DNA from: a virus
Lineage: Duplodnaviria; Caudoviricetes
Virus record (IMG/VR): IMGVR_UViG_3300046011_002458
Coordinates: 1 to 57,879 of that record
Reading direction: 5' to 3' (one strand)
Length of the DNA: 57,879 bases
Shown: piece by piece, positions 1-57,879 of the stretch
Position numbering within the stretch: position 1 is the stretch's first letter
Layout: each line of letters opens with the position of its first letter
Notes under the pieces: generated by a model
The model's database searches: none
What the model was told of the DNA's origin: nothing
The model's input: the letters and a program-made list of their open reading frames with translations, nothing else
Program-made: the position numbers and the translations under genes

Positions 1-3
1 AGA

Positions 4-129
4 TCCGTGCTGACCACCGGCTTCAACGTCAGGGACATCGATTTCCTGGTGCTGCTGCGCGCCACCAAGAGCCCGGTCCTGTATGTGCAGATCCTGGGCC
101 GAGCACTGCGCACGGCCGACGGCAAGACC
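4..129. repeat. 126-bp terminal direct repeat, identical to 57754-57879 (circular assembly overlap; unit length ~57,750 bp)
   Basis: Direct sequence identity of the two ends; helicase frame is continuous across the join. Confidence 0.95.
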
Positions 130-711
130 GACGCCCTGATCGCCGACTTCACCGACACGATCGCCACCCTGGGGCCAGTCGATGCAATCAAGGGCCGCGT
201 GCCCACCGGCAAGCGCAAGGGCGAGGCACCCACCAAGCTGTGCGGTAACTGCGGCAACCCGAACCCGGCGAGCGCCAAGGAATGCGTCGAGTGCGGGCAC
301 CCCTTCCCTGAGCCCGAGCTGATCAAGCATGGCGTCACCGCGTCTGCTGCGGCCGTGCTCAGCAGCCAGAAGGAAAACCTGTTCGAGACCGTGCCAGTCA
401 CCGAGGTGCGCTACCGCCTGCACCACAAGGAAGGCAAGCCGCCAAGCCTGCGTGTCGAGTACTACGACGGCATGCTCAAGAAGGCCGCCGAGTGGTGCTG
501 CCTGAGCCACGAAGGGTTCGCCAGGACCAAGGCCGAGAAGTGGTGGCAGCAGCGATCAAAGATCGACGCCATCCCCAGCAGCACCGAGGAGGCCATCGAG
601 TGGCTCGAGTACGACAACTCGATCCTGCGTGCCCCCGAGGCCATCATCGTCACCAAGGCGGAGAAGTACCCGTCAATCGTTTCATACCACTGGGAAAGGA
701 GAGCGTCATGA
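7..711 (+). CDS. C-terminal part of SF2 DExD/H helicase (RadD-like, with Zn ribbon); continues from 56845
   Basis: LTTGFN, QILGRALR helicase motifs V/VI; CxxC..CxxC; in frame with 56845 ORF. Confidence 0.9.
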   Translation: MLTTGFNVRDIDFLVLLRATKSPVLYVQILGRALRTADGKTDALIADFTDTIATLGPVDAIKGRVPTGKRKGEAPTKLCGNCGNPNPASAKECVECGHPFPEPELIKHGVTASAAAVLSSQKENLFETVPVTEVRYRLHHKEGKPPSLRVEYYDGMLKKAAEWCCLSHEGFARTKAEKWWQQRSKIDAIPSSTEEAIEWLEYDNSILRAPEAIIVTKAEKYPSIVSYHWERRAS

Positions 712-917
712 GTAAAGCAGTTCAAGATCAACAAGAGGTAGAGCGCCTGCGAGCGTCACTCGAGCACACCCTTCAGCGAGCGCCAGCATGGATTGCCGGC
801 GCATCCGTACAGGCCGTGCGCGATTGGAAGAAGCGCCACGCAGCAGCGAAGAAGACCGCCGGCAAGAAGACCGTCACCGCCACCGAGCTGGTGTCCGCAA
901 TTCAATCGGTGGCCTGA
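708..917 (+). CDS. hypothetical protein (MSKAVQDQ...)
   Basis: ATGA overlap with helicase stop, AGGAG SD. Confidence 0.7.
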   Translation: MSKAVQDQQEVERLRASLEHTLQRAPAWIAGASVQAVRDWKKRHAAAKKTAGKKTVTATELVSAIQSVA

Positions 918-918
918 C

Positions 919-1119
919 ATGAGGGTCGTCGAAATCGAAGTGAAGATCGGGCTTGCCCGGCGCGAGATGGAGTACTGGCAAGGCATCTTGAAAAACAAGG
1001 TGTGCGGCGAGTGCCAAAACTTCCAGCAGGGTAACTGCCTGAAGTTCAACGCCCGCCCACCAGGCGGCGACAAAGAACCCGGCTGCGACGAATGGTCGTG
1101 GGACGAAATCCCTTTCTGA
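919..1119 (+). CDS. small Cys-rich protein ending in WDEIPF
   Basis: CxxC..C..C; tight packing with neighbours. Confidence 0.75.
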   Translation: MRVVEIEVKIGLARREMEYWQGILKNKVCGECQNFQQGNCLKFNARPPGGDKEPGCDEWSWDEIPF

Positions 1120-1131
1120 AGTAGTATCACA

Positions 1132-1374
1132 ATGGCAATACCAACCAAACCCCAGCGCGACGGCGATCAGCCGATGCCAACACCAAACGCACACCCAGCC
1201 GTGTGGCCGATCGTCATGCAAGACATGCAGTCCCGCCACGAGCTGGGCGTCAAGCGCTACGGCACACCACTGCAGCCACACAACGGGCGCGACGCGCTGC
1301 GTGACGCATACGAAGAGGCACTCGACCTGGCGGTCTACCTGCGCACAGCAATCTACGAAAGGGATGGCAAATGA
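1132..1374 (+). CDS. small helical phage protein, possibly all-alpha NTP-pyrophosphatase-related
   Basis: RxxxGxxRYGTPL..NGRDAL.DAYEEALD pattern. Confidence 0.6.
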   Translation: MAIPTKPQRDGDQPMPTPNAHPAVWPIVMQDMQSRHELGVKRYGTPLQPHNGRDALRDAYEEALDLAVYLRTAIYERDGK

Positions 1375-1502
1375 AACTCTTGACCACTATGGCCGCAGCC
1401 TGGCTTGCAATCGGCGCTCTGGGCATGCTCTGCTTTGCACTGATGGGTGTGATGTTCAAGGTGCTTTACCTCGGCTTCATGTTTGGCTGGAGCGTGATGT
1501 GA
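1371..1502 (+). CDS. 43-aa hydrophobic membrane peptide
   Basis: MKLLTTMAAAWLAIGALGMLCFALMGVMFKVLYLGFMFGWSVM; start/stop overlap both neighbours. Confidence 0.6.
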   Translation: MKLLTTMAAAWLAIGALGMLCFALMGVMFKVLYLGFMFGWSVM

Positions 1503-1726
1503 CCAATGACATCCTCACCGAAGACGACCTGTGCGCGATCGCGGACTACCACACCCGCGATGGTCTGAAGACCTGGCTGCGCTCGAACTGCATCCCGTTC
1601 ATCGAAGCCAAGAGCGGATGGCCGCGCGTGCATCGCAAGGCCCTCGAGCACGCGATGGGCGTGAAGCAGGGCGAAGACTTGACCAAAGGCGCGCCAGTGG
1701 AATTTAACTTCGACTCGTTGCGCTGA
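1499..1726 (+). CDS. xis: excisionase-like protein (DUF4224-like)
   Basis: LTEDDL...WLRSNCIPF...GWPRV...NFDSL, directly upstream of integrase; GTG start. Confidence 0.7.
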   Translation: MTNDILTEDDLCAIADYHTRDGLKTWLRSNCIPFIEAKSGWPRVHRKALEHAMGVKQGEDLTKGAPVEFNFDSLR

Positions 1727-1746
1727 AGTATCACAAGCCTTATAAT
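1718..1746 (+). promoter_or_regulatory. sigma70-type promoter for integrase containing TATCACA half-site
   Basis: TTGCGC-17 nt-TATAAT; ATG begins 7 nt after the -10. Confidence 0.7.
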
Positions 1747-1752
1747 TCACGC

Positions 1753-2838
1753 ATGAAAAGACTTCCACGCTTCAGCGAAAAACGCGGCACCAGCAAGAGC
1801 GGCAAGGAGTGGGTGGCCTACTACCACACGCCCAAGGTCGACGGCAAAGTCAAGTGGACGCCACTGGGCAACAACCGATCGGCCGCGCTGCGCAAGTGGG
1901 CCGAGCTGGAGTTCAAGCCTGTGCCCAACGAGGCCGGCACGTTCAACGCGGTGGCCGACCAGTACATGGTTTGGGCCGAGGCCGAGGTCGTCGTTGGCGA
2001 ACTGGCACCGCGCACGATCGCCGACCGCAAGAAGTACCTCAAGGTCATGCGCCCTGTGTTTGGCCAGCACCCCTTCGCCGCGATCAAGTCGTCGGACGTG
2101 GTCACCTACCTGGACGTGCGCGGCAAGACATCCAAGCACAGCGCCGGCCAAGAGCTGCGCTTCCTGTCGGTCATGTGGAACTGGGCCAAGGCCCGCGACA
2201 TTGTGACCACGGCCAACCCGGTGACGGGCATCAGGCTGCCGGGCACCGGCAATCGCATGATCGAGGTGCGGCCGCAGGACTACTGGCTGGTCCACGGCTG
2301 CGGCGATCGGATGGTGCAAGACGTCATGGAGCTGGCCGCCAGGCTGGGCACGCGCCCGCAGGAGGTCTTCGGCCTGACGTGGGGCAAGGTGGACCTGTCT
2401 GCGAGCCCGATCACGGTCAAGGTCTGGATGAACAAGACCACCGGTTTCAAGATCGTCGTTGCCGATGCCGAGCTGGAGGCGCTGATTCAACGCCTACGGG
2501 GCGATCGCGACCGCCCGAAGGGTCACGTACTGGTCGACGAGGATGGGGCCGCCCTGAACCCTGTGGGCGCTTTCCGGTACCGCTTCACCGCAGCACGGAC
2601 GGCGGCCGCCAAGAAAGCCGAAGAGGCCGAGGTCGATCACCAGGACTTCCAACTGCGGGACTTGCGCCCGATGGCCGGATTGGCCATGCTGGATGCCGAG
2701 GGCATGGACGCTGCGCGCCGCCTGCTTGGCCACACCACCGAGCGCATGACGGCGCACTACACCACCAAGCGTCGGGGCTTCGTCAGCAAGTCCGCGAGCA
2801 TCAAGGTTAGAAGTACTTCTAACCCTTCACAAGAGTGA
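1753..2838 (+). CDS. int: tyrosine integrase
   Basis: GTRPQE (R), LRDLR, LLGH, HY catalytic motifs; adjacent attP. Confidence 0.92.
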   Translation: MKRLPRFSEKRGTSKSGKEWVAYYHTPKVDGKVKWTPLGNNRSAALRKWAELEFKPVPNEAGTFNAVADQYMVWAEAEVVVGELAPRTIADRKKYLKVMRPVFGQHPFAAIKSSDVVTYLDVRGKTSKHSAGQELRFLSVMWNWAKARDIVTTANPVTGIRLPGTGNRMIEVRPQDYWLVHGCGDRMVQDVMELAARLGTRPQEVFGLTWGKVDLSASPITVKVWMNKTTGFKIVVADAELEALIQRLRGDRDRPKGHVLVDEDGAALNPVGAFRYRFTAARTAAAKKAEEAEVDHQDFQLRDLRPMAGLAMLDAEGMDAARRLLGHTTERMTAHYTTKRRGFVSKSASIKVRSTSNPSQE

Positions 2839-3067
2839 TTAAAATGCCCACTCGCAAGTGCTTGTCACTGCTCAGGAATTATGGAGGCGGGGGTCGGAAT
2901 CGAACCGGCGTACACGGATTTGCAGTCCGCTGCCCAAAACTCACAGAAACCCAGCAACCATGCTGGTACCGGAGGTGGTCAGGCACTCTGATCACTTCTA
3001 ACATATCACAATGATTGTAGGCTGGCGACCCGCATGAATCCTCAACCCACCGCCAAAAAGTTAGAAG
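2806..3067. repeat. four GTTAGAAG/CTTCTAAC repeats flanking att core (probable integrase arm sites)
   Basis: Copies at 2806-2813, 2816-2823, 2995-3002, 3060-3067. Confidence 0.65.
2882..2933 (-). tRNA. 3' two-thirds of tRNA-Cys(GCA); attP core, not a complete tRNA
   Basis: Minus strand GCAGCGGACTGCAAATCCGTGTACGCCGGTTCGATTCCGACCCCCGCCTCCA: anticodon arm, T arm, CCA; 5' acceptor strand and D arm absent. Confidence 0.9.
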
Positions 3068-3083
3068 CAGAAAGGACCATCCC

Positions 3084-3371
3084 GTGAACATCCCGGAGAC
3101 GAAACCCCAGCGCACAGCCGTGTCGCTGAACGACATTCAGGACAAGGTCAAAAAGACCACCTACACCGTGTTGCCCGACGGCAAAACCACGATCTGCCAG
3201 CTCCACATGGAGAACGGCTACACGATCAACGGCCATTCGGCTTGCGTCGACCCGACCCAATACAACCAGGCCCTGGGCGAGAAGTACGCCTACGAGGACG
3301 CCATCAACAAGGCCTGGCCGCTCGAAGGCTACCTGCTGGCCGAAGAGATTTACCAAAGGAGCCAAGCATGA
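3084..3371 (+). CDS. N4 gp49/Sf6 gp66 family protein (possible Acb4-type nucleotide sponge)
   Basis: TTIC.L..ENGY...G.SACVDP..Y...LG...A...A..K.WPLEGYLL; AAGGA SD, GTG start. Confidence 0.8.
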   Translation: MNIPETKPQRTAVSLNDIQDKVKKTTYTVLPDGKTTICQLHMENGYTINGHSACVDPTQYNQALGEKYAYEDAINKAWPLEGYLLAEEIYQRSQA

Positions 3372-3889
3372 AGCAGTACATCGGAGCCAAGCAGATTAAC
3401 GCGATGCCGATGACCCGGTCGGACTACAACGATTTCCGCAACTGGATCTTGCCCGACGACGAGGACGGCAACGACGAGGGCTACCTCGTGGAGTACATCG
3501 ACGGCGGCCAGCGCAACACAGAGGCCTACAAGGGCTACGTGAGCTGGTCTCCCAAGGACGTGTTCGAGCGCTCGTACCGCGAGGTCAGCGGCCTGAGCTT
3601 CGGCCTGGCTCTCGAGGCCTTAAAGCTGGGCAAGAAGGTGGCGCGCGCTGGCTGGAACGGCAAGGGCATGTGGCTGTCCCTGTCCGGCCCGCTCGAGGGG
3701 CGCGTCATCGGAGCTGACCAATTCTGGTCGGAGAACAACCGGGAATGGGCGCGCCAGTTTGGCGGTGCAATGGTCTTGCCCTGCATCACCATGAAGACCA
3801 TTAACGCCAGCGGCCGCGAGGCAATCCTCATGGGTTGGCTGGCCAGCCAAACAGACATGCTGTCCGACGACTGGAGCATTGTCGAATGA
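3368..3889 (+). CDS. DUF2829/Tad2-like anti-defence protein with extra N-terminal domain
   Basis: FGLALEALKLGKKVARAGWNGKGMW...GWLASQTDMLSDDW. Confidence 0.85.
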   Translation: MKQYIGAKQINAMPMTRSDYNDFRNWILPDDEDGNDEGYLVEYIDGGQRNTEAYKGYVSWSPKDVFERSYREVSGLSFGLALEALKLGKKVARAGWNGKGMWLSLSGPLEGRVIGADQFWSENNREWARQFGGAMVLPCITMKTINASGREAILMGWLASQTDMLSDDWSIVE

Positions 3890-4527
3890 CCTTCGTCTGC
3901 CCCCTGCCACCCGTCAAGGTGCTGGTCCGGCCCGAGTACCTCTACGACTTTCAGTGCGACGAAAACGCACCGCTGGTCGAGGGTATCTGGTGCAGCGTCA
4001 AGTCCATCAAGGGCGAGGCGTTTCGCTTTGAGACCTACCTGCCCGAGTACGGCGCGCTCTACGACAAGCTGCCGATCAGTGCGTTCAGACACAACGACGC
4101 CCGCCAGCTCGGCGGCGACTTGCCGCTGGACATCCTGCAGATCTGGGATGCGCTGAGCTACCACGTCACGGTGGTCGACAAGCCGCTGCTCAAGGGTCTG
4201 CGTGCGCAGTTCTTCGCCAAGGACAAGCAGATCTACCAAGGCGAGTTCATGTTCACCCTGGACACCTGCAGCCCTGACCCGCGCATCCCCGACTTCGGCT
4301 TCAGCGAGTCGATCGATGAGCACAAGAGCTACAACGTGCTGAAGCTGGACAACGGCCAGTTTGCACTGCAGCCAAACAACCGGTGCCAGTTCTTCGACCC
4401 TGCATTCAACCCGCAGGCCATGAAGCAGCCCGACTTCAAGGTGGCCACCACGAAGTACCGCGTCGAACAGCAAGCCAAATGGCGGCTGGGCGACACCAGC
4501 AATTTCAACTACGAGAGCAACACATGA
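3886..4527 (+). CDS. conserved phage hypothetical protein
   Basis: ATGA-coupled, GC3-rich codons. Confidence 0.8.
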   Translation: MTFVCPLPPVKVLVRPEYLYDFQCDENAPLVEGIWCSVKSIKGEAFRFETYLPEYGALYDKLPISAFRHNDARQLGGDLPLDILQIWDALSYHVTVVDKPLLKGLRAQFFAKDKQIYQGEFMFTLDTCSPDPRIPDFGFSESIDEHKSYNVLKLDNGQFALQPNNRCQFFDPAFNPQAMKQPDFKVATTKYRVEQQAKWRLGDTSNFNYESNT

Positions 4528-4832
4528 GCACCACCTATGCCATCGCCAACGTGCAGCACAGCCTGCAGGCGCTGAAGGAAATGATCCCGCCCGAGAAGTG
4601 GAGCGAGACCCCGCTGCCCGTCATCGCCGCCCCAGGCTGGTGGATGGAAGAGCTGCGCACCGAGATGGGCGTCGAGCCAGGCTTTGAGCCCGAGTCGATC
4701 CACGGCTGCGCAGTCATGCGCAACGACGAGGTCACCGAGCCCTGGCTGATTGACCACGACGGCAAGCGCTACCCCATCCTGCCCAAGTGGCAGCGGGCCA
4801 AGGCCGAAGACACAGAAGGCGGTGCAGTATGA
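4524..4832 (+). CDS. hypothetical protein
   Basis: ATGA-coupled, typical codon use. Confidence 0.75.
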   Translation: MSTTYAIANVQHSLQALKEMIPPEKWSETPLPVIAAPGWWMEELRTEMGVEPGFEPESIHGCAVMRNDEVTEPWLIDHDGKRYPILPKWQRAKAEDTEGGAV

Positions 4833-5416
4833 GCACAGCAATCGTGACATTCGAGGACGCCGGCGACGAGGTCAAGATCAGCATGAACTTCGGCCCCGAG
4901 GGTGGCCAGGAGACCAGCGGCGCGCACCAGATGGCCGTCTCTGCTGTGCATGGCCTGCACAAGGAGCACGTCTCCAACTACCACCGCACGGCGGCCTGGC
5001 TGAAGGCCTGCGGCAAGGAGCCCAACCCCGAGGACCTCATGGTTCAGATCGGCTGCCACATCGAGGAGGTGTGCGAGTTCCTCGAGGTGCTGCGCACTGA
5101 CAAGGACGGCTACGCCAAGCTGCTTGATCGCACGCGCACCGACCTCGAGTGGTTCGCATCGAAGCTCAAGCGCCGGGAGCTCACGGTGTACATCCCACCA
5201 CACCTTCGTGAAGACGCCCTGGACGCCCTGTGCGACGCCGAGGTGACCGGCAACGGTGTGGCCTACATGGCCGGGCTGAACAAGCCCTCAGCCGACCAGG
5301 CTGTGCTGAACAGCAACGATGCCAAGCTAGTGGATGGCAAGCCCGTCATCCTCGAGGGCGGCAAGATCGGCAAGCCCGAGGGCTGGAAGCCACCGGACCT
5401 GCGATCGTTCGTCTAA
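4829..5416 (+). CDS. MazG-like/PRA-PH-like nucleoside triphosphate pyrophosphohydrolase
   Basis: EEVCEF..DALCD..V..SN..K..DGKP....GKI.KPEGW..PDL. Confidence 0.8.
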   Translation: MSTAIVTFEDAGDEVKISMNFGPEGGQETSGAHQMAVSAVHGLHKEHVSNYHRTAAWLKACGKEPNPEDLMVQIGCHIEEVCEFLEVLRTDKDGYAKLLDRTRTDLEWFASKLKRRELTVYIPPHLREDALDALCDAEVTGNGVAYMAGLNKPSADQAVLNSNDAKLVDGKPVILEGGKIGKPEGWKPPDLRSFV

Positions 5417-5443
5417 AAGAAGGGGGCCTCGGCCCCCTTTCTT
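5417..5443. terminator. bidirectional intrinsic terminator
   Basis: AAGAAGGGGGCC-TC-GGCCCCCTTTCTT between convergent genes. Confidence 0.85.
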
Positions 5444-8400
5444 ATTTCGGCACCACTCGCAAGTACTCGCGGTTCATGTCGGTCGAGAGCTTGTCACGCT
5501 CCACCTGAAGCTGCTTGCGCTGCAGCTTCTTCTCCGCGTCGGTCATGTCCTTGTCTTTGATGATCTCGATCTCGCGCTTGCGGATCATCGTCGACTGCTT
5601 CTGGTAGATCTCCTGCATCCCAGCCAGACGCATCAGGCGCTCTTCCTTGTCCTTGAGCTCAGGGTCTAGGCCCAGCTTCTGCTGCGCCTTCACCTCGTCG
5701 GACAGGGCCTTGACCTCACGCATGCGATCGCCGGCGGCCTTGATGTTGGCCCCCTCGTCGACTTCGCCGTAGAACTTGTTCAAGAACGGGATCTTGTTGG
5801 CCTTCAGGTCATTGCCGTCACCAGTCATCGCCACGACCGCCGTGCCAACCTGCTCGACGAAGGTGCCCAGGCCGCCCGTGGTGGCGCTGATCAGGGTCTG
5901 GATGGTGCCAGGTGCCACCGAGGTCTCCACGCCCATGATCTCGCCAGCTTTGGCCTCGTTGCCACCGCCCAGCTCGTTCAGTGCCTTGGCGATCTTGGCC
6001 GACACGGAGTCCTGCTGGCTGGTGAACATGCGCTCAGAGTCTGGGCGCTTATCGAACGGCGACTTCTGCGGAGACGATGGGGTGCCGAAGGTGCCGCGCT
6101 CAGTGATGATCTGGACCGGCAGGTCCACCAGGGTGGGCATGGCCGCCAATAGCACCTGGACGCCATCAGAAACGTCCACAGCGCCACCAAACGGGTTGAT
6201 TGAGCCCAGGACAGTGGACGTCATGTGCAAGGCCGCCTTGGTGGGTGTCATGCCACGCTTGGGGTCTTTCGCGTTGCGCAGGACGTCGGCCATCACGTAG
6301 CCCGCGTTGGGGAACATATTGAAGCCGTACTGCACAGGGATCGTCACGTAACGGCCGCGCTTGCCCACGCGATCGATGCCGCCTGCCAGGGCGTCGCCCG
6401 GTGGCAGCATGATCACGATGTTGCGCTCCTTCACGTAGCTCGGGATCTTGTCCCAGTAGGCTTCGCCGTCGTCGTCTTCGCCGCCGGCCGAGGCACCGTA
6501 CAGCGCCAGCATCATGCCGACACCAGTCACGCCGGCCATGGACGCCTGCACCGCTGGGCTCTTGAGCACCTTGAAGAGCTGGGCATTGCCCTGCACTGCG
6601 GCGTTGAAGAACAGGTACAGGTTGTTCAGTGCGCCGCCCCACTCGCCCTTGCGGTTGAAGTTGGTGGTGCCGTCCTTGGCCAGGATCGCAGCCTTTGCTG
6701 GGCTGTTGCCTTGCTCGCGCGAGGCTTGGTACAGCGCAAACCGGGTGGCGTTCTCTGAGGCCGAGCCCATGAACTCGAGCACGCGCAACGTGAGCTTGGC
6801 CAGCTTGAACGGGGGCAGCGACTTGACCGCTTCCCACGGGTTGCGTGCGGCCGCGCCAGCGAGCAGCAGCTCGTTGCGCAGGTCCTGGTTGATGTCGTCC
6901 AGCGAGCGCATGAAGAAGCCACCCGTGATGCCGCCGGCAGAGCGGAACTCTGCGAAGCGGGCATCCATCTGCGGGTTGCCAAACAATTTGTTGCTGGTGC
7001 CGGACACGCCGGCCTCTCGCCGGGCCGAGGCCATGAAGGCCTTGGGGTAGGAGGCCAGGTAGGTGGCCAACCCCTTGGGGCCAAGCTCAGCCAAAGCCGA
7101 GGCAGTGCCGGACCACAGCGCATCGCGAGGGATGTTGATCGCAGCGAATGCCGGGTTGTACTTTGTGAGCACAGCCCGCATCCAGTTGTTCCACCAGCCA
7201 GTCATGGCCAGGGTGGCGCGCTCGAGGCCGCTGGTCTCGTCCTTCCAGGCTTGGCGCAGTGCGCGTGTCAGCTCTTTGTCAGCGAACTTGATGTAGACCT
7301 GCTGGCCGCCCACCTTCACGCCGATCGTGTCCTCGCCCTTCTCAATGGACTTGGTGTACTGCACGGTGCCCTGGGCCTTGTTGAAGGCAGGCTTGCTGCG
7401 CTCGACATCCACACCCCACAGGTCTGGGTCTGGGTTCGACAGCACAAAGTCCAGCAGGACCTTGGCCACGTCATTCTTTTCGACGCGGCCAATCACGCGC
7501 TCGTAGTCGCGGATCACGTTTTCGATCAGGTCGCCGGCCTTGGACTTGCGGCCCATGGCGCGAACCGTCTCAGCACCGCGCACGTTGACGCCACGGCCAA
7601 CGCCTGGGCGTGCGACACCGGTATCGGCGTCGACGTTCTCGAAGCCACGCAGTGGGATGTAGTTGTCGTAAGCACCCTCGAGCGCCGTGAACTCGTCCGG
7701 CGTGATCAGGCCTTCGCTGAGCATGACCTGGCGCGTGGCCGAGGTGATGCCCATCAGGGCCTGGTGCAACTCCTCGAACTTCGCGGTGTCGCCGGCCAGG
7801 TCAACCATCTGCAAGATGTTGTCGGCCTCGTCGTTGGTCATGCCAGAGCCACCGTCAGGCATGCGCTTGTTGATGCTGGCGATGTAGGCGTTGCGCTCTT
7901 TGGCGTGCTTGGCGTAGCTGTACATGGACAGCTCGTCCATGTCGATGCCGTACTCAGCCGCCTTGTCGAGCATCGGCTTGACGATGTCGTTCTTGAAGTC
8001 GTCGATCGCTGCCTGGATGCGGCCAGGCATCAGGGTGTTGGCGTCGTAGAAGTTTTGCGCTTCGCCGACTGTGCCGCCCTTGGCCTTGACGGCCTCGATC
8101 ACGCGCTTCATGCGAAGCGCGTCGTCCTGCAGTTTGATGCGTGCGGCGTCGACGTTGCTGGTGGCGTCGACGTCGAAGTTGGAGCCGATCAGTTTTTGGC
8201 GGCGGTTGCTTCGGACTACGGCGTTTCCTTCTTCGACAGATCCGCCCCGCCCTTGAAGGCCTCCTCGACCCCCTTGCACATCTTCTTGAACTCGAGGTCC
8301 AGCTTCAGCTCTTCCTCCTTGGTCAGCGTAACCTTTGATGGTCGAGCGGTAGACTTGCTCGCTGATTCTTCCGGCCTTGAACTCTTGTTCGGTCGCATCT

Positions 8401-11400
8401 TGTAACCTCTCTTTCAATCCTGATTTTATCACGCTTGTGATATTTGCAAGCGGCACGATTTGAGCGTTGCCCGCCCCCTTTGAGTTGTCGATTGCAAACA
8501 GTCGGAAGCGGGGGTTGTCGCCAAACTCGTCCTGCAATTTGCGCACAGCCTCGCTTGAGCCTGCGTGGCCCTTGGTCAGGGCGTCGATGGTGACGGTCCG
8601 GCCCTTGCTCATCGCGCGGGTCAGCACGCCATTGCGCAGCGCTTCGACCGGCTCGCGGTAGATGTAGGCGATCAGCACGCGGTTGCCAGAATCGAGCGCC
8701 ATCTGCACGTTGCGGCGGGCCTTGTCGTAGCTCGAGAGCGTGCCATCCAAAATGGTGTGCGCCTTGTCCAGCTTTGACTTCAGCAATTCCTGTGCGCTCG
8801 ACTTGCCTGCGCCGCCACCGCCGGCCATGAATGCCACGGTGCCCTGCGGCTGGGTCTCGAGTCGAGACTCGAACATGCGCTGGGTCATGTCGCTTGCGGC
8901 CTCATGCACCTCGGGTGCGCGGCTGCGGTTCTGACGGTACTCGGGCGACAGCTCGCGCACCAGGTCGGTATCGAGCAAGCGGCCACCGTCGGAGCCCTTG
9001 AGGCCCGAGTACTCGGCCAAGGCACCGTCGAAGTCCTCGTCGATGCGAGCCTGCAGCGCAGCACCGATGCTGCGATTGCTGCGGCGGATGTCGGGATTGG
9101 TTGCGTCGAACGCGCCTTGAGCATGCTTTGGATTCAGGAGCAGTGCGCCCTCGTCGCCAAGGTCGGCCAGGATCAGCCAGCCGTCGACGGAATACTTCTT
9201 GATGTCCGAGCGATCGCCGTACTCCATGGCCTGCTCTACGGTGCGCGTCACCCAGATCGCGTCGGATGCCGGGATTGAAGCAAGGTCAACGCTCAGCTTG
9301 CCGGCGGATTCGCTGGCCAGCTCGCCGATGTCTTTATTGCCCAGTTCCTCGCTTTCGTACCGAACCACATCGGCCACCGTTGCATTTTTTGGTGGGTTGT
9401 AGTTCAGGGCTCGATAGCCATCACCGCGCCATGTGCGGTCTGTGCTTCTGCGGATGTCTGGGCGGTTGCTTGCCATGACGCGGCCAAACTGGAACGACGA
9501 GCCTGCATCGGCCAGTGCCTGGTCCGCGACTTCGGCCTCGCTTGCTTTGACGCGGGCCTCGCCAAACTCAAGACGGAACGATGGGGCCACCTCGGCCAGC
9601 GCTGGGCGGGCCTTGATGATGCTGACCATCTCGTTGCCCTCGGGCCGGCGCACCAGCTCGTCGCCTGCAGTGCGCGTGCGGTTGACGGCGACTGCGCGCT
9701 CGATCTTGCGCGGCACGATCGTCTGGCTAGAGGTTGTGCCTTGGTACTTGACCGGGACGTCGGAGTTGAGAACGACGGCCGTGCCTTGCTCGCGGTTGAC
9801 GTAACCACGGAAGCCGGCATCCAGGATGGCCGACTCGAACTCGTTGGGGGTTGCGGGGAAGGTGCGAGACCCGGCTGCCGGGTCGTACAGGTTGCTCAGG
9901 TCTGCGTTGTAGACGTGGCCACCGAGACCGAGCTCAGGCTGGGGGATGCCGCCGGCGACAGGCAGGTAGAAGTAGACGCGGCGCTTGATGCGGGCGTCAA
10001 CGCTTGGCTGGGCCAGGCGTGATTGCTCAGCGCCCTTGATGCCCGAACCGAAGCTGACGCCAGACAGGACACTCAGTCCCCCTTGCTTTCCGTAGTGGAC
10101 TGCCCCTGCAACCTTGATTGCATCGCCTTGATCGCCCCCAGCGCTGGATCTTCCGGCAGGTTCTGCAGGTCGGGCAGCGCGGTTGCTGAATTGGATTTTT
10201 CCTGCGTCGCCCCAGTCGTACCGCTCGCTGAAGTCGTCGAAGACTCGCTGGACCCGGGGCGCGAGATAAGCTCTGGCCCAGTCAAGAACATCGGATCTTC
10301 CTTCGGCACTGGCCCTCGCAACGTAATCTTGCCCATTTTGATTTTCCTTCCAATTGTTGGTCATCATGTCGCCGCTGGACGCAAACCACTGCGCGTCAGC
10401 ATCCGGCAACACAGATTCAGCCACACGCAGAATGTCCGCGTGCAGCTTTTCATTTGTGATGATACCAAAATTCACAAGCCTTATACCGCTTGGGGAGCTG
10501 ATAAAGGCGAATTGATCCTGCCAGCCCTCATGGCCATTGTCAGCCATCCACTGGCCGACAGCCGCCTCGAGGTCCGCCACTTCGCGGGGGTTGAGTGGGC
10601 GGCCAACCTTGATGTCCAGGCCATTGGCGTCGCGCTTCGTGCTTGAGTAGAACGGGCGGTGCCAGCCCACGCCCTCTTGGCGGGCCACCAGGCCAGCCAC
10701 GGCAGCGTAGACGTTGAGCGCCTTGGCCTGGGCGGGGTCGACGTTGGTCTTGCCGGCATCGCCCTTTGCTGGGGCCATGGCCACACCGAGCTGCGTGCTT
10801 GGCGAGATCTCGCCTTGCCACACGCCGGGGGCCAGGATGTCGTTGTCGACAAGCAAGCCCAACCGCATGGCCAACAGGTCATTGCCCTGCTCATCAAGGA
10901 ATGCCCGCTGCACAGCCTGCTGGAACTCCACCTGCTGCGCATAAGGCGCGTCGTGGATGCCGGGCAGAACACCCGTTGTGCGGCCAGGGCGAGCCTCAAA
11001 GGAGACCTGCCCGATGTGGCGCTTGAGGCCATCGCCAAAGTCGAACTTGGCCTGCTGTGTGTCGTCCTTTGTGACGTCGTGCGCGAAGGAATACTTGAGC
11101 CAGTTGTCGCGGTGCTTTTGCTTGTCGATGATGACCCGTTCCTTGCCCTTGCCGCCCTTGCCCGGCACGAACTTGATCCAGCCCTTCTTTTCGCTGGTGC
11201 GCTCGGTTTCTTTCTTAACGCCCTTGTTCTCCATGCGGGCCTTCATGGCCACCCAGATCGCGGCCTGCACCTGCTGCGGCTCCCAGCCCAGCTCTTGCGC
11301 CAAGCGGTTGGTCTCGTTCTCCATGAAAGAGTACTGCGTCGCAGTGGGCGCATCGGTCTCGTACTGACCGGCGCGCATCATCCACATGTCGATCGTCGCG

Positions 11401-14400
11401 CCCTGCTTGCCGGCGGTCGATGGGTCGATCTCGCGCAGCAGGTTGAAGAAGAAGTTGCCGGTCTTCTCGCCGGACCAGAATGCGTCGACGTCGTCGAGTG
11501 CGTTCTTGGCTTTTTTGTCCATGTCGCCGGTCTTCACGCTGATCGGCTGGCCAGCCTTGTACTGAGCCCACGCACGCAGCGCGAACGTGGAGTTGGCGTC
11601 GACCTTGGCTTGTGGCGAATAGATGGCCAGCAAGGCCACGAACTTGCGCGCTTCGTTGACGTCGCCACCCACCATCTTCAGCACTTCGCGGCTGCTGTTC
11701 TCGTACCAGTAGCGGCCTGGCGCACCCTCGTCCGCGAGCTGGCGCAGGATCTTGCGCAAGGTCGGGATCTTGCCGGGCGTGTTGAACTTCTCAGGCGCAC
11801 CCAGGTACTTGCCGTCTTTCATCGGCAGCTTCTCGGTGACCTGGCCGCCGCGACTGTAGGCGATGTTGCGACCCTCGAGCGCGGCGCGCACACGAGGCGC
11901 TGCGGCGTTGGTGAACACCACGCCTTCCTTGGTGACGCGGCCCACTGTGCCCTCGGGCATGGCCGCGCGGATGGCGTCGCTGTCGCCGAACACGGTGAGC
12001 GATCCATCTTTGGCGGTGGCCACCTCGTAGTCGCCGAACTTCTCGGTCTTCGCGCGGCGGGCCATCATCACGTCGCCAGTCACAGCGGCGTCGGGCGTCA
12101 GGCCCTGCTCCTGCATGGCCTCGGCGTAGGCAGTGGTCAACAGGTCTCGAGCCTTGGCCACGTCTGTGATGTACGTGTTGACGAACTCGTCGCCGTACTC
12201 GCTGCGAGCACCAGTCAGGATTTGGTTGAGCTTGGACAGGATGGCCTTGGCCACCTCGGCAAACTCGGCGTTGCCCATCTTTGCGCGCAACTCTTCCCAG
12301 AAGTCGGCTCGCTTGCTGATCGCCTGAACCATGAATGCGGGGATCTCTTCGTCGAGCTGAGCGTCGGTGTAGTCGAACACCTGCTTGAACTCGTTCGTCT
12401 TGTCCTCACGGAACAACTGGCGCAGTGCCGTGTTGAGGGTCGCACGCTTGTCGTCTGACAGGCCGTGGTAGGCCTCGTGCATCGTGACGAACAAAGGCGC
12501 GTCAACGGTGTCGTCGGCGATCATGATGTGCTTGCCGCCAGCTCGATTGATCAGGCCATTGGGCATCGACATCTCGGGACCGGACACGCGCGTGATCACA
12601 GTCAACGTCTTGCCAAGCAAGCGGGCAACAGTGCTGGCCAGCTTCTGGCCGTCGTTCATTTGACTGACCGACACTGGCGCAACGTCGAGGCCTGTCTCGG
12701 CCTGCAGCGCAGCGCGCACCGACTTGATTGCCCCAATCGGCGCGGGCAGCGCCAGCTTCAGTCCGGCAGGGACAGCACCTTGCACATTGGTCGGTGCTGC
12801 TGTGCCGACGGCTGCGGTTGCTCCGGCTGCTGGTGCTTCTTGTCCTTGCGCTTGGCCTTGGATGGCTTGAGGGGCTTGAGTGCCACTGACGTTCTCCTGA
12901 GTTTCGGAATAACCGGCCAAGCGGAACTTGCCGTTGGCCATCGACTCGACCTTCCAGCCGAGATCCGGGAACATGCGCTGACGACCTGGCAGCGCCTGCT
13001 GTGCATCGCCTTGCGTCACGTAGCCGTCGCCCTTGCGGCCGAACCACTGCTCGGCCGGCTGGACTACAGCATTGTTATTTTCTTGGCTCGCGATCGAGGC
13101 CTCGGTGCGTGCCAGCAGATCCTGATCAGTGGCCCGATCGAACGGGCGATTCAGGCCGGCAGTCGGTTGCCCGGCTGCGCCTGGAACAGAGACAGCCTGT
13201 GGAACATTGGTCCCAGCAAGTCCGGCAACTCCACCTCGCTGCCCGGTGGCGTCATTGACATCAAGTCCTGGAATGTCCAGGCCTCCGCCACGCTGATCGC
13301 TTGCGAGCTCACCGCTTCCTGCAGCTGCCAATGGAGGAATGCTTGTTGCGCTGACATCGGTTGTCTCCGGTGCGGTTGGAACGACAATGTCCACCAGGCC
13401 AGCCTGCTGTGTGGGCGAACCTGCTGGGGTGAAATTGATGGGTGCGGCTGGGCCGGTGTCGCCTTGCTGACGCGACGTCAGGCGCGGGTCGATCAGTGTG
13501 GGGTCGTAGTTGTTGACGTCGAAGAGCGCCACAGCTTGGCGCTCTGCTGCGATGCCAGGCGTCTGCGCTGCGCGGGCCTCTTGGAACTGGCTTGCAGCTC
13601 CGGCAGCACTGAATGGGGCTGAGGTTACGAGCGCCGTGGCCATGGCCTCGGGCACACCCTCTGTCAGCTTTTGGTTGGGGTCGACCGTGCGCGAGATGAC
13701 GTTGCCGCCAAACTGCGTGCCGCCCTCCTCGAACTGCTCGCCGACCAGGTCCTTGGCCAGCATCTTTCCAGCGCCGGCAAACGTCAGAGCTTCGGCTGTG
13801 GCCTTTCCCAGGCCCCTGGAGGCGATAGCGGCCTCGGCACCCATAAACCCCAGCAGACCCAGCGGCGCGGTGATCAGCGCGGCCATACGGGCCTTCGTGG
13901 TGGCAATCTCTTCGATCGCGTCCTTGCTGGACTTGCCTTCGGCGGTCAGCTTCTGGTAGTCGGGGTTCTGTTGCCACACGCTCAGCGGCGTTTGCTTCGG
14001 GTCGGTCAGTTTTTCGTACACGCCACCGGCTGCGTCGCCGCCAGCCATGACCATGGACGCACCCACACCGCCGGCGGTCGTGCCCGCGACGCGCGCGCCT
14101 GCCTGGATGGCTCCGCCGCTGATCGCTTCAGCCAACGCCACAGTGGGGCTGGCACGGCCAGCCAGGCCAACGGAGCCAGCGGTCGCTGCGCCAACAAAGC
14201 GGGAGGCTCCCACGACACCCAGGAAGTTGGGCACCTGCTTCACGGCCTCAGACAGGCCAAGCGCTGGGCTGGTGACAAGCTGCACAACGGTGGCGGCGTA
14301 CTTGTCGAGGAACCCGTCTTCGTTCAGCACGCGCTCGCGCAGCTGTTCGCGCTGAGCCTTCAGCACGCCGGACTCTTGAGCCTGCAATTCCTTCTGTGTG

Positions 14401-15083
14401 GCGCTCAGCGATGCCGCGATGTCGCTGCTTGGGGCGATGATGTTGATCGGCAGCTGCACCAGGCCAACCGCGCCTTGGCTCAGGTTGGACAGTGTGTCGG
14501 CCGCCCACTCGCCGGCGCTGCGGAACTCCTCGGCCTTGGCATCGCGAGCTGCGCGGATGTTCTCTGGCTTTTTGGCCGCATCGGCCAGGTCGGCAAAGCT
14601 CTTGTCGCCCCGGGCGTCCATGGCCTTGACGACCTTGTTGACCGTCGGGTCCTTGCTGACCATCTGGCCACGGCTGCTGCGCACCGAGTCGGCTGCAGAT
14701 TGCGCCTGCGAACTGATCGGGCCTGCGCCGTAGGACAGGCGTCGATCGATGTCGGCCTGCTTTTCCTCGGCCGTGGGGACGTAGTCCTCCATGACGCTCT
14801 TGAACTTAGGCCGCAGGGACTCGCCCACGCGCTGAATGATGCCGGGCTGAGGTGGTGCCTTGTAGCGCGCGGCCAGTCGGGCGGTCTCGTCGCCGGTGTC
14901 GATCACTGGCGCGGCCGCCGGGGCCGGAGCCTCGCCGCCGGACAGGAAGCCGATCACCTCCGATGCGCTGTAGCCAGACTGCAACGCCCCGCTCAGATCA
15001 AATTTATTCTCTGTGGCCAGGTAATCCGCGATCTCTTCGTCGGAATACCCGGAGCTGCGGGCTGCGTTGATGTCGAACTTCAT
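5442..15083 (-). CDS. 3213-aa large polyvalent internal virion/ejection protein (zincin, HhH-glycosylase-like, two ART-like, zeta-toxin-like kinase, LPD38-like C-terminus)
   Basis: HEAYH..EE; YWYE..SPQ..KT.NF..TIDMWMMR..QAAIW; HYG..YFY; YR..WVT..A..YG; MAGGGGAGKS..DGT; LYLFFNAAVQG..YWDKIPSYVKERN; last gene of virion operon. Confidence 0.9.
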   Translation of the reverse strand: MKFDINAARSSGYSDEEIADYLATENKFDLSGALQSGYSASEVIGFLSGGEAPAPAAAPVIDTGDETARLAARYKAPPQPGIIQRVGESLRPKFKSVMEDYVPTAEEKQADIDRRLSYGAGPISSQAQSAADSVRSSRGQMVSKDPTVNKVVKAMDARGDKSFADLADAAKKPENIRAARDAKAEEFRSAGEWAADTLSNLSQGAVGLVQLPINIIAPSSDIAASLSATQKELQAQESGVLKAQREQLRERVLNEDGFLDKYAATVVQLVTSPALGLSEAVKQVPNFLGVVGASRFVGAATAGSVGLAGRASPTVALAEAISGGAIQAGARVAGTTAGGVGASMVMAGGDAAGGVYEKLTDPKQTPLSVWQQNPDYQKLTAEGKSSKDAIEEIATTKARMAALITAPLGLLGFMGAEAAIASRGLGKATAEALTFAGAGKMLAKDLVGEQFEEGGTQFGGNVISRTVDPNQKLTEGVPEAMATALVTSAPFSAAGAASQFQEARAAQTPGIAAERQAVALFDVNNYDPTLIDPRLTSRQQGDTGPAAPINFTPAGSPTQQAGLVDIVVPTAPETTDVSATSIPPLAAAGSGELASDQRGGGLDIPGLDVNDATGQRGGVAGLAGTNVPQAVSVPGAAGQPTAGLNRPFDRATDQDLLARTEASIASQENNNAVVQPAEQWFGRKGDGYVTQGDAQQALPGRQRMFPDLGWKVESMANGKFRLAGYSETQENVSGTQAPQAIQGQAQGQEAPAAGATAAVGTAAPTNVQGAVPAGLKLALPAPIGAIKSVRAALQAETGLDVAPVSVSQMNDGQKLASTVARLLGKTLTVITRVSGPEMSMPNGLINRAGGKHIMIADDTVDAPLFVTMHEAYHGLSDDKRATLNTALRQLFREDKTNEFKQVFDYTDAQLDEEIPAFMVQAISKRADFWEELRAKMGNAEFAEVAKAILSKLNQILTGARSEYGDEFVNTYITDVAKARDLLTTAYAEAMQEQGLTPDAAVTGDVMMARRAKTEKFGDYEVATAKDGSLTVFGDSDAIRAAMPEGTVGRVTKEGVVFTNAAAPRVRAALEGRNIAYSRGGQVTEKLPMKDGKYLGAPEKFNTPGKIPTLRKILRQLADEGAPGRYWYENSSREVLKMVGGDVNEARKFVALLAIYSPQAKVDANSTFALRAWAQYKAGQPISVKTGDMDKKAKNALDDVDAFWSGEKTGNFFFNLLREIDPSTAGKQGATIDMWMMRAGQYETDAPTATQYSFMENETNRLAQELGWEPQQVQAAIWVAMKARMENKGVKKETERTSEKKGWIKFVPGKGGKGKERVIIDKQKHRDNWLKYSFAHDVTKDDTQQAKFDFGDGLKRHIGQVSFEARPGRTTGVLPGIHDAPYAQQVEFQQAVQRAFLDEQGNDLLAMRLGLLVDNDILAPGVWQGEISPSTQLGVAMAPAKGDAGKTNVDPAQAKALNVYAAVAGLVARQEGVGWHRPFYSSTKRDANGLDIKVGRPLNPREVADLEAAVGQWMADNGHEGWQDQFAFISSPSGIRLVNFGIITNEKLHADILRVAESVLPDADAQWFASSGDMMTNNWKENQNGQDYVARASAEGRSDVLDWARAYLAPRVQRVFDDFSERYDWGDAGKIQFSNRAARPAEPAGRSSAGGDQGDAIKVAGAVHYGKQGGLSVLSGVSFGSGIKGAEQSRLAQPSVDARIKRRVYFYLPVAGGIPQPELGLGGHVYNADLSNLYDPAAGSRTFPATPNEFESAILDAGFRGYVNREQGTAVVLNSDVPVKYQGTTSSQTIVPRKIERAVAVNRTRTAGDELVRRPEGNEMVSIIKARPALAEVAPSFRLEFGEARVKASEAEVADQALADAGSSFQFGRVMASNRPDIRRSTDRTWRGDGYRALNYNPPKNATVADVVRYESEELGNKDIGELASESAGKLSVDLASIPASDAIWVTRTVEQAMEYGDRSDIKKYSVDGWLILADLGDEGALLLNPKHAQGAFDATNPDIRRSNRSIGAALQARIDEDFDGALAEYSGLKGSDGGRLLDTDLVRELSPEYRQNRSRAPEVHEAASDMTQRMFESRLETQPQGTVAFMAGGGGAGKSSAQELLKSKLDKAHTILDGTLSSYDKARRNVQMALDSGNRVLIAYIYREPVEALRNGVLTRAMSKGRTVTIDALTKGHAGSSEAVRKLQDEFGDNPRFRLFAIDNSKGAGNAQIVPLANITSVIKSGLKERLQDATEQEFKAGRISEQVYRSTIKGYADQGGRAEAGPRVQEDVQGGRGGLQGRGGSVEEGNAVVRSNRRQKLIGSNFDVDATSNVDAARIKLQDDALRMKRVIEAVKAKGGTVGEAQNFYDANTLMPGRIQAAIDDFKNDIVKPMLDKAAEYGIDMDELSMYSYAKHAKERNAYIASINKRMPDGGSGMTNDEADNILQMVDLAGDTAKFEELHQALMGITSATRQVMLSEGLITPDEFTALEGAYDNYIPLRGFENVDADTGVARPGVGRGVNVRGAETVRAMGRKSKAGDLIENVIRDYERVIGRVEKNDVAKVLLDFVLSNPDPDLWGVDVERSKPAFNKAQGTVQYTKSIEKGEDTIGVKVGGQQVYIKFADKELTRALRQAWKDETSGLERATLAMTGWWNNWMRAVLTKYNPAFAAINIPRDALWSGTASALAELGPKGLATYLASYPKAFMASARREAGVSGTSNKLFGNPQMDARFAEFRSAGGITGGFFMRSLDDINQDLRNELLLAGAAARNPWEAVKSLPPFKLAKLTLRVLEFMGSASENATRFALYQASREQGNSPAKAAILAKDGTTNFNRKGEWGGALNNLYLFFNAAVQGNAQLFKVLKSPAVQASMAGVTGVGMMLALYGASAGGEDDDGEAYWDKIPSYVKERNIVIMLPPGDALAGGIDRVGKRGRYVTIPVQYGFNMFPNAGYVMADVLRNAKDPKRGMTPTKAALHMTSTVLGSINPFGGAVDVSDGVQVLLAAMPTLVDLPVQIITERGTFGTPSSPQKSPFDKRPDSERMFTSQQDSVSAKIAKALNELGGGNEAKAGEIMGVETSVAPGTIQTLISATTGGLGTFVEQVGTAVVAMTGDGNDLKANKIPFLNKFYGEVDEGANIKAAGDRMREVKALSDEVKAQQKLGLDPELKDKEERLMRLAGMQEIYQKQSTMIRKREIEIIKDKDMTDAEKKLQRKQLQVERDKLSTDMNREYLRVVPK
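8216..8398 (-). CDS. nested 60-aa ORF (+1 frame) directly after the zeta-like kinase domain
   Basis: GAGGT-6 nt-ATG; GC3-rich codons in nested frame; internal operator/-10 upstream. Confidence 0.7.
   Translation of the reverse strand: MRPNKSSRPEESASKSTARPSKVTLTKEEELKLDLEFKKMCKGVEEAFKGGADLSKKETP
8423..8449 (-). promoter_or_regulatory. intragenic operator palindrome TATCACGCTTGTGATA (8427-8442) with extended -10 TGaTAAAAT
   Basis: 14/16 match to the perfect palindrome at 51125; TTGCAA 15 nt upstream of the -10. Confidence 0.65.
10073..10336 (-). CDS. nested 87-aa ORF (+1 frame), MGKITLRGPVPKEDPMF...
   Basis: GAAGGA-8 nt-ATG in an AT-rich patch; motif-like sites at 10451-10485. Confidence 0.6.
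   Translation of the reverse strand: MGKITLRGPVPKEDPMFLTGPELISRPGSSESSTTSASGTTGATQEKSNSATALPDLQNLPEDPALGAIKAMQSRLQGQSTTESKGD
12758..12886 (-). CDS. nested 42-aa basic ORF (+1 frame), MALKPLKPSKAKRKDKKH...
   Basis: AGGAG-7 nt-GTG; GC3-rich codons in nested frame. Confidence 0.55.
   Translation of the reverse strand: MALKPLKPSKAKRKDKKHQQPEQPQPSAQQHRPMCKVLSLPD
13151..13357 (-). CDS. nested 68-aa ORF (+1 frame), MSAQQAFLHWQLQEAVSSQAISVAEAW...
   Basis: GGAG-7 nt-ATG; globular-looking sequence; GC3-rich codons. Confidence 0.65.
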   Translation of the reverse strand: MSAQQAFLHWQLQEAVSSQAISVAEAWTFQDLMSMTPPGSEVELPDLLGPMFHRLSLFQAQPGNRLPA

Positions 15084-15117
15084 GGGAATAGAGCGTCACG
15101 AAGGTTAAAAGAGACCG

Positions 15118-16035
15118 TCAGCGGTTGAAGCTGCTGAGCGGTGGGCGAGTGCCAGCATTATCGCCGGTCCTGGGTGCGGGCGTGCCGCCTGTCAAACGCT
15201 CAATTGCTTTCTGGCGTTTTTCTGCTTCCGGCAACTTGCCAAACGCGTAGTCGTTCTTGCTCATGGTGCTGACCAGGCTGGCCACCTGCTTGTCGAAGTC
15301 CATGCCACGGCCCAGGACCTTGGTTGAACCATCGGACATGACGGCGACCTTGTTGCCTTGGTCGTCGGTGTACGTGCTGCGCACCTTCGAGCTGCCACCA
15401 GCACCACCACTGCCGCCAGCCGGCTTGTTTGCGCGGATCGTGTCGGTCTTGTTCTGCGAAGTGATGCGCTCTTCCATCAGGTCCAGGCGGCGGTCCTGCT
15501 GCTCGCCGCGCTTGCGGTCGATTGCATCCTTGTCGGCGCGAGCCTCTGCGTCGACCGTTGCCTTGTAGGACTCGCGGCCTTCTTTGATCGCAGAGCTCGA
15601 GCCACCCAAGCGGCGGATCTCGTTGAGCACGTCTTCCTTCTGCTTGCTGTAGCGCTCAACGTAGCGGTCAGCCCCCTCGAAGTTGCCGACCTTTTTCTGG
15701 TTGTAACTCTCGTTAAAAATGTTGCGCAGCTCTTCTTCGGAGGCGTCGGTTTGCCCGACGTCCGCCTTGAACTTGTCGAAGCGGCGCTGGTCACCAATGG
15801 CCGGCGCGTTTTGCTCGGCCTGCGAGTAGATGTCCGCGTCCTTACGCAGCTTGGCCTCCTCGCGGTCGAGCTTGAGCTGATCCAGCGCCTCCTGGCGCTT
15901 GAGCAGCCGCTCTTCGCGCAAGACCTCGCGCTCGTCTTGGCGATCCATCTCGTACTGGCGCATGCCCGCCTGAGCGAACGTCTGCCCAGCGTCTGCAATG
16001 CCCTTGCCGATACCGGCCAGAATCAGTCCGCTCAT
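15118..16035 (-). CDS. probable internal virion/ejection protein
   Basis: Coiled-coil, Gly-rich N-terminus; position before the giant gene. Confidence 0.7.
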   Translation of the reverse strand: MSGLILAGIGKGIADAGQTFAQAGMRQYEMDRQDEREVLREERLLKRQEALDQLKLDREEAKLRKDADIYSQAEQNAPAIGDQRRFDKFKADVGQTDASEEELRNIFNESYNQKKVGNFEGADRYVERYSKQKEDVLNEIRRLGGSSSAIKEGRESYKATVDAEARADKDAIDRKRGEQQDRRLDLMEERITSQNKTDTIRANKPAGGSGGAGGSSKVRSTYTDDQGNKVAVMSDGSTKVLGRGMDFDKQVASLVSTMSKNDYAFGKLPEAEKRQKAIERLTGGTPAPRTGDNAGTRPPLSSFNR

Positions 16036-16550
16036 GCTGGCACCTCTTCGCCTTTCGCAGCCTTCTCAAACACGGATGGGTCGACGCTGTTCATCGCCTG
16101 CTCGAGCTGGCTGGTGTCCATGCCGTTCTCGCCGAGGTATCGCAGCAGCATTTGCTTGAATGCGTCGGCGATGTCGACGGGCGACATCTCGAGGCCGGCG
16201 GCGTCGGCGATCTCGACAACCTCCTCGAGGATCTTCATGCCAAGCAAAGCCAGCAATTCGTCGGGCACGCGGCCGTCGGTGCGCTCATCGACGACAGACG
16301 TCATCTCGTAGGCGATGTCTGACACGCCGTCAATGACTGAAGGCGCAGACTTCAGTTGATTGGCCACGTCCTTGGCCGCGCCGTTGGCGTACAGGGCCTC
16401 CATCGCCAGGGCGATAGCCTCCTGAAACGCTGGGTCGTTTTCGTCGGGCTCTGGACCCTCGGACTCCTCACCCATTGCGCCCGCAGGCATTTGCTCTTCT
16501 TCCGCTGCCGGAGCACCGGCGGCCATTTGTTCTTGAATCAGTCCAGCCAT
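16032..16550 (-). CDS. acidic helical virion-module protein
   Basis: AGGAG SD; ATGA coupling to next gene. Confidence 0.75.
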   Translation of the reverse strand: MAGLIQEQMAAGAPAAEEEQMPAGAMGEESEGPEPDENDPAFQEAIALAMEALYANGAAKDVANQLKSAPSVIDGVSDIAYEMTSVVDERTDGRVPDELLALLGMKILEEVVEIADAAGLEMSPVDIADAFKQMLLRYLGENGMDTSQLEQAMNSVDPSVFEKAAKGEEVPA

Positions 16551-16562
16551 GATGTGCTCCTA

Positions 16563-17483
16563 TCAGCCACGGTAGTAGTAAGGGTTGTAGACGGGGAAGT
16601 TGTTGTTCGTCATCGTCTGCGGGGTCGACATGCCGCGAGCAACAAGGCCAGTCGGTGGGTTCTGCGCTTCGTACTGCGCGCGATAGCGAGCGCCGATTGC
16701 CTGAGCCTCAGCCACTGGGTCGTAGGCGGGGGCTTGGCCAACTTGGCCAGGAGCACCGGGAACCGCTGCGCCAGCGTTCGCCTGGTTTGTGAAGTCCTGC
16801 ACGCTGGCCTCGTAGCGAGCGCGCTGATTTGCAATCTGCTGCTCCTCGTAGGTGCGCTGCTCGTCCTGAGCCTTCTGCATGCCAGCACCTTGGATTGCGC
16901 CACCGAGAAGCTGCGTGCCGCCACTGATCGCGGCAAACTGACCCATGGGGCTCAGGCTACCGATCAGGCCTTTGGCCGCAGGCGCTGCAGCGCCGGCAGC
17001 TCCGGCAGCTCCAGTGGTTGCCCCAGCAGTCCCGGCAGCGCCGGCGGAACCTGCGGCTGCGGTACCCGCGACTTCAGCACCAGTGACTGCGGCTCCTGCC
17101 GCGCCCGCTGCGGCTGCAGTGTTCGCAGCCTGCAGCGCAGTGGTGGTGCCACCAAAGCCCGCAGACAAAGAGCTGCCGGCGGCGCTGAGGTTGCCAGACA
17201 GGGCCGAGCTCCAGGCGGTGGACAGACTGGTTGCGGCGTTGGCCACGCCAGTGCCCATGCCGGATAGGAAGCTCCCTCCGGCCGCCGATGAACTGAAGCC
17301 GCCCGCTAGGGCTGCACCTCCGAAGTAAACGGCCGCAGCGACCAAGATGATTTTGCCGATCTTGGAGGAGGCGATTTTCTTCACGCCATCCACGACGGCG
17401 GTGGCCACCTTCTTCACGACGTTCACGACGCCCTTGACGACCTTGCTGATCGCACGGCCAACGCTCTTGACTAGCTTACTCAT
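16563..17483 (-). CDS. Gly/Ala-rich DNA pilot/ejection protein with hydrophobic segment
   Basis: Amphipathic Lys/Val N-terminus, TM-like stretch, GA-rich. Confidence 0.7.
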   Translation of the reverse strand: MSKLVKSVGRAISKVVKGVVNVVKKVATAVVDGVKKIASSKIGKIILVAAAVYFGGAALAGGFSSSAAGGSFLSGMGTGVANAATSLSTAWSSALSGNLSAAGSSLSAGFGGTTTALQAANTAAAAGAAGAAVTGAEVAGTAAAGSAGAAGTAGATTGAAGAAGAAAPAAKGLIGSLSPMGQFAAISGGTQLLGGAIQGAGMQKAQDEQRTYEEQQIANQRARYEASVQDFTNQANAGAAVPGAPGQVGQAPAYDPVAEAQAIGARYRAQYEAQNPPTGLVARGMSTPQTMTNNNFPVYNPYYYRG

Positions 17484-17929
17484 GATTCATTTCCTCTCAC
17501 GTAACCAAGGTTGAGTGACTCACGAGTGAAGCCCAACCGATTAAACAACTTGACCAGACGCGGATCTGCGCCTGGCTCCAACTCGATGACCGCCAGCTTG
17601 ATGGCCGATCGACTCTTGACCCACTTCGCGAACTCGCGCAGCAGCGGCGCGCCAGCGCCAGGCACTCGGGTGTAGTACAGCAGCACCGAGCACTGCATCT
17701 TGTGAAACCAAAAGCCCTGCTGCACGCACGCGACCACCGCCGCCACCACCTCGCCGTCCTGCTCCGACACCCACACAAAGTGAGCTGGGTTCAAGCAGGT
17801 GCGAACCGTGTCCGCCATCGCCGCCTTGTCGATCTTGACCGGCAACGGATCGATGGACACAGACTCCACCGCGATGTCCACGATGGCATCGATGTCGGCG
17901 GGTGTGGCCTTGCGAAAAATCATGCTCAA
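17480..17929 (-). CDS. GNAT-fold acetyltransferase-like protein
   Basis: FRKATPADI...VWVSEQDGEVVA...LFNRLGF. Confidence 0.75.
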   Translation of the reverse strand: MSMIFRKATPADIDAIVDIAVESVSIDPLPVKIDKAAMADTVRTCLNPAHFVWVSEQDGEVVAAVVACVQQGFWFHKMQCSVLLYYTRVPGAGAPLLREFAKWVKSRSAIKLAVIELEPGADPRLVKLFNRLGFTRESLNLGYVRGNES

Positions 17930-18948
17930 ATTCTTGGGATGGCCGTGTTGTAGAAACGCTCAGCCCAAGCGATTTGGCCGTTGGCGTAGTTCACCAGCGA
18001 CTGCACCTGCGCGGCACGTTCTGCAGCGGTCGGTCGACCGTCTGCGCTCATGGGTTGCGCATACACGTTGCCCACGCCCTGCATCACGGTGTTGCTGACG
18101 TTGGCCGCAAACTGCGTTGGGATCTGGGCGTTGCTCGCCTTGATCTGCAAGCCCATCTTGTCGAGCTCCATTTGGTTTTGCAGGATCTGGCGGCGCTCGA
18201 GGTTGTTCTGCTCGACGTTGAACTGGCTGCTCTTGAGTGCGAGCTCTTTGTCGAAGCGGTTTGTGATGCCGGCCTGCTCGAGCTGGATGGATGCCTCGCG
18301 CGATGCGATGTCACGCGCCTGGCGGAAGTCCATGCCCGACTCCTGCAGCATTTGCATCTGCTTGTTGTAGTCGTTCTGAATCTTGGTTTGGCCAGCCTGG
18401 AACTCTTGCTGACCAACTTGCAGGTTGCTTTGCTGGTTGCGATCGAGCTGGGCCTGCTGGCCCTGGAAGTTTTGCTGCAGCGTCTGCTGGCCAAACTTGT
18501 TGATCTCGCCGGCGTTGAATTGGCCAGACGTGTTCAGCGTGTTCGCGTTCTCGGCGGCGACCTGGTTGTAGGTGGCGGCGTCCTGAGCGGCGATCGGGGC
18601 TGCCTTGTCGATCATCGCAGCCACGCCAGCGCCCTGGGCCATGGAGCTGTTGACCAACCCCCGCTGAGCCATGTTCTGGGTGGCCAGCGTGCGTGCGCGG
18701 GCCATCAGGGGGCTGTCCTTGGACAGGATCGAATTGACCTGGCCCTGCACCGTGCCTGTGGGCTGGTCCACCTGGCGAGTGGTGGGGGCGTAGGTCGCCA
18801 CGTTCGGGGTGGTGGGGGCGGTTGTGCCCACGTTGCCGGGCAGCTCGCCAGACGTGGTGGGCTTCTGCGTCATGGCACCACCCACGATGCCCGTGTTGGT
18901 CGCCTTCGGCTGCTGCGTGTCAAATGGATTTTCTACGGTGGTAGCCAT
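17926..18948 (-). CDS. Gln-rich internal virion/ejection protein
   Basis: RGLVNSSMAQGAG..A.PIAAQDA motif typical of podoviral ejection proteins. Confidence 0.7.
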   Translation of the reverse strand: MATTVENPFDTQQPKATNTGIVGGAMTQKPTTSGELPGNVGTTAPTTPNVATYAPTTRQVDQPTGTVQGQVNSILSKDSPLMARARTLATQNMAQRGLVNSSMAQGAGVAAMIDKAAPIAAQDAATYNQVAAENANTLNTSGQFNAGEINKFGQQTLQQNFQGQQAQLDRNQQSNLQVGQQEFQAGQTKIQNDYNKQMQMLQESGMDFRQARDIASREASIQLEQAGITNRFDKELALKSSQFNVEQNNLERRQILQNQMELDKMGLQIKASNAQIPTQFAANVSNTVMQGVGNVYAQPMSADGRPTAAERAAQVQSLVNYANGQIAWAERFYNTAIPRI

Positions 18949-18960
18949 GTGCGGCCTTTC

Positions 18961-18989
18961 AAACGAAAACGCCCCGGCTCAGCGGGGCG
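18961..18989 (-). terminator. intrinsic terminator between endolysin and ejection genes
   Basis: CGCCCCG-loop-CGGGGCG-TTTTCGTTT on minus strand. Confidence 0.7.
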
Positions 18990-19047
18990 AGAGTGGGCAA
19001 ACTCCAGGCGGATTCGCCCGAAACGGATTCTAAATCATTGTGATAGT

Positions 19048-19710
19048 TCACGCCAGCCCCTGCAAATGGGGGCTATTCATGGCCGCCACGTACAGCTTTT
19101 GACGGTCGGCCAGGCCGATGTCGCCGCCGTTGATCCGCTTGGTCATGGCCACCACGTCGCCCTTGTCGGCCAGCGCGTTCAGGCCGTTGGCGGACCAGAA
19201 CCAGCCCGCCGACAGCGCGGCATTGACCGGCTCGAGCAGGCGCTCGGGGTTGGCGATCAAGTCTTCGCCGATCGCGTCGCCGCACTTCTTGTAGTTGCTG
19301 CGGCCGGTGAGCTGCTTGAGCCCGCGACCGATGAAGCGGCTGCCATCGCCAGGCTCGGTGTTGCCCAGGTTTTTGCGCCCGAACTCGCCGCCGTATAGCA
19401 GGTTAGCCAGCATCTCTTGGTTGGCCTTCTGGCCGATGGCGTCGTTGCGGCCGTACTTGCGCGCGTCCGCCTCGCTGATCCGGTGGCGGCCAAACAAAGA
19501 CAGCAGCGCCTCAACCTTGTAATTCAGGCCCTCGGTGATGCGGGACAAGCCGCCCGACTCGACGCCGATCTGGCTGAGGAAGCCGGCCACGCGCAGGGGT
19601 GTGTTGATCTCGTAGGCCTTGCACGCGCCCTCGATGAATGGCTGGTACTTGGCCGCGTTGTCGCGAGTTGCGCCGGTGGCGGCCATGATCATTTCAATGC
19701 TGATATTCAT
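19048..19710 (-). CDS. glycoside hydrolase family 19 endolysin
   Basis: FLSQIGVESGG..E.LNY; GDG.RFIGRGLKQLTGRSNY; SAGWFW; TKRINGG..GL.DR. Confidence 0.92.
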   Translation of the reverse strand: MNISIEMIMAATGATRDNAAKYQPFIEGACKAYEINTPLRVAGFLSQIGVESGGLSRITEGLNYKVEALLSLFGRHRISEADARKYGRNDAIGQKANQEMLANLLYGGEFGRKNLGNTEPGDGSRFIGRGLKQLTGRSNYKKCGDAIGEDLIANPERLLEPVNAALSAGWFWSANGLNALADKGDVVAMTKRINGGDIGLADRQKLYVAAMNSPHLQGLA

Positions 19711-20213
19711 AGCTTGCCTTTGAGTTGTTGGATTTCGCCGCCTTTATCCTTGGAGCCTTGCGAGCTGCCACGGTGAAAGTTCAGCACGGTGCCGCACATG
19801 GTGATGAGCGAGCCAAGCGCCATGTAGACCAGCTCTTTGTTCTGCTCCGGCACGCCTTTGATGAAGGCAAACCACGCCAAGAAGATGGTGGAGGCCACGA
19901 TGCCGATGTCCAGCGCGTAAGCGGTGTTCTTGGCCAACCAAGAGGCGCTGGCAGAGTCCTGGATCTTGGTGTTCATTTCGCGCGCGCTGGCCGTGTTGGC
20001 GTTGTGCAACTCGAACTGCTTCACGTCGATCTCGGCCAGCTTCTGCGCAGCCTCTGGGTCCGCCTGGATGGCAGCAGCGACGGCCTCGACCGTGTCCTCG
20101 ACACCCAGCTTCTCAGCGATGGCGCGAACGGCCATGCCACCCATTGGGCCGGCAACCGCCGTGGCCAGCATGGGGGCTACCGTCTTTAAAAGTCCTGCAA
20201 GTACGTCGTTCAT
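19707..20213 (-). CDS. holin-like membrane protein
   Basis: Two C-terminal TM segments ending F.GSS.GSKDK; adjacent to endolysin. Confidence 0.7.
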   Translation of the reverse strand: MNDVLAGLLKTVAPMLATAVAGPMGGMAVRAIAEKLGVEDTVEAVAAAIQADPEAAQKLAEIDVKQFELHNANTASAREMNTKIQDSASASWLAKNTAYALDIGIVASTIFLAWFAFIKGVPEQNKELVYMALGSLITMCGTVLNFHRGSSQGSKDKGGEIQQLKGKL

Positions 20214-20830
20214 CAGTTACCCCTTTTGGTTAGCATGGCGCTGGCAATCTCCAGCATGAATTTGATTTGCTCCAGGCTCTCTGGCTGCTGCGCCCAGCCC
20301 ACTGTGATCTGCCCAACAAAACGGTGGTTGTCAGGCGGCACACTGATGCGGCAGGTGAAGGTCACACCCTTCTCGATGTACCAAAGCCCAACCTCGGATT
20401 GCGCGTAGCGGTACTCGGAGCACGGAATGTCGTTGGTCATCAGCTTGATGACGTCGCCGTTGTTCGCTGAGTTCTGACTGAACAGGCCGACGTCGATGTC
20501 CTCAATGCTCTTGTCGCGCCCGTCTTTTGTGTAGGCCTTGTAGAGAACCCGGCTGTTGAATAGTGGGTTGACTTTGAAGACTGCCACCACGGTGGCTCCG
20601 GTCTTCTTAAACAGCATGGCTGCCGTCTCATCTGCCCGGCTGGTGTTGATCTCCGGCAGCTTCTGAGATTCCTTGTAGGCGTCCCGCATGAACTCTTGGT
20701 TCTGCCACAGAAAGTAACCAGCGAAAGCCACAATGCCCATCACCAAAATGGCGAAGAGCTTGAATGGCGAATCGACGTACCCAAGAACTTTGTCCAGCGT
20801 CGAATTGGCGTTAAGTTTTTCATCGGCCAC
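20213..20830 (-). CDS. single-TM protein with GAF-like soluble domain resembling T4 T/T5-type holin
   Basis: N-terminal TM, MLFKKTGATVVAVFKVNP and FVGQITVGW..P patterns. Confidence 0.55.
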   Translation of the reverse strand: MADEKLNANSTLDKVLGYVDSPFKLFAILVMGIVAFAGYFLWQNQEFMRDAYKESQKLPEINTSRADETAAMLFKKTGATVVAVFKVNPLFNSRVLYKAYTKDGRDKSIEDIDVGLFSQNSANNGDVIKLMTNDIPCSEYRYAQSEVGLWYIEKGVTFTCRISVPPDNHRFVGQITVGWAQQPESLEQIKFMLEIASAMLTKRGN

Positions 20831-21314
20831 AGTTAACCGCCTTGCAATAAATCAGCAGCTCGATGCCGCCCCACACCAACACGCCGACAGTGACGCTCCC
20901 AAGGATGATGGCAGTCCAAAGTTCGAGGTCTTCGCGGCGCTTCTTGCGCGCCTGCTTGGCCGCATCGGAAGCGCGCCTGCGCTGCGCCTTGTCGTCTTCG
21001 TCCATCTGCTTGCGACGGTTGACGATCTTTTCCCACACGTCCATGTTGTTCGGGAAGAACAGGCCCTTGACCTGCTCCTCGAACTGCCTGGCACTTTCGA
21101 TGGCGAGCTCCAGCTCCACGGCCTTGCCCATGTTGGAGCCCTTGAAGCCGCCCTTGTTGACTTCCTCGAGCACCTTGACCGCGTCGGCCTTGGCGTCGAA
21201 GTACTTGCCAAGCACAGGGCCAAGACTGCGCACATCATCGACCGTCTTGACGGCCTTCTTGACCAGGTTGACGGCGGTGGTGACCGCAGCAAGCGCGGTG
21301 AATGGATCGATCAT
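20820..21314 (-). CDS. coiled-coil protein with C-terminal TM (lysis cassette)
   Basis: MIDPFTALA..; AAGGAG upstream; C-terminal hydrophobic helix. Confidence 0.75.
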   Translation of the reverse strand: MIDPFTALAAVTTAVNLVKKAVKTVDDVRSLGPVLGKYFDAKADAVKVLEEVNKGGFKGSNMGKAVELELAIESARQFEEQVKGLFFPNNMDVWEKIVNRRKQMDEDDKAQRRRASDAAKQARKKRREDLELWTAIILGSVTVGVLVWGGIELLIYCKAVNCGR

Positions 21315-21412
21315 AGAAGAGCCCTAACAAGAGGTATCGTCTCCTTAACAACGAGCAGCACCACCACCACAAGGGCGACAGCCGCCGCGAGGGAGATGAG
21401 CCAATCTTTCAT
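21311..21412 (-). CDS. 33-aa membrane peptide
   Basis: MKDWLISLAAAVALVVVVLLVVKETIPLVRALL; ATGA overlaps at both ends. Confidence 0.55.
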   Translation of the reverse strand: MKDWLISLAAAVALVVVVLLVVKETIPLVRALL

Positions 21413-21621
21413 TTTGCGAGTAGCTGAGCGAGCAGCATGATGATTGCCCCGAAGCCGGACATCACCGCGACAGCGCTGCCAATCATCAGGGACTCAATGC
21501 GCTTGAGCCGCGCATTGCTTGATCGGAACTGAACTTCAATTCCTTCGTATCGTTGCGCACAAACCGCTTCGTGCGTGTTGAGTTGGGCTTCGACTGCTGA
21601 TACCACTTGCAGCTCCTTCAT
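21409..21621 (-). CDS. XhlA-like small holin/hemolysin-type protein
   Basis: HEAVCAQRYE.I...LKRIE followed by a TM helix. Confidence 0.65.
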   Translation of the reverse strand: MKELQVVSAVEAQLNTHEAVCAQRYEGIEVQFRSSNARLKRIESLMIGSAVAVMSGFGAIIMLLAQLLAK

Positions 21622-21978
21622 TTACTTCAGGTTGGTTAACTTGTAGAGCGTGGACAGGTAAAGGCCCACAATCTCGTCGACGATGTTCTGCATCGCACGC
21701 TCGTCTTTACCGACGGCGGCGTCGCGATTGCTCTCAAGCCAAGCGAGTTGGTCGCGCATGGACTTAATGATGTCGCCAGGAAACTCGTTGTCCAGCAGCG
21801 GGATCTCGATGATCCCCTTGCGGCCCTGGTAGGCCTCGGCCAGGCTGTCGGCAAGATCGACGACGGCCGGGTAGAAGTCGCCGAGCGCCATGTGGTGTGC
21901 GTAGCTCTTCGTGCGCAGGTGCTCGCGGTGTGCGAGCTCGCGCGCTAGGAAGAGGACGGCGATGAATTGACCGATCAT
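21622..21978 (-). CDS. ferritin/Dps-like four-helix protein (DUF5856-like)
   Basis: AH..HL.T.SYA.H.AL..FY......D..AE.YQG; NIVDEI..L...T.YKL. Confidence 0.75.
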   Translation of the reverse strand: MIGQFIAVLFLARELAHREHLRTKSYAHHMALGDFYPAVVDLADSLAEAYQGRKGIIEIPLLDNEFPGDIIKSMRDQLAWLESNRDAAVGKDERAMQNIVDEIVGLYLSTLYKLTNLK

Positions 21979-21994
21979 TGGGTTGACCCCTACA

Positions 21995-22279
21995 TCATTG
22001 TGATGGTTGAGCGGTGCCGAGTGTCGCCTCGTGCTCTGCATTTCGCTGTGCGCCGGACTTCACCCAGCCGCGAGCGAATGCCAGTTCAACGAGCTCGTCT
22101 TTCGTGCTTGGCACGGCGGTGTTTGAGTCGAAGCACTTTTGCATCGCAATTGCCGCGATCTCATCCATGGCCACCCTGCAGCGTTCTTTGGCGGCGTGGT
22201 TGATCCAGTCACCCTGAGAGAGGGCTACATACCCGAGAGCTTTGTCTTCGGCGCTTGTGAGTTGCACTGTGTAGTTCAT
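21995..22279 (-). CDS. small fibre-associated protein, paralog of 23392-23667
   Basis: T..L..AE.KAL..VA.S..DWIN.A..ERCR.A.DEI shared. Confidence 0.8.
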   Translation of the reverse strand: MNYTVQLTSAEDKALGYVALSQGDWINHAAKERCRVAMDEIAAIAMQKCFDSNTAVPSTKDELVELAFARGWVKSGAQRNAEHEATLGTAQPSQ

Positions 22280-22288
22280 GTGAGTTCC

Positions 22289-23329
22289 TTATCCAATCAA
22301 AAAGCCAGAGAATGAGCAGCGACCAAGGTCGAGTGAAAAAGATGTGCTGTTGTTGTTGGCAACGTAAACAGTTACGGAGTCGCTGGCATTGAGCTGAACA
22401 ATTGCAAAACCGGTCGACGATGCGTAGGCCGCCCCATACGCGATTGTCAATTCAGCACCGCTGTATATGACGCCGTTGATAAACAGGTTTGCTTGCGGTC
22501 CACCTGTTCCAGTGGTTGGAGTTATTTTTACCAAGAACAGATATGCCCCAGAGACTGGCGCGGTAAATGTGCTGGAAGAAAATGACGTGACTCGCGACCC
22601 AATAGAGAACACAGAGGCGAAAGGAACCTGCTGATAAACCTGTGCTCCAGACCACGATTGAAAGCCTGAACCGCAGGCCATAAACGCCGTCTGGTAAGGC
22701 ATCCGAACACGGCCAAGCGCGTCTACGATCATGCGCGCCGTAGGCGTGACGTTCGTTCCAATAGCAACAGTGTTATCGGGGTCGGCGTACATCGTGACTC
22801 CGCCGCCGCCAACAAGAACGGCTGATTTCGACCAGACGACGGAAACGCTGCTTGCAAAACCATTTGCACTCGCCGATCTCTGATAGCCACTGGCCAATAC
22901 TGCGGCGGCGCTGTTCTCCTGGTTGAAGATGTTCGCGTAGTTCTGCCCGTTCGGCCACTTGAAGCTAATGTTCTTCGTTGAATCCAAGGTGAAGCTTGGC
23001 GTGGTTGGGACCGCTCCCAACCCCAAGTTGCCGCCGGAGTCGATACGCATGCGCTCTGAGCCACCAGTGCCGTACCAGATATGTTGAATGTTGTTTGAAC
23101 CATCGTTGGTGATCTGGTAGCCGTTTGTTACGCCGGAAATGCCAAACGTATACGCATTACCGTTTTGCCCGGAGGCGGCAACTGCGTAAATAGCGCCCGC
23201 CGTGTTTGACGTTTGATTGACTTGCAGCTTTGCCAGCGTTGGCGAACTCGTCCCCACCCCCACGTTGCCCGTCGTCGGATCGACGAACAAGGACTTCACC
23301 AGGTTCGCAAGTTTTCTTGGAAAGCTCAT
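22289..23329 (-). CDS. short secondary tail fibre/adhesin with C1q-like tip
   Basis: GNVGVGTSSPT, ERMRIDS.G repeats; FTAPVSGAYLF...LNASDSV...FSGFLIG. Confidence 0.8.
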   Translation of the reverse strand: MSFPRKLANLVKSLFVDPTTGNVGVGTSSPTLAKLQVNQTSNTAGAIYAVAASGQNGNAYTFGISGVTNGYQITNDGSNNIQHIWYGTGGSERMRIDSGGNLGLGAVPTTPSFTLDSTKNISFKWPNGQNYANIFNQENSAAAVLASGYQRSASANGFASSVSVVWSKSAVLVGGGGVTMYADPDNTVAIGTNVTPTARMIVDALGRVRMPYQTAFMACGSGFQSWSGAQVYQQVPFASVFSIGSRVTSFSSSTFTAPVSGAYLFLVKITPTTGTGGPQANLFINGVIYSGAELTIAYGAAYASSTGFAIVQLNASDSVTVYVANNNSTSFSLDLGRCSFSGFLIG

Positions 23330-23391
23330 GCTTGTGCTCCTTCAATTGCGTGCGACTGAGAGCACGACTTAGGCATTGTGATAGTCATCGC

Positions 23392-23667
23392 TTAGGCTGC
23401 GGGCTGCTGGCGGGCGGCTTGTTCGGCTTCCATGCGTGCCTGGCGGTCCGCAGCAGATTCGATCTGCGCAGCCATCACGATGTCGTCTTTGCTGCCAGTG
23501 ATTGGCTCGCCGGCATCCAGCTTGCGCTTCACCTCAGCGGCCACGATTTCGTCGATGGCGATGCGGCAGCGCTCATGCACTGCGTTGTTGATCCAGTCCT
23601 CGGGGGACACGGCGACGGATGCCAGGGCTTTGTGCTCGGCGGCGGAGAGAGTGAGTGTGAAGTTCAT
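23392..23667 (-). CDS. small fibre-associated protein, paralog of 21995-22279
   Basis: AAGGA SD; paralogy. Confidence 0.8.
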   Translation of the reverse strand: MNFTLTLSAAEHKALASVAVSPEDWINNAVHERCRIAIDEIVAAEVKRKLDAGEPITGSKDDIVMAAQIESAADRQARMEAEQAARQQPAA

Positions 23668-23680
23668 GATGTTGTCCTTT

Positions 23681-26572
23681 TTAACCAATTAATCGTCCGC
23701 AGAAGTAGTCGTAACTTCCCCCGTATGTCAATTGAAACGCATTTAGTCGTACAGAGTCGCCAACCCCCAGGCTGACAATCATGTGGCAATGCGCCGCTCC
23801 GAACTGCGCGGTTCTACTATCTTCCGAAATAACTATGTTGGCACCGTTCGCCTGTAGCGCAATGGATGCTATGCCTGTCTGCCTTGATAGCACGGCACCG
23901 TGAAACTCGTAAACACCAGCGACAGGTGCGGTAAAGAGACCGGTTGATGTGCTGTAGTGGTTTCCAATGTTTAGAAGTACATCGGCAAAAATATATACGC
24001 CGGTTGGACCGCCGTTAGCGCTGTAATTGCTTCTGGCCATAAACGCAGGCTGATATGGCGTTATCACGCGGCCGCTGGAGTCGATACGCATGCGTTCTGC
24101 CGATGCAGTTGCGTCATAAATAGCAAATTCACCAGCGCCTGTGGAAAAGTTTGAGCCAATCTGCCAATTCCTGCCGTTTGTTGATGTGCTGTTAAAAGAT
24201 TGACGAACACCTAAAGCAGATGAGCTGCTAATACGGACTTGCGCCCCAACAACGTCCAAAGGGTATGTTGGCGAACTCGTCCCAATACCCACGTTACCGC
24301 TGGCATCCTTGTAGAACTGACCAGAGCCTAAGTTCACGACGCCGGTGCCACCTGTGAGCGTGCCTGCGTAGCTGGGGTTGGCGGCATTCAGCTTGAGCGC
24401 CAGCAGGGCGTCAGACTCAGCCTTGCTGTAGAAGTTGGCCAATGTGAAGGTGCCGTAGGCGACGATGTCCACCACGCTGTCGACATCCACCGCCACAGCG
24501 ATCACCACGCTCACGCCGTCGGTGGCGACGAAGTCCACGCCAGCGCGCAGCTTGGCACCGTTGAGGTACACGTCCACGTAGCCAACGTCGTAGGTCGCAG
24601 CGAAGGTGGTCTGGCCCGCTGTCGCGCTGTAGGTCACACGCGAGGCCGTGCCGTTGACTGACGAGCCCGCATTGACCCAGGCGGAGCCTGTGTAGACCTT
24701 CATCAGGTTGCCGGTGGTGTCGAAGTACAGCGCGCCGGTGATCAGCGCGTTGCCGTCGTTGTCGACCGTAGGAGGCGAGCTCTTGGCACCCAGGTAGCGA
24801 TCGTCGAACGAGTCGTAGCTGGCGGCCGCAGCGGTGGCCGAGGCGGCGGCAGCAGACTGGCTGGATGCCGCAGCGCTCTGGCTTGCGCTGGCTGCGCTGG
24901 CGGAGCCTGCTGCGGCGCTTTGCGACAAGGACGCAGCGGCAGCAGACGCTGCTGCAGAGGCTGTGCTGCCAAAGATCGTGTCGATGTAGTTCTTGGTTGC
25001 AGCGTCTTGGGCATTGGTCGGGTCACCCATGCCGGTGATCTTGTTGGTGCCCATCGCGATCGCGCCAGACATCGTTCCGCCAGTCAGGTTGAGCTTGAGC
25101 GCGAGCGCTGTGTCGACCTGAGTGATGGTGTAGGCGTCGCTGATCGCGTAGCCGGCGATCGTGGTGGGGTTGGTGCCACCGGTCACGCGGCCGTAGGCGT
25201 CCACGGTCACCGAGCGGTAGGTGCTGGCAGTCACGCCAGTCGTGGCCAGGTCGATGTTGTCCGAGTTAACGACGATGCGGGCGCTCGAGGCGGTGTTGAC
25301 GTTGAGCGTGTTGCCGCTCTTCGTCAGGCCCGAGCCGGCGGTGATCTGGCCTGCGCCAGAGAACTGCTCGAAGGTGACATCGGTGGTGCCCAGCGTGCCG
25401 CCTGCAGCGACCGTGCAGACCCATCCAGAGTTGTCGTTGACCGTGCCCTGCTCCACGAAGACAAACGCGCCAGGCAGCTCGGCCCATGCGTCTGCGTCGC
25501 TCGGGCGAGTCCAAGATCCGGCGGCCACCACGTAGATGCCGTTCTGGCTTGCGGTGGTCTGGTCCTTGACCAGCACGCGGTCGCCAGCAATGACTGCCAC
25601 GCCGTCGATGGTCTGGGTGCCGGACAGTGTGATGTTGGCGGTCGTGGCCACGCGGGCGGAGGCCTTGATGTCCAGGCCTTGGGCCACGCCGTCGACGTAG
25701 GCCTTGGTGGCCGCGTCAGCGTCTGCGGTAGGCGTCCCCAGGCCCGTGATCTTGTTCGTACCCATGGCGATGGCACCCGACATGGTGCCGCCTGCCAAGG
25801 CCAGGCGTAGGGCGTCTTGCGTGTCGACGTAGCCCTTGTTGGCAGCCTCGTCGCTGGACGTCGGCGAGGCCAGGCCAGTGATGGTGCCAGTGGTGCCGGC
25901 GTCCATGTTCAGCGTGCCGTTGATGGTCACGTTGGTGAACGTCGAGGTGCCGCTGCTGGCGGTCACGTTGCCGGCCAGGTTGCCAGTGACGTTACCCGTG
26001 ACGTTACCGGTCACGTTGCCAGTGACTGCGCCGGTCAAGTTGCCTGTCACGTTGCCTGTGACGTTGCCTGTCAGAGCGCCCGTGAAGCCGGACGTCGCGG
26101 CGATCGTGGTGCCCGTGATGGCCTGGGGCGTGGTGCCGCCGATCACGGCGTTGTTCAGCGTGCCGCCGGCGATGGTGACGCTGGCGAACGAGCTCGAGCC
26201 GGAGGACGTCACGTCGCCCGTCAAGTTGCCGGTGACGTTGCCAGTCAGGTTGCCAGTCACGTTGCCGGTGATGTTCGCGGTGATGCCGCCGCTGGCGCTC
26301 AGCGTGGTGAATGCGCCAGTGCTGGGGCTCGACGCGCCGATCGGGGTGCTGTTGATCGAGGAGGCTGTGATGGCCAAGGCCTGCAGCGCGCTCGAGGCGA
26401 CCATCGACAGGCCGTCGGCGCTGATCATCGCCACCTTGTAGCCGTTGCCGGCCAGGGTGGGCAGCTTGTTGAAGCCGGCGGTAACTAGGTCCAGCTCATT
26501 GCGCAACGCGGCCGACGAGCCAGGCGCGTTGGGGGCTGGATAAATGGAGTGGTTGTAAAACGAGTTGCTCAT
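23681..26572 (-). CDS. long tail fibre with C1q-like tip
   Basis: GNVT repeats, DAATKxYVD repeats, LSGTQTIDGV..GDRVLVKDQ module, FTAPVAGVYEF...FCGRLIG. Confidence 0.9.
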   Translation of the reverse strand: MSNSFYNHSIYPAPNAPGSSAALRNELDLVTAGFNKLPTLAGNGYKVAMISADGLSMVASSALQALAITASSINSTPIGASSPSTGAFTTLSASGGITANITGNVTGNLTGNVTGNLTGDVTSSGSSSFASVTIAGGTLNNAVIGGTTPQAITGTTIAATSGFTGALTGNVTGNVTGNLTGAVTGNVTGNVTGNVTGNLAGNVTASSGTSTFTNVTINGTLNMDAGTTGTITGLASPTSSDEAANKGYVDTQDALRLALAGGTMSGAIAMGTNKITGLGTPTADADAATKAYVDGVAQGLDIKASARVATTANITLSGTQTIDGVAVIAGDRVLVKDQTTASQNGIYVVAAGSWTRPSDADAWAELPGAFVFVEQGTVNDNSGWVCTVAAGGTLGTTDVTFEQFSGAGQITAGSGLTKSGNTLNVNTASSARIVVNSDNIDLATTGVTASTYRSVTVDAYGRVTGGTNPTTIAGYAISDAYTITQVDTALALKLNLTGGTMSGAIAMGTNKITGMGDPTNAQDAATKNYIDTIFGSTASAAASAAAASLSQSAAAGSASAASASQSAAASSQSAAAASATAAAASYDSFDDRYLGAKSSPPTVDNDGNALITGALYFDTTGNLMKVYTGSAWVNAGSSVNGTASRVTYSATAGQTTFAATYDVGYVDVYLNGAKLRAGVDFVATDGVSVVIAVAVDVDSVVDIVAYGTFTLANFYSKAESDALLALKLNAANPSYAGTLTGGTGVVNLGSGQFYKDASGNVGIGTSSPTYPLDVVGAQVRISSSSALGVRQSFNSTSTNGRNWQIGSNFSTGAGEFAIYDATASAERMRIDSSGRVITPYQPAFMARSNYSANGGPTGVYIFADVLLNIGNHYSTSTGLFTAPVAGVYEFHGAVLSRQTGIASIALQANGANIVISEDSRTAQFGAAHCHMIVSLGVGDSVRLNAFQLTYGGSYDYFCGRLIG
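25965..26290 (-). repeat. degenerate 12-bp tandem repeats encoding G-(N/A/D)-(V/L)-T
   Basis: Two runs of e.g. GGCAACGTCACC-like units within the fibre gene. Confidence 0.8.
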
Positions 26573-28617
26573 CGGATTCCTCGGCGCATGGTGTAGTGAA
26601 CGATGATGCTGTTCACCGTGAAAGGCTGCAGCAGGTTGGACACCGACGAGATGCGGATGGCCATGTTTTCCGCTGTGCCGGTGACCTCAATTTCGGAGGG
26701 CGAGATGTCTCGGCCGTCGAACACGAAGTTGTCCCAAATGAACGAGTCCCAGTACGAGGGACGCAGGTCGTTGGTGTAGGACTCATCGCTTGGCTGGTTG
26801 ATCTCGGCCGAGCTGTAGCCCAGGTCGTAGCCGAAGCCGAACTCAGCGTAGTAGTTGCCGGTCATCTCAACGCTCGCGCGGCGATAGCGTTTCAAGATGC
26901 GCGGCGAGCCTGCGCTGTTGTAGGCCAGCGTGACGTTGGCGGGGATCGCCGCACCGTCGAAGCTGGTGCCCGCATCAAGGCGGTACACGAAGCCATTGTC
27001 AGATCCGAAGTAGGACACCTCGACGCCGTTTTGCAGGCCGCCCTCGACGCAGCACAGCACCGCGTTGGGGAACTGCACGGGCATCGCGCCCATGTACTTG
27101 CCGTTGGACAGCGTGAGGTACAGGCCTGTGCCGTCGCTGAAGAACACGCGGTACTGGCCCTTCTCACGGTTCACGACGCTGGCCGAGGCCAGGCTTCGGC
27201 GAGTCTGCAGGAACGGGCGAATGTTCATGGTCAGCGACGCTGCGGCGAAGTTGCCGAAGTTCAAGCTGGTGCCCATGCCGACGACGCCGCGCTGGCTGAA
27301 GATGTAGGTCTGCTCCATGTTCTGGCCAGTGTTCGCAAACGCGCCCGTGCCAGAGTTGAAGGTCGACAGTTGGAAGTTCTCCGAGCTGCTGCCGTACAGC
27401 ACCGAGGTGTCGGTCTCTGTGTAGACGCCGAGCGCGCCGCTCGACTGGTCGCCAGGCAGTGGCAGCACCTGCGAGATGGGCGCATTCATGGCGATCTCGC
27501 CCGCTCCCAGAACCGGGTCCCACACGTAGGGGTTGCCGATTGCGGAGAACTGCAGCGAGTGGCCAAAGGCCAAGAACAGGTGCTGCTTGTGGACAACGAT
27601 GCGCGTGGGCGCGTCAGGTGTCATTGACGTGAAGATGGGGATCAGAACCTCGCCGTCCCACTCGAATGCGTTGTTCACGCCGTCGCAGAAGTACAGCTTC
27701 CTGTTGGTCTGGCCGCCGCCAAAGTTGGCGATGACTGACTCCACGCGACCGCCAGGCAGCGGGGCGATTGTCGAGTAGGTGCCAACGGATCGCGCGTGCT
27801 TTGTGCCGCCGACATAGACCAGCTCGTTTGCGATGGGTGTGCCGGTCATGTTGGTGAACACGATGTAGCCAGCGGCGTCGCCACCAGCCCATGTGCCCGA
27901 CTTCAAGATGACCGCCTTGACCAAGGCCGTTGCACCGCTCGAGTGGCCAACAATCGTCTCGCCGGCAAAGATCTCGCTCGAGCCAATGTCAAAGTCGAAC
28001 GTGCCGTAGTAGGGGACGGCGGACCAACCCGTGGACGTGCTCTTGTGCATATCCAGCCGGGTGCCGCCGGCGTTGTTCCGCCAGGCGTAGACGTCGCCGT
28101 CGAAGTACGCGACGCCGCGAACTGGGCCGGACCCGGGCACAGCTTGAATGCTTGTGCGGTAGTCGTCAGCAGCCAGGGCCTTGTAGGTCGCATCAGTCAG
28201 GCCGTCGCCCACGGTGCCGATCACCTCGTCGATGATGCCCACCGTGGTACTCGACACGGCGAGCGATTCGCCGTCGACGAAGTAGCCGCTCAGGCGTGTG
28301 GTCACCACGGTGCTGCCGTCGACCAGGATCACTTTGCCGGTGGTGCCGGAGGTTGCACCTGTGACGGTGTTGCCCACGGCGATTGGATTGATCACAGACA
28401 CCGTCAGGACGGTGTACAGCGCGTCAGAAGGGTTAGCCCTGCCGTCGAACCGTTCGTAGCCTGCAATGCGGGTGTAGCCGCCTGTGATCGAGGCCTCGAA
28501 GTTGGCGGAGCGGCGCAGCACGCCGGGCTTGAGCGACAGCGTGGGTGTGACTTGATCCAACCCACCCGCCAAGCGGATGAGGTCGTATCGGACTTGTGGG
28601 ACACCTTCGAGATTCAT
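26569..28617 (-). CDS. tail nozzle/tubular protein B-like (P22 gp10/T7 gp12 position)
   Basis: 682 aa, beta-rich, follows adaptor; N-terminal L.GGL. Confidence 0.75.
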   Translation of the reverse strand: MNLEGVPQVRYDLIRLAGGLDQVTPTLSLKPGVLRRSANFEASITGGYTRIAGYERFDGRANPSDALYTVLTVSVINPIAVGNTVTGATSGTTGKVILVDGSTVVTTRLSGYFVDGESLAVSSTTVGIIDEVIGTVGDGLTDATYKALAADDYRTSIQAVPGSGPVRGVAYFDGDVYAWRNNAGGTRLDMHKSTSTGWSAVPYYGTFDFDIGSSEIFAGETIVGHSSGATALVKAVILKSGTWAGGDAAGYIVFTNMTGTPIANELVYVGGTKHARSVGTYSTIAPLPGGRVESVIANFGGGQTNRKLYFCDGVNNAFEWDGEVLIPIFTSMTPDAPTRIVVHKQHLFLAFGHSLQFSAIGNPYVWDPVLGAGEIAMNAPISQVLPLPGDQSSGALGVYTETDTSVLYGSSSENFQLSTFNSGTGAFANTGQNMEQTYIFSQRGVVGMGTSLNFGNFAAASLTMNIRPFLQTRRSLASASVVNREKGQYRVFFSDGTGLYLTLSNGKYMGAMPVQFPNAVLCCVEGGLQNGVEVSYFGSDNGFVYRLDAGTSFDGAAIPANVTLAYNSAGSPRILKRYRRASVEMTGNYYAEFGFGYDLGYSSAEINQPSDESYTNDLRPSYWDSFIWDNFVFDGRDISPSEIEVTGTAENMAIRISSVSNLLQPFTVNSIIVHYTMRRGIR

Positions 28618-28626
28618 CGGTGTCCC

Positions 28627-29325
28627 TTATGCGAGCGGGTTGCCCAGGTAGATTTCCGGGAGCTGCTCGCGCTCGAGTTGATTGAGCAGGCGGGTGTATT
28701 CTGTGTTGCCACGCTGCAGCACTTCGGGCGCAGCCTCGAACATGCCGTAGAACTGCATCGCCTTGTAGACGATCAGCATGTGCAGGGCTTCGTTCGGGAT
28801 GGCCGGCACGGCCGCGTCGCCCACCAGGCTGGCGGGGGTCGTTTGGTACTCGCCGCTGATCTGGTAGATGTCGTCAGGGATCTGGCCGAGCATCACCTCT
28901 TTGCCGTTGGGCTTGATGGCGAACACGACGGGACGGCCGACGACTTGCAGGTTGAAGCGGTAGGTGTTGCGGAACACCTGGTACTCCCACTCGACGAGCC
29001 ACTGCTCGTCCTGCACGCCAATGCTGACCTTCTGGCAGCGGAAGGTGTCCTTCCACCAGTAGCGCAGGTCAGTGATCGGCAAACCAGTGAGCGTGTCGGT
29101 CACGCTCAGAGGGTTGTAGTCGCCGGTGTTGGCCACCGTGTTGAATGCAAACGGCTCGCGCATCCATGCCCAGTTGTCATGCACGCCTTGGATCTCGAGC
29201 CATGCGCTCTGAATCCAGTTAACGAGCTTGGCGTTCATGCCTGTTTGGTTGGTTGTGGCTGACGGGCCATTGCCCGAGACCCCACACTCAACACTGAGAC
29301 GCTGCGCGAGCTGCAAGAAGTTCAT
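28627..29325 (-). CDS. head-tail adaptor/tail tubular protein A-like
   Basis: MNFLQLAQRL..E; W.W; size and synteny. Confidence 0.75.
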   Translation of the reverse strand: MNFLQLAQRLSVECGVSGNGPSATTNQTGMNAKLVNWIQSAWLEIQGVHDNWAWMREPFAFNTVANTGDYNPLSVTDTLTGLPITDLRYWWKDTFRCQKVSIGVQDEQWLVEWEYQVFRNTYRFNLQVVGRPVVFAIKPNGKEVMLGQIPDDIYQISGEYQTTPASLVGDAAVPAIPNEALHMLIVYKAMQFYGMFEAAPEVLQRGNTEYTRLLNQLEREQLPEIYLGNPLA

Positions 29326-29328
29326 GTC

Positions 29329-29823
29329 TTAGGCCGGTTGTTGCAGGAGCTTTTTGAGCCATGGCACGCCCTGCTTGGGGTTCGGGTCGTGCATGACCTG
29401 GAACGGGTATGTCAGCGACAACACGTTCTCTTCTTGGAAACCCATGGACCCGTCGGGCGCAACGATCTTGCGCTGGCGCACGCGCGACTGCTTGGCGTTG
29501 GCCAATACAGCAACGTGATAGCGGCGCAGCGTCGCGGTGTTGCCGCGCACCACCATGCGGTAGTCGCCGTTGACGTTCACTTCCACGAAGGCGGGGTCGT
29601 GCTCGTTGTTCGGCTCATTGAAGAACACCTCGAGCTCGTCGCGCATGAAAGCCTCTTGGTCAATGGCGTCGGTACTGATCACGCGATCAGTGTCGATCTC
29701 GATGCCTTTGCCGCTCTGGGCTGCAGCGACAGTCTCGACGCCGCCACCGATCATGTCGGTTTCGTTTGAGTCGAGGCCCTTCTTGCGTTCGTAGGTGTTC
29801 ACGCGGCTGGGTGGGTTGGTCAT
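29329..29823 (-). CDS. virion-module hypothetical protein
   Basis: GGAGA SD; V.VNG....V.RG motif; synteny. Confidence 0.7.
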   Translation of the reverse strand: MTNPPSRVNTYERKKGLDSNETDMIGGGVETVAAAQSGKGIEIDTDRVISTDAIDQEAFMRDELEVFFNEPNNEHDPAFVEVNVNGDYRMVVRGNTATLRRYHVAVLANAKQSRVRQRKIVAPDGSMGFQEENVLSLTYPFQVMHDPNPKQGVPWLKKLLQQPA

Positions 29824-29888
29824 GGGTTAGGTCTCCAAGGGTGAAAAATTGGGGCGGGGGCCGCCCGAAGGCAGCCCCCAGTGCCGAC

Positions 29889-30404
29889 TTAGGCAGTCAG
29901 CGGGTTGGCAGGCACAGTGGCCAGGTTGTAGAACGTGTCGGTCACGCCGGAGGCGGACAGATCGGTCGAGCCAGGCGTGAAGGTGGTGCCGGCAGTCACA
30001 GCGATGCGCAGGGCACCGATGGGGCAGACGCCGCGAGGAGCGTCAGGGAACTGCAGAGCCACGCGGCCAGCGGCCAGCTCGACGCTGTCCACGATTGCGC
30101 CAGGCAAGATGCTGACAGCGCCAGCAGTGTCCAGGCTAATCAGGTACAGGCGAGTGGAGCCGTTGACGCCACCGGTGAAGCCACCATTCATGCCGCCCAC
30201 GCCGCCGGCTGCAGCTTGGTACACGGTGGGACCGCTGTAGCTGATGGCGATGTTGTCGGTGATGGCCTTGGCGAAGAACTGACCGTCGACGACGTAGTTG
30301 ATGGCCGCAGCGATCTGGATGGTGTTGGCGTTGGTGCCTTCTGCAAGGCCGCCGCTGTTCAGCGCAAACGTAGCGCCAGAGTCTTGGGAGAGGTTGTCAG
30401 ACAT
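29889..30404 (-). CDS. probable capsid decoration protein
   Basis: AAGGA SD; small G/A/T-rich protein directly after MCP. Confidence 0.65.
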   Translation of the reverse strand: MSDNLSQDSGATFALNSGGLAEGTNANTIQIAAAINYVVDGQFFAKAITDNIAISYSGPTVYQAAAGGVGGMNGGFTGGVNGSTRLYLISLDTAGAVSILPGAIVDSVELAAGRVALQFPDAPRGVCPIGALRIAVTAGTTFTPGSTDLSASGVTDTFYNLATVPANPLTA

Positions 30405-30432
30405 GACTATTTCCTTAAAAAGTTTTGTGGAG

Positions 30433-30454
30433 AAAACGGGGGCCGAAGCCCCCG
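30433..30454 (-). terminator. terminator after major capsid gene
   Basis: GGGGC-TTCG-GCCCC followed by CGTTTT. Confidence 0.7.
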
Positions 30455-30458
30455 GTCA

Positions 30459-31490
30459 TCACAGTGCCGAGGCGGCAACCTCGATGCGGACCATCCAGTT
30501 TTCGTTCAGGCGCACAGCGTTCTTGTAGAAGTTGGCACCGACGTAACCGAATTGACCCATGGGGTTGGCGTGTGTGATCTGCTTTGCGGGCAAGTAGATC
30601 GGCTGGATGGCGTTCATGCCCTTCAGCGACACTTGGCCCCAAGCCTCTTGCGCAACCACCATCACGGGGTACACGTCGGCAGTGGTGCCGGTGGTGCCGC
30701 CGTTGGACAGGAAGGTGCCAGCGGTGATCGTGCCGCCTGCGGACAGGAACGGACGGAAGTAGGGGCTGGTGACGATGCGGAAACGCTCGACCGAGCCAAC
30801 TTCGCGCTCATGCACAGGCTTCTGCGAACCGTACTTGGCAACGGGGACGAAGGTGTCCAAGTTACGGAAGTCAGATTCCAAGTCGGTGTGGATGAACACC
30901 AGGTAGGCGGGTTCCACGGCGGCTGTGCCGAAGTTGACCGAAGAGGCCAGCTTCTCAGTCACCAGTTGAGCGAAGGCCGACTCGAGCTGACGGGCAGCTT
31001 GACGCAGCTTGTTCTTGCTCACAGCGGTGTTCACAGCAGTGCGGGCGGTGCCGTTTGCGTAGACCACGTTGGTGCCGCCACGGACCACACCGTAAGAGAT
31101 CAACTCTTCGATGGAGGCCATGTGCTCGCCAACCAGCTTGACCATGTCGCCGGGGATGTCATCCTCGTACATGGCTTCGGCTTTGCTCGACAGCTTCATC
31201 AGCACGCCGTACTGCTGCAGTGTGACCTGCACGTCTTGGTATGTGATGGTGCGCGAGCCAGGCGTGACGCCTTCTTGCAGCAAGTAGTTGCTGGTGGTGA
31301 TGTTGGGTGCGCCGTTGGAGCCAGCGTCGATCGGCAGAGCGCGACGGAACACCACGGTGTCAGTCTTGTTCTGAGGGATCGGCTTCTGTGTACCGAAGGT
31401 GGACAACACTTTGATGGGCATGGCGTGCTTGAGCATTTCGCGCTCGGCCATGATGAGGTTCCGGCTAGGAACAAGGGAATAGGTTTGCAT
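30459..31490 (-). CDS. major capsid protein, N4-gp56 family
   Basis: FG..K.IP.N....V.FRR; L.EGVTP; QYG; E.G....RIV; NP.GQ.G. Confidence 0.9.
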   Translation of the reverse strand: MQTYSLVPSRNLIMAEREMLKHAMPIKVLSTFGTQKPIPQNKTDTVVFRRALPIDAGSNGAPNITTSNYLLQEGVTPGSRTITYQDVQVTLQQYGVLMKLSSKAEAMYEDDIPGDMVKLVGEHMASIEELISYGVVRGGTNVVYANGTARTAVNTAVSKNKLRQAARQLESAFAQLVTEKLASSVNFGTAAVEPAYLVFIHTDLESDFRNLDTFVPVAKYGSQKPVHEREVGSVERFRIVTSPYFRPFLSAGGTITAGTFLSNGGTTGTTADVYPVMVVAQEAWGQVSLKGMNAIQPIYLPAKQITHANPMGQFGYVGANFYKNAVRLNENWMVRIEVAASAL

Positions 31491-31492
31491 GA

Positions 31493-32410
31493 TCAGTTAC
31501 CTTTTTTGCGATCAAGTTCATCTAGGTAGCGCCAGTACTCCTCCGGCGTCATGTCCTCGACGGCTTTTGCCCTGGCTGTGGAGCCCGAGCGGCCGGTGGG
31601 GATTGCCGCCGCAGCAGACAGTCGCTGCGTTCTTTGTGACGTTGCCGTGCTTGCTGCCTGGGTGTGCAGGTCCAGCAGGCGCACTGCGTCTTGCGGGCTT
31701 TCGCTCGCCGCAAGCATTTGCACCTCGCGTGGTTGGCGCTGCAGCCATCCAACAAATTCGGGCGTCTGTACACGATCCTGCCAACCCGGGTGCCGAATCT
31801 CGACTGCCACCTCAGCCCTCAGACGGTTGATTTCATCGGGGCTCACGCCAAGCTGCTGGGCCTGCTGGGGCTGCGCTGCGAGGCGCTGCTCCATGTTGCT
31901 CAGTCGCTCGTTGAGAGCTGACTCCATCGCGTCCGCGAACTCGGGATAGTCGCGTTTGAGGTTCGTCATTGCCTCGGGGTTTTGCTGCGCCGCGCGGATC
32001 TCTCCGGCTGTTGGCGCTTCGCCACCCTTCGCTGTGACTTGTTGAGCCGCCTGAACCTGTTGCTTCAGTTGACTGTTCAAGCCACCAATGTGACCCTCGG
32101 CATTTCGTAGACGACTCGTGACTTGGCCAAGCATGGTTTCAAGTCCAGTGATCTTGTCCAAGAGTGCTTGCTCCGCCGTCGGAGCTGCTTCTTCACCACC
32201 ACCATTTGCATCGGCCTCTTCGGCGGGTGCGGCGGGAGTGGATTCAGCCGGGCTCGGCGTGCTCTCTGGTGGGAAGTCCGTCGCGTCGTCGGCCGGCTGC
32301 GCGCCTCCGGCCTCTTCTGCTTCGAGCTGGTCCCAGATCTTCTGTGCTTCGTCTTGCGGGTTAACGGTTTCCTGTACGTTCATTTCAGTTGCGTCTCTCT
32401 TGGTGGTCAT
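31493..32410 (-). CDS. capsid scaffolding protein (start may be 32383)
   Basis: Acidic, low-complexity N-terminus, coiled coil, HPGW..F..WL; directly upstream of MCP. Confidence 0.75.
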   Translation of the reverse strand: MTTKRDATEMNVQETVNPQDEAQKIWDQLEAEEAGGAQPADDATDFPPESTPSPAESTPAAPAEEADANGGGEEAAPTAEQALLDKITGLETMLGQVTSRLRNAEGHIGGLNSQLKQQVQAAQQVTAKGGEAPTAGEIRAAQQNPEAMTNLKRDYPEFADAMESALNERLSNMEQRLAAQPQQAQQLGVSPDEINRLRAEVAVEIRHPGWQDRVQTPEFVGWLQRQPREVQMLAASESPQDAVRLLDLHTQAASTATSQRTQRLSAAAAIPTGRSGSTARAKAVEDMTPEEYWRYLDELDRKKGN

Positions 32411-32646
32411 TGCTGACCGGGGGTGCCAACGCTGAGAAGTTCTTCAGGGTCGACGGCTTGACTCAGGCTGGCCTCATCGGCCAGGCTGAGAATCTTGGTG
32501 AGCTCTCTGATCCCCCCACGGATCAGGGCTGTCTGCTCGACGCCGTATGACGGGCTGTCGTTCAGCTTTCGTAGTTCATCGACGCGTTCGTTGATGTGCT
32601 GCGAAAGCCGCTTCCATGCTTGTGAGCGGAAGTCCTCTTGTCTCAA
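32407..32646 (-). CDS. small conserved protein between portal and scaffold
   Basis: TTG start after GGGGA; S..W.......R...LR..ND...T...RG.I..L. Confidence 0.65.
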   Translation of the reverse strand: MRQEDFRSQAWKRLSQHINERVDELRKLNDSPSYGVEQTALIRGGIRELTKILSLADEASLSQAVDPEELLSVGTPGQQ

Positions 32647-32657
32647 ATGCGTCCCCG

Positions 32658-32690
32658 AAAATAAAAAGGGCACCCGGTGAGGGGTGCCCT
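32658..32690 (-). terminator. intrinsic terminator
   Basis: AGGGCACCC-loop-GGGTGCCCT-TTTT. Confidence 0.8.
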
Positions 32691-32745
32691 AAGTTTCAAC
32701 TTGCCAAAAGGAGTGGACCGCTGCAGACGCAGTGACCCGGGGCAG

Positions 32746-32775
32746 ATATTAACATCATTGTGATAGGCCGTGCAA
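32746..32775 (-). promoter_or_regulatory. promoter with TATCACAATG in spacer, upstream of head genes
   Basis: TTGCAC-18 nt-TAATAT. Confidence 0.55.
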
Positions 32776-32779
32776 GAGA

Positions 32780-35008
32780 TTAAATGCCGGAGCCTTGACG
32801 GACCTTAATGGCCGCCTCGGCATTGAACAATTGACGGTCGTTGTCGATGTCGATCATCTTCATGCGCTCGCGGCTGGCAATCTCTTCTTTGGTCAGCAGG
32901 CCGTCCTGCTCCATCTTGGCGAATGCCAGCTCGCGCTGCATCTGCTTGTCCTGCATGTTCTGCACGGACTCGCTGCGCTCGCGCTCGGACTGGTAGCCCA
33001 GGTTCTCGCGCTTGATCTGCATGTCCTGCGTGGCAAGCTGGGCGTCGACGGCGCGCTGCTCTTTGCGGTCCTCGATCTCCATCTGCTTGCCCTGCAGGTT
33101 GAGCTCGGCCACGGCCATGCGTGGGTCCTGCGGCGCGCCCTGCTCTTGCATTGCCTGCTGGTCCTGGGCGACCTCGTCCTCGTTCTTCATCAGCTCGTCC
33201 GGATTGACCTTGAAGGCCTTCAGGATCGCGCGCAGTTCCTCGCGCTCTTTGAGCAGCGGTGCGTAGCGTGGGTTGTTGGTGATGTTGGCCAGGTTCAGCA
33301 GCGCCTGGTTCTGGATGTCGCGCTCGATCAGCGCAGTGGAGCCGCGAGCGTCGACCTCGTAGTCGCCCTTGATGGCTGGCTCTGGGTCGTTGGCCATCTT
33401 CCAGTCGTAGTAGCGGCCGATGTGCGGGCGGGTGATGTTGTCGTCGTACAGCTTCACGCGCTGGCGCAGCACGGAGTTGGCGTTGTTGTAGAGCATGACC
33501 ATGCCACCGACGGTCTCGGGTGCGCTGCCCTGCTCTCCGCCCATGATCTGGGGCATGCCCGACTCGGTGTCGGCAAACGCCATGGCGGCCTGGGCAATGG
33601 CCAGCAGCTCTTGCAGGTGCGAGTTGAACTCGAACACGCTGAAGGCCTGGCGCACGTCCTCAAGGTCGTCCTTGGCCAGCCACACCTTGTTGGGCGTGAT
33701 CTCGTAGCTGCCGTTCTGGGGAATGACCATGCCCTTCTTCATGACGATCTGGCCACCCAGCGAAGTGCGGCCGTTGTCCATCACCTGACGCCAGGCGCTG
33801 TTGACCACGCGCTGCTGGTGCTCGAGCTCGTCCGGCAGGCCGTAGCCATACGGGGAGTCGTCGGCCTTGCGCCAGCACCACACGTCGATCGGCAGCGTCT
33901 CGTCGGCCACCCACGAAGGCATGGCACCGATGACCTTGTCGTTGACCATGACCAGCACGCCGAAGGTGACGTCTTCGATTGGATCGCCGGCGCGCTCGGT
34001 GAGTGTGAGCATCTCGTCGGGCTCGATCTCGCCGTGGTAGGTCCACATCTCGTAGCTGTCCTCTTGGATCACGTCACGCATGACGCGGCCCTCGGCCACG
34101 CGGATGCGGCAAGGGCTCGAGCGCAGGACCTCGCGCACGGCGTCTGTGTCATAGCCAGGCAAGCCCACGACGGAGCGCAGCTCTTTGCGGGTGACGTTGC
34201 GTCGCATCCAGAAGCCACGGCCACGCTGGTGGTCGTTGCCGCAGGCGGGGTCGAACCACACGTCCCACGGGTCCAGGCTCTGACTGGCCGGCACGATGTT
34301 CTCGTTGTACTTCAGGGTCTGCGTGCCGTCGGGCTGTGGCAGCCAGATCTTGCTGGTCTGGCGGGCCGGGAACGGTCCGTACACGATGCCGGTGCCCAGG
34401 CGCACGGCGTTCTCCACCAGCTTTCGGCTCTCGCCGTTGTACTCACACTCGGTCAGGCTGTCGTCGATCGAGTTGCGCATGGCCTCAGCTGCCTTCTTGG
34501 CAGCGTCCATGACCACGGTGGCCTCTTCGTTGGCGGTCATGCCGGTGGGCTCGCCAGTCTGCGGGTCAACGGTCGGGCGCTCGTCGCCAGTCATGTCGGC
34601 GATCTCAGGGATCGGCGTGGGCTTGATGTCCCAGTTGCGATCGTCCACGGGGAACAGGATCTCGCACATGCGGGCGATCGCCTGGTCGACCTTGGGGCGC
34701 ACGATGTTGATCACCACTCGCGAGCGGTTGCCGTCTTGCGACTTGCGCGCGGGCGGGCCGTTGCGCAGCGTGTTCTCGAACTCGCCGGTGCTCTCGGTGC
34801 GCTCGCCGAAGTAAAGCTGTGCGTTTCGTCTCCAGCGCTTTTCGACGTCAGTGGTGGCGCGGTGCTGCACCCACTTGTCGCGCATCTGGGTGAAGTAGCC
34901 GTGAAGTTTTTCAACCTCTGACTTCTTCATCTCGCTGTACTGCTCTTGCGTCATCATCTGGCCATTCATCTCGATGGCCATGTCTGGGGGGAAGTCGTTG
35001 GGGTTCAT
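32780..35008 (-). CDS. portal protein
   Basis: N..RPK; LGTG; DP; YG.G; C-terminal Gln-rich barrel; synteny after TerL. Confidence 0.88.
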   Translation of the reverse strand: MNPNDFPPDMAIEMNGQMMTQEQYSEMKKSEVEKLHGYFTQMRDKWVQHRATTDVEKRWRRNAQLYFGERTESTGEFENTLRNGPPARKSQDGNRSRVVINIVRPKVDQAIARMCEILFPVDDRNWDIKPTPIPEIADMTGDERPTVDPQTGEPTGMTANEEATVVMDAAKKAAEAMRNSIDDSLTECEYNGESRKLVENAVRLGTGIVYGPFPARQTSKIWLPQPDGTQTLKYNENIVPASQSLDPWDVWFDPACGNDHQRGRGFWMRRNVTRKELRSVVGLPGYDTDAVREVLRSSPCRIRVAEGRVMRDVIQEDSYEMWTYHGEIEPDEMLTLTERAGDPIEDVTFGVLVMVNDKVIGAMPSWVADETLPIDVWCWRKADDSPYGYGLPDELEHQQRVVNSAWRQVMDNGRTSLGGQIVMKKGMVIPQNGSYEITPNKVWLAKDDLEDVRQAFSVFEFNSHLQELLAIAQAAMAFADTESGMPQIMGGEQGSAPETVGGMVMLYNNANSVLRQRVKLYDDNITRPHIGRYYDWKMANDPEPAIKGDYEVDARGSTALIERDIQNQALLNLANITNNPRYAPLLKEREELRAILKAFKVNPDELMKNEDEVAQDQQAMQEQGAPQDPRMAVAELNLQGKQMEIEDRKEQRAVDAQLATQDMQIKRENLGYQSERERSESVQNMQDKQMQRELAFAKMEQDGLLTKEEIASRERMKMIDIDNDRQLFNAEAAIKVRQGSGI

Positions 35009-35727
35009 TACATGCCGTCCGATCCGTTGTACGGGTTGATTGCTTTGTTGATGAGGCCACCCTGTGGGTCCATTCCATCTGCCGGCGGCTTGATCGACCA
35101 GCCGGTGTAGGTGCTCAGGTTTTTCTTTTTCTCGGGGTCAAGGCCCAAGCCATAGGAGGCGTTGATTTTTTTGTCCTCGTCGGAGTAGCCCGACATCTCG
35201 TAGGCGTCGTACTGGTCTTTGACGTCCTTGAATGCGGCCTGCTGCTGCGTCTGCTGCAGCGCTTGCGATCGCTGGGCAGCGGCTTGACCAAGGCGGCCAA
35301 ACTTAAAGCCGCCCGCTGAAGGGGCTTGTGCCGCAGGCGCGATGGCCTTGTTGAACGAGTCAACGTCGCCGATCTCGAATTGAGGTTGACCCGCGCCAAG
35401 TCGGCCCGCTATGCCGCGCAGGCCGCCTGTGCGTGCGGCTGGTGCTCCAGGCGCTGCGGCAGGCATCGATGCAAAGCCAGCGCGGGCAGCCTCTGCGGCC
35501 ATGGTTGAGGCCTCAGCCTCTTTGCCCATGCGGATGGCGTTGGTGTACTGCATCACAGCGCCCTGAGCCACCTGTGGCGGCATCTTGCCGATTGCGGCGG
35601 CAAGTGTCGGGTCGGCCTGTTGCATGGCCTTCCAGCCGGCGTCCAGCACTGCAGCGGGGTCGGTGTTGTTTTGCGCGGCCTTGCCGGAAATTGCGCCGCG
35701 AATGTTTGCAAATAGTTTTGAAGCCAT
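35008..35727 (-). CDS. Ala/Gln-rich hypothetical protein
   Basis: ORF abutting portal start. Confidence 0.7.
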   Translation of the reverse strand: MASKLFANIRGAISGKAAQNNTDPAAVLDAGWKAMQQADPTLAAAIGKMPPQVAQGAVMQYTNAIRMGKEAEASTMAAEAARAGFASMPAAAPGAPAARTGGLRGIAGRLGAGQPQFEIGDVDSFNKAIAPAAQAPSAGGFKFGRLGQAAAQRSQALQQTQQQAAFKDVKDQYDAYEMSGYSDEDKKINASYGLGLDPEKKKNLSTYTGWSIKPPADGMDPQGGLINKAINPYNGSDGM

Positions 35728-35753
35728 GATGTTTTCTTTCTGAGATTGTGTTG

Positions 35754-36155
35754 TTAGATCGCGCGCTTGATCGAGCGCCAGTCGAGTGCTGGCATCGCGC
35801 CAAGCTGGCTGCCTTGCATGCGCATCGCGTCAATCTCAGCCAACGTCATCATGGGCGGCGGAGCGCCCCGATACGCGAGCGAAGGGCCGTATGTGGGCCT
35901 GGCTGCCGGCGCGGCTGGCGGAGGGCGCGCGGGAGCTGCGGCTGTCGGTACTGGCACTGCCACCTGCTGCGGTGCGCCGGCGATCATTTGGGCCTGGCGC
36001 TGCTTCTCTACAGCCACCACCTGAGCGGCCTGCTGCGCCGCAGCCTGCTCGGCCTGCAGGCGTCGGTTGCCCTCTGCTTGAGCGGCCGCCATTTGCGCTT
36101 TGTCTTGCGATGACATGCCGCCACGCATTCTCGAGATGATTGAAGAAAAGCCCAT
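35754..36155 (-). CDS. Ala/Pro-rich hypothetical protein
   Basis: TAAGGA SD. Confidence 0.7.
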   Translation of the reverse strand: MGFSSIISRMRGGMSSQDKAQMAAAQAEGNRRLQAEQAAAQQAAQVVAVEKQRQAQMIAGAPQQVAVPVPTAAAPARPPPAAPAARPTYGPSLAYRGAPPPMMTLAEIDAMRMQGSQLGAMPALDWRSIKRAI

Positions 36156-36164
36156 GATTTTTCC

Positions 36165-37655
36165 TTAGTACCCAGTGACTTCATCAAGCGCGGCCCACGC
36201 ATGCTCGGAGCCCGTAGGCACCGCCCATGTGTCGTCCTCGTCTGGCCATGGCAGTGACAGCGACGGCTCGTCCAAGCGAGCCAGGGCGTCCATGCCGTCG
36301 TCAAATCTGCCCACCGGGAATGTGGCGTACTCGACGTCGATCAGCTCTTGCACGAGGTCGTGCTCGACTTCTTTCTGATCAATGTATTTCATCTGCTGCG
36401 GAAACCACATGCGGCCACCCTCGAACCACGGGATCAGGCGGCGAATGCGTGCGTTCTTCTCGACGGCACCGGCCACCTCGTGGATCTTGAAGCGGTACTG
36501 GCGCTGCTCCATCTCGTGCTGGATGTGCGCGATGTCGCCCATCATTCCGTAGCGCTCGTAGCGCACCTGCATGGGCTTGTGTTTCTTGTGCAGCTCGAAC
36601 AGCTTGTCGGCGCGCTGCGTGAGGCCCAGGCGATCGATGACGCCATCGAGTAGGTACGCGTTGCCGTCTGAGGCAAGGCCAACCACCCACATGACGGTGC
36701 GGTCGGACTTCTTGCGCTTGTTCGTGCTGTTCTTGCTTGGGTCTCCGGCCGGGTCGACCAGGATCACCTTGTTCATCTTTTTCGGCGCGACGTTGTAGCG
36801 GCTGATCCACGAGCGCTTGAACTCAGCACCCTCGAGCGGGCGCGGCTCCTGCTGGTACAGCGAGATCCACGAGCGTGGATCGGACTGGGCCTGCTGCACC
36901 ATGGCGTCGGTGAACCATTCCTTCCACAGGCGCTCACCTGGCTCACGGCCAAGCGGGTCGTTCTCGCTCGCGATCATCGGCAGCTTGATGACCTTCCAGC
37001 GCTGGGGCTCGCGCTCGAGCAGGCGGCCAGCAAGGTCGTCTTCGTGCCAGCGAGTCATGATCACCACGATGCGGCCGCCTGGCTTCAGTCGGGTCAGCAG
37101 GTCGTTGGTCCACCACTCCCAGGTCTTCTCGCGCACGCGATCGCTGTCGGCATCCTCGCGGCTTCGCACGGGGTCATCGACCACGATCAGGTCACCACGT
37201 CGGCCGGTGATCGAGCCACCCACACCGACGGCGGTGTACTCGCCACCGTGGCTTGTGCCCCAGCGGCCGGCGGCGGTGCTGTCAGCGGCGAGCGTGACGT
37301 TGAACAGGTTTTTGAACTGGACGTCGTCAACGCCGTTACGCACCCGGCGGCCGAAGCGCTCGGCCAGCTCAGCGGTGTGCGATGCGGCAATGATCGAGAG
37401 CTGCGGGTTGCGGCCTGCGAAGTACTCGGGGAAGTAGACCGAGCCGTAGGTCGACTTGGCAGAGCCAGGCGGCATCATCACCAGCAGCCGATCGCAGTCG
37501 CCCTTCTCCACCTCGTCGAGCGCCTTGGTCAGCAGCTCATGGTGCGGGGCCAGGACCATGTCATCCGGCAGCCGGTAGCGGCAGTACTCGGTGAACGTCT
37601 CGCGGGCCTTGCGCCGGGCCAGGAGCTCGAGGGCGGCGTCGGCTGGCGTGATCAC
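36165..37655 (-). CDS. terL: terminase large subunit
   Basis: MPPGSAKS Walker A, ITGRRGDLIVVDDP, MTRWHEDDL, nuclease DPA..DD..DA; AGGAG-GTG start. Confidence 0.95.
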   Translation of the reverse strand: MITPADAALELLARRKARETFTEYCRYRLPDDMVLAPHHELLTKALDEVEKGDCDRLLVMMPPGSAKSTYGSVYFPEYFAGRNPQLSIIAASHTAELAERFGRRVRNGVDDVQFKNLFNVTLAADSTAAGRWGTSHGGEYTAVGVGGSITGRRGDLIVVDDPVRSREDADSDRVREKTWEWWTNDLLTRLKPGGRIVVIMTRWHEDDLAGRLLEREPQRWKVIKLPMIASENDPLGREPGERLWKEWFTDAMVQQAQSDPRSWISLYQQEPRPLEGAEFKRSWISRYNVAPKKMNKVILVDPAGDPSKNSTNKRKKSDRTVMWVVGLASDGNAYLLDGVIDRLGLTQRADKLFELHKKHKPMQVRYERYGMMGDIAHIQHEMEQRQYRFKIHEVAGAVEKNARIRRLIPWFEGGRMWFPQQMKYIDQKEVEHDLVQELIDVEYATFPVGRFDDGMDALARLDEPSLSLPWPDEDDTWAVPTGSEHAWAALDEVTGY

Positions 37656-38149
37656 TTGCGTTGCTCCTGTGCGGCCTGGGCTGCGATCTTGAGGAGCTCT
37701 TCGTCTGTCATGGCCAGCAGCTTGACCGGGCCACCGTTGGCACCCGTGAGCTCGACCTTGGACTTGTCGCCATACGCGGATGCGTGCAGCTTCGCGGCCA
37801 CCTTCAGGTTGGTGTCGATGGCAGCGCGCAGGCCTGCGGCGTCGCCAAGCGTTGCCGCCTTGCGGCCATAGTCCAGCGCAGCGTCGACCAGGTTGTGGGC
37901 GCGCTCGATGCCCGCCATGGCGTACTGGTCGCGCGTCTCTTCGCTGTCCATCAGGACCTGGCGCAGCTTCCAACCGGCGATCTTGAATGGCAGCGAGTCG
38001 GCAATGGCCTGAAAGGACTCACCCCAGACGTAGCGGTCGAACACCTCGTCGGCCACGGCCAAGACGTCTGCCTTGAGCTGCTCGGCGGCGGTGCGCTCGG
38101 GCTGCTTGTGCAGTGCGGTTCCGAGGCGGGTGTCTTTTTGCTTGGTCAT
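37652..38149 (-). CDS. terS: terminase small subunit
   Basis: YGDKSKVELTGANGGPV; overlaps terL start. Confidence 0.85.
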   Translation of the reverse strand: MTKQKDTRLGTALHKQPERTAAEQLKADVLAVADEVFDRYVWGESFQAIADSLPFKIAGWKLRQVLMDSEETRDQYAMAGIERAHNLVDAALDYGRKAATLGDAAGLRAAIDTNLKVAAKLHASAYGDKSKVELTGANGGPVKLLAMTDEELLKIAAQAAQEQRK

Positions 38150-38223
38150 GGTTCTGGGTGGGTGGCCCCTCGGTCATCCTGCCTTGAAGGGAGACGATCT
38201 TGTTGGCGAGAGCCGGGGGCCGT

Positions 38224-38253
38224 AAATGAAAAAGCCCGCACGAGGCGGGCTTT
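38224..38253 (-). terminator. terminator just downstream of late promoter (tR'-like)
   Basis: AAAGCCCGC-loop-GCGGGCTTTTT. Confidence 0.8.
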
Positions 38254-38277
38254 GTTGGGCGTAGTTGCCCGGGGAGG

Positions 38278-38306
38278 ACTATAGCATTGTGATACTGCGG
38301 GGTCAA
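38278..38306 (-). promoter_or_regulatory. late promoter (pR'-like) containing TATCACAATG
   Basis: TTGACC-17 nt-TATAGT. Confidence 0.8.
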
Positions 38307-38308
38307 AT

Positions 38309-38599
38309 TCAGTCGTCAATGCCCTGCGGGATGCGCGTCAGGCCCTGGCGGGTGCATAGCGTCAGAAAGCGCACAGCGGCCTCGACTGCCTCGCGGTCGG
38401 ACTCCATGCCCCACTCGCGGCGCAGGTAGATCAGCGACGCGGCGATCTCCGGCGACAGCGTCGTGTTGATGGTGCGGCCGCCTTCCTTGCGCCGGTACTT
38501 GCGCTGGCGCTCGGCCCCAGTCATGGCATCCGGGTTGCGCGATCGAAAGCCCCTGCGCGCCGTCAGTGCCTGGGCGCTGATCTTGTCGGGCTCGGTCAT
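38309..38599 (-). CDS. small DNA-binding protein (ribbon-helix-helix-like)
   Basis: AMTGAERQRKYR...INTTLS. Confidence 0.65.
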   Translation of the reverse strand: MTEPDKISAQALTARRGFRSRNPDAMTGAERQRKYRRKEGGRTINTTLSPEIAASLIYLRREWGMESDREAVEAAVRFLTLCTRQGLTRIPQGIDD

Positions 38600-38871
38600 G
38601 ACAGGATGGCGCTGGCCAGCACGGCGTACAGCAGCAGCGCCAGCACGCCAAGCATCCACTTGGCCAGCTCGCGCACCTGGCCGCGCCACCGGGTGGGCGG
38701 CAGGATCTCGCGATCGAGCATCACGGGCCGGGCCTTGGCCACCTTGGCGGGCGTGCCGTAGCTGCAGGTGCAGGCGTAGCCGCTCGCGTCGTAGCCCAGG
38801 CCGTAGCAGTGTTTGCAGGTGCGGACAGGGCAGTCGCGGCCCTGGTGGCAGTCGTAATCACAGCAGTTCAT
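38596..38871 (-). CDS. Cys-rich protein with C-terminal TM
   Basis: MNCCDYDCHQGRDCPVR; ATGA coupling. Confidence 0.65.
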   Translation of the reverse strand: MNCCDYDCHQGRDCPVRTCKHCYGLGYDASGYACTCSYGTPAKVAKARPVMLDREILPPTRWRGQVRELAKWMLGVLALLLYAVLASAILS

Positions 38872-39068
38872 TGTTTCACCCGATCTTTGTAACGATTGAA
38901 TCTCCACGACGTGGCCTCGGTCTCGACGCGCTGCCAGACCACCTCGCGCTCTTGCTCATTCATGCCGCTCCACTGGGCCACCTCGAGGTAGGTGCGCCCA
39001 CAGCCCTTGCAGACCTCGTCGTAGAGCGTGGTGCAGACGGCGATGCACGGGCTGTCGGGGCGTGTCAT
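38868..39068 (-). CDS. DUF1289 (predicted Fe-S) protein
   Basis: SPCIAVC......C.GCGRT..E...W. Confidence 0.8.
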   Translation of the reverse strand: MTRPDSPCIAVCTTLYDEVCKGCGRTYLEVAQWSGMNEQEREVVWQRVETEATSWRFNRYKDRVKQ

Positions 39069-39253
39069 TCGTTGGCCTTCGGTGTGCAGGTGTGGATGTA
39101 GGCAAGGTCCCTGCTCAGCGTTGCGCCGCATTGTTGGCACGCCTTCGGACCCTCGGGCAGGTCACGTTGAAAGATGGCGTCCCAGCGCTTGCTCCACTCG
39201 TCGTGGGCCACGCTGAATGGACGTGGTGATGATCCCTTGCCGCCGTCGCTCAT
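39065..39253 (-). CDS. hypothetical protein
   Basis: MSDGGKGSSPRP...WDAIF; AGGAG SD. Confidence 0.65.
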   Translation of the reverse strand: MSDGGKGSSPRPFSVAHDEWSKRWDAIFQRDLPEGPKACQQCGATLSRDLAYIHTCTPKANE

Positions 39254-39810
39254 GTGTTCATCTCCTGAATCAGCGCTGCGCACAACTCACGAGCCGCGCC
39301 ATTGCCGCCGTGGACGGACACGACCACGTACTCCCTTTCCACGCGCACGCCCTGCATCAGCCCAACCCATTGCCGCTGTGCTGCGGGTGATATGGCTTTG
39401 AGTACGGCAACTGCCTCATCAATAACACCCGCCTCATCGTGATCTCCTTCCAGCCTACGCAAGTCGGCAACGCCATCAAGACGACGGACAAGACACGATG
39501 CTTGCTGCACAGGTGCTGCGGGTGGGGTGGTGTAGAGCATCCCGGTAAAACCTTTGGGCAAGTTTGACTTGGCAATCTCCCCTTGGTAGATGAAAAGTGA
39601 TGGTTCCTGCACAGGGGCTGAACGGGCTTGCTTGATGGCGGTGATGGCTGCTTCATGCTTCAACAAACCATCCTCCATCCCAAGCAAACGCGCTTGGCGT
39701 GATGGGTAATTCCCATACAGCTTTTTGGCGTTCTCATAGTCCTCACGCACAAGGTCAACGCTTTCTTCCAACGCCTCCAGCGCCTTGTCGAGTGCTTCGT
39801 CTTTTGTCAT
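39250..39810 (-). CDS. mosaic hypothetical protein (lower GC)
   Basis: PVQEP..LYTTPPAA..QWVGL linkers typical of mosaic phage genes. Confidence 0.7.
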   Translation of the reverse strand: MTKDEALDKALEALEESVDLVREDYENAKKLYGNYPSRQARLLGMEDGLLKHEAAITAIKQARSAPVQEPSLFIYQGEIAKSNLPKGFTGMLYTTPPAAPVQQASCLVRRLDGVADLRRLEGDHDEAGVIDEAVAVLKAISPAAQRQWVGLMQGVRVEREYVVVSVHGGNGAARELCAALIQEMNT

Positions 39811-40112
39811 AAACCCATCTCCTTTCTGATCTGTCTAACTCTCGTCTCGGTCACGCCGACCTCGTCGGCGATGGCCAGTGGCTTGACGCGCTCGCGCAGC
39901 AACTCTTCGATGCGCTGGCGTCGCGTGTGTCTGCTGGTGCGCTGCTTCTCGCCGCGTTGCCAGGTCTCTATGAACTCCTGCACGCGCTTGATGCCGATGC
40001 TCTTGATGACCGTTGCCGGCAGCTCGATCGTGGTGATGCGGCGGCCGTCCTCGAGCTCGTAGCGGCGAGACTTCATGCCGTCGGCGCGCGTGCGTGTCTC
40101 GAGGCACTTCAT
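39807..40112 (-). CDS. hypothetical protein with C-terminal HTH
   Basis: IADEVGVTETRVRQIRK. Confidence 0.7.
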   Translation of the reverse strand: MKCLETRTRADGMKSRRYELEDGRRITTIELPATVIKSIGIKRVQEFIETWQRGEKQRTSRHTRRQRIEELLRERVKPLAIADEVGVTETRVRQIRKEMGL

Positions 40113-40420
40113 GCTGCGTCCTTCAACAACGATCGCAGCTCGACGACGCGCGCGGCATCGCGCAGCTTCGACGGGTTGGTCTTCTTCATGATCTCCAGCG
40201 CCACAGCGATGAATGTCTCGAGCTCGGCGCGCTCTTCGTCGCCCCAGCCGATCAACGCTGCGACGCATGACTTCAGGCGCTCGTCCTTGAGCTTGTCGAT
40301 ACGCTCGACCAAGTACTCGAGGTCTTCGTGCGGGACGTTGGCCCGCATTTGCACCAGCTCGATCATGCGAGCGGCCATCTCGATGGGCAGGTCGCTGGGC
40401 ATGCGCTCGCGCCTGGTCAT
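40109..40420 (-). CDS. hypothetical protein
   Basis: ATGA coupling, codon use. Confidence 0.7.
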   Translation of the reverse strand: MTRRERMPSDLPIEMAARMIELVQMRANVPHEDLEYLVERIDKLKDERLKSCVAALIGWGDEERAELETFIAVALEIMKKTNPSKLRDAARVVELRSLLKDAA

Positions 40421-40851
40421 GCTGCCGCCCCTGTCACCCACGAAGTGCGGACCGCCGGCAGTGCGCGCCCAGTCTTGGCGGCTCGCCGCTTGCGCTCTGT
40501 GTCGATGTGCCTGGCGTAGCTCAGCGTGTCACCCATCATCTTCTGGTGCTTGCGCGCCTGGCGCTGGGCCTTGGTAAGTGGCGCGGGCTTGTCGGCATCC
40601 TTGCGCGGCCTGACGGCGCGGTAGATCGGGCGCGGGTACATGCGCTCGCACTGCTCAACGTCGTGCGTCCAGTCGTGGATGTAGATGCGCTCGTCGTCCT
40701 TGAGGTGGTTCAGGTAAGCCTGCACCCAGCGCTTGCTGATCGGAACCGCCTCAGCCAGCTCGTGCGCAGTCATGCCGCGCTCTTTGAGCAGCTCGCGGAT
40801 CTTGGCCAGCTTGATGCGTGCGGCCTCGGTGGTGAAGCTCATGTCAGCCAT
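40417..40851 (-). CDS. winged-helix DNA-binding protein
   Basis: MTAHELAEAVPISKRWVQAYLNHL. Confidence 0.7.
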   Translation of the reverse strand: MADMSFTTEAARIKLAKIRELLKERGMTAHELAEAVPISKRWVQAYLNHLKDDERIYIHDWTHDVEQCERMYPRPIYRAVRPRKDADKPAPLTKAQRQARKHQKMMGDTLSYARHIDTERKRRAAKTGRALPAVRTSWVTGAAA

Positions 40852-40948
40852 GGTGCCTCCTCGGTCTGCTCGCGTTGCTGGCGCTGATACGCGCGCTGCT
40901 GTGCGGGTGTCCACGGTGTGGGTCCGGTCGGGGGTGGGAATGGCCAGC

Positions 40949-41152
40949 TCATGACACCCACTCCTGGCCGAGGCTGCACCACGTCACCCGTTCGCTGTCG
41001 AGCAAGATGTGACCGCCAACAACGTCCTCTTGCGGGTAGCCGGTGCGGTAGTACACGTCTGGGTTGATGGCTTGGATGTGCTCGCCGGCGTCTAGCACTA
41101 CGACGACCTCTCGCTTGCCGTGCTTGTTGATTCGTTCGCGCAGGATCTTCAT
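40949..41152 (-). CDS. hypothetical protein
   Basis: ATGA coupling. Confidence 0.6.
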   Translation of the reverse strand: MKILRERINKHGKREVVVVLDAGEHIQAINPDVYYRTGYPQEDVVGGHILLDSERVTWCSLGQEWVS

Positions 41153-41451
41153 GACGCCCTCGCCTTCTGCATCGCGCGGGCGATCAGGTCTTCGGCTTCG
41201 ACGCCAGCCATCTCGCGCTTGAGGTTGCCACTGAGCGTGGTCATGATCCCGATGATTGTCAGGAGGCGCGCCTCGTCAGAGGGGGCACCAGCGATCACGG
41301 TGACCAGCAGGTCGATGGCGATGTTGGCTGCGACGCTCGCAGTGAACGAGTCGCCATGCGTGTCGGCCAAGGACAGCAAGTCCTTGCGCAGCGTGTCGTA
41401 CAGCCTGGCCGATGTGTCGGCCATCAGTGCGGTGTCAAACGGTGCAGTCAT
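41149..41451 (-). CDS. hypothetical protein
   Basis: GGAG SD, ATGA coupling. Confidence 0.6.
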   Translation of the reverse strand: MTAPFDTALMADTSARLYDTLRKDLLSLADTHGDSFTASVAANIAIDLLVTVIAGAPSDEARLLTIIGIMTTLSGNLKREMAGVEAEDLIARAMQKARAS

Positions 41452-41642
41452 GCCACACGCTCCACTCGGCCATCGCGCCACTCGCGCGTGACAGCGCGCC
41501 GGCTGGGCACGTTCTCGTGGTCCTGCGAGCCTGGGCGCGTGTCGGTCCAGGTGGGGATGTACTTGTCGTCGCCATTCAAGCTGCTGTTGGTGAAGTGGCG
41601 TGGGGGCGTGATGATGTCGGCCTCTTGGCGCGGATCGTTCAT
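41448..41642 (-). CDS. hypothetical protein
   Basis: GGAGA SD; RPGSQDH...PSR. Confidence 0.55.
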   Translation of the reverse strand: MNDPRQEADIITPPRHFTNSSLNGDDKYIPTWTDTRPGSQDHENVPSRRAVTREWRDGRVERVA

Positions 41643-41703
41643 GGGATCGTCTCCATGTGTTGCGTGCAAAATCGCACGCTCCCATTATAACCATTGTGAA
41701 GTA

Positions 41704-42057
41704 TTAGCCAAGGACATTGTCGATATATTTTTCGAGCATGCGTCCAGCCTCGAGCACGAGCTCGCGATCGCCAGGTTTCTCCTCGAGCGTGCGGCGTGAC
41801 CACACGCGGAACTCACGCGACAGTGCGCGCCAGTGGTCTGGGTGGTGCAGCTTGAGCCACTCGACGGCCGCCACCATGGCGCGCAGCTCTGCGTGGCTGT
41901 AGCCGGTGACGTCCTCGAACTCGAACGATGTGCCCATGGCTTTGGCGAACATTGGCGACACCGACGGGTAGCCCAGGTCACCGCGTGCGTCAGCCCAGTC
42001 GTGTGCGGCCCATTGGCCCAGCAGCTCGCCCACCCAGTCGGGTTCGATGCGGATCAT
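41704..42057 (-). CDS. putative Q-like late antiterminator
   Basis: LL..WA......LGYPSVSPMF...AV..L; position after rusA; promoter-terminator pair downstream. Confidence 0.55.
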   Translation of the reverse strand: MIRIEPDWVGELLGQWAAHDWADARGDLGYPSVSPMFAKAMGTSFEFEDVTGYSHAELRAMVAAVEWLKLHHPDHWRALSREFRVWSRRTLEEKPGDRELVLEAGRMLEKYIDNVLG

Positions 42058-42293
42058 GATTTTCCTTTCGAGCATGCGGCCGCGACGGCAGCGTCGTAAC
42101 GATTGAGCCAGGCATTGAAGGCTGGCCACACGGGGTCGTTCTCGTCGACCGGGTCGTAGGGCTTGACGCCGCCCGAGTCGGTGGTGAAGCCTGGACCAGT
42201 CCACGGGTGATAGTCCAGCCAGATGTAGCGGTTGCCAACGTGCAGGCGCGCCCAGCGTTTGACCTTCGGTGGTGGGCAGCATCCACACCTCAT
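42054..42293 (-). CDS. hypothetical protein
   Basis: ATGA coupling. Confidence 0.55.
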   Translation of the reverse strand: MRCGCCPPPKVKRWARLHVGNRYIWLDYHPWTGPGFTTDSGGVKPYDPVDENDPVWPAFNAWLNRYDAAVAAACSKGKS

Positions 42294-42529
42294 CGCTGGC
42301 CGCCTTCCAACTGTGGGCGCTCGTTGCTGTACAGCGTGTATTCGCCGTCGCCGTTCTCGCACATGTCGTTGAAGCACTCGGGGTGCATCTTCGACTCAAA
42401 CCACCGGCCATCCCAGTTGCCCTTCTGGAACGTGTAGGCGCGGCCCTTGTTGATGGTTTCGCCGCAGTAGCTGCAGCGGTGGTCCTTGCGAGCCTTACGG
42501 CTTTCTGACGGGTTGTAGAAGTCGCTCAT
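42290..42529 (-). CDS. small Zn-finger protein
   Basis: RKARKDHRCSYCGETI..G..Y...H..C. Confidence 0.7.
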   Translation of the reverse strand: MSDFYNPSESRKARKDHRCSYCGETINKGRAYTFQKGNWDGRWFESKMHPECFNDMCENGDGEYTLYSNERPQLEGGQR

Positions 42530-42825
42530 GCTGCACCCCCGATCGTCTTGACTGCCGCCAGCAGACGCTCGCGACACTGCAGGGCTGCCTGCATTGGCGT
42601 CTTGCAGTTGAACTCGCTGCGCACCTCGAACTTGGCACCCAGCGGCGTGATGTTGGCGTCAACCCTGGCGGACCATTCGCCATCGCGGTGGCAATGCAGA
42701 TACGGGCAGCCCCACTTGGCCAGCTCGAGCAGCACATCCTCGAGCGACTCGCCGGAGGGTGCAGGCGTCTCGGTCGGTGCTGCGGACGCGGCGGAGGTCT
42801 TGGGCTTGAAGATGGACAGGTTCAT
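42526..42825 (-). CDS. hypothetical protein
   Basis: GAGGT SD, ATGA coupling. Confidence 0.65.
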   Translation of the reverse strand: MNLSIFKPKTSAASAAPTETPAPSGESLEDVLLELAKWGCPYLHCHRDGEWSARVDANITPLGAKFEVRSEFNCKTPMQAALQCRERLLAAVKTIGGAA

Positions 42826-43250
42826 GGCAACACCTCAACGGTCAGGCCAATCGCTCCGCCAGGCATCGCCTGGGTCCACTCGAACGACTCACGCACCAGC
42901 ACCTTGTTGCTGTCGTCCTTCCAGAAGCCAGACTTGGTCAGCGCGTCCGCCACCACCTTGCGCACGTTGTCGACGTCCCGGGCGCGGTTGTCAGGCGGGC
43001 CAAGCAACCACGAAACGCTCAGCGGTCCAGCAAGGGGCTTTTGGCTGGTCAGGCGACCCATGCCCATGCTGGCCACGATCTGGCCGATCAGCGCGTCGTA
43101 GGCCACCGCCTCGGGCACTTTGTAGTGGCCGCCGGCACGCGTGTGCTTGGTTGCGTGATTGCCTAAGACCTTTGGCCAAGGCAGTTGAAATTCATAAGTT
43201 AGTGCGGACTGACTTGGTAGCGTTACTGTGACGTCATGAGTTTTTTGCAT
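42822..43250 (-). CDS. rusA: RusA-like Holliday junction resolvase
   Basis: LPWP...N; PPDNRARDVDN..K...DAL.....W.DDS. Confidence 0.9.
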   Translation of the reverse strand: MQKTHDVTVTLPSQSALTYEFQLPWPKVLGNHATKHTRAGGHYKVPEAVAYDALIGQIVASMGMGRLTSQKPLAGPLSVSWLLGPPDNRARDVDNVRKVVADALTKSGFWKDDSNKVLVRESFEWTQAMPGGAIGLTVEVLP

Positions 43251-43266
43251 AAAGCTGGGTCTTTCA

Positions 43267-43550
43267 ATACATCATTGTGATACTTCGACCGACACCGGTT
43301 TGGCGGTCAAAACGATCTGCGTAGACAAAACAGGGGGGTGCTTATAGGGGGGTCTAGGTAAGAGAGTATTTGTATAAAAATATATATATATTTTTATTAT
43401 TGTTATATCCCTCAAACCATTGCCCCATGCGGCTTTCCGGCGGAGACAGAGGTGTCTACGTTTGTTGCTGCAGTTGACCCTTCTCCGGGTCACCAGGTCA
43501 TTGGCGTAGACGTTCTGGCCAATTGCGACGACAGCCTCTGTCTCTTTTAG
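43267..43550. other. putative replication origin
   Basis: Non-coding; strongly AT-rich core 43368-43408 with (TA)n; GTAGAC repeats; 10-bp inverted repeat 43443-43452/43535-43544; directly downstream of primase. Confidence 0.55.
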
Positions 43551-43558
43551 TCCGACCA

Positions 43559-46063
43559 TCATTCGGCCCCCTCTTCTGCCTCTTCTGGCACCGGTGCGAA
43601 CTCACTGGCCACCCAGGCCATGCGGCTCTTTCCGCGTCCAGATGGCGGCTTGTACTGGACCAGCGACACCGCCTCGCGGCGCTTGAGTGAGTCCATGACG
43701 TTGTCTTGCTGCCGTGGCTCGAGGGCCTTGAACTGCCGGCAAAAGCGGCTCAGCTCTGCCTCGGTCCGACCTTGCGTGCCGGCTTGCTTGATCACCCGCA
43801 GGATCTCCTGGCACCAGCGGTCGAAGTCACTGTCACCCATGCGGGTGGCCACCTGCTCTTCCTGGATGGCCAGGGTGAACTTCACGAAGTCGATCGCCCA
43901 CTGGGTGCTGGATGGGTCCATCTCGAGGCCACCGCCGCTCGCCACCTGCTTGAGCTCCTGGGCTGTGTAGCGTGAGCAGGACATGGCCAGCGCCAGCTTT
44001 GCGGCGTGCTCCCATGCCCGGCCCCACAGGGGTGCCAGGCCCTTTGCCTTGACCGACTCCATGCGGTTCTCGATCCAGTCGTCGAACTCACGCATGAGCT
44101 GGGGTGTCATGGCCGCCATGGGCAGCTCAATCGGATTGGCTGGGTCCAGGCCCTGGATGCCGTTGGAAAGCTCCCTGGCGGCCTTCATCCACTCCACCAC
44201 GGCCGCCGGTGGCTGGCCTATGCCCACGTACTGCTTCGGCACCCGGCGATCGGGCACGAACATCAGCACCATTCGGTTCAGGTAGCCCGACACCACGTCT
44301 TGGCTGCCAAGGGCTGGCCAGAGAGTTTCGGGGGTGGTCGTGCCGTGCAGGCCCACGCACGGGTAGGCGATGTCTTGGCGCTCGCGGTTCTTCTGGTCCG
44401 CGTACTCGGTGCCGTTGTAGATCGTGCCGGCGCTCGAGAACAGCTTCATGAGGTTGGTCACGATGCTGGCCAGGTGTGGGCCTGCGCCCTTGGTTGCCAC
44501 GGCCTTGAGCATGAGCCCCAGCTCGTCGATCTGGAACAGGCTCACAGGATGATTGGCCGTGCGTGACAGCAAGGCCTGGCCAGACGCGATCTCTTCGCCG
44601 CCCAGCAGGTCGTTCATGCCTGCGGCCTGGAACAGGACCTTGATGCACTTTCGCCCGTGGTCCTTGCCGGCCGATGTCCCGGCGACGCCGACAAAGTAGA
44701 AGTTGGTGCGCAGCCCGGTGGGTGTGGCCACCTTGCGCCCGAGCACTGTGCCCACCACCGACAGCGCAGCTGCAAGCGCCAGGATCGGTTGGGGCTTCTG
44801 TGCGGTCTGCAAGATCCAGTCCGCGATCTCCTGCACGATGCCGCCGGGCTTGAGCAAGTGCTGCGGGTAGTCCGGCACGTCATACGCCGGGCCGTCGGTC
44901 TCTTGCTGCGCCTTTGGCTGCACCACCTTTGCCGGCGCATCGTCGCGCACCGCGACCTGGTCCGGCTGGCTGCGCTTTTCGCTGCGTGCGCGTTGCGCCT
45001 CGAGCGCCGCTTCCAGGTCGATCGTCACGTCTGGCTGGCGCTTGTTGGAGTGCCGCTCAACGCCCGCCACCTTGGCCGCCTCGTCGAGGGCTGACTTGAC
45101 GTCGCCGTTGTGCTGCAGCATGCACAGCAGGTCGAACGCGTCGTGTGCGTAGCCGTCCGCCAGCGGGTCACTGCCGTGGTGCGAGTAGCACCGCTCGTGG
45201 TCCTGGTCCTTGAAGACCACGACGCCTGGGATCTTGGTGCTCGAGCTGGGACACAGCCAACGCTTGCCCTTCAGCTTGTAGCCCGCCTGGGTCAGCAGGT
45301 CCTCGATCGATACAGCATTGTTATAGGCCCCGATCACATTGCCATGCTCGGTGTTGACGGAGCGCGACGCCTGCACGTACCGGCGGCCGCTGTGCATCTT
45401 TTTCCATGGGCACAGGTTCTCGATCTCTTCGCGAAGGCCTGAGCTCTTGTCTGCGAGCGCACGCCAGAAGTCCAGCAGCTTGGGCGGGATCTCCGGCAGC
45501 GCCTCAAAGTCCCACGGTGCCTTGCCCTCTGCCCATGTGTAGTAGTGCCCGTCAGGGTGCATCGATGGCGGCAGCACGTCCTGGTTTGGTCCTGCGCGGA
45601 ACTCCACGATCGTGAACCGATCGACTGGGCTCTTGGCGTCTTGCTTGAGCCAGCCCACCTTGAGCAGTGGCAGGTCGATGGGCACGCCGGCAAAGACTGC
45701 CTTGTCCCGGTTGGCCTTGCTGCGAATACGCATGCCCCAGTCCATCACCTCGTCATAGTCGATGCCGAACTCCTCGAAGATGTACCTGGCCCAGGCCTCG
45801 TCATCGATGTCGATCGCGCCGGTGCCAGAGGGCTGGTGGACCAGGCCCATGTTCTGTAGGCCCTGCGCCAGCTTCTTGATCACCTTGTCCGGTGTGTCGA
45901 CCAGTTGGCTCGGAGCATTCCAGCCAGGGTTCGTCGGACCCTTGGTCTTCATGGGCATCATCACCAAGCTCCAGCCGCGCTGGATGTAGGCAAATGCGTG
46001 TTCGACCTGAGCTCTTTGCTCAGGTGTCAGTTGTGTTTGTGGTGTCTCATTGCTGTCGTTCAC
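43559..46063 (-). CDS. bifunctional primase-polymerase fused to DUF3987-like helicase
   Basis: K.P...GW, N.G, IDID, LPPS.HPDG..Y.W; GTSAGKD, IDE.G, SG.LNR. Confidence 0.88.
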   Translation of the reverse strand: MNDSNETPQTQLTPEQRAQVEHAFAYIQRGWSLVMMPMKTKGPTNPGWNAPSQLVDTPDKVIKKLAQGLQNMGLVHQPSGTGAIDIDDEAWARYIFEEFGIDYDEVMDWGMRIRSKANRDKAVFAGVPIDLPLLKVGWLKQDAKSPVDRFTIVEFRAGPNQDVLPPSMHPDGHYYTWAEGKAPWDFEALPEIPPKLLDFWRALADKSSGLREEIENLCPWKKMHSGRRYVQASRSVNTEHGNVIGAYNNAVSIEDLLTQAGYKLKGKRWLCPSSSTKIPGVVVFKDQDHERCYSHHGSDPLADGYAHDAFDLLCMLQHNGDVKSALDEAAKVAGVERHSNKRQPDVTIDLEAALEAQRARSEKRSQPDQVAVRDDAPAKVVQPKAQQETDGPAYDVPDYPQHLLKPGGIVQEIADWILQTAQKPQPILALAAALSVVGTVLGRKVATPTGLRTNFYFVGVAGTSAGKDHGRKCIKVLFQAAGMNDLLGGEEIASGQALLSRTANHPVSLFQIDELGLMLKAVATKGAGPHLASIVTNLMKLFSSAGTIYNGTEYADQKNRERQDIAYPCVGLHGTTTPETLWPALGSQDVVSGYLNRMVLMFVPDRRVPKQYVGIGQPPAAVVEWMKAARELSNGIQGLDPANPIELPMAAMTPQLMREFDDWIENRMESVKAKGLAPLWGRAWEHAAKLALAMSCSRYTAQELKQVASGGGLEMDPSSTQWAIDFVKFTLAIQEEQVATRMGDSDFDRWCQEILRVIKQAGTQGRTEAELSRFCRQFKALEPRQQDNVMDSLKRREAVSLVQYKPPSGRGKSRMAWVASEFAPVPEEAEEGAE

Positions 46064-46100
46064 AGTTCGCTTTCAAACACCGCTTTGCAAATACGAGGAA

Positions 46101-46159
46101 GACCCGGCGGACTCCGTGAAAGCGGGAAACCGGATAGCGTGGCCGCGCCCCGCCGGGTC
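46101..46159 (-). promoter_or_regulatory. structured leader (10-bp perfect closing stem) upstream of primase
   Basis: GACCCGGCGG...CCGCCGGGTC. Confidence 0.5.
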
Positions 46160-46236
46160 TAAAACTTAACTCTTGTGATATTTTAAGCGCAACGAGATAC
46201 CCCAAAATAGGTGTATCACAAGGCTTGCAATTTACT

Positions 46237-46437
46237 TCACACCCGTGATACTTTTCGTTTCAGGATGTCGGCGGCTGCTTTCAGCCTGCCCTTCGTGACG
46301 TGCTCGATGCGCAATTGCTGCAGGTGCGGAATTGCGCCGCGTTTTTTCCAGTTGCTGAGGGTCGGCTGTGTGACGCCGATGGCGTCTGCTGCCTGGACCT
46401 GGGAGCCGAAGTGTTTGATCAGTTGGTCGAATTTCAT
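46237..46437 (-). CDS. cro: Cro-like repressor
   Basis: IKHFGSQVQAADAIGVTQPTLSNW...IP..Q...I...T.G.LKA; divergent from cI. Confidence 0.88.
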   Translation of the reverse strand: MKFDQLIKHFGSQVQAADAIGVTQPTLSNWKKRGAIPHLQQLRIEHVTKGRLKAAADILKRKVSRV

Positions 46438-46546
46438 GTTGTTGTCGCTGTTGATGCGGTTCGGATAAGTATAACTCCTGTGATAGCGGTTAAACAAGAC
46501 CCCGCAGTGTAGGTCTATTAAGCGCCCAAAAAGGCCGCCAACTCTA

Positions 46547-46891
46547 ATGACGAAGAATTTCGAGAAGCTCTCAATCGGCGATAGGCTTCGGTACTTGATC
46601 GAAGTACGCAAATACACGCAGGTTGAATTGGCAAAGAAAATTGGAGTAACCCAGGCTGCGATCAGCAACCTGGTGACGGACTCATCGAGAAAGCCAAGCG
46701 CCCCGACGCTGCTGAAACTGGCGGCCGCACTACAGGCAAATCCTGATTGGATCATGACCGGTGCAGGCGAGCCGTTCGAGATGAACATTGTGGGCAAGCG
46801 ATCCGAGCGCGAGCTGCTCGAGGCCTATCGCAACATGGACCCGCAGGCCCAGGCCGCCCTGATCGCTGCTGCAAAGGCCATGACAAAATAA
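46547..46891 (+). CDS. cI: CI-like XRE HTH repressor without S24 peptidase domain
   Basis: IGDRLR...TQVELAKKIGVTQAAISNL...LAAAL..NPDWIMTG.G; 114 aa. Confidence 0.85.
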   Translation: MTKNFEKLSIGDRLRYLIEVRKYTQVELAKKIGVTQAAISNLVTDSSRKPSAPTLLKLAAALQANPDWIMTGAGEPFEMNIVGKRSERELLEAYRNMDPQAQAALIAAAKAMTK

Positions 46892-46918
46892 TACCCGTGA
46901 AGTTTTGCGGGTCTTTGT

Positions 46919-46949
46919 TTGACGGTCGACTTCACAATTGTGATATAGT
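46919..46949 (+). promoter_or_regulatory. early promoter/operator CTTCACAATTGTGATA
   Basis: Palindrome 46930-46945 overlapping TGaTATAGT. Confidence 0.8.
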
Positions 46950-47014
46950 CGAGGCGTCGGTTGATTGAAACCGACCCGGCCCAGAGGTTCTGGGACACGT
47001 CAGGAGACCAGATC

Positions 47015-47233
47015 ATGAGAAACATCACCACCATATCCGACAACGTGTTTGACCGGTTCATCAAGCCCATGGATTACGTTTCAAACGGAACTGACGTTGG
47101 TCGCTACTTTGGAACGACGGACAGGGGGACTCGCGTTGTGGCTTGGGGAGACAAGCGCGACGATCACGAGACCGCCGTTAAGCTTATTGCATACCTGCAA
47201 AGGCACTCAGCACAAAAAAAAATCGAGGCTTGA
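47015..47233 (+). CDS. early hypothetical protein
   Basis: CAGGAG SD. Confidence 0.65.
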   Translation: MRNITTISDNVFDRFIKPMDYVSNGTDVGRYFGTTDRGTRVVAWGDKRDDHETAVKLIAYLQRHSAQKKIEA

Positions 47234-47264
47234 TCCGAACTATCACATTGATTTAGGAATCATC

Positions 47265-47471
47265 ATGCGAGCACAAAACCAATACCAAGTCACCATCCAG
47301 CCAGGCGGCTCGTGGCCAGCGTTTGAGACCACCGTCTTGGCGGCCACGCAGTACCGCGCTGAGTTGGCTGCCGTCCAGCAATACCGCGCCGACTATGCCG
47401 CCTCGGGCTGCATGGCACCAAGCATCACAAGCATCCAATGCGAAGAGTTGAACACTACTTCACAATTGTGA
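47265..47471 (+). CDS. early hypothetical protein
   Basis: TAGGA SD; stop lies in operator. Confidence 0.6.
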   Translation: MRAQNQYQVTIQPGGSWPAFETTVLAATQYRAELAAVQQYRADYAASGCMAPSITSIQCEELNTTSQL

Positions 47472-47477
47472 TATAAT
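47448..47477 (+). promoter_or_regulatory. early promoter/operator
   Basis: TTGAAC-18 nt-TATAAT with palindrome 47458-47473. Confidence 0.8.
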
Positions 47478-47522
47478 TCAATCACTGGCCCGGCAGATCC
47501 CGGGACGCGACAGGAGTCCAAA

Positions 47523-47711
47523 ATGCAAGTTATCGAAGTCAATCTCAAAAGCGTGTACGGCGAAATCAAGGCCTACCCGATCAACGAAGCCGCCAAGCTG
47601 TTTGCAGACCTGGCCGGCACCAAGACCCTCACCGTCCAATCCCTCAAGAAGATCCAGGCCCTTGGCTATGAGATCAAGGCCGTCGACCCGCTGGCCCTCG
47701 CTTTCGCCTAA
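47523..47711 (+). CDS. early hypothetical protein
   Basis: CAGGAG SD; K.VYG...YP....A.LFA.LAGTKTLT. Confidence 0.75.
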   Translation: MQVIEVNLKSVYGEIKAYPINEAAKLFADLAGTKTLTVQSLKKIQALGYEIKAVDPLALAFA

Positions 47712-47741
47712 TTCATCACATTGCTTATTCTGGAGAACGAC

Positions 47742-48089
47742 ATGACTACACCAACCATCAACACCCGCAAAGACTATTTCGGCAAGTGGGTTGCCACCAG
47801 CAACATCGCCCTGGCTGGCGACCGCCAGCTCAAGATCAGCACCAGCAAGGACCAGCGCGGCAACCTGACCACCTACGCCAGTGTGGCGATCGTCCGCAAC
47901 GAAGCCGGTGCCCGCATCGAGACCTTCGAGGTGTACGGCGACTACATGAAGTCCATTCGCAAGAGCCAGCCCAAGATGGTCAACGAGAAGCGCGCCCGTG
48001 AGCAGCAAGAGCTCGTGCTCGAGGAAGACCTGCAGCTCGTGCTGTGCGACGTCAAAAACTTCTACGCCGAAAAAGGCATCGAGGTCTGA
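47742..48089 (+). CDS. early hypothetical protein
   Basis: GGAGA SD. Confidence 0.75.
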   Translation: MTTPTINTRKDYFGKWVATSNIALAGDRQLKISTSKDQRGNLTTYASVAIVRNEAGARIETFEVYGDYMKSIRKSQPKMVNEKRAREQQELVLEEDLQLVLCDVKNFYAEKGIEV

Positions 48090-48117
48090 CACAGCAACAT
48101 CAAACCAGGAGATAGCC

Positions 48118-48336
48118 ATGTCGTATTACAGCAAACGCCGTTACAACCCGCCTGCAGATGTTTACGCCGCCAGCACGCTGATTGGCCGCAACACCGGCAA
48201 CTGGCAGACCCCAGTGCGCGGCACCAACGATCAGGAGTATCAGGTCTACCTGACCTGCGCCGATGACGGCAAGGGCGGCGACATCACCCGGGGCGGTGCC
48301 CCACTCAAGAGCTACGACGAGTGGCTCGCGTCTTGA
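48118..48336 (+). CDS. early hypothetical protein
   Basis: CAGGAG SD. Confidence 0.7.
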   Translation: MSYYSKRRYNPPADVYAASTLIGRNTGNWQTPVRGTNDQEYQVYLTCADDGKGGDITRGGAPLKSYDEWLAS

Positions 48337-48350
48337 ACCAGGAGATCGCC

Positions 48351-48569
48351 ATGTTCACCATCTACATCGTCGACCGTGCCAACCAACTCTCACAGCAGAC
48401 CTTTGGCCGCCAGGACGACGCAGACGCTGCCACCGACCAGTGGGAAGCCGTCGGCGGCTGCGAGGTCTACACCAACCGCCTGGCCGCAGTCCTGGCCAAA
48501 GATGACTATGACCGATTCATTCGTCGTCAGTCGCAGCGATCAGGCTTGTGCATGACTTCACAATTGTGA
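48351..48569 (+). CDS. early hypothetical protein
   Basis: CAGGAG SD; stop lies in operator. Confidence 0.65.
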   Translation: MFTIYIVDRANQLSQQTFGRQDDADAATDQWEAVGGCEVYTNRLAAVLAKDDYDRFIRRQSQRSGLCMTSQL

Positions 48570-48575
48570 TATACT
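48546..48575 (+). promoter_or_regulatory. early promoter/operator
   Basis: Palindrome 48556-48571 overlapping TGaTATACT. Confidence 0.8.
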
Positions 48576-48594
48576 GACATCAAAGGAGAACGAA

Positions 48595-48741
48595 ATGAGA
48601 GACCTGGCCCTAGCACTTGAAAGACTGAACGACTTGATCGACGGCGGATGGGAGTTCCCTGACGCCTGCGGCAAAGTGGCCCGCGAAGATGGCGTTAACT
48701 ACGACGCCCTGCGCGATGCCTATGACGAACAGTTTGCCTGA
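48595..48741 (+). CDS. 48-aa acidic early protein
   Basis: AAGGAG SD; MRDLALALERLNDLIDGGWEFPDAC... Confidence 0.7.
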   Translation: MRDLALALERLNDLIDGGWEFPDACGKVAREDGVNYDALRDAYDEQFA

Positions 48742-48769
48742 CCTATCACATTGATTTAGGAGACCCCAA

Positions 48770-49048
48770 ATGAACAACTTGAACCCCGTCTTCGCCCTGG
48801 CCCTTGCACCCTTTGCGCCACCCGTCGAGATCGACATCAAGTGGCTTGCCTTCTGCGAGAGCGAGCTGCGCAACGCCCGCCGTCAGTACGACAGCAAGCC
48901 TGACTGGAACGCAGACAAGCAGACCTGGGCCGCTGAGATCGTCAAGCTCGAGCGCGACATCGAAGAGCTGAAGGCCGGCGTGGCACGCGACGACCTGACC
49001 AGCGTGAAGAACTGGAACATGCCCGCCTGGGGCTACAGCGGCACCTGA
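48770..49048 (+). CDS. early hypothetical protein
   Basis: AGGAG SD. Confidence 0.7.
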   Translation: MNNLNPVFALALAPFAPPVEIDIKWLAFCESELRNARRQYDSKPDWNADKQTWAAEIVKLERDIEELKAGVARDDLTSVKNWNMPAWGYSGT

Positions 49049-49075
49049 AATATCACAATGCCATAGGAGAACGAC

Positions 49076-49324
49076 ATGAGCCGATTCAACAGCCCTGCAG
49101 AGGTCCTGGCCGCCGCCGAGAAGTGGGCCGCTCAGCTTTACCGCAACAACCTCGAGAAGGGCCACGCCCTCAACCCTTACTGTACCCCGGGAGCCATCGC
49201 CGAGTTCGACCATGGGTTCAACGGTGACCCGCGCCGCTCGTGGGACATCCCGGTCGAGTGGGACTTCCGCTATCAGGCTGGTGCAGCAGTGCGCCGCCTT
49301 GTTGATCAAAAGGTGGCCGCATGA
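49076..49324 (+). CDS. early hypothetical protein
   Basis: AGGAG SD. Confidence 0.7.
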   Translation: MSRFNSPAEVLAAAEKWAAQLYRNNLEKGHALNPYCTPGAIAEFDHGFNGDPRRSWDIPVEWDFRYQAGAAVRRLVDQKVAA

Positions 49325-49446
49325 GATACGACCTGTTCGAGCTCACCACCGCCGGCATGACGCCAGCCCAGCGCGCCTGGCGCGTTGCCTTCCTGCTGGC
49401 AACCATTGCGGTGTGCTTGCTTGACCTTTTTGTTTGGAGACCATGA
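49321..49446 (+). CDS. 41-aa membrane peptide ending DLFVWRP
   Basis: AAGGT SD; ATGA overlaps. Confidence 0.6.
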   Translation: MRYDLFELTTAGMTPAQRAWRVAFLLATIAVCLLDLFVWRP

Positions 49447-49676
49447 TGACCCTGATTGCAAACCTGCGGCACGCTGCCCGCAACCGTGAGACCGTGACCA
49501 TAGGTGGCGGAGAGTTTGGACCTGCCGAGCTGCTCGAGGCTGCGCGCGTGCTCGAGCTACACAGCCAGCTGCTGGGGGCGCTGAAGGCTTCACTGGACTG
49601 GGTCCCGGCCCACCTAAATTCGCGGCGTCTTGCCGAGGCCGCCATCGCCGAGGCAGCAGGAGCCAGCCATGGGTGA
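49443..49676 (+). CDS. early hypothetical protein
   Basis: GGAGA SD. Confidence 0.6.
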   Translation: MMTLIANLRHAARNRETVTIGGGEFGPAELLEAARVLELHSQLLGALKASLDWVPAHLNSRRLAEAAIAEAAGASHG

Positions 49677-49872
49677 CATGGCCGAAGCCTTCCGTGACCT
49701 GCGCGACCACAAGAAAGCCCTACGTCAGCGCTACGGCGTGCTGTGCCCGCAGTGCCAGATCGTGCGTCCCAAGGCGCACCCCACCATCCTGATGCCGGGC
49801 CAGAAGTGCAAGGTCGACGGATACCGAGACGCGCGCCCTCATTTGACCGAAGAACAATGGAGCAACCCATGA
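49669..49872 (+). CDS. small Cys-containing protein
   Basis: AGGAG SD; MGDMAE.F; CPQC. Confidence 0.65.
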   Translation: MGDMAEAFRDLRDHKKALRQRYGVLCPQCQIVRPKAHPTILMPGQKCKVDGYRDARPHLTEEQWSNP

Positions 49873-50051
49873 ACACTCGCAAGTACCCCCGAACCATGAA
49901 CGAGGCATTCCCGAAGACCGTGGAGTACGCCTGCTCAATCGACCGCCCTGGCCGCTACGCCCTGCGAACCTGGCCACGCATCCTGGGTGCCGCGTGCCTG
50001 GTGCTGCTGGTCATGTACGGCGTCGCATGTTCATTCCCGACTAAATCATAG
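49869..50051 (+). CDS. small protein with C-terminal TM
   Basis: GGAG SD; TRKYPRTM.EAF. Confidence 0.65.
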   Translation: MNTRKYPRTMNEAFPKTVEYACSIDRPGRYALRTWPRILGAACLVLLVMYGVACSFPTKS

Positions 50052-50055
50052 GGTC

Positions 50056-50083
50056 TTGCATGACTTCACAATTGTGATATAAT
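50056..50083 (+). promoter_or_regulatory. early promoter/operator
   Basis: TTGCAT-16 nt-TATAAT with palindrome 50064-50079. Confidence 0.8.
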
Positions 50084-50150
50084 AAATTCAACGAAGCGAA
50101 ATTCGTTACCGACCTGGCGGTTCCAGGCGCTCCTAAGAAGGACACCCAAA

Positions 50151-50618
50151 ATGGCACGCTCTGTATCTACCCCCAGCAACACTGTCTACACCGAGTACAA
50201 CTCTTGCGACTTTGAAGACAGCTACGAGTTCGACATGGCCGTCGAAAACCTTCAAGACGCACTGCGCAGCGCATTCCCAAGCGTCAGCGCTTGCAGTGAG
50301 TGGCTCGACCGCGAAGACCGCGCCATTGCTGAGAACAGCTACGCCTACTTTGGCGTGAGCGAGTACTGCGGCCTGGTTGCCGTGTGGTGCGCAGCAAAAG
50401 ATCCTGACTACTACGCCAACGGCGGCTTCGAGGCCTTGCGTGACCGGTGGATCGATCAGATCGAGGGCAAGTTCCGCGCTGCAGCTCGCGGCAGCTTCGG
50501 CCAGGCATTGGTCCAGACCGCCCGCTTCAGCAACGGCGAAGCGATGTTCTCTGCGGTTGGCGCTCCCAACCAAGGCGAGCTGGGCCTCGGCTACAGCAGC
50601 AAAGAAGGCTGGATCTAA
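50151..50618 (+). CDS. early hypothetical protein
   Basis: AAGGA SD. Confidence 0.75.
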   Translation: MARSVSTPSNTVYTEYNSCDFEDSYEFDMAVENLQDALRSAFPSVSACSEWLDREDRAIAENSYAYFGVSEYCGLVAVWCAAKDPDYYANGGFEALRDRWIDQIEGKFRAAARGSFGQALVQTARFSNGEAMFSAVGAPNQGELGLGYSSKEGWI

Positions 50619-50646
50619 ATATCACATTGCTATAGGAGAAACCATC

Positions 50647-51123
50647 ATGACTTCATTCAACAAAATCCTTCTCGGCAAACTCAAGGCCAACGCTGGCATA
50701 CAAATCGCCGACGGCGAAAACATCTGGCTTGAAAAACACAAGTGGGACTGCGGGTGGTACTGGGGCTTCGGCTACGTCGGCAACGCGAAATGCCACTTTC
50801 ACTTCGACAGCCTGCTGTACATCAAGGACAGCAAGGGCTCAGTCTCGTACACCGCCAGCGACTTGTTTCAGTCCACCGAAATCACAGACCGTGAGTGGTG
50901 GGTCATCCGTGACCTGTTCGTGCAGGCCTATGCCCTAAAGAAAGCCGCCGAGGTTTATCAGAAGGGCGGCCACCAAAGCACCGAGCCCGGCACGACTGAC
51001 GTCATCAAAAACACCGCCTTGGCCAAACAGATCAACGCCGACCTGCAGAAGGTGCTCGACCTTGCATGGGACTACACCTGCAAGGCAGTGAACAAAAAAT
51101 ATTTGATCAGCACGCCCGCTTAA
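50647..51123 (+). CDS. early hypothetical protein
   Basis: AGGAG SD; WDCGWYWGFGY. Confidence 0.75.
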   Translation: MTSFNKILLGKLKANAGIQIADGENIWLEKHKWDCGWYWGFGYVGNAKCHFHFDSLLYIKDSKGSVSYTASDLFQSTEITDREWWVIRDLFVQAYALKKAAEVYQKGGHQSTEPGTTDVIKNTALAKQINADLQKVLDLAWDYTCKAVNKKYLISTPA

Positions 51124-51124
51124 C

Positions 51125-51144
51125 TATCACAATTGTGATATACT
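51125..51144 (+). promoter_or_regulatory. perfect palindrome TATCACAATTGTGATA with extended -10
   Basis: 51125-51140, TGaTATACT. Confidence 0.85.
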
Positions 51145-51189
51145 AAACACACTGGCCCAGCAGATTCTGGGACGCTTCAGGAGAACACC

Positions 51190-51666
51190 ATGTCCGCATT
51201 CATTGTCAGCAACGCCCAGATCAACGCCCTCGTGCGTTTCGCAAGCATCAACAACATCAGCTTTTTTTACGGCGCAACGTCGCAGCGCTGGAACATCTCC
51301 GGCAACGAAGATGCCACCGCCCAGGTCCTACTGGACGAGAACGTCCGCAGCGTCAACTACCGTTACAAGGAAGAAGGCGAGCCTGCCGCGATCGTGTACC
51401 AGATCGACGCCCCAGTCCTGACCCCTGTGCAAATCATCAAGGCCGCGCAGTGCCTCGAGTATCAGAGCTGCGAGACGCCTGACTGGGACAAGACCATGGC
51501 CAAGCAACTGATCGACGCCATCATTTCCACGGCCATCACCAAGCTGCCAGGCTACGACGATGCGCCATGGTCCATCTACGAAGACACATTTCCCAAGGGT
51601 CCGGTCGGTCTGCTGGACGTGGCCCGCAAGATGGGCAAGTTGCAAGTCGTTCGCGTGGGAGACTGA
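51190..51666 (+). CDS. early hypothetical protein
   Basis: CAGGAG SD; MSAF...EN..SVNYRY...YQSCE. Confidence 0.8.
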   Translation: MSAFIVSNAQINALVRFASINNISFFYGATSQRWNISGNEDATAQVLLDENVRSVNYRYKEEGEPAAIVYQIDAPVLTPVQIIKAAQCLEYQSCETPDWDKTMAKQLIDAIISTAITKLPGYDDAPWSIYEDTFPKGPVGLLDVARKMGKLQVVRVGD

Positions 51667-51668
51667 TC

Positions 51669-51842
51669 ATGATCACCATTGAAATCAACAACAGCGGCAG
51701 CGCATTCGACGAGCCACGCGAGGAAATCGCCCGCATCCTGCGCGAGCTGGCTGTGCAAATTGAGGCGGGCAACACCCCCTACTTTTTGCGCGACTTTAAC
51801 GGCAACCGCTGCGGCACCGTGCAAATGAAGCTGGAGAATTAA
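51669..51842 (+). CDS. hypothetical protein
   Basis: GGAGA SD; E.ARIL..LA...LRD.NGN..G. Confidence 0.7.
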   Translation: MITIEINNSGSAFDEPREEIARILRELAVQIEAGNTPYFLRDFNGNRCGTVQMKLEN

Positions 51843-51844
51843 CC

Positions 51845-52054
51845 ATGAAAGTCCGCACCATCATCGGCGCACAGGCCGCCTACGCCTGCATCGAGATCGA
51901 CACCACGTCGATGGACGTCCGCCTTGAGCCCGGCCGCTCAGCAGCGCAGTCGCTGCGCGAAACCGCAGAGGAGTGGCGCGAGAAAGCCAGACGCCTGCAG
52001 GAGCGAGCAAACCTCCTGAGCGTGGCGGCCGTCAAGCTCGAGGAGGCCGCATGA
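51845..52054 (+). CDS. hypothetical protein
   Basis: GGAGA SD. Confidence 0.7.
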   Translation: MKVRTIIGAQAAYACIEIDTTSMDVRLEPGRSAAQSLRETAEEWREKARRLQERANLLSVAAVKLEEAA

Positions 52055-52239
52055 AATACGCCATCAAGCTCCTCTACGACAACGGCCAGTGCGCCTACCT
52101 CGACGTCAAGGGCAAGAGCTCTTGGAAGACCAAGCGTGCCGCGCAAAAGCACCTTGACGTCTGCCTGCAACTGCTGGCCAAGGACCGCTTCTTCAGAGGC
52201 GTGGTCGAGGTCACGCTGGAAAAAGATTTTTTTGTTTGA
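52051..52239 (+). CDS. hypothetical protein
   Basis: GGAGG SD; ATGA coupling. Confidence 0.65.
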   Translation: MKYAIKLLYDNGQCAYLDVKGKSSWKTKRAAQKHLDVCLQLLAKDRFFRGVVEVTLEKDFFV

Positions 52240-52243
52240 CCCC

Positions 52244-52271
52244 TTGCAACACTTCACAATGCTGATATACT
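52244..52271 (+). promoter_or_regulatory. promoter/operator for recombination operon
   Basis: TTGCAA-16 nt-TATACT containing CTTCACAATGCTGATA. Confidence 0.75.
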
Positions 52272-52316
52272 GACAACAGACGACACGTTTTTAACCACTC
52301 CTTAAAGGACGCAATC

Positions 52317-52700
52317 ATGCAAGCAATCACCATCGACCAACTCATCGCCGCCCGTCTCGCCGCCAAGCGTGCCGAAGACGCAGCAGTCGCAACCCGCCGC
52401 GAGATCGATGAGCAAATCACCAACCTGCTCCGCCCTGCCGACAAGCTCGAGGGCACCGTCAGCCAGAAGGCCGGCGAGTACAAGATCTCTGTCACCTACA
52501 AGCTGTCCCGCTCGGTCGACACCGACGACCTGCAGAAGGCCTGGGACAAGCTCTCCGCCGAGCAGCAAGGTGCATTCAAGTGGAAGGCCGACGTCAGCGT
52601 CAGCGCCCTGCGCAAGCTGGATGACAAGGCGCAGATCGCTGTGTCCAAGTTCATCACCAGCAAGCCCGCCTCGCCCACCATCACCATCGAAGCAATTTAA
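52317..52700 (+). CDS. Sak4-associated hypothetical protein
   Basis: AAGGA SD; AK..E..A...RR.I; F.WK; KP.P. Confidence 0.75.
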   Translation: MQAITIDQLIAARLAAKRAEDAAVATRREIDEQITNLLRPADKLEGTVSQKAGEYKISVTYKLSRSVDTDDLQKAWDKLSAEQQGAFKWKADVSVSALRKLDDKAQIAVSKFITSKPASPTITIEAI

Positions 52701-52718
52701 TTCCGCAGGAGTATCACA

Positions 52719-53126
52719 ATGGATAAGAACATCGCCGCCATCCTGCGCGAAGACGCTAAGACTTGCGCCGTGCAATTTGCAAGCAACGATGGGGGCTCGG
52801 TGAGCCAGCCATACATCTACGTGACGCACCTCGACCTCGAGCCTGGCGACTACGTTGTCGTTCCGACCGGAGGTCAAGACGCTCTCAAGATAGCAGAGGT
52901 CGTTCGCGTTGATGACGACTTGGAAATCGAGCCAAACGCCAGCGTCAAATACAAGTGGGTGGTGGATGTAGTCAACGTCAAGGCCGCCCGAGAAAACCGC
53001 GACCGCAATGCTGAGATCGAAAAGATGTTGGCGTCCTCTTACCGCACCAACGCACGCCAAGCCTATGCGCAGCAATTCCTGTCTGGTGCTGATCCAAAGG
53101 TGCTGGCGCTCGTCAAAGGCAACTGA
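52719..53126 (+). CDS. hypothetical protein
   Basis: AGGAG SD; Y.Y.....L..GD.VVV. Confidence 0.75.
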   Translation: MDKNIAAILREDAKTCAVQFASNDGGSVSQPYIYVTHLDLEPGDYVVVPTGGQDALKIAEVVRVDDDLEIEPNASVKYKWVVDVVNVKAARENRDRNAEIEKMLASSYRTNARQAYAQQFLSGADPKVLALVKGN

Positions 53127-53150
53127 TTTTCTAACCCTGGAGATATAACA

Positions 53151-53843
53151 ATGGCTATTCAACTCGTATCGACCAAGCAGGCAGCGCAGCTGTCTGGCTT
53201 GAAGTTCCTGGTCCACGGACCAGCCGGCGCTGGCAAGACCACCTTGTGTGGCACTACTGGCGAGCCGACCATCATCATCAGCGCCGAGTCGGGCCTGCTG
53301 TCACTGCGTCACCTGGACATCCCAGTGATCGAGGTCAAGACCCTCGAGCAACTGTATGAGGCCTACGACTTCGTGGCCAACACCGAAGAGGGCCAGTCCT
53401 TCAAGTGGATCTGCCTGGACTCGATCAGCGAGATCGCTGAGGTGGTCCTGAACCACGAGAAGAAAGTCGCCAAGGACCCACGCCAGGCCTACGGTGCCCT
53501 GGCCGAGAAGATGACCGACCTGATCCGCGCATTCCGCGATCTGCCCAGCCGCAACGTGCTGTTCCTGTGCAAGCAAGAGCGCGCCAAGGACGAGCAGTCG
53601 GGCGCGATGCTGTACTACCCCGCCATGCCCGGCAACATGCTGAAGCAAGGCGTCGGTTACTTCTTCGACTTCGTCTTTGCGCTGCGCGTCGAGAAGGATG
53701 CCGACGGTAACCCCACTCGCTGGTTGCAAACCAACCGCGATTACAACTACGAGGCCAAGGACCGCTCCGGCAGCCTCGAGATGTTCGAGTCCCCTGACCT
53801 TTCGGCACTCGCCACAAAGGTCAATTTCACCAACGCCACTTAA
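53151..53843 (+). CDS. Sak4-like AAA_24 ssDNA-annealing ATPase
   Basis: HGPAGAGKTTL, SAESGLLSL, LDSISE, AKDRSG. Confidence 0.88.
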   Translation: MAIQLVSTKQAAQLSGLKFLVHGPAGAGKTTLCGTTGEPTIIISAESGLLSLRHLDIPVIEVKTLEQLYEAYDFVANTEEGQSFKWICLDSISEIAEVVLNHEKKVAKDPRQAYGALAEKMTDLIRAFRDLPSRNVLFLCKQERAKDEQSGAMLYYPAMPGNMLKQGVGYFFDFVFALRVEKDADGNPTRWLQTNRDYNYEAKDRSGSLEMFESPDLSALATKVNFTNAT

Positions 53844-53864
53844 TCCCTAGAAAGGACACCCACC

Positions 53865-54404
53865 ATGGCGCAATTTTCGTTTGATACCAACACCGCTCCC
53901 AAGAGCGAACGCAACTTCGAGCTGCTGCCCGCCGGCTGGTACACCGCACAGGTGACCGAGTCCGAGATCGTGCCCTTGTCGTCCGGTAAAGGCCAGGCAC
54001 TGAAGCTGACCTTTGAGGTGCTGCAAGACGGCTACCGCAACCGCAAGGTGTGGGCTCGCCTGAACATCCGCCACAGCGAAAGCCCCGAGGCCGAGCGCAT
54101 TGCCAACGAGCAGCTGCGCGACCTGTGCGAGTCAGTCGGCGTCGTTCGCATGAGCGACACCGTCGAGCTGCACAACAAGCCCACGCAGATCCGCGTGAAG
54201 ATCCGCGAAGACAAGACCGGCAAGTACGAGCCGCAGAACGAAGTCATCGGCTACAAGCCGGCCGGCGGCGTCGCTACCGGCGGCCCAGTGGTGCCTGGCG
54301 GCATGGCCCAGCGCGCAGCGACACCTGCAGCCAACGCCCCTGTGGCTGCGGCAGCGGCAGCGGCCGGCGGCTCGACACCGCCATGGGCCAAGAAGACAGC
54401 GTGA
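53865..54404 (+). CDS. DUF669 family ssDNA-binding protein
   Basis: FELLPAGWY...L.LTF.V..G.Y..RKVW..LN; NEV.GY; PPW tail; follows Sak4. Confidence 0.85.
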   Translation: MAQFSFDTNTAPKSERNFELLPAGWYTAQVTESEIVPLSSGKGQALKLTFEVLQDGYRNRKVWARLNIRHSESPEAERIANEQLRDLCESVGVVRMSDTVELHNKPTQIRVKIREDKTGKYEPQNEVIGYKPAGGVATGGPVVPGGMAQRAATPAANAPVAAAAAAAGGSTPPWAKKTA

Positions 54405-54410
54405 TGTTTC

Positions 54411-54485
54411 GGGGCCGCCAAAGCGGATGCAGTGCCACCGGGGGTTCCCAGTGGACCGGCCACTGATGCAGCGAGTAGCGGCCCC
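54411..54485 (+). ncRNA. candidate structured RNA downstream of SSB gene
   Basis: GGGGCCGC/GCGGCCCC, CAGTG/CACTG and CCAC.GGG/CCC.GTGG nested stems with purine-rich internal loop. Confidence 0.5.
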
Positions 54486-54496
54486 ACCTCAACACC

Positions 54497-54778
54497 ATGG
54501 CAATCGGCTTTCACGAATCGTACCGCCGCGAGATCGATCACCTCATCGACAGATCGAGGATGGCGAGAAGCCGCGACGAGCACGACTACTACATGGGGCG
54601 AGCGCACGAACTAGAGCGCGAGCTATCCATGCGAGATGCGCGCTACTTCGAGCCGCCTCGCATGATGCCCTTGCCCGCGCCAACATCGATTGGCGCGGAC
54701 CTTGCGAAATCTGAGGCAACAGCACTGGCCTTTTTGAACAGTGCAAACAAACTTCTTTTGGTAGGAGACCAACCATGA
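54497..54778 (+). CDS. hypothetical protein
   Basis: ORF coupled to next gene. Confidence 0.55.
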   Translation: MAIGFHESYRREIDHLIDRSRMARSRDEHDYYMGRAHELERELSMRDARYFEPPRMMPLPAPTSIGADLAKSEATALAFLNSANKLLLVGDQP

Positions 54779-55065
54779 AACTGAAACCATTCGCCGAGAT
54801 CATCGCCCTCTCCAAAGAGAAGCTGGCCGAGTCCCTCGCCCCCGTGCGTGCCCGCAAGGTGCGCTCGCAGGCTGAGCTGGAAATGGCCAAGCTGGACGAC
54901 GAGATCATCCGCCTCGAGGCCGACATCCAAGAGCAGTGCAGCAAGGAAGACATCAACTTCCCCGCGCTGCTGGACAAGCTCGACAAGGCCGCGCTGCTCG
55001 AGCGCCGCAAGGCCCAGTACGAAGCCGTGCTGGCCCAACTCTTCCCAGCAAAGGCCGCAGCATGA
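54775..55065 (+). CDS. coiled-coil hypothetical protein
   Basis: AGGAG SD. Confidence 0.75.
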   Translation: MKLKPFAEIIALSKEKLAESLAPVRARKVRSQAELEMAKLDDEIIRLEADIQEQCSKEDINFPALLDKLDKAALLERRKAQYEAVLAQLFPAKAAA

Positions 55066-55325
55066 GCCAGGTCCCAATCCTCACCATCAAGATGGTCCCC
55101 GCCGGCGTCGAGCTGACGCTTCATGCCCTGAGCAAGCTGCCCTTCGAGCAGTCTGCCGGCCTGATTGCCGAAGTTCGTGCCCAGGCCGAGTACCAACTGC
55201 AAGAGCTGCAGAAGGCCGCACAAGCCTCTGAAGCGCCAGCTGCTATCAACCCCTCACCCGATGCCGAACAAGCGCCCAGCGCCCCGGCTGACCCCGTTTC
55301 CGCAACCGCCAACACAGGAGAGTAA
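55062..55325 (+). CDS. hypothetical protein
   Basis: ATGA coupling; ALSKLPFE...LI. Confidence 0.7.
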   Translation: MSQVPILTIKMVPAGVELTLHALSKLPFEQSAGLIAEVRAQAEYQLQELQKAAQASEAPAAINPSPDAEQAPSAPADPVSATANTGE

Positions 55326-55329
55326 TTCC

Positions 55330-55536
55330 ATGGCAACACGTATCTACGCCGTCCAAGCCGGTGACATTTTTAAGCTGGTCGAGGCTGGCAGCAAACAAGC
55401 TGCTTTGCGCCACGTCGCCAAAGACCTGATCACCGTCGAGGTGGCCACCCAGAAAACCCTGGTGGGTGCCATGACCGATGGCGTAAAGGTCGAGCAAGCC
55501 GGGGCTGAAGAGCCCGAGGCTGCGACCGCCGAGTAA
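55330..55536 (+). CDS. hypothetical protein
   Basis: AGGAG SD; RIY.V...LV.A....ALRHVA. Confidence 0.7.
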   Translation: MATRIYAVQAGDIFKLVEAGSKQAALRHVAKDLITVEVATQKTLVGAMTDGVKVEQAGAEEPEAATAE

Positions 55537-55595
55537 TCAGCCTGTGCCCTCGCGTGCGGGGGCATGGATTGTTTATTCACCACGGAGAAATCCCA

Positions 55596-56666
55596 ATGGC
55601 AGCACTGCCCGAGCCGGTCCACACGACCGTCAACATGATCTACACCGCATACGAGAACGATGCGGACGATGGCAACCGCCCTCACCTGGGTGCCAGCCTG
55701 ATTGGCCACGCCTGCGAGCGCTACCTGTGGATGACCTTTCGCTGGGTCGACAGCAAGAAGTTTCCCGGCCGCATGCTGCGCCTGTTCGAGACAGGCAGCT
55801 TGGCCGAGGCACGCTTCGTGGCCAACCTCAAGCGCATCGGCGTCGAGGTCCACGACACCACGCCAGACGGTAAGCAGTGGCGAGTGTCCGCCCTGGGTGG
55901 CCACTTCGCCGGCAGCATGGACGGCGCAGGCCGTGGCTTCCCCGAGGCCCCCAAGACCTGGGCCGTGATCGAGTTCAAGACGCACAGCGAAAAATCCTTT
56001 ACCGATCTGGTAAAGAAAAAAGTGCAGGCGGCCAAGCCCCAGCACTACGCCCAGATGCAGGTCTACATGGGCGAGACCGGCATGGAGCGCGCCATGTACA
56101 TGGCCGTCAACAAGAACACCGACGAGCTCTACTGCGAGTGGGTCCACTTCGACCCGGTCGAGTACGCCAAGCTGAAGGCCCGCGCTGAGCGGGTGATCCG
56201 CGCCGCCGAGCCGCCGCTGCGCGTGAGCAACGACCCGTCGTGGTTCGTGTGCAAGATGTGCGACTTCGCCGAGCACTGTCACGGCGAGAAGGCCCCGGCC
56301 GTCAACTGCCGCACCTGCGCGCACAGCACCCCGATGACCGGCGCAGAAGGTGGGCAGTGGCATTGCGCAAAGATGGATGAGGCTCAGTGCGACGAGTCGA
56401 TTGACGACTCAACCATGCGCACCGGGTGCCCCGATCACCGCTACATCCCCATCCTGCTCGAGCGCTTCGGTAAGCAGGTCGACTATGTCAATGGTGATGT
56501 GGTCTACGAGGGCGAGGCCGGGCGCTTTGCCAACGGCGACCCCACCAACGGCGCGCTGGCATCGCAGGAGATCCGCGACTGCGAGCAGAAGGTCATGTTG
56601 CCCGATGCGTACCGCATCAAGTGCGAGCTCATGGGCCAGGGCATTGACGCGAAGGTGGTCTCATGA
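55596..56666 (+). CDS. Cas4-like PD-(D/E)XK exonuclease
   Basis: HLGASLIGH.C.R.LW; GSMDG; EFKT; HYAQMQVYM; C..C.F...C. Confidence 0.88.
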   Translation: MAALPEPVHTTVNMIYTAYENDADDGNRPHLGASLIGHACERYLWMTFRWVDSKKFPGRMLRLFETGSLAEARFVANLKRIGVEVHDTTPDGKQWRVSALGGHFAGSMDGAGRGFPEAPKTWAVIEFKTHSEKSFTDLVKKKVQAAKPQHYAQMQVYMGETGMERAMYMAVNKNTDELYCEWVHFDPVEYAKLKARAERVIRAAEPPLRVSNDPSWFVCKMCDFAEHCHGEKAPAVNCRTCAHSTPMTGAEGGQWHCAKMDEAQCDESIDDSTMRTGCPDHRYIPILLERFGKQVDYVNGDVVYEGEAGRFANGDPTNGALASQEIRDCEQKVMLPDAYRIKCELMGQGIDAKVVS

Positions 56667-56845
56667 AATGCGCTGACTGCAAATTCTTTTCGCCCCACAT
56701 CGAGCACGAGTGCTTTGGCACCTGCACGTTCACGTTCCCGCCACAACTGCAAGAGCCCGCGAACAACTTCGCGTCGAGCACGCGAACGGACAACGGATGC
56801 GACCTGGGCCAGCCCAAGGACGCGGACAGCAAGGCGGTGGACTGA
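56663..56845 (+). CDS. small Cys-rich protein
   Basis: CADCKFF...G.C...PP...C. Confidence 0.65.
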   Translation: MKCADCKFFSPHIEHECFGTCTFTFPPQLQEPANNFASSTRTDNGCDLGQPKDADSKAVD

Positions 56846-57879
56846 TGCTGATACCCCGCCCCTACCAATCCAAAGTTGTCGAGGACCTGTGGTCCTACTT
56901 CAACACCCACCCTGACGGTAACCCCGTCGTCGAGGCCTGCGTTGGTGCAGGCAAGTCGATGATGGTGGCCATGATCGCGCAGCGTGCCATGCAGGAGTAC
57001 CCAGGCACCCGCATCGTCGTGATCGTGCCAAGCAAAGAGCTGCTGGTGCAGAACGTGCAGGAGCTCTACACCGTCTGGCCCGAGGCCAGCGCCGGCATCT
57101 ATTCGGCCGCCGTCGGGCGCAAGCAACTGGGCTATGACCTGACCTACGCCACGATCGGCAGCATCTACAAGCAAGCCGCCGTGATGGGCCGCGTGGACCT
57201 GATCCTGGCCGACGAGTGCCACGGCATCGCGACGTCCGACACTGGCATGTGGCGCAAGCTGATTGCCGACCTGCGCCTGTACGGCAGCCCCGCCCGCGTG
57301 GTGGGCCTGACAGGCACCCCATTCAGGGGCAACGGTGTCTGGCTCACGCACGGCGAAGACCCGCTGTTCACGCACATCTGCAGCCGCGTGACCATCAAGG
57401 AGCTGCTGGACCTGGGCTTCCTGTCACCGCTCACGACGGTGCCGACCGAGACCCACATCGACACCAGCGCCGTGCGGACCGTGGCCGGCGACTACAACCT
57501 GCAAGACCTGGCCAAGGTGTCAGACAAAGATGAGGTGGTGCAGGCCGCGTGCGACGAGATCGTCGTCATGGGAGCGCCTCGAAAGAAGTGGCTTGTGTTT
57601 GCCGTCAATGTGGCACACGCCGAGCACGTCTGCGCCGCCTTGCTGCAGCGTGGCGTGCCCACCGCCGTGGTGACCGGAGACACGCCTGCCGCGACGCGCG
57701 ATGCGGCGATCGCAGCGTACCGCCGGGGAGACCTCCGGTGCCTTGTCAATGTGTCCGTGCTGACCACCGGCTTCAACGTCAGGGACATCGATTTCCTGGT
57801 GCTGCTGCGCGCCACCAAGAGCCCGGTCCTGTATGTGCAGATCCTGGGCCGAGCACTGCGCACGGCCGACGGCAAGACC
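56845..57879 (+). CDS. N-terminal part of SF2 helicase (~538 aa in total with 1-711)
   Basis: PRPYQ, GAGKS, DECH, GLTGTP motifs read from sequence; open to window end. Confidence 0.9.
   Translation, partial: MLIPRPYQSKVVEDLWSYFNTHPDGNPVVEACVGAGKSMMVAMIAQRAMQEYPGTRIVVIVPSKELLVQNVQELYTVWPEASAGIYSAAVGRKQLGYDLTYATIGSIYKQAAVMGRVDLILADECHGIATSDTGMWRKLIADLRLYGSPARVVGLTGTPFRGNGVWLTHGEDPLFTHICSRVTIKELLDLGFLSPLTTVPTETHIDTSAVRTVAGDYNLQDLAKVSDKDEVVQAACDEIVVMGAPRKKWLVFAVNVAHAEHVCAALLQRGVPTAVVTGDTPAATRDAAIAAYRRGDLRCLVNVSVLTTGFNVRDIDFLVLLRATKSPVLYVQILGRALRTADGKT
57754..57879. repeat. terminal direct repeat copy
   Basis: Identical to 4-129. Confidence 0.95.

Follow-up and report, generated by a model that had tools for sequence, protein, structure and literature searches.

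Phages are known to carry small genes nested within larger ones on the same strand. In lambda, Rz1 lies in the +1 frame wholly inside the larger gene Rz and has its own start, and the two products act together; Rz1 is a single secreted lipoprotein, encoded within a gene of 153 aa. In phiX174, the overprinted genes are E in D, B in A, and K. Overprinting in such small phages is usually explained by compression in tiny genomes. A different coupling is found in polymorphic toxin/immunity cassettes (CDI, Rhs), whose immunity genes lie downstream as cistrons of their own. Overprinted viral genes are among the topics reviewed in PMC8227390 and PMC3494269. For epsilon/zeta toxin-antitoxin systems, passages of PMC5923241 describe that epsilon antitoxins block ATP binding and that gonococcal epsilon_1 has an extended form covering the ATP site. 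In the main text of PMC5512222 (Iyer et al. 2017), LPD38 is given as phage-specific and a zeta-toxin-like kinase as one of the domains of polyvalent proteins; the words 'overlapping' and 'linker' each occur 0 times in this text, and nested genes are not described in it.

The window analysed here, the whole stretch of 57,879 nucleotides from an uncultivated phage, carries a gene for such a polyvalent protein, a member by its giant size, its many domains, LPD38 and a zeta-toxin-like kinase. It is the final gene of the minus-strand late/structural cluster, with endolysin, tail fibre, major head, portal and TerL as neighbours, and matches LPD38, DUF7178 and Zeta_toxin in Pfam and 14770/616 in PHROG. 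The product is a multi-domain protein, presumably delivered with the virion. Its zeta-like domain resembles the Zeta_1 toxin (PDB 6eph_B) with an E-value of 2.5e-17 by profile and of 7.3e-10 over aa 2016-2252 by single sequence, and its Walker-A motif GGGGAGKS shows no variation among 24 sequences.

At four places of this gene (A to D, Table 1) the same DNA would be read twice, frame 0 giving the giant protein and frame +1 a small one, and we have little doubt that all four ORFs are selected coding genes. The stretch would then encode two proteins at once, in many related phages. With Rz/Rz1 it shares nested small +1-frame genes on the same strand with starts of their own. However, we find here four soluble-looking proteins in connectors of a 3213-aa gene, each tied to another module, with neither an N-terminal signal nor a lipobox visible in their sequences, and Rz/Rz1 has no sequence relation to them. 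As in phiX174 and other viral overprinting, one frame of a dual-coding strand dictates the composition of the other, but here, in a genome of 58 kb, the overprinting clusters within a single mosaic gene and recurs from one module to the next. In CDI and Rhs, a toxin module likewise passes on together with its cognate small protein, as a unit, on module exchange; here the frames overlap, and an immunity function is a hypothesis.

Table 1. Features of the giant gene and of its nested genes in the window
Feature	Position	Strand	Basis or remark
Host gene, 3213-aa large polyvalent protein	5442..15083	minus	ORF call
LPD38 domain, host frame	5781..6455	minus	Pfam; given in PMC5512222 (main text) as marker of phage-type polyvalent proteins
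Nested gene D	8216..8398	minus	+1 frame, ATG, 60 aa
Zeta-toxin-like P-loop kinase domain, host frame, aa 2016-2252	8328..9038	minus	Pfam PF06414; PDB 6eph_B
SD of D, GAGGT, 6 nt before ATG	8405..8409	minus	
Nested gene C	10073..10336	minus	+1 frame, ATG, 87 aa
SD of C, GAAGGA, 8 nt before ATG	10345..10350	minus	built by host codons W-K/E/R-E/A
DUF7178 domain, host frame	11238..11729	minus	Pfam
Nested gene B	12758..12886	minus	+1 frame, GTG, 42 aa
Small conserved host-frame domain, aa 645-735, between A (upstream) and B (downstream)	12879..13151	minus	present in 38 loci
SD of B, AGGAG, 7 nt before GTG	12894..12898	minus	
Nested gene A	13151..13357	minus	+1 frame, ATG, 68 aa
SD of A, GGAG, 7 nt before ATG	13365..13368	minus	

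The coordinates, strand and +1 frame given for the four ORFs in the earlier note agree with our ORF calls, and the four SD strings and their spacings are exactly those it named. The giant gene had been described as being without an obvious SD, and no SD core was found upstream of its ATG. The statement that each ORF coincides with a low-complexity linker of the host frame holds wholly for A and B but only partly for C and D: C shares its first third with a conserved host domain, and D overlaps the 3′ end of the kinase coding segment, its first ~23 codons covering the C-terminus of the zeta-like domain. Frame 0 would be a flexible, weakly constrained connector at A and B, and a domain edge plus connector at C and D.

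The length of the four ORFs is not beyond chance. At 62% GC the giant gene contains many long ORFs in its other frames, 21 of at least 35 aa in +1 and 8 in +2; four further +1 ORFs (185, 165, 138 and 96 aa) exceed all nested ones. This fits an explanation by which nothing is encoded: GC-rich DNA would leave these frames open by chance, and their conservation would come from an artefact of low-complexity composition or from a constraint on the DNA or RNA itself. However, these four longer ORFs are not conserved, and control +1 ORFs (>=58 aa) decay in relatives, being open in 0-33% of them with a peptide identity about half of the host's, whereas the nested four conserve start, SD, stop and length.

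For the comparison, 160 metagenomic or viral loci were fetched. The tblastn search proposed earlier found peptide A in 37, B in 37, C in 54 and D in 20 of the 160 loci; at least one nested peptide is present in 77, and each match is an intact ORF. The loci are not near-clonal, with an identity of 33-59% to the window's A peptide. In the 77 loci the +1 peptides are conserved together with their start codons, SD motifs and stops, whereas alignment of the host-frame 'linker' often fails. A, B and the end of C were the only places where +1 matches outnumbered host matches in an unbiased scan with 30-aa windows (at A, 5-18 distinct relatives in the +1 frame and 0-1 in the host frame; at B, 20-21 matches vs 10).

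Instead of the frequent stops and lost signals that would speak against nested genes, the homologues show a +1 frame that stays open with start and SD kept. ATG is retained in 28/28 sequences for A, 33/33 for D and 36/41 for C, and the start of B lies at one site in 27/27, as TTG (20), GTG (4) or ATG (3). A nested ATG demands GAT or AAT in the host frame, rare codons that elsewhere account for 17% of Asp and 20% of Asn. An SD core 4-10 nt upstream is present in 21/28 (A), 26/27 (B), 30/41 (C) and 13/14 (D) distinct members, against a background of 7.0% at 142 other +1-frame start codons; the SD of A is kept although the host-frame residues there vary between subfamilies. The host frame is open in all members as well (28/28, 27/27, 41/41 and 14/14 for A to D), whereas 7-26% would be expected with the nested peptide re-coded at random; both frames are therefore kept by selection.

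The shift of the G/C-ending codon bias into the nested frame, noticed earlier, is real and extreme, seen at these four places only and unmatched elsewhere in the giant gene. Host GC3 is 0.45/0.40/about 0.57/0.43 in A/B/C/D, and 0.82-0.83 (sd 0.05-0.07) in all other windows of the same size, none of which is as low. In A, GC1,2,3 of the nested frame is 0.62/0.45/0.78 vs 0.65/0.46/0.79 gene-wide. C is mixed, as had been said, with a nested GC3 of 0.70 and a host value of about 0.56, and host p3 drops to 0.32-0.33 there. The third base of a nested codon is the first base of a host codon, so the nested preference for G/C-ending codons would put G or C at the first position of host codons; the Gly/Ala/Pro/Gln/Arg-rich composition of the 'linker' would thus be a by-product of the nested gene. 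CAA makes up 82% of the Gln codons in nested regions vs 23% outside. Together with the conservation of start, SD and openness, the GC3 shift supports the core claim of real overprinted genes missed by annotation.

We also compared changes that are synonymous in the host and nonsynonymous in the nested frame (SN) with changes synonymous only in the nested frame (NS). SN rates are 0.32-0.46 in the nested regions vs 0.58-0.75 in 11 control regions, and NS is the higher of the two in A, B and D but the lower in each of the 11 controls. The NS/SN ratio is 1.67 (1.34-2.16) for A, 1.42 (1.16-1.82) for B and 1.61 (1.23-2.25) for D from codon 23 to the end; for C it is 0.83 (0.67-1.06), a range that reaches into the highest control values. 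The case for C rests on suppressed SN, on start and SD and on openness; in its first 33 codons the host-synonymous rate is 0.35 vs 0.58-0.75 in controls. The nested-frame dNN/dNS of 0.67-0.84 is by itself a weak statistic against a biased control range of 0.73-0.95, and that +1 control regions already lie below 1 is a point for nothing being encoded. The reversal to NS>SN, the codon-phase switch and the confident fold of A speak against this, and a nucleic-acid constraint would not spare precisely the nested third positions. An absence of coding is already contradicted, and we give it practically no probability.

As coding genes, A to D would be expressed by internal initiation on the late mRNA, each from its own SD and start codon. 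Alternatively, the +1 peptides could be C-terminal tails made by programmed +1 frameshifting that truncates the giant protein, the SD-like motifs serving as stimulators. Internal SD-like sequences do stimulate frameshifting in prfB and dnaX, and many loci have a +1 frame open some way upstream of A, B and C. However, conservation starts exactly at the start codon, and ATG, GTG and TTG interchange at the start site of B. In three distinct A sequences (L005, L006, L082) a TGA directly precedes the ATG, and a stop at or <=7 codons upstream of the ATG of D is found in 9 of the 10 relatives shown and in the window. An Rfam search for known frameshift elements gave 0 matches, and we regard frameshifting as very improbable. 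With internal initiation, the small proteins would be made in excess, because the giant gene is without an SD and the nested genes have one.

The nested genes are linked to single host modules. A, the small domain (aa 645-735) and B form one module in the order A-domain-B: of the 38 loci with this domain, all 38 have A and 35 have B, and A and B occur together in 34 loci. All 33 host-frame matches spanning host codon 2229, at the zeta end, have the +1 ATG of D (33/33), and the order of C and D varies between loci. Each nested gene is physically joined to one module and travels with it as phages exchange modules. A small protein whose gene is welded to one module and moves with it most likely acts with or on the neighbouring domain.

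D is a basic protein (pI 9.2; 19 distinct peptides, 51-61 aa); its N-terminal third is disordered, a helix follows, and the end, ...LSxxETP, is conserved. Its co-fold with the zeta-like domain scored 0.87, and the best of three controls 0.55, the score that D retained against an unrelated protein. The mark applied was reached by 58/80 solved complexes and 2/110 mismatched pairs, a calibration that is only rough since the co-fold was built from our own alignments. The runs share at least 69% of contacts, with a partner pLDDT of at least 67, and the predicted interface includes residues flanking the Walker-A lysine. In this, the pair resembles epsilon/zeta (PezAT) type II systems: a zeta-toxin-like P-loop kinase with a small, adjacently encoded candidate binder. 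D, however, is nested in +1 at the 3′ end of the kinase segment instead of being a separate upstream cistron, and the putatively toxic kinase belongs to a giant phage protein as one of its domains. No similarity of D to any solved antitoxin or Pfam family was detectable. Epsilon/zeta complexes are already solved, so the co-fold pass may be a memory of 'zeta plus small helical partner'. The zeta chain in the co-fold ended at host aa 2240, with Zeta_1 homology extending to 2252, and the helix of D might fill the place of the truncated terminal zeta helix. We put the chance that D binds the zeta-like domain a little below even. By binding beside the P-loop, D would be an intragenic antidote or chaperone, and one small protein may in this way restrain a toxin-like domain of the giant protein. 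The antidote or chaperone role proposed earlier for the nested products gains from the tight module linkage and from this co-fold, which passed its controls; the support is partial, computational and confined to D.

The other three proteins are of different kinds. A is acidic (pI 4.6) and was found in 37 loci with 28 distinct DNA sequences, every one of 67-68 aa. AF2 confidently predicts a three-helix fold (pLDDT 87.4, pTM 0.69, from 35 sequences), and a profile search gave 164 clusters (50% identity) of ~67-aa proteins, nearly all of 61-72 aa. B is very basic (pI 10.2), with a conserved N-terminus xALKPLKPSKxKRKD, a low-complexity middle and mostly TTG or GTG as start (37 loci, 27 distinct sequences, 24-79 aa). 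C (54 loci, 41 distinct sequences) has the conserved N-terminal motif MGKxTYKGLVPxDDPMFxTGPExFS, followed by a middle rich in S and T and by a C-terminus that varies and is often basic and helical; it is predicted to be mostly disordered, with one helix at 64-81 (AF2 pLDDT 63.9).

Such proteins could also be real and translated but unrelated in function to the host domains, the linkers being free space in a size-limited genome, for instance host-takeover, anti-defence or nucleic-acid-binding peptides. The coding evidence applies equally to this explanation. The highly basic B and the mostly disordered C with its short conserved motif look like peptides binding host targets; for A and D neither sequence nor fold led to a relative of known function, and none of the fold and family comparisons pointed to a known antitoxin. 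The very tight single-module linkage (38/38, 33/33) argues against it, yet physical overlap alone would give that too; the D/zeta co-fold is a further point against it. We consider unrelated functions a minority possibility, and a partner role of all four nested genes about as probable. Overprinted genes including partner function are, as a whole explanation, slightly favoured. A C gene is carried by the Halomonas sp. NO4 prophage. Three C-like copies persist in a Halomonas genome that has just a short fragment of the host frame and no giant gene, which also fits a function independent of the giant gene. Of C, 77 predicted proteins are present in a public protein set, and gene callers predict A- and C-like proteins where the giant ORF is out of view.

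The comparison of the giant gene with its relatives establishes, at the level of sequence, that both frames are selected over four stretches, that the initiation signals of the four nested ORFs (A to D, all in the +1 frame of the host gene) are conserved and that each of these ORFs is inherited with one host module. The giant gene is the final gene of a minus-strand cluster comprising primase, large terminase, portal, major head protein, tail-fibre-like proteins and endolysin. The GC content of the window is ~62% over 57,879 bases; it dips to 0.54-0.58 in three stretches and is ~0.62 elsewhere. Pfam recognizes LPD38, DUF7178 and Zeta_toxin in the giant protein, PHROGs returned families of unknown function only and NCBIfam no match. 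The gene is a single ORF of giant size whose many domains, LPD-type ones included, are unrelated to each other, and it encodes a phage-type 'polyvalent protein' sensu Iyer et al. 2017 (PMC5512222). Its 252 metagenomic homologues are mosaic in domain content. Against GenBank phage records, neither Megablast with the giant gene nor tblastn with peptides A and C gave a match, and the giant-protein query gave just short partial matches; Rfam gave 0 matches, and an initial viral-contig scan with the single giant-protein query found nothing. With an alignment of 20 homologues as query, 80 viral-contig, 80 metagenome and 4 genome loci were fetched as DNA.

Coordinates of the features discussed, in the window or in fetched loci of relatives (L-numbers)
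Feature	Sequence	Coordinates	Strand	Remark
Giant gene (host gene, frame 0)	window	5442-15083	-	3213 aa
Nested ORF A	window	13151..13357	-	+1, 68 aa
Mini-domain (conserved host-frame domain)	window	12879..13151	-	host aa 645-735
Nested ORF B	window	12758..12886	-	+1, 42 aa
HExxH motif MHEAYH	window	12465-12482	-	host aa 868-873
Nested ORF C	window	10073..10336	-	+1, 87 aa
Segment with 0 matches in fetched loci	window	~9084-9443	-	host aa ~1880-2000
Zeta-like domain	window	8328..9038	-	host aa 2016-2252
Nested ORF D	window	8216..8398	-	+1, 60 aa
GC dips	window	20001-24000, 46001-48000, 50001-54000
Long B variants	L007, L044, L047, L082	L007:12348-12575, L044:10848-11075, L047:10884-11111, L082:4286-4522		76-79 aa
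+1 ORF ending in C motif	L045	L045:14106-14558		150 aa; also L046, L065, L070, L106
Extra alternative-frame ORFs (examples)	L019, L038, L041, L040, L048, L049	L019:2522-2692, L038:12807-12977, L041:14265-14435, L040:9081-9308, L048:9219-9410, L049:315-491		codon-phase scan
C-like copy, Halomonas genome (G009)	L171	L171:9766-10146	+
C-like copies, Halomonas genome (G009)	L172	5487-5792 and about 10290	reverse

The earlier note had placed four short ORFs in the +1 frame of the giant gene, each behind its own Shine-Dalgarno (SD) sequence, and had described the giant gene itself as lacking one. Both descriptions hold: the ORFs lie where they were placed, each with the SD string and spacing named for it, and no SD core was found upstream of the giant-gene ATG. 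ORF length was discarded as evidence, as longer +1 and +2 ORFs of the giant gene are unconserved. The gene contains 21 ORFs of at least 35 aa in +1 and 8 in +2, and the four rank 5th, 6th, 8th and 13th by length among the +1 ORFs. Paralogues of the four peptides were not found elsewhere within the window. The proposed shift of the codon bias into the nested frame is borne out beyond chance. Host-frame GC3 is 0.45 in A, 0.40 in B, 0.57 in C and 0.43 in D, against 0.82-0.83 (sd 0.05-0.07) in other windows of the gene; no equal-size window elsewhere in the gene reaches so low a value, and the gene-wide codon-position GC pattern is adopted by the nested frame. CAA accounts for 82% of the Gln codons inside the nested regions vs 23% outside.

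That the nested ORFs are a product of chance or an artefact is poorly supported by their distribution in relatives. In the first 160 loci, tblastn matched A in 37, B in 37, C in 54 and D in 20 cases, with at least one peptide in 77 loci. Every match is an intact ORF (37/37, 37/37, 54/54 and 20/20, respectively), and the frequent +1 stops against which the earlier note had asked that its claim be weighed were not found. Control +1 ORFs of at least 58 aa are open in just 0-33% of the relatives, with a peptide identity about half that of the host. In the printed alignments the +1 peptides are conserved and the host frame at these places is variable low-complexity sequence. Whole-frame tblastn with masked stops was uninformative, since long gapped matches blurred the signal, and it was replaced by an unbiased scan with 30-aa windows taken from each of the three frames. 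Here, +1 matches exceed host matches only at A (5-18 vs 0-1), B (20-21 vs 10) and the end of C (7 vs 4); outside of these, both alternative frames behave alike and their excess over the host is never above a few matches.

Start codons and SD sequences are kept as well. Families guided by the nested peptides were adopted here, because alignments guided by the host frame put A and B in the wrong place within low-complexity sequence and yield falsely low values of start conservation (50% and 43%); distinct sequences were counted after removal of identical DNA. A starts with ATG in 28/28 distinct sequences, all 67-68 aa long, and C in 36 of 41. The 27 distinct sequences of B share a single homologous start site (TTG 20, GTG 4, ATG 3), and the 14 of D, 51-61 aa in length, all begin with ATG. 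By position, a +1 ATG is present in 33/33 host-frame matches covering host codon 2229, with 19 distinct D peptides. A nested ATG demands GAT or AAT in the host frame, which make up only 17% of the Asp and 20% of the Asn codons elsewhere in the gene. An SD core (GGAG, GAGG or AGGA, 4-10 nt upstream of the start) is kept in 21/28 sequences of A, 26/27 of B, 30/41 of C and 13/14 of D, far above the background of 7.0% at the remaining 142 start codons in the +1 frame of the giant gene. The SD of A persists despite subfamily differences in the host residues encoded there. The conservation of both signals that the earlier note predicted for homologues is thus observed.

The same data bear on the idea that the +1 peptides are tails produced by frameshifting, which is poorly supported. 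A programmed ribosomal frameshift requires the +1 frame to be open from the shift site into the conserved peptide, and this is not the case: 3 distinct A sequences have a stop immediately ahead of the ATG, and the start of D is preceded by one, seven codons away at most, in the window itself and in 9 of the 10 relatives listed. The host frame is selected too, being open in every distinct member (A 28/28, B 27/27, C 41/41, D 14/14). When the nested peptide was re-coded at random with synonymous codons, the host frame remained open in only 7-26% of the trials. The giant ORF is therefore not mis-called, and the coding is truly dual.

Selection was assessed per frame, as the earlier note had suggested. 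A host-guided scan showed a collapse of the third-position difference rate at A, C and D. In codon alignments guided by the nested peptides, changes were then classed by their effect in both frames, with 11 control regions for comparison. The rate of host-synonymous/nested-nonsynonymous changes (SN) is 0.32 in A, 0.36 in B, 0.46 in C and 0.45 in D, compared with 0.58-0.75 in the controls, so that it is lowered in all four; the reverse class (NS) has rates of 0.53, 0.51, 0.38 and 0.57, respectively. SN exceeds NS in 11/11 control regions. The NS/SN ratio supports A (1.67, bootstrap 1.34-2.16), B (1.42, 1.16-1.82) and D (1.25, 0.98-1.61; 1.61, 1.23-2.25, from codon 23 to the end). For C the ratio of 0.83 (0.67-1.06) is not separated from the controls, and this ORF is supported by its halved SN (0.35 over the first 33 codons), its start and SD and its openness. 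The nested-frame dNN/dNS of 0.67-0.84, barely under the +1-frame control range of 0.73-0.95, is a weak statistic alone and, being biased below 1 in the +1 control regions, was used only together with the NS/SN contrast.

The nested ORFs are closely tied to domains of the host protein. A lies upstream and B downstream of the mini-domain, which occurs in 38 loci, accompanied by A in 38/38 and B in 35/38. D is present wherever the end of the zeta-like domain, which it overlaps, is present. The order of C and D varies among loci (e.g. L002), and C is absent from some loci that have A, B and D. The nested genes thus travel together with their modules. When giant ORFs of the relatives were scanned for codon phase, A to D were recovered along with further families missing from the window, with 8, 6, 4, 3 and 3 members, among others; all families of at least 3 members are in +1. 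Some low-complexity families among them may be spurious. Two observations concern the host frame. The conserved domain directly downstream of B, which is without a Pfam model, carries an HExxH motif with H869, E870 and H873 invariant in a 20-sequence alignment, and is probably a metallopeptidase-like effector domain. Another segment of the giant protein, which had 0 matches in the fetched loci in the 30-aa scan and has a lower GC3 of 0.62, may represent a module that was acquired recently or evolves fast.

The four peptides match no family in Pfam or PHROGs, apart from one chance-level row (E 0.15). A is acidic (pI 4.6) and is confidently predicted from 35 sequences to form three helices (pLDDT 87.4, pTM 0.69). 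Searches with this model were not informative: the best hits were E 4.6 in the PDB by Foldseek, an unnamed 110-aa protein in BFVD (A8HNW3, E 0.14, TMq 0.76), Z 3.9 in VIA wide, and an unnamed protein at 0.85 in the ESM Atlas. A sequence search of the PDB with A and D returned nothing relevant. The profile of A matched 164 cluster representatives at E <=0.001 among 1.84 billion, 61-72 aa long in nearly all of the 150 listed; Pfam gave nothing relevant for 10 of the 164. Of ten clusters looked up, seven occur solely on contigs <2.2 kb; for two, members are found on 9-39 kb contigs, and for one no contig is recorded. Given these mainly short contigs, most A-like proteins are probably nested gene A itself, called when the giant ORF lies outside the contig. 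B is very basic (pI 10.2). In long variants (76-79 aa) the basic N-terminus is retained and followed by an additional C-terminal part that looks helical (...EQQAQQWVSQWR...LEPSLRQRVLQLL); a similar motif is also seen in L008, L009 and L083, there in +1 ORFs of its own. C, whose profile has 77 matching predicted proteins, is predicted to be mostly disordered (pLDDT 63.9) with a single C-terminal helix. A 150-aa +1 ORF in five loci shares the C-terminal motif of C (DLQNLxEDPALGAI...), and its N-terminal part is unlike that of C and looks globular (MMMNEQRQLKDMY...), so that the predicted nested proteins are themselves mosaic. D is basic and helical in its second half.

D extends from host codon 2229 to 2289 and overlaps the kinase segment at its 3' end. 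The zeta-like domain matches PF06414 (E 2.1e-10, Pfam) and, with a profile, the gonococcal Zeta_1 toxin (6eph_B, E 2.5e-17), the single-sequence match extending over aa 2016-2252; its Walker A is invariant. By these matches it is a zeta-family P-loop kinase, as is the toxin of an epsilon/zeta pair. The antitoxin of such type II systems is homologous to epsilon/PezA and encoded by a separate cistron beside the toxin gene, whereas D has no such homology (Pfam, PHROGs, PDB) and is nested in +1 of the kinase segment; no sequence similarity to solved antitoxins was found among PDB matches up to E 10. Co-folding of the zeta-like domain and D, with our own alignments of 24 and 20 rows, scored 0.87, 0.87 and 0.88 against 0.00, 0.00 and 0.55 for the controls (0.55 being D with an unrelated protein), values to be read with two points in mind: the model may recall solved epsilon/zeta complexes, and the kinase chain ended at aa 2240, 12 residues before the end of the Zeta_1 homology, so that the D helix might stand in for the truncated one. 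The mark applied is reached by 58/80 solved complexes and 2/110 mismatched pairs. The runs share at least 69% of their contacts, with a partner pLDDT of at least 67. In the model, D residues 22-57 contact kinase residues 81-83, 94, 97-109, 133-142 and 192-210 (chain numbering), flanking the Walker-A lysine 95 on either side. Epsilon antitoxins block ATP binding, and the extended epsilon_1 covers the ATP site (PMC5923241). With these caveats, the modelling supports binding of D to the zeta-like domain as a prediction; in the co-fold with a flanking domain that the earlier note had called for, this pair scored above its controls.

We infer that internal initiation on the late mRNA would yield four small proteins, which could be made in excess given that the nested genes have SD sequences and the giant gene has none. 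In the nested frame, the preference for codons ending in G or C would make the host codons start with G or C (host GC1 is 0.79-0.82 in A and B), resulting in connectors rich in Gly, Ala, Pro, Gln and Arg. The small proteins might act on the adjoining domains, and in the producing cell D could mask the zeta-like kinase or chaperone it. A general reading, which we offer tentatively and consider rather unlikely, is that connectors of polyvalent proteins encode in +1 module-specific partner proteins, antidotes or chaperones, that recombine with the effector modules. Such an intragenic toxin-antidote architecture would leave the 'linkers' as an out-of-frame shadow. The main rival of an action on the adjoining domains takes the small proteins as unrelated cargo in free coding space, and one Halomonas genome, where C-like genes stand outside any giant gene, suits this rival at least equally well.

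Embedded +1 genes as such are familiar from Rz/Rz1 and phiX174. To our knowledge, same-strand embedded phage genes are known as isolated cases; here, one gene carries four and its relatives contain further +1 families. In the open-access literature searched, nested genes have not been described for polyvalent proteins, and the main text of the polyvalent-protein paper PMC5512222 has 0 occurrences of 'overlapping' and reports no nested genes. The A family alone amounts to 164 sequence clusters in public data, nearly all unannotated in place. A class of conserved small phage proteins is systematically missed by standard gene calling. In giant mosaic proteins, a 'disordered linker' can be a by-product of another gene's codon usage, and this alters how such regions should be interpreted. 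The arrangement also suggests, in testable form, how a toxic effector domain could be passed on as a single recombination unit with a small protein that possibly controls it. Since the nested start can be removed by a host-silent change, its middle base being the third base of a host Asp or Asn codon, the arrangement would provide a clean natural system for dual-coding constraints.

Three further genomic contexts deserve mention. A 53-kb contig binned as an Aquiluna (actinobacterial) MAG (L162) looks like a phage contig and contains a close relative (83% in the best segment) with A, B, D and a C variant. In the cultured isolate Halomonas sp. NO4, a giant-gene relative with an intact C gene is located on a contig of 300,977 bases (L163), and this strain is a possible experimental system. 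One Halomonas genome harbors three C-like gene copies of 101-126 aa, two of them annotated by NCBI as hypothetical proteins (P0333, P0353). Each overlaps a short host-frame remnant (...NWKE..APRVQRVF..YGW, then stop) with no surrounding giant gene, and a transposase-like ORF is found near the copy in L171. Remnant cassettes are one possible explanation of these copies, an independent two-gene unit is another.

Follow-up and report, generated by a model that had tools for sequence, protein, structure and literature searches.

The locus analyzed here raises the question of why a small open reading frame (ORF) should lie embedded at the end of a kinase domain that is itself part of a much larger gene, and what its product would do there. 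The window, i.e., the whole stretch of DNA analyzed, comprises 57,879 nucleotides and would derive from a temperate phage of lake water. The region 8216-9050 falls entirely within one minus-strand ORF (GC at codon positions 0.645/0.459/0.787) in which Pfam recognized DUF7178 (aa 1119-1282), Zeta_toxin (aa 2109-2187) and LPD38 (aa 2877-3101), and whose product is a polyvalent virion protein, a type of protein thought to enter the host with the injected DNA.

5442-15083, minus strand: polyvalent virion protein ORF, 3213 aa, frame 0 (ORF list)
8334-9101, minus strand: ng_zeta1-like Zeta-toxin kinase domain, aa 1995-2250 (Pfam, PDB profile, AF2, Foldseek)
8799-8822, minus strand: Walker A motif or P-loop, GGGGAGKS (read from sequence; conserved in homologues)

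Rather than being the free toxin of a classical toxin-antitoxin operon, the kinase is one domain in the interior of an injected polyvalent protein. In the comparison with Zeta_toxin that the initial annotation had proposed, the domain scored 53.6 bits (Pfam; cut-off 22.3), as a family that also matched 20/20 aligned homologues, and a PDB profile search returned ng_zeta1 as the best solved relative (6eph_B, E 5e-18). Modelled on its own with AF2 the domain reached a pLDDT of 91.8, and Foldseek matched this model to 6eph_B (E 9e-14, TM 0.81). The P-loop domain motifs listed previously, FMAGGGGAGKSS, HTILDGTLSS and AYIYREPVEALRNGVLTRAMSKGRTV, are all present in the frame-0 minus-strand translation. 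Within the P-loop, G94-G97, G99 and K100 were invariant and A98 and S101 nearly so (20 homologues); the catalytic positions K100, D119, R162 and R168, which align with K115, E133, R175 and R181 of ng_zeta1 in the PDB profile alignment, were invariant in 20/20 homologues. These results support the assignment of the domain to the Zeta_toxin family of P-loop kinases. The domain had been taken to end at an AT-rich patch; the patch is real (GC 0.42 at 8380-8469 vs. 0.61 in the whole window), but homology and the AF2 model carry the domain past it to about 8334, with two further helices. Similarly, the domain had been read as a UDP-GlcNAc kinase of the zeta/PezT kind: the family holds, but the closest relative is ng_zeta1, according to PMC5923241 a kinase of the 4'-OH of UDP-sugars with a preference for UNAM, and the 3'-UNAG kinases zeta and PezT are more distant (TM about 0.4 for PezT, zeta and AvrRxo1 with Foldseek; PezT profile E 0.26).

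The nested ORF and its GAGGT, 6 nt ahead of an ATG at 8398, are found as first described.

8405-8409, minus strand: Shine-Dalgarno (SD) sequence GAGGT, 6 nt 5' of the nested ATG (read from sequence)
8216-8398, minus strand: 60-aa gene overprinted in the +1 frame, including its stop (conservation, ATG, GC3, pN/pS)
8219-8332, minus strand: peptide residues 23-60, its functional core, where frame 0 is a low-complexity linker (GC3, pN/pS, interface)

We compared 62 loci, consisting of this phage, 36 related loci (IMG/VR, one MAG contig) and 25 metagenome loci, 7 of which are identical to loci already in the set. A +1 ORF of 51-61 aa was present in 62/62 and encoded the family peptide in 60 of them, including 25/25 metagenome loci and 34 of the 36 related ones; the other two are remote (32-35% kinase identity), and their +1 ORFs are 55 and 57 aa long. 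The nested ORF was wholly embedded in all loci, with frame 0 open past its end, and at its position the +2 frame had no ORF with a start codon in the related loci or this phage. Among distinct loci, the nested ATG was kept in 29/29, and the frame-0 Asn/Asp codon that gives rise to it ended in T in 29/29, against a background of 220/813 (27%) other Asn/Asp codons in the same domains. An SD-like purine run (GAGAGG, GGAGAA or GAGGAG; judged by eye, uncounted) lies 6-8 nt 5' of the ATG in the 29 upstream sequences. Searching 1.84 billion database proteins identified 13 proteins of 30-63 aa that belong to the peptide family and none in which kinase and peptide are fused in frame; the small ORF behind the only cultured-database homologue (MW202577.1) showed no similarity. 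In the compared loci the peptide accompanies the kinase whatever comes behind it (a module leading to LPD38 here, a different domain in L001, the end of the ORF in L003 and the L009 group), linking the gene to the kinase module.

Since hydrophilic frame-0 linkers without T at codon position 2 leave the +1 frame stop-free by composition, an open ORF behind the domain is by itself weak evidence. Frame-0 GC3, which is 0.83-0.97 on both flanks of the nested core (90-nt windows), dropped to 0.27-0.33 at 8333-8303, where GC3 of the +1 frame reached up to 0.93. Behind the kinase domain, pN/pS (Nei-Gojobori; 40 close pairs, mutually non-independent) was 0.26 for the nested frame, compared with 1.14 for frame 0 and 1.43 for the +2 frame; within the 20 overlap codons it was 0.46 (nested) and 0.50 (frame 0), and with all pairs pooled the contrast was weak and saturated (0.80 vs. 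1.07). Column entropy at the nested second position was lowest behind the domain and highest within the overlap. Contigs from four independent lake or freshwater runs contained no indel; 21/22 of their substitutions were synonymous in frame 0, and none of those listed fell within 8200-8461 (P about 0.005), with one unlisted difference within 8214-8364 in contig X8 (record 13; 151 nt, low depth). No RNA runs containing the stretch were found. The nested 60-aa ORF represents a real gene, conserved and subject to purifying selection.

A further overprinted gene was seen in the giant ORF.

13151-13357, minus strand: second overprinted +1-frame gene, 68 aa (GC3, relatives, AF2)

There, GC3 is 0.79 in the +1 frame vs. 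0.44 in frame 0, start and stop are identical in L001, L045, L046 and L010, and the product gave a three-helix AF2 model (pLDDT 79).

Ahead of the 60-aa gene the initial annotation had read an internal promoter under phage control, with a -35, a 15-nt spacer, an extended -10 and an overlapping palindrome, all of which are seen as noted.

8444-8449, minus strand: -35-like hexamer TTGCAA, 15 nt from the -10 (read from sequence)
8427-8442: operator-like palindrome TATCAC-N4-GTGATA (exact match; 12-site family)
8423-8431, minus strand: extended -10 TGATAAAAT (TG-A-TAAAAT; sequence and relatives)
46547-46891, plus strand: HTH transcriptional regulator, candidate palindrome binder (phrog_8 E 1.8e-18; phrog_4 repressor E 4e-16)
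50064-50079, plus strand: the phage's own palindrome-bearing promoter, TTGCAT-16-TATAAT (motif scan)

TATCACGCTTGTGATA sits exactly at 8427-8442, and its minus-strand reading, TATCACAAGCGTGATA, shares 14/16 positions with TATCACAATTGTGATA, the perfect copy, which lies at 51125. With up to two mismatches the palindrome occurs at 12 sites (shuffle mean 0.47; 0/100 shuffles reach 12); further palindrome-bearing promoters of the phage lie at 46930, 47458, 48556 and 51125, and copies at 46235, 46470 and 46930 flank the HTH regulator gene. The palindrome family is present in 5/5 relatives' records, including early regions, and the reversed motif, used as a control, had 0 matches in the four virus records among them. 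The nested site of relative G002 is the identical 18-mer found at one of that phage's own intergenic promoter sites. The extended -10 reads TGATACAAT and TGTTATAAT in relatives, such that the frame-0 residue varies (K/Q/M) and TAnAAT is kept. Codon usage is unusual as well, the element drawing on the rarest codons of the gene: one of the two ATA codons among the 133 Ile codons of the 3213-codon ORF lies within the extended -10, and the SD patch holds one of four AGG codons (197 Arg codons) and the sole TTA (236 Leu codons). A conserved frame-0 peptide, I-T-P/S-V-I, dictates part of the palindrome. These sequence comparisons support grouping the embedded element, here and in relatives, with the phage's own early promoters as one motif family; it shares their architecture, and it may have promoter activity and allow the nested gene to be transcribed independently. 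A plain sigma-70 scan requiring a 16-18 nt spacer called no promoter anywhere in 5000-15500. The element occurs in 11/29 distinct loci, all of one clade, and is absent from 18/29, so that independent transcription is not general to the module.

The peptide consists of one helix and a tail. It matched no known antitoxin, Pfam or PHROG family, and similarity to epsilon/PezA or any solved chain was not detectable. Complex prediction of the peptide with the kinase domain yielded an ipSAE of 0.89 in 3/3 runs (best of three controls: 0.12); the ipSAE mark is reached by 58/80 solved complexes and 2/110 mismatched pairs, counts that are only approximate here as the prediction was run on our own alignments, and the score may come in part from the model's memory of the ng_epsilon1/zeta1 structure. 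The runs share at least 79% of contacts (partner pLDDT 67-69), and in the predicted complex residues 22-57 of the nested product bind the kinase domain, contacting beta3 (141, 143, 145, 147), beta1 (86-88), beta4 (198-206) and helix 102-114, i.e., mostly the sheet face and helix alpha1, with the kinase C-terminal helices (229-255) outside the interface. The best-conserved part of the peptide, its tail (positions 51, 54, 59), is predicted near the nucleotide site, next to loop 209-215, lid residues 157-158 and G99 of the P-loop. Residues 1-21 would be a by-product of the overlap, and residues 22-57 would form an amphipathic helix and a conserved tail (F-K-G-G-A-D/S-L-S/A-G-K-E-T-P) that sits on the beta-sheet face by the P-loop helix and reaches the P-loop, lid and beta4-beta5 loop. 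Of the epsilon/PezA-type antitoxin first suggested, a real gene with predicted kinase binding stood and the resemblance to epsilon/PezA did not; overall, the initial observation was confirmed and its interpretation is partly supported.

In the account given in PMC5923241, the ng_epsilon1/ng_zeta1 pair of Neisseria gonorrhoeae (PDB 6EPG/6EPH/6EPI) pairs an established toxin with a non-globular antitoxin that wraps around it. The phage kinase resembles ng_zeta1 most closely among solved structures both by sequence and by fold, conserves its P-loop Lys and both Arg, and has D119 in place of E133; its partner is small and non-globular like ng_epsilon1, which lies on the kinase surface as is predicted here. 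In contrast to the gonococcal pair, the phage has no separate cistron for the partner, whose gene overprints the 3' end of the kinase module in the +1 frame, and the kinase is internal to a virion protein, lacks a C-terminal OB domain, and has Arg for K59 and an insertion at N75 (profile alignment). With streptococcal epsilon/zeta and PezA/PezT the system shares Pfam Zeta_toxin and the principle that a small helical protein blocks a kinase, but epsilon and PezA are three-helix bundles in a 2:2 tetramer with the ATP site plugged (PMC5923241), unlike the single helix and tail seen here. Zeta-toxin-like kinases fused to MuF in phages are among the polyvalent proteins of Iyer et al. (2017; PMC5512222), which proposes cell-wall weakening at entry for such kinases and whose main text leaves embedded partner genes undescribed ("overlapping", "immunity protein" and "neutraliz" do not occur in it). 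The present protein, giant, multi-domain and with LPD38 plus a zeta-toxin-like kinase, is like the polyvalent proteins of phages and conjugative elements. A complete small +1-frame gene with its own SD and ATG is also found in Rz1 within Rz of lambda, where both products cooperate; the phage gene is likewise embedded whole, whereas Rz1 is a spanin without a known internal promoter and its host gene is not a modular polyprotein. In polymorphic toxin cassettes, a class also mentioned in PMC5512222, the toxin module and the antidote gene directly behind it move as one recombination unit, as kinase module and partner gene do here. Each immunity gene of those cassettes is an ORF of its own that follows a C-terminal toxin domain. 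Because the toxin domain is internal here, the partner gene is instead written over the linker in another frame.

We assign a probability of roughly 55% to the reading that the overprinted peptide is a cognate non-globular inhibitor (immunity protein or antitoxin) of the kinase, the early-promoter scheme included. A less probable alternative, which we regard as possible though doubtful, is that the peptide would be a real, separate partner acting as structural complement, activator or folding/packaging chaperone, its helix covering the open sheet face. The predicted contacts alternate along beta3, beta1, beta4 and helix 102-114 as in core-like packing, an interface of largely sheet face and alpha1 that excludes the C-terminal helices would suit a structural or activating subunit too, and an early-type promoter would be equally suited to supplying an activator after injection; however, the kinase domain modelled alone is already confident, the small non-globular partner of ng_zeta1 neutralises and does not activate in the account of PMC5923241, and it is the most conserved part of the peptide that is predicted near the nucleotide site.

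Programmed +1 (or -2) frameshifting near 8335, which would produce a truncated polyvalent isoform with helix and tail and make the ATG irrelevant, we consider improbable, even though the functional part starts exactly at the kinase-domain end. In P-loop kinases, packing of a C-terminal helix on that sheet face is usual, also in favor of such an isoform. Against it, the ATG is retained at all distinct loci in spite of codon bias and has an SD-like run 5' of it, the +1 frame of every locus stays open from the ATG to the end of the 20-codon overlap and carries 1-10 stops per 230 codons upstream, a conserved nucleotide heptamer was not found at the junction, and the protein search returned no in-frame fusion. 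Very improbable is the absence of a second gene, with the +1 ORF, its conservation and the AT-rich patch as side effects of frame-0 constraint, linker composition or a recombination seam: the genetic code lets hydrophilic linkers stay open in +1, and several other +1 ORFs of the gene (e.g., 12758-13006, 10073-10336) look like frame-0 shadows, yet frame-0 GC3 sinks to 0.27 against a genomic GC3 of 0.79, selection acts on the nested frame, start, stop and length are kept in 62/62 loci, the amphipathic periodicity is specific, and docking is confident and reproducible vs. controls. Two compensating frameshifts introduced by sequencing or assembly, for which a frame signal flipping twice in about 120 nt could speak, are refuted by 61 other loci from many samples sharing the arrangement, by the four independent runs' contigs without inserted or missing letters, and by the +1 frame closing with a stop, which makes a continuous 0 > +1 > 0 frame impossible.

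If the peptide is an inhibitor, the +1-frame gene, with its own SD and ATG and spanning the last 22 kinase codons and the disordered linker behind, would silence the newly made kinase in the producing cell, a kinase whose relatives phosphorylate UDP-activated cell-wall sugars and cause lysis. Since the peptide would be unable to pass the tail with the unfolded polyprotein, the kinase domain would be active once injected into the next host. With the embedded early-type extended -10 and the phage operator palindrome, an incoming phage of the promoter-bearing clade would be able to produce the antidote early and to switch its own injected kinase off again.

The window (57,879 bases, 61.5% G+C) encodes an integrase, an HTH regulator, a major head protein, a portal/adaptor, a terminase and a primase, and in our reading belongs to a temperate tailed phage; its DNA turns up repeatedly in metagenomes from lakes and freshwater. 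The entire finding is enclosed in one giant ORF, which sits among the structural genes (major head protein, portal/adaptor, terminase) and in which Pfam recognizes DUF7178, Zeta_toxin and LPD38. With these unrelated domains, an LPD domain included, in a single giant phage polypeptide, the product qualifies as a polyvalent virion protein as Iyer et al. 2017 (PMC5512222) use the term; they also place zeta-toxin-like kinases in polyvalent proteins, with wall weakening at entry as their proposed role. The features that concern us are the following.

1753-2838: integrase
5442-15083, minus strand: giant ORF, 3213 aa (frame 0)
8216-8398, minus strand, +1 frame: nested ORF, 60 aa
8334-9101, minus strand: kinase domain, aa 1995-2250 of the giant ORF
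8380-8469: AT-rich patch holding the upstream signals of the nested ORF
8427-8442: internal copy of the palindrome TATCAC-N4-GTGATA
near 12470, minus strand: HExxH motif MHEAYHG, at about aa 870 of the frame-0 translation
13151-13357, minus strand, +1 frame: second overprinted gene, 68 aa, over aa about 576-644
46547-46891: HTH regulator

The MHEAYHG motif may mark a candidate zincin-like peptidase, of the kind proposed in the available text of Iyer et al. (PMC5512222) to process polyvalent proteins; the family search of the giant protein gave no match in its support.

The initial annotation had described a zeta-toxin-like kinase domain ending at the AT-rich patch and followed by a 60-aa ORF, taken to be an independently transcribed antitoxin. 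The sequence features that it listed are all present where it placed them, and the kinase identity was borne out by the Pfam Zeta_toxin score of the domain (53.6 bits; cut-off 22.3). Zeta_toxin (PF06414) scores 40.8 bits when the whole giant protein is the query and is matched by 20 of 20 aligned homologues of the domain. The proposed end of the kinase was wrong: homologues and an AF2 model (pLDDT 91.8) extend the domain to about 8334, and the AT-rich patch itself codes for kinase residues (...PLANITSVIKSGLKERLQDATEQEF... in frame 0). A search with a profile of the 20 homologues gave Neisseria gonorrhoeae ng_zeta1 (6EPH/6EPG) as the closest match (E 5e-18 over 231 profile positions) and PezT at E 0.26 only, and Foldseek with the model gave 6eph_B (E 9.4e-14, TM 0.81), with PezT, zeta and AvrRxo1 trailing at TM about 0.4. 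Within the Walker A P-loop GGGGAGKS, residues G94-G97, G99 and K100 (domain numbering) are invariant in 20/20 homologues and A98 and S101 are nearly so, K100 being aligned with the catalytic lysine K115 of ng_zeta1. Also invariant in the 20 are the acidic D119 after strand 2 and the lid arginines R162 and R168, aligned with E133, R175 and R181 of ng_zeta1. Profile, fold and invariant catalytic positions thus give the domain the appearance of an active ng_zeta1-branch kinase. According to the available text of PMC5923241, ng_zeta1 phosphorylates UDP-sugars at the 4'-OH and causes lysis, and ng_epsilon1, a non-globular polypeptide, wraps around ng_zeta1 and neutralizes it.

The nested ORF at 8216-8398 is a real overprinted gene: it lies wholly inside another ORF, has start signals of its own and is under purifying selection in its own frame. 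Whereas GC3 of the whole giant ORF is 0.79, and frame-0 GC3 on both flanks of the nested region is 0.83-0.97 (90-nt windows), frame 0 drops to 0.27-0.33 at 8333-8303 and the +1 frame climbs to 0.93 there. Two pattern scans yielded 36 relatives with the kinase domain, 35 of them IMG/VR loci and one a MAG contig; kinase identity is 57-70% apart from two remote loci at 32-35%. A +1-frame ORF spans the domain end in all 36 loci, as it does in the window; the family peptide is recognizable in 34/36, is 51-61 aa long, starts at the same ATG and ends in ...F-K-x-G-x-(D/S)-L-x-x-x-x-(T/S)-(P/R)-stop; in the two remote loci the +1 ORFs measure 55 and 57 aa, and their helix begins in a similar way (LSPEE / WTPE). 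In the +2 frame, no ORF with a start codon was found at the domain end in the 36 loci or the window. A metagenome scan found the nested ORF in 25/25 loci (7 identical to earlier loci), and frame 0 is open beyond the nested stop in all 62 loci.

Statistics were computed on 29 distinct sequences, after dropping the peptide-identical loci L015, L019, L024, L025, L026 and L036 and the two remote ones. The nested ATG consists of the final two bases of a frame-0 Asn/Asp codon plus G, and this codon is AAT or GAT in 29/29 sequences, compared with T-ending codons at 220/813 other Asn/Asp positions of the same domains. By eye, and uncounted, a purine-rich SD-like run lies 6-8 nt 5' of the ATG in these 29 sequences. 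Pairwise pN/pS was calculated for 40 close pairs (<25% nucleotide difference), which are not independent of one another.

pN/pS of close pairs in the three frames
Behind the domain: nested (+1) 0.26; frame 0 1.14; +2 1.43
In the 20 overlap codons: nested (+1) 0.46; frame 0 0.50; +2 2.06

Saturation weakens the contrast behind the domain when all 406 pairs are taken (0.80 nested vs 1.07 frame 0). Column entropy follows the frames: the nested second position (frame-0 third) is the most variable within the overlap and the nested second position is the least variable behind the domain. When the peptide profile was searched against 1.84 billion proteins (E up to 1e-3), 17 proteins matched, of which 13 are unnamed members of the same family (30-63 aa, from short metagenome contigs) and four are two longer variants and two unrelated repeats. 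One database protein of the family, P0012 (144 aa), lacks the usual stop and continues for 82 more residues that resemble a real domain; its context was absent from the viral and metagenome contigs searched.

The phage's own palindrome-bearing promoters, on the plus strand at 46930, 47458, 48556, 50064 and 51125, read TTGCAT/GTGCAT, then CTTCACAATTGTGA, then TATAAT/TATACT, with a 16-nt spacer at 50064. The nested site resembles them, with TTGCAA, 15 nt including TATCACAAGCGTGA, and TAAAAT with TG at the extended -10 position, followed by GAGGT and ATG. Its extended -10 element (TGnTAnnnT; TGATAAAAT) stands at a spacer of 15 nt from TTGCAA, against the required 16-18 nt, and a standard sigma-70 scan called nothing at this putative promoter. 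A search for RNA runs containing 7900-9100 gave none. The palindrome motif family has 12 sites vs 0.47 expected; the palindrome is found elsewhere in 5/5 relatives' records (a reversed control gave 0 matches in four virus records), and in the relative G002 the 18-mer of the nested site is identical to one of that record's own AT-rich intergenic promoter sites. The 15 frame-0 codons underneath the signals (ITSVIKSGLKERLQD) hold one of the two ATA codons (133 Ile), the only TTA (236 Leu) and one of the four AGG (197 Arg) of the giant ORF, and 9/15 of them end in A/T vs a background of 21% (P about 1e-3). Among relatives the frame-0 residue after V-I varies (K, Q, M) and the DNA remains TAAAAT, TACAAT or TATAAT. 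The rare-codon use and the retention of TAnAAT despite the residue change argue for nucleotide-level selection. The conserved frame-0 I-T-P/S-V-I dictates part of the palindrome, and only 11/29 distinct loci have the extended -10. We take the putative nested promoter to be a plausible clade-specific addition; in the other clades the long late mRNA would be the source of the peptide.

The regulon at 46930-51140 (plus strand), in which the palindrome (C/T)(T/A)TCACAATTGTGATA lies between the -35 and the extended -10, adjoins the HTH gene and is common to related phages (records G001, G002 and G005:C3). Two of the window's palindrome promoters and one of G002 are followed by a leader, ...CACTGGCCC(G/A)GCAGAT(C/T)C(C/T)GGGACGC..CAGGAG, with an inverted repeat (window about 47478-47515 and 51146-51182, plus strand; also in the related locus L053), and a second, different leader (GTCGGTTGATTGA..CGACCCGGC) comes after promoter 46930 and after one G001 promoter. 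Both leaders may be RNA elements.

What follows the kinase and peptide differs between phages: in the window a module leading to LPD38, in L001 an unrelated domain, and in L003 and the L009 group the ORF stops about 55 codons after them. The peptide accompanies the kinase regardless of the following domain, and thus the two behave as one module. Complex prediction for kinase and peptide gave an ipSAE of 0.89 in 3/3 runs, the best of 3 controls reaching 0.12, with contact agreement between runs of at least 79% and a partner pLDDT of 67-69. The ipSAE mark is attained by 58/80 solved complexes and 2/110 mismatched pairs, a calibration that is only rough here because alignments were user-supplied, and the pass may lean on the solved ng_epsilon1/zeta1 complex. 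ng_epsilon1 is an extended helix-loop binder and inhibitor of its kinase; here binding is predicted, and the peptide has no sequence similarity to it. Peptide residues 22-57, the portion under selection, form the predicted interface: one helix face (F37, M40, C41, V44, F48) lies along strands beta3, beta1 and beta4 and helix 102-114, and the conserved G-G-A-D-L-S tail is placed at P-loop G99, lid helix N157-G158 and loop 209-215. The modeled interface fits an inhibitor lying beside and over the nucleotide site and also fits a structural subunit.

We give somewhat better than even odds (about 0.55) to the nested peptide being the cognate inhibitor of the injected kinase module, including, in this clade, timing by the operator-controlled promoter. 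Made in cis from the same DNA, the peptide would protect the producing cell; it would then be stripped off the kinase as the polyprotein threads its way out of the virion, and in this clade it would be remade early from the operator-controlled promoter, ending kinase action. The strongest competitor, to which we assign a clearly smaller share, is that the peptide serves as a structural or activating subunit of the kinase, as its predicted interface is also compatible with such a subunit. It is improbable that the +1 segment is a frameshift isoform of the giant protein: the conserved ATG and SD speak against it, as do overlap codons that are open in +1, the lack of a conserved slippery site and the lack of fusion proteins, no kinase-peptide fusion having been found among the 17 profile matches from 1.84 billion proteins. 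Still less probable is that there is no second gene at all. Stop codons start with T, each +1 codon starts at a second position of frame 0, and the linker is hydrophilic; the +1 frame therefore stays open behind the domain of its own accord, and this openness is no evidence by itself. The conserved ATG, selection that is specific to the frame and the fall of GC3 in frame 0 are independent of linker composition. An assembly error behind the nested ORF is refuted: contigs of four independent runs contain 0 indels. Of the substitutions in long contigs 21/22 are synonymous in frame 0, and none of those listed falls within 8200-8461, which covers the nested ORF and its upstream signals (P about 0.005 if evenly spread); one low-depth 151-nt contig has one unlisted difference within 8214-8364. 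The X8 contigs leave 8392-8432 uncovered, and this gap was not used.

In the classical epsilon/zeta (PezAT) type II toxin-antitoxin operon a separate cistron encodes a three-helix-bundle antitoxin, whereas the partner here is embedded in the +1 frame. Likeness to epsilon/PezA antitoxins found no support: searched against the PDB at E up to 10, a profile of 20 peptides gave chance matches only (designed TIM barrels, MsrA) and nothing from epsilon/PezA, and Pfam matched none either. PHROGs and Pfam hold no family for either the 60-aa or the 68-aa protein, and the top ESM Atlas scores of the two, 0.79 and 0.85, are under the 0.9 threshold and serve as leads only. A tblastn search of 50,697 phage records (cultured/GenBank set) with the 60-aa ORF gave no match at E up to 1, blastn of 7700-9100 against the phage database gave only short matches to the C-terminal module of Ralstonia phage 'DarB-like' genes, and Rfam gave no match in 7900-9100 (E up to 1). 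The only kinase homologue in those records, in MW202577.1, occupies the C-terminal end of an 878-aa protein. An unannotated 40-aa ORF there (locus L008, 3713-3835, plus strand) overlaps the last 20 nt of the kinase gene; hhalign detected no similarity between it and the peptide family, and its alignment of the family with the +1 ORF of the remote locus L042 (E 0.019, 28 columns) is suggestive only. The literature searched, in which matching papers were judged by title and abstract, describes no overprinted partner gene in zeta-toxin or polyvalent-protein genes, and 'overlapping' occurs 0 times in the main text of Iyer et al. (PMC5512222). Each ingredient is known: small antitoxins of zeta-type kinases, phage genes embedded in other genes, and cassettes of toxin and immunity genes. 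Their combination is new, as is the way in which a polyprotein linker accommodates a second gene together with its SD, a putative promoter and an operator.

Frame analysis across the whole giant ORF flagged a second case at 13151-13357, where GC3 is 0.79 in the nested frame vs 0.44 in frame 0. This 68-aa ORF keeps its length, start and stop in the related loci L001, L045, L046 and L010 (identity 43-75%; BLASTP E 1e-18 to L001), and its ATG is preceded at 5-7 nt by GGAG in the window, L001 and L045, with GGGGA in L046. Frame 0 over it is a poorly conserved Gly/Ala-rich linker, and pN/pS is 0.67 nested vs 1.31 in frame 0. AF2 models the protein as three helices (pLDDT 79), for which Foldseek found nothing in the PDB at E up to 0.001. 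The +1 ORFs at 12758-13006 and 10073-10336 of the giant gene were rejected as probable shadows of frame-0 conservation. Further +1 ORFs occur in the relatives.

L003 1952-2398, L009 59-382, L012 470-910, L016 452-898: +1 ORFs of 146-148 aa (107 aa in L009)
L001 6149-6340, L005 386-577, L006 776-967: +1 ORFs of 63 aa, with SD

The first family follows a domain that resembles GNAT on inspection by eye. In all of these ORFs GC3 is well above that of frame 0 and the sequences are protein-like, making them possible additional overprinted partner genes. The window has at least two linker-overprinted genes, behind the kinase (8216-8398) and behind the N-terminal module (13151-13357), and, together with the relatives' candidates, the second case suggests that these polyvalent genes may generally carry overprinted partner genes in their linkers. 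A more speculative possibility, which we hold tentatively, is systematic dual coding in this phage group, in which each injected 'warhead' would have a +1 partner gene on the disordered linker behind it, and an incoming phage could use the embedded early-type putative promoter to silence the toxin domain that it injected.

The nested ORF is a clear and statistically well-supported case of overprinting, whose embedded putative signals for transcription and translation make use of the host gene's rarest codons. Gene callers miss such genes, and this family is visible only as the 13 unnamed proteins. In practical terms, the peptide would offer inhibitors of ng_zeta1-type UDP-sugar kinases a minimal scaffold of natural origin. 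Polyvalent proteins carry many potentially self-harmful enzymes in one polypeptide, and the available text of the founding survey (PMC5512222) leaves unaddressed how the producer cell survives and how action is timed after injection. For one module, a conserved partner gene over the linker provides a concrete, testable answer, and it hints at a general design rule in which module and antidote form one recombination unit within a single ORF.
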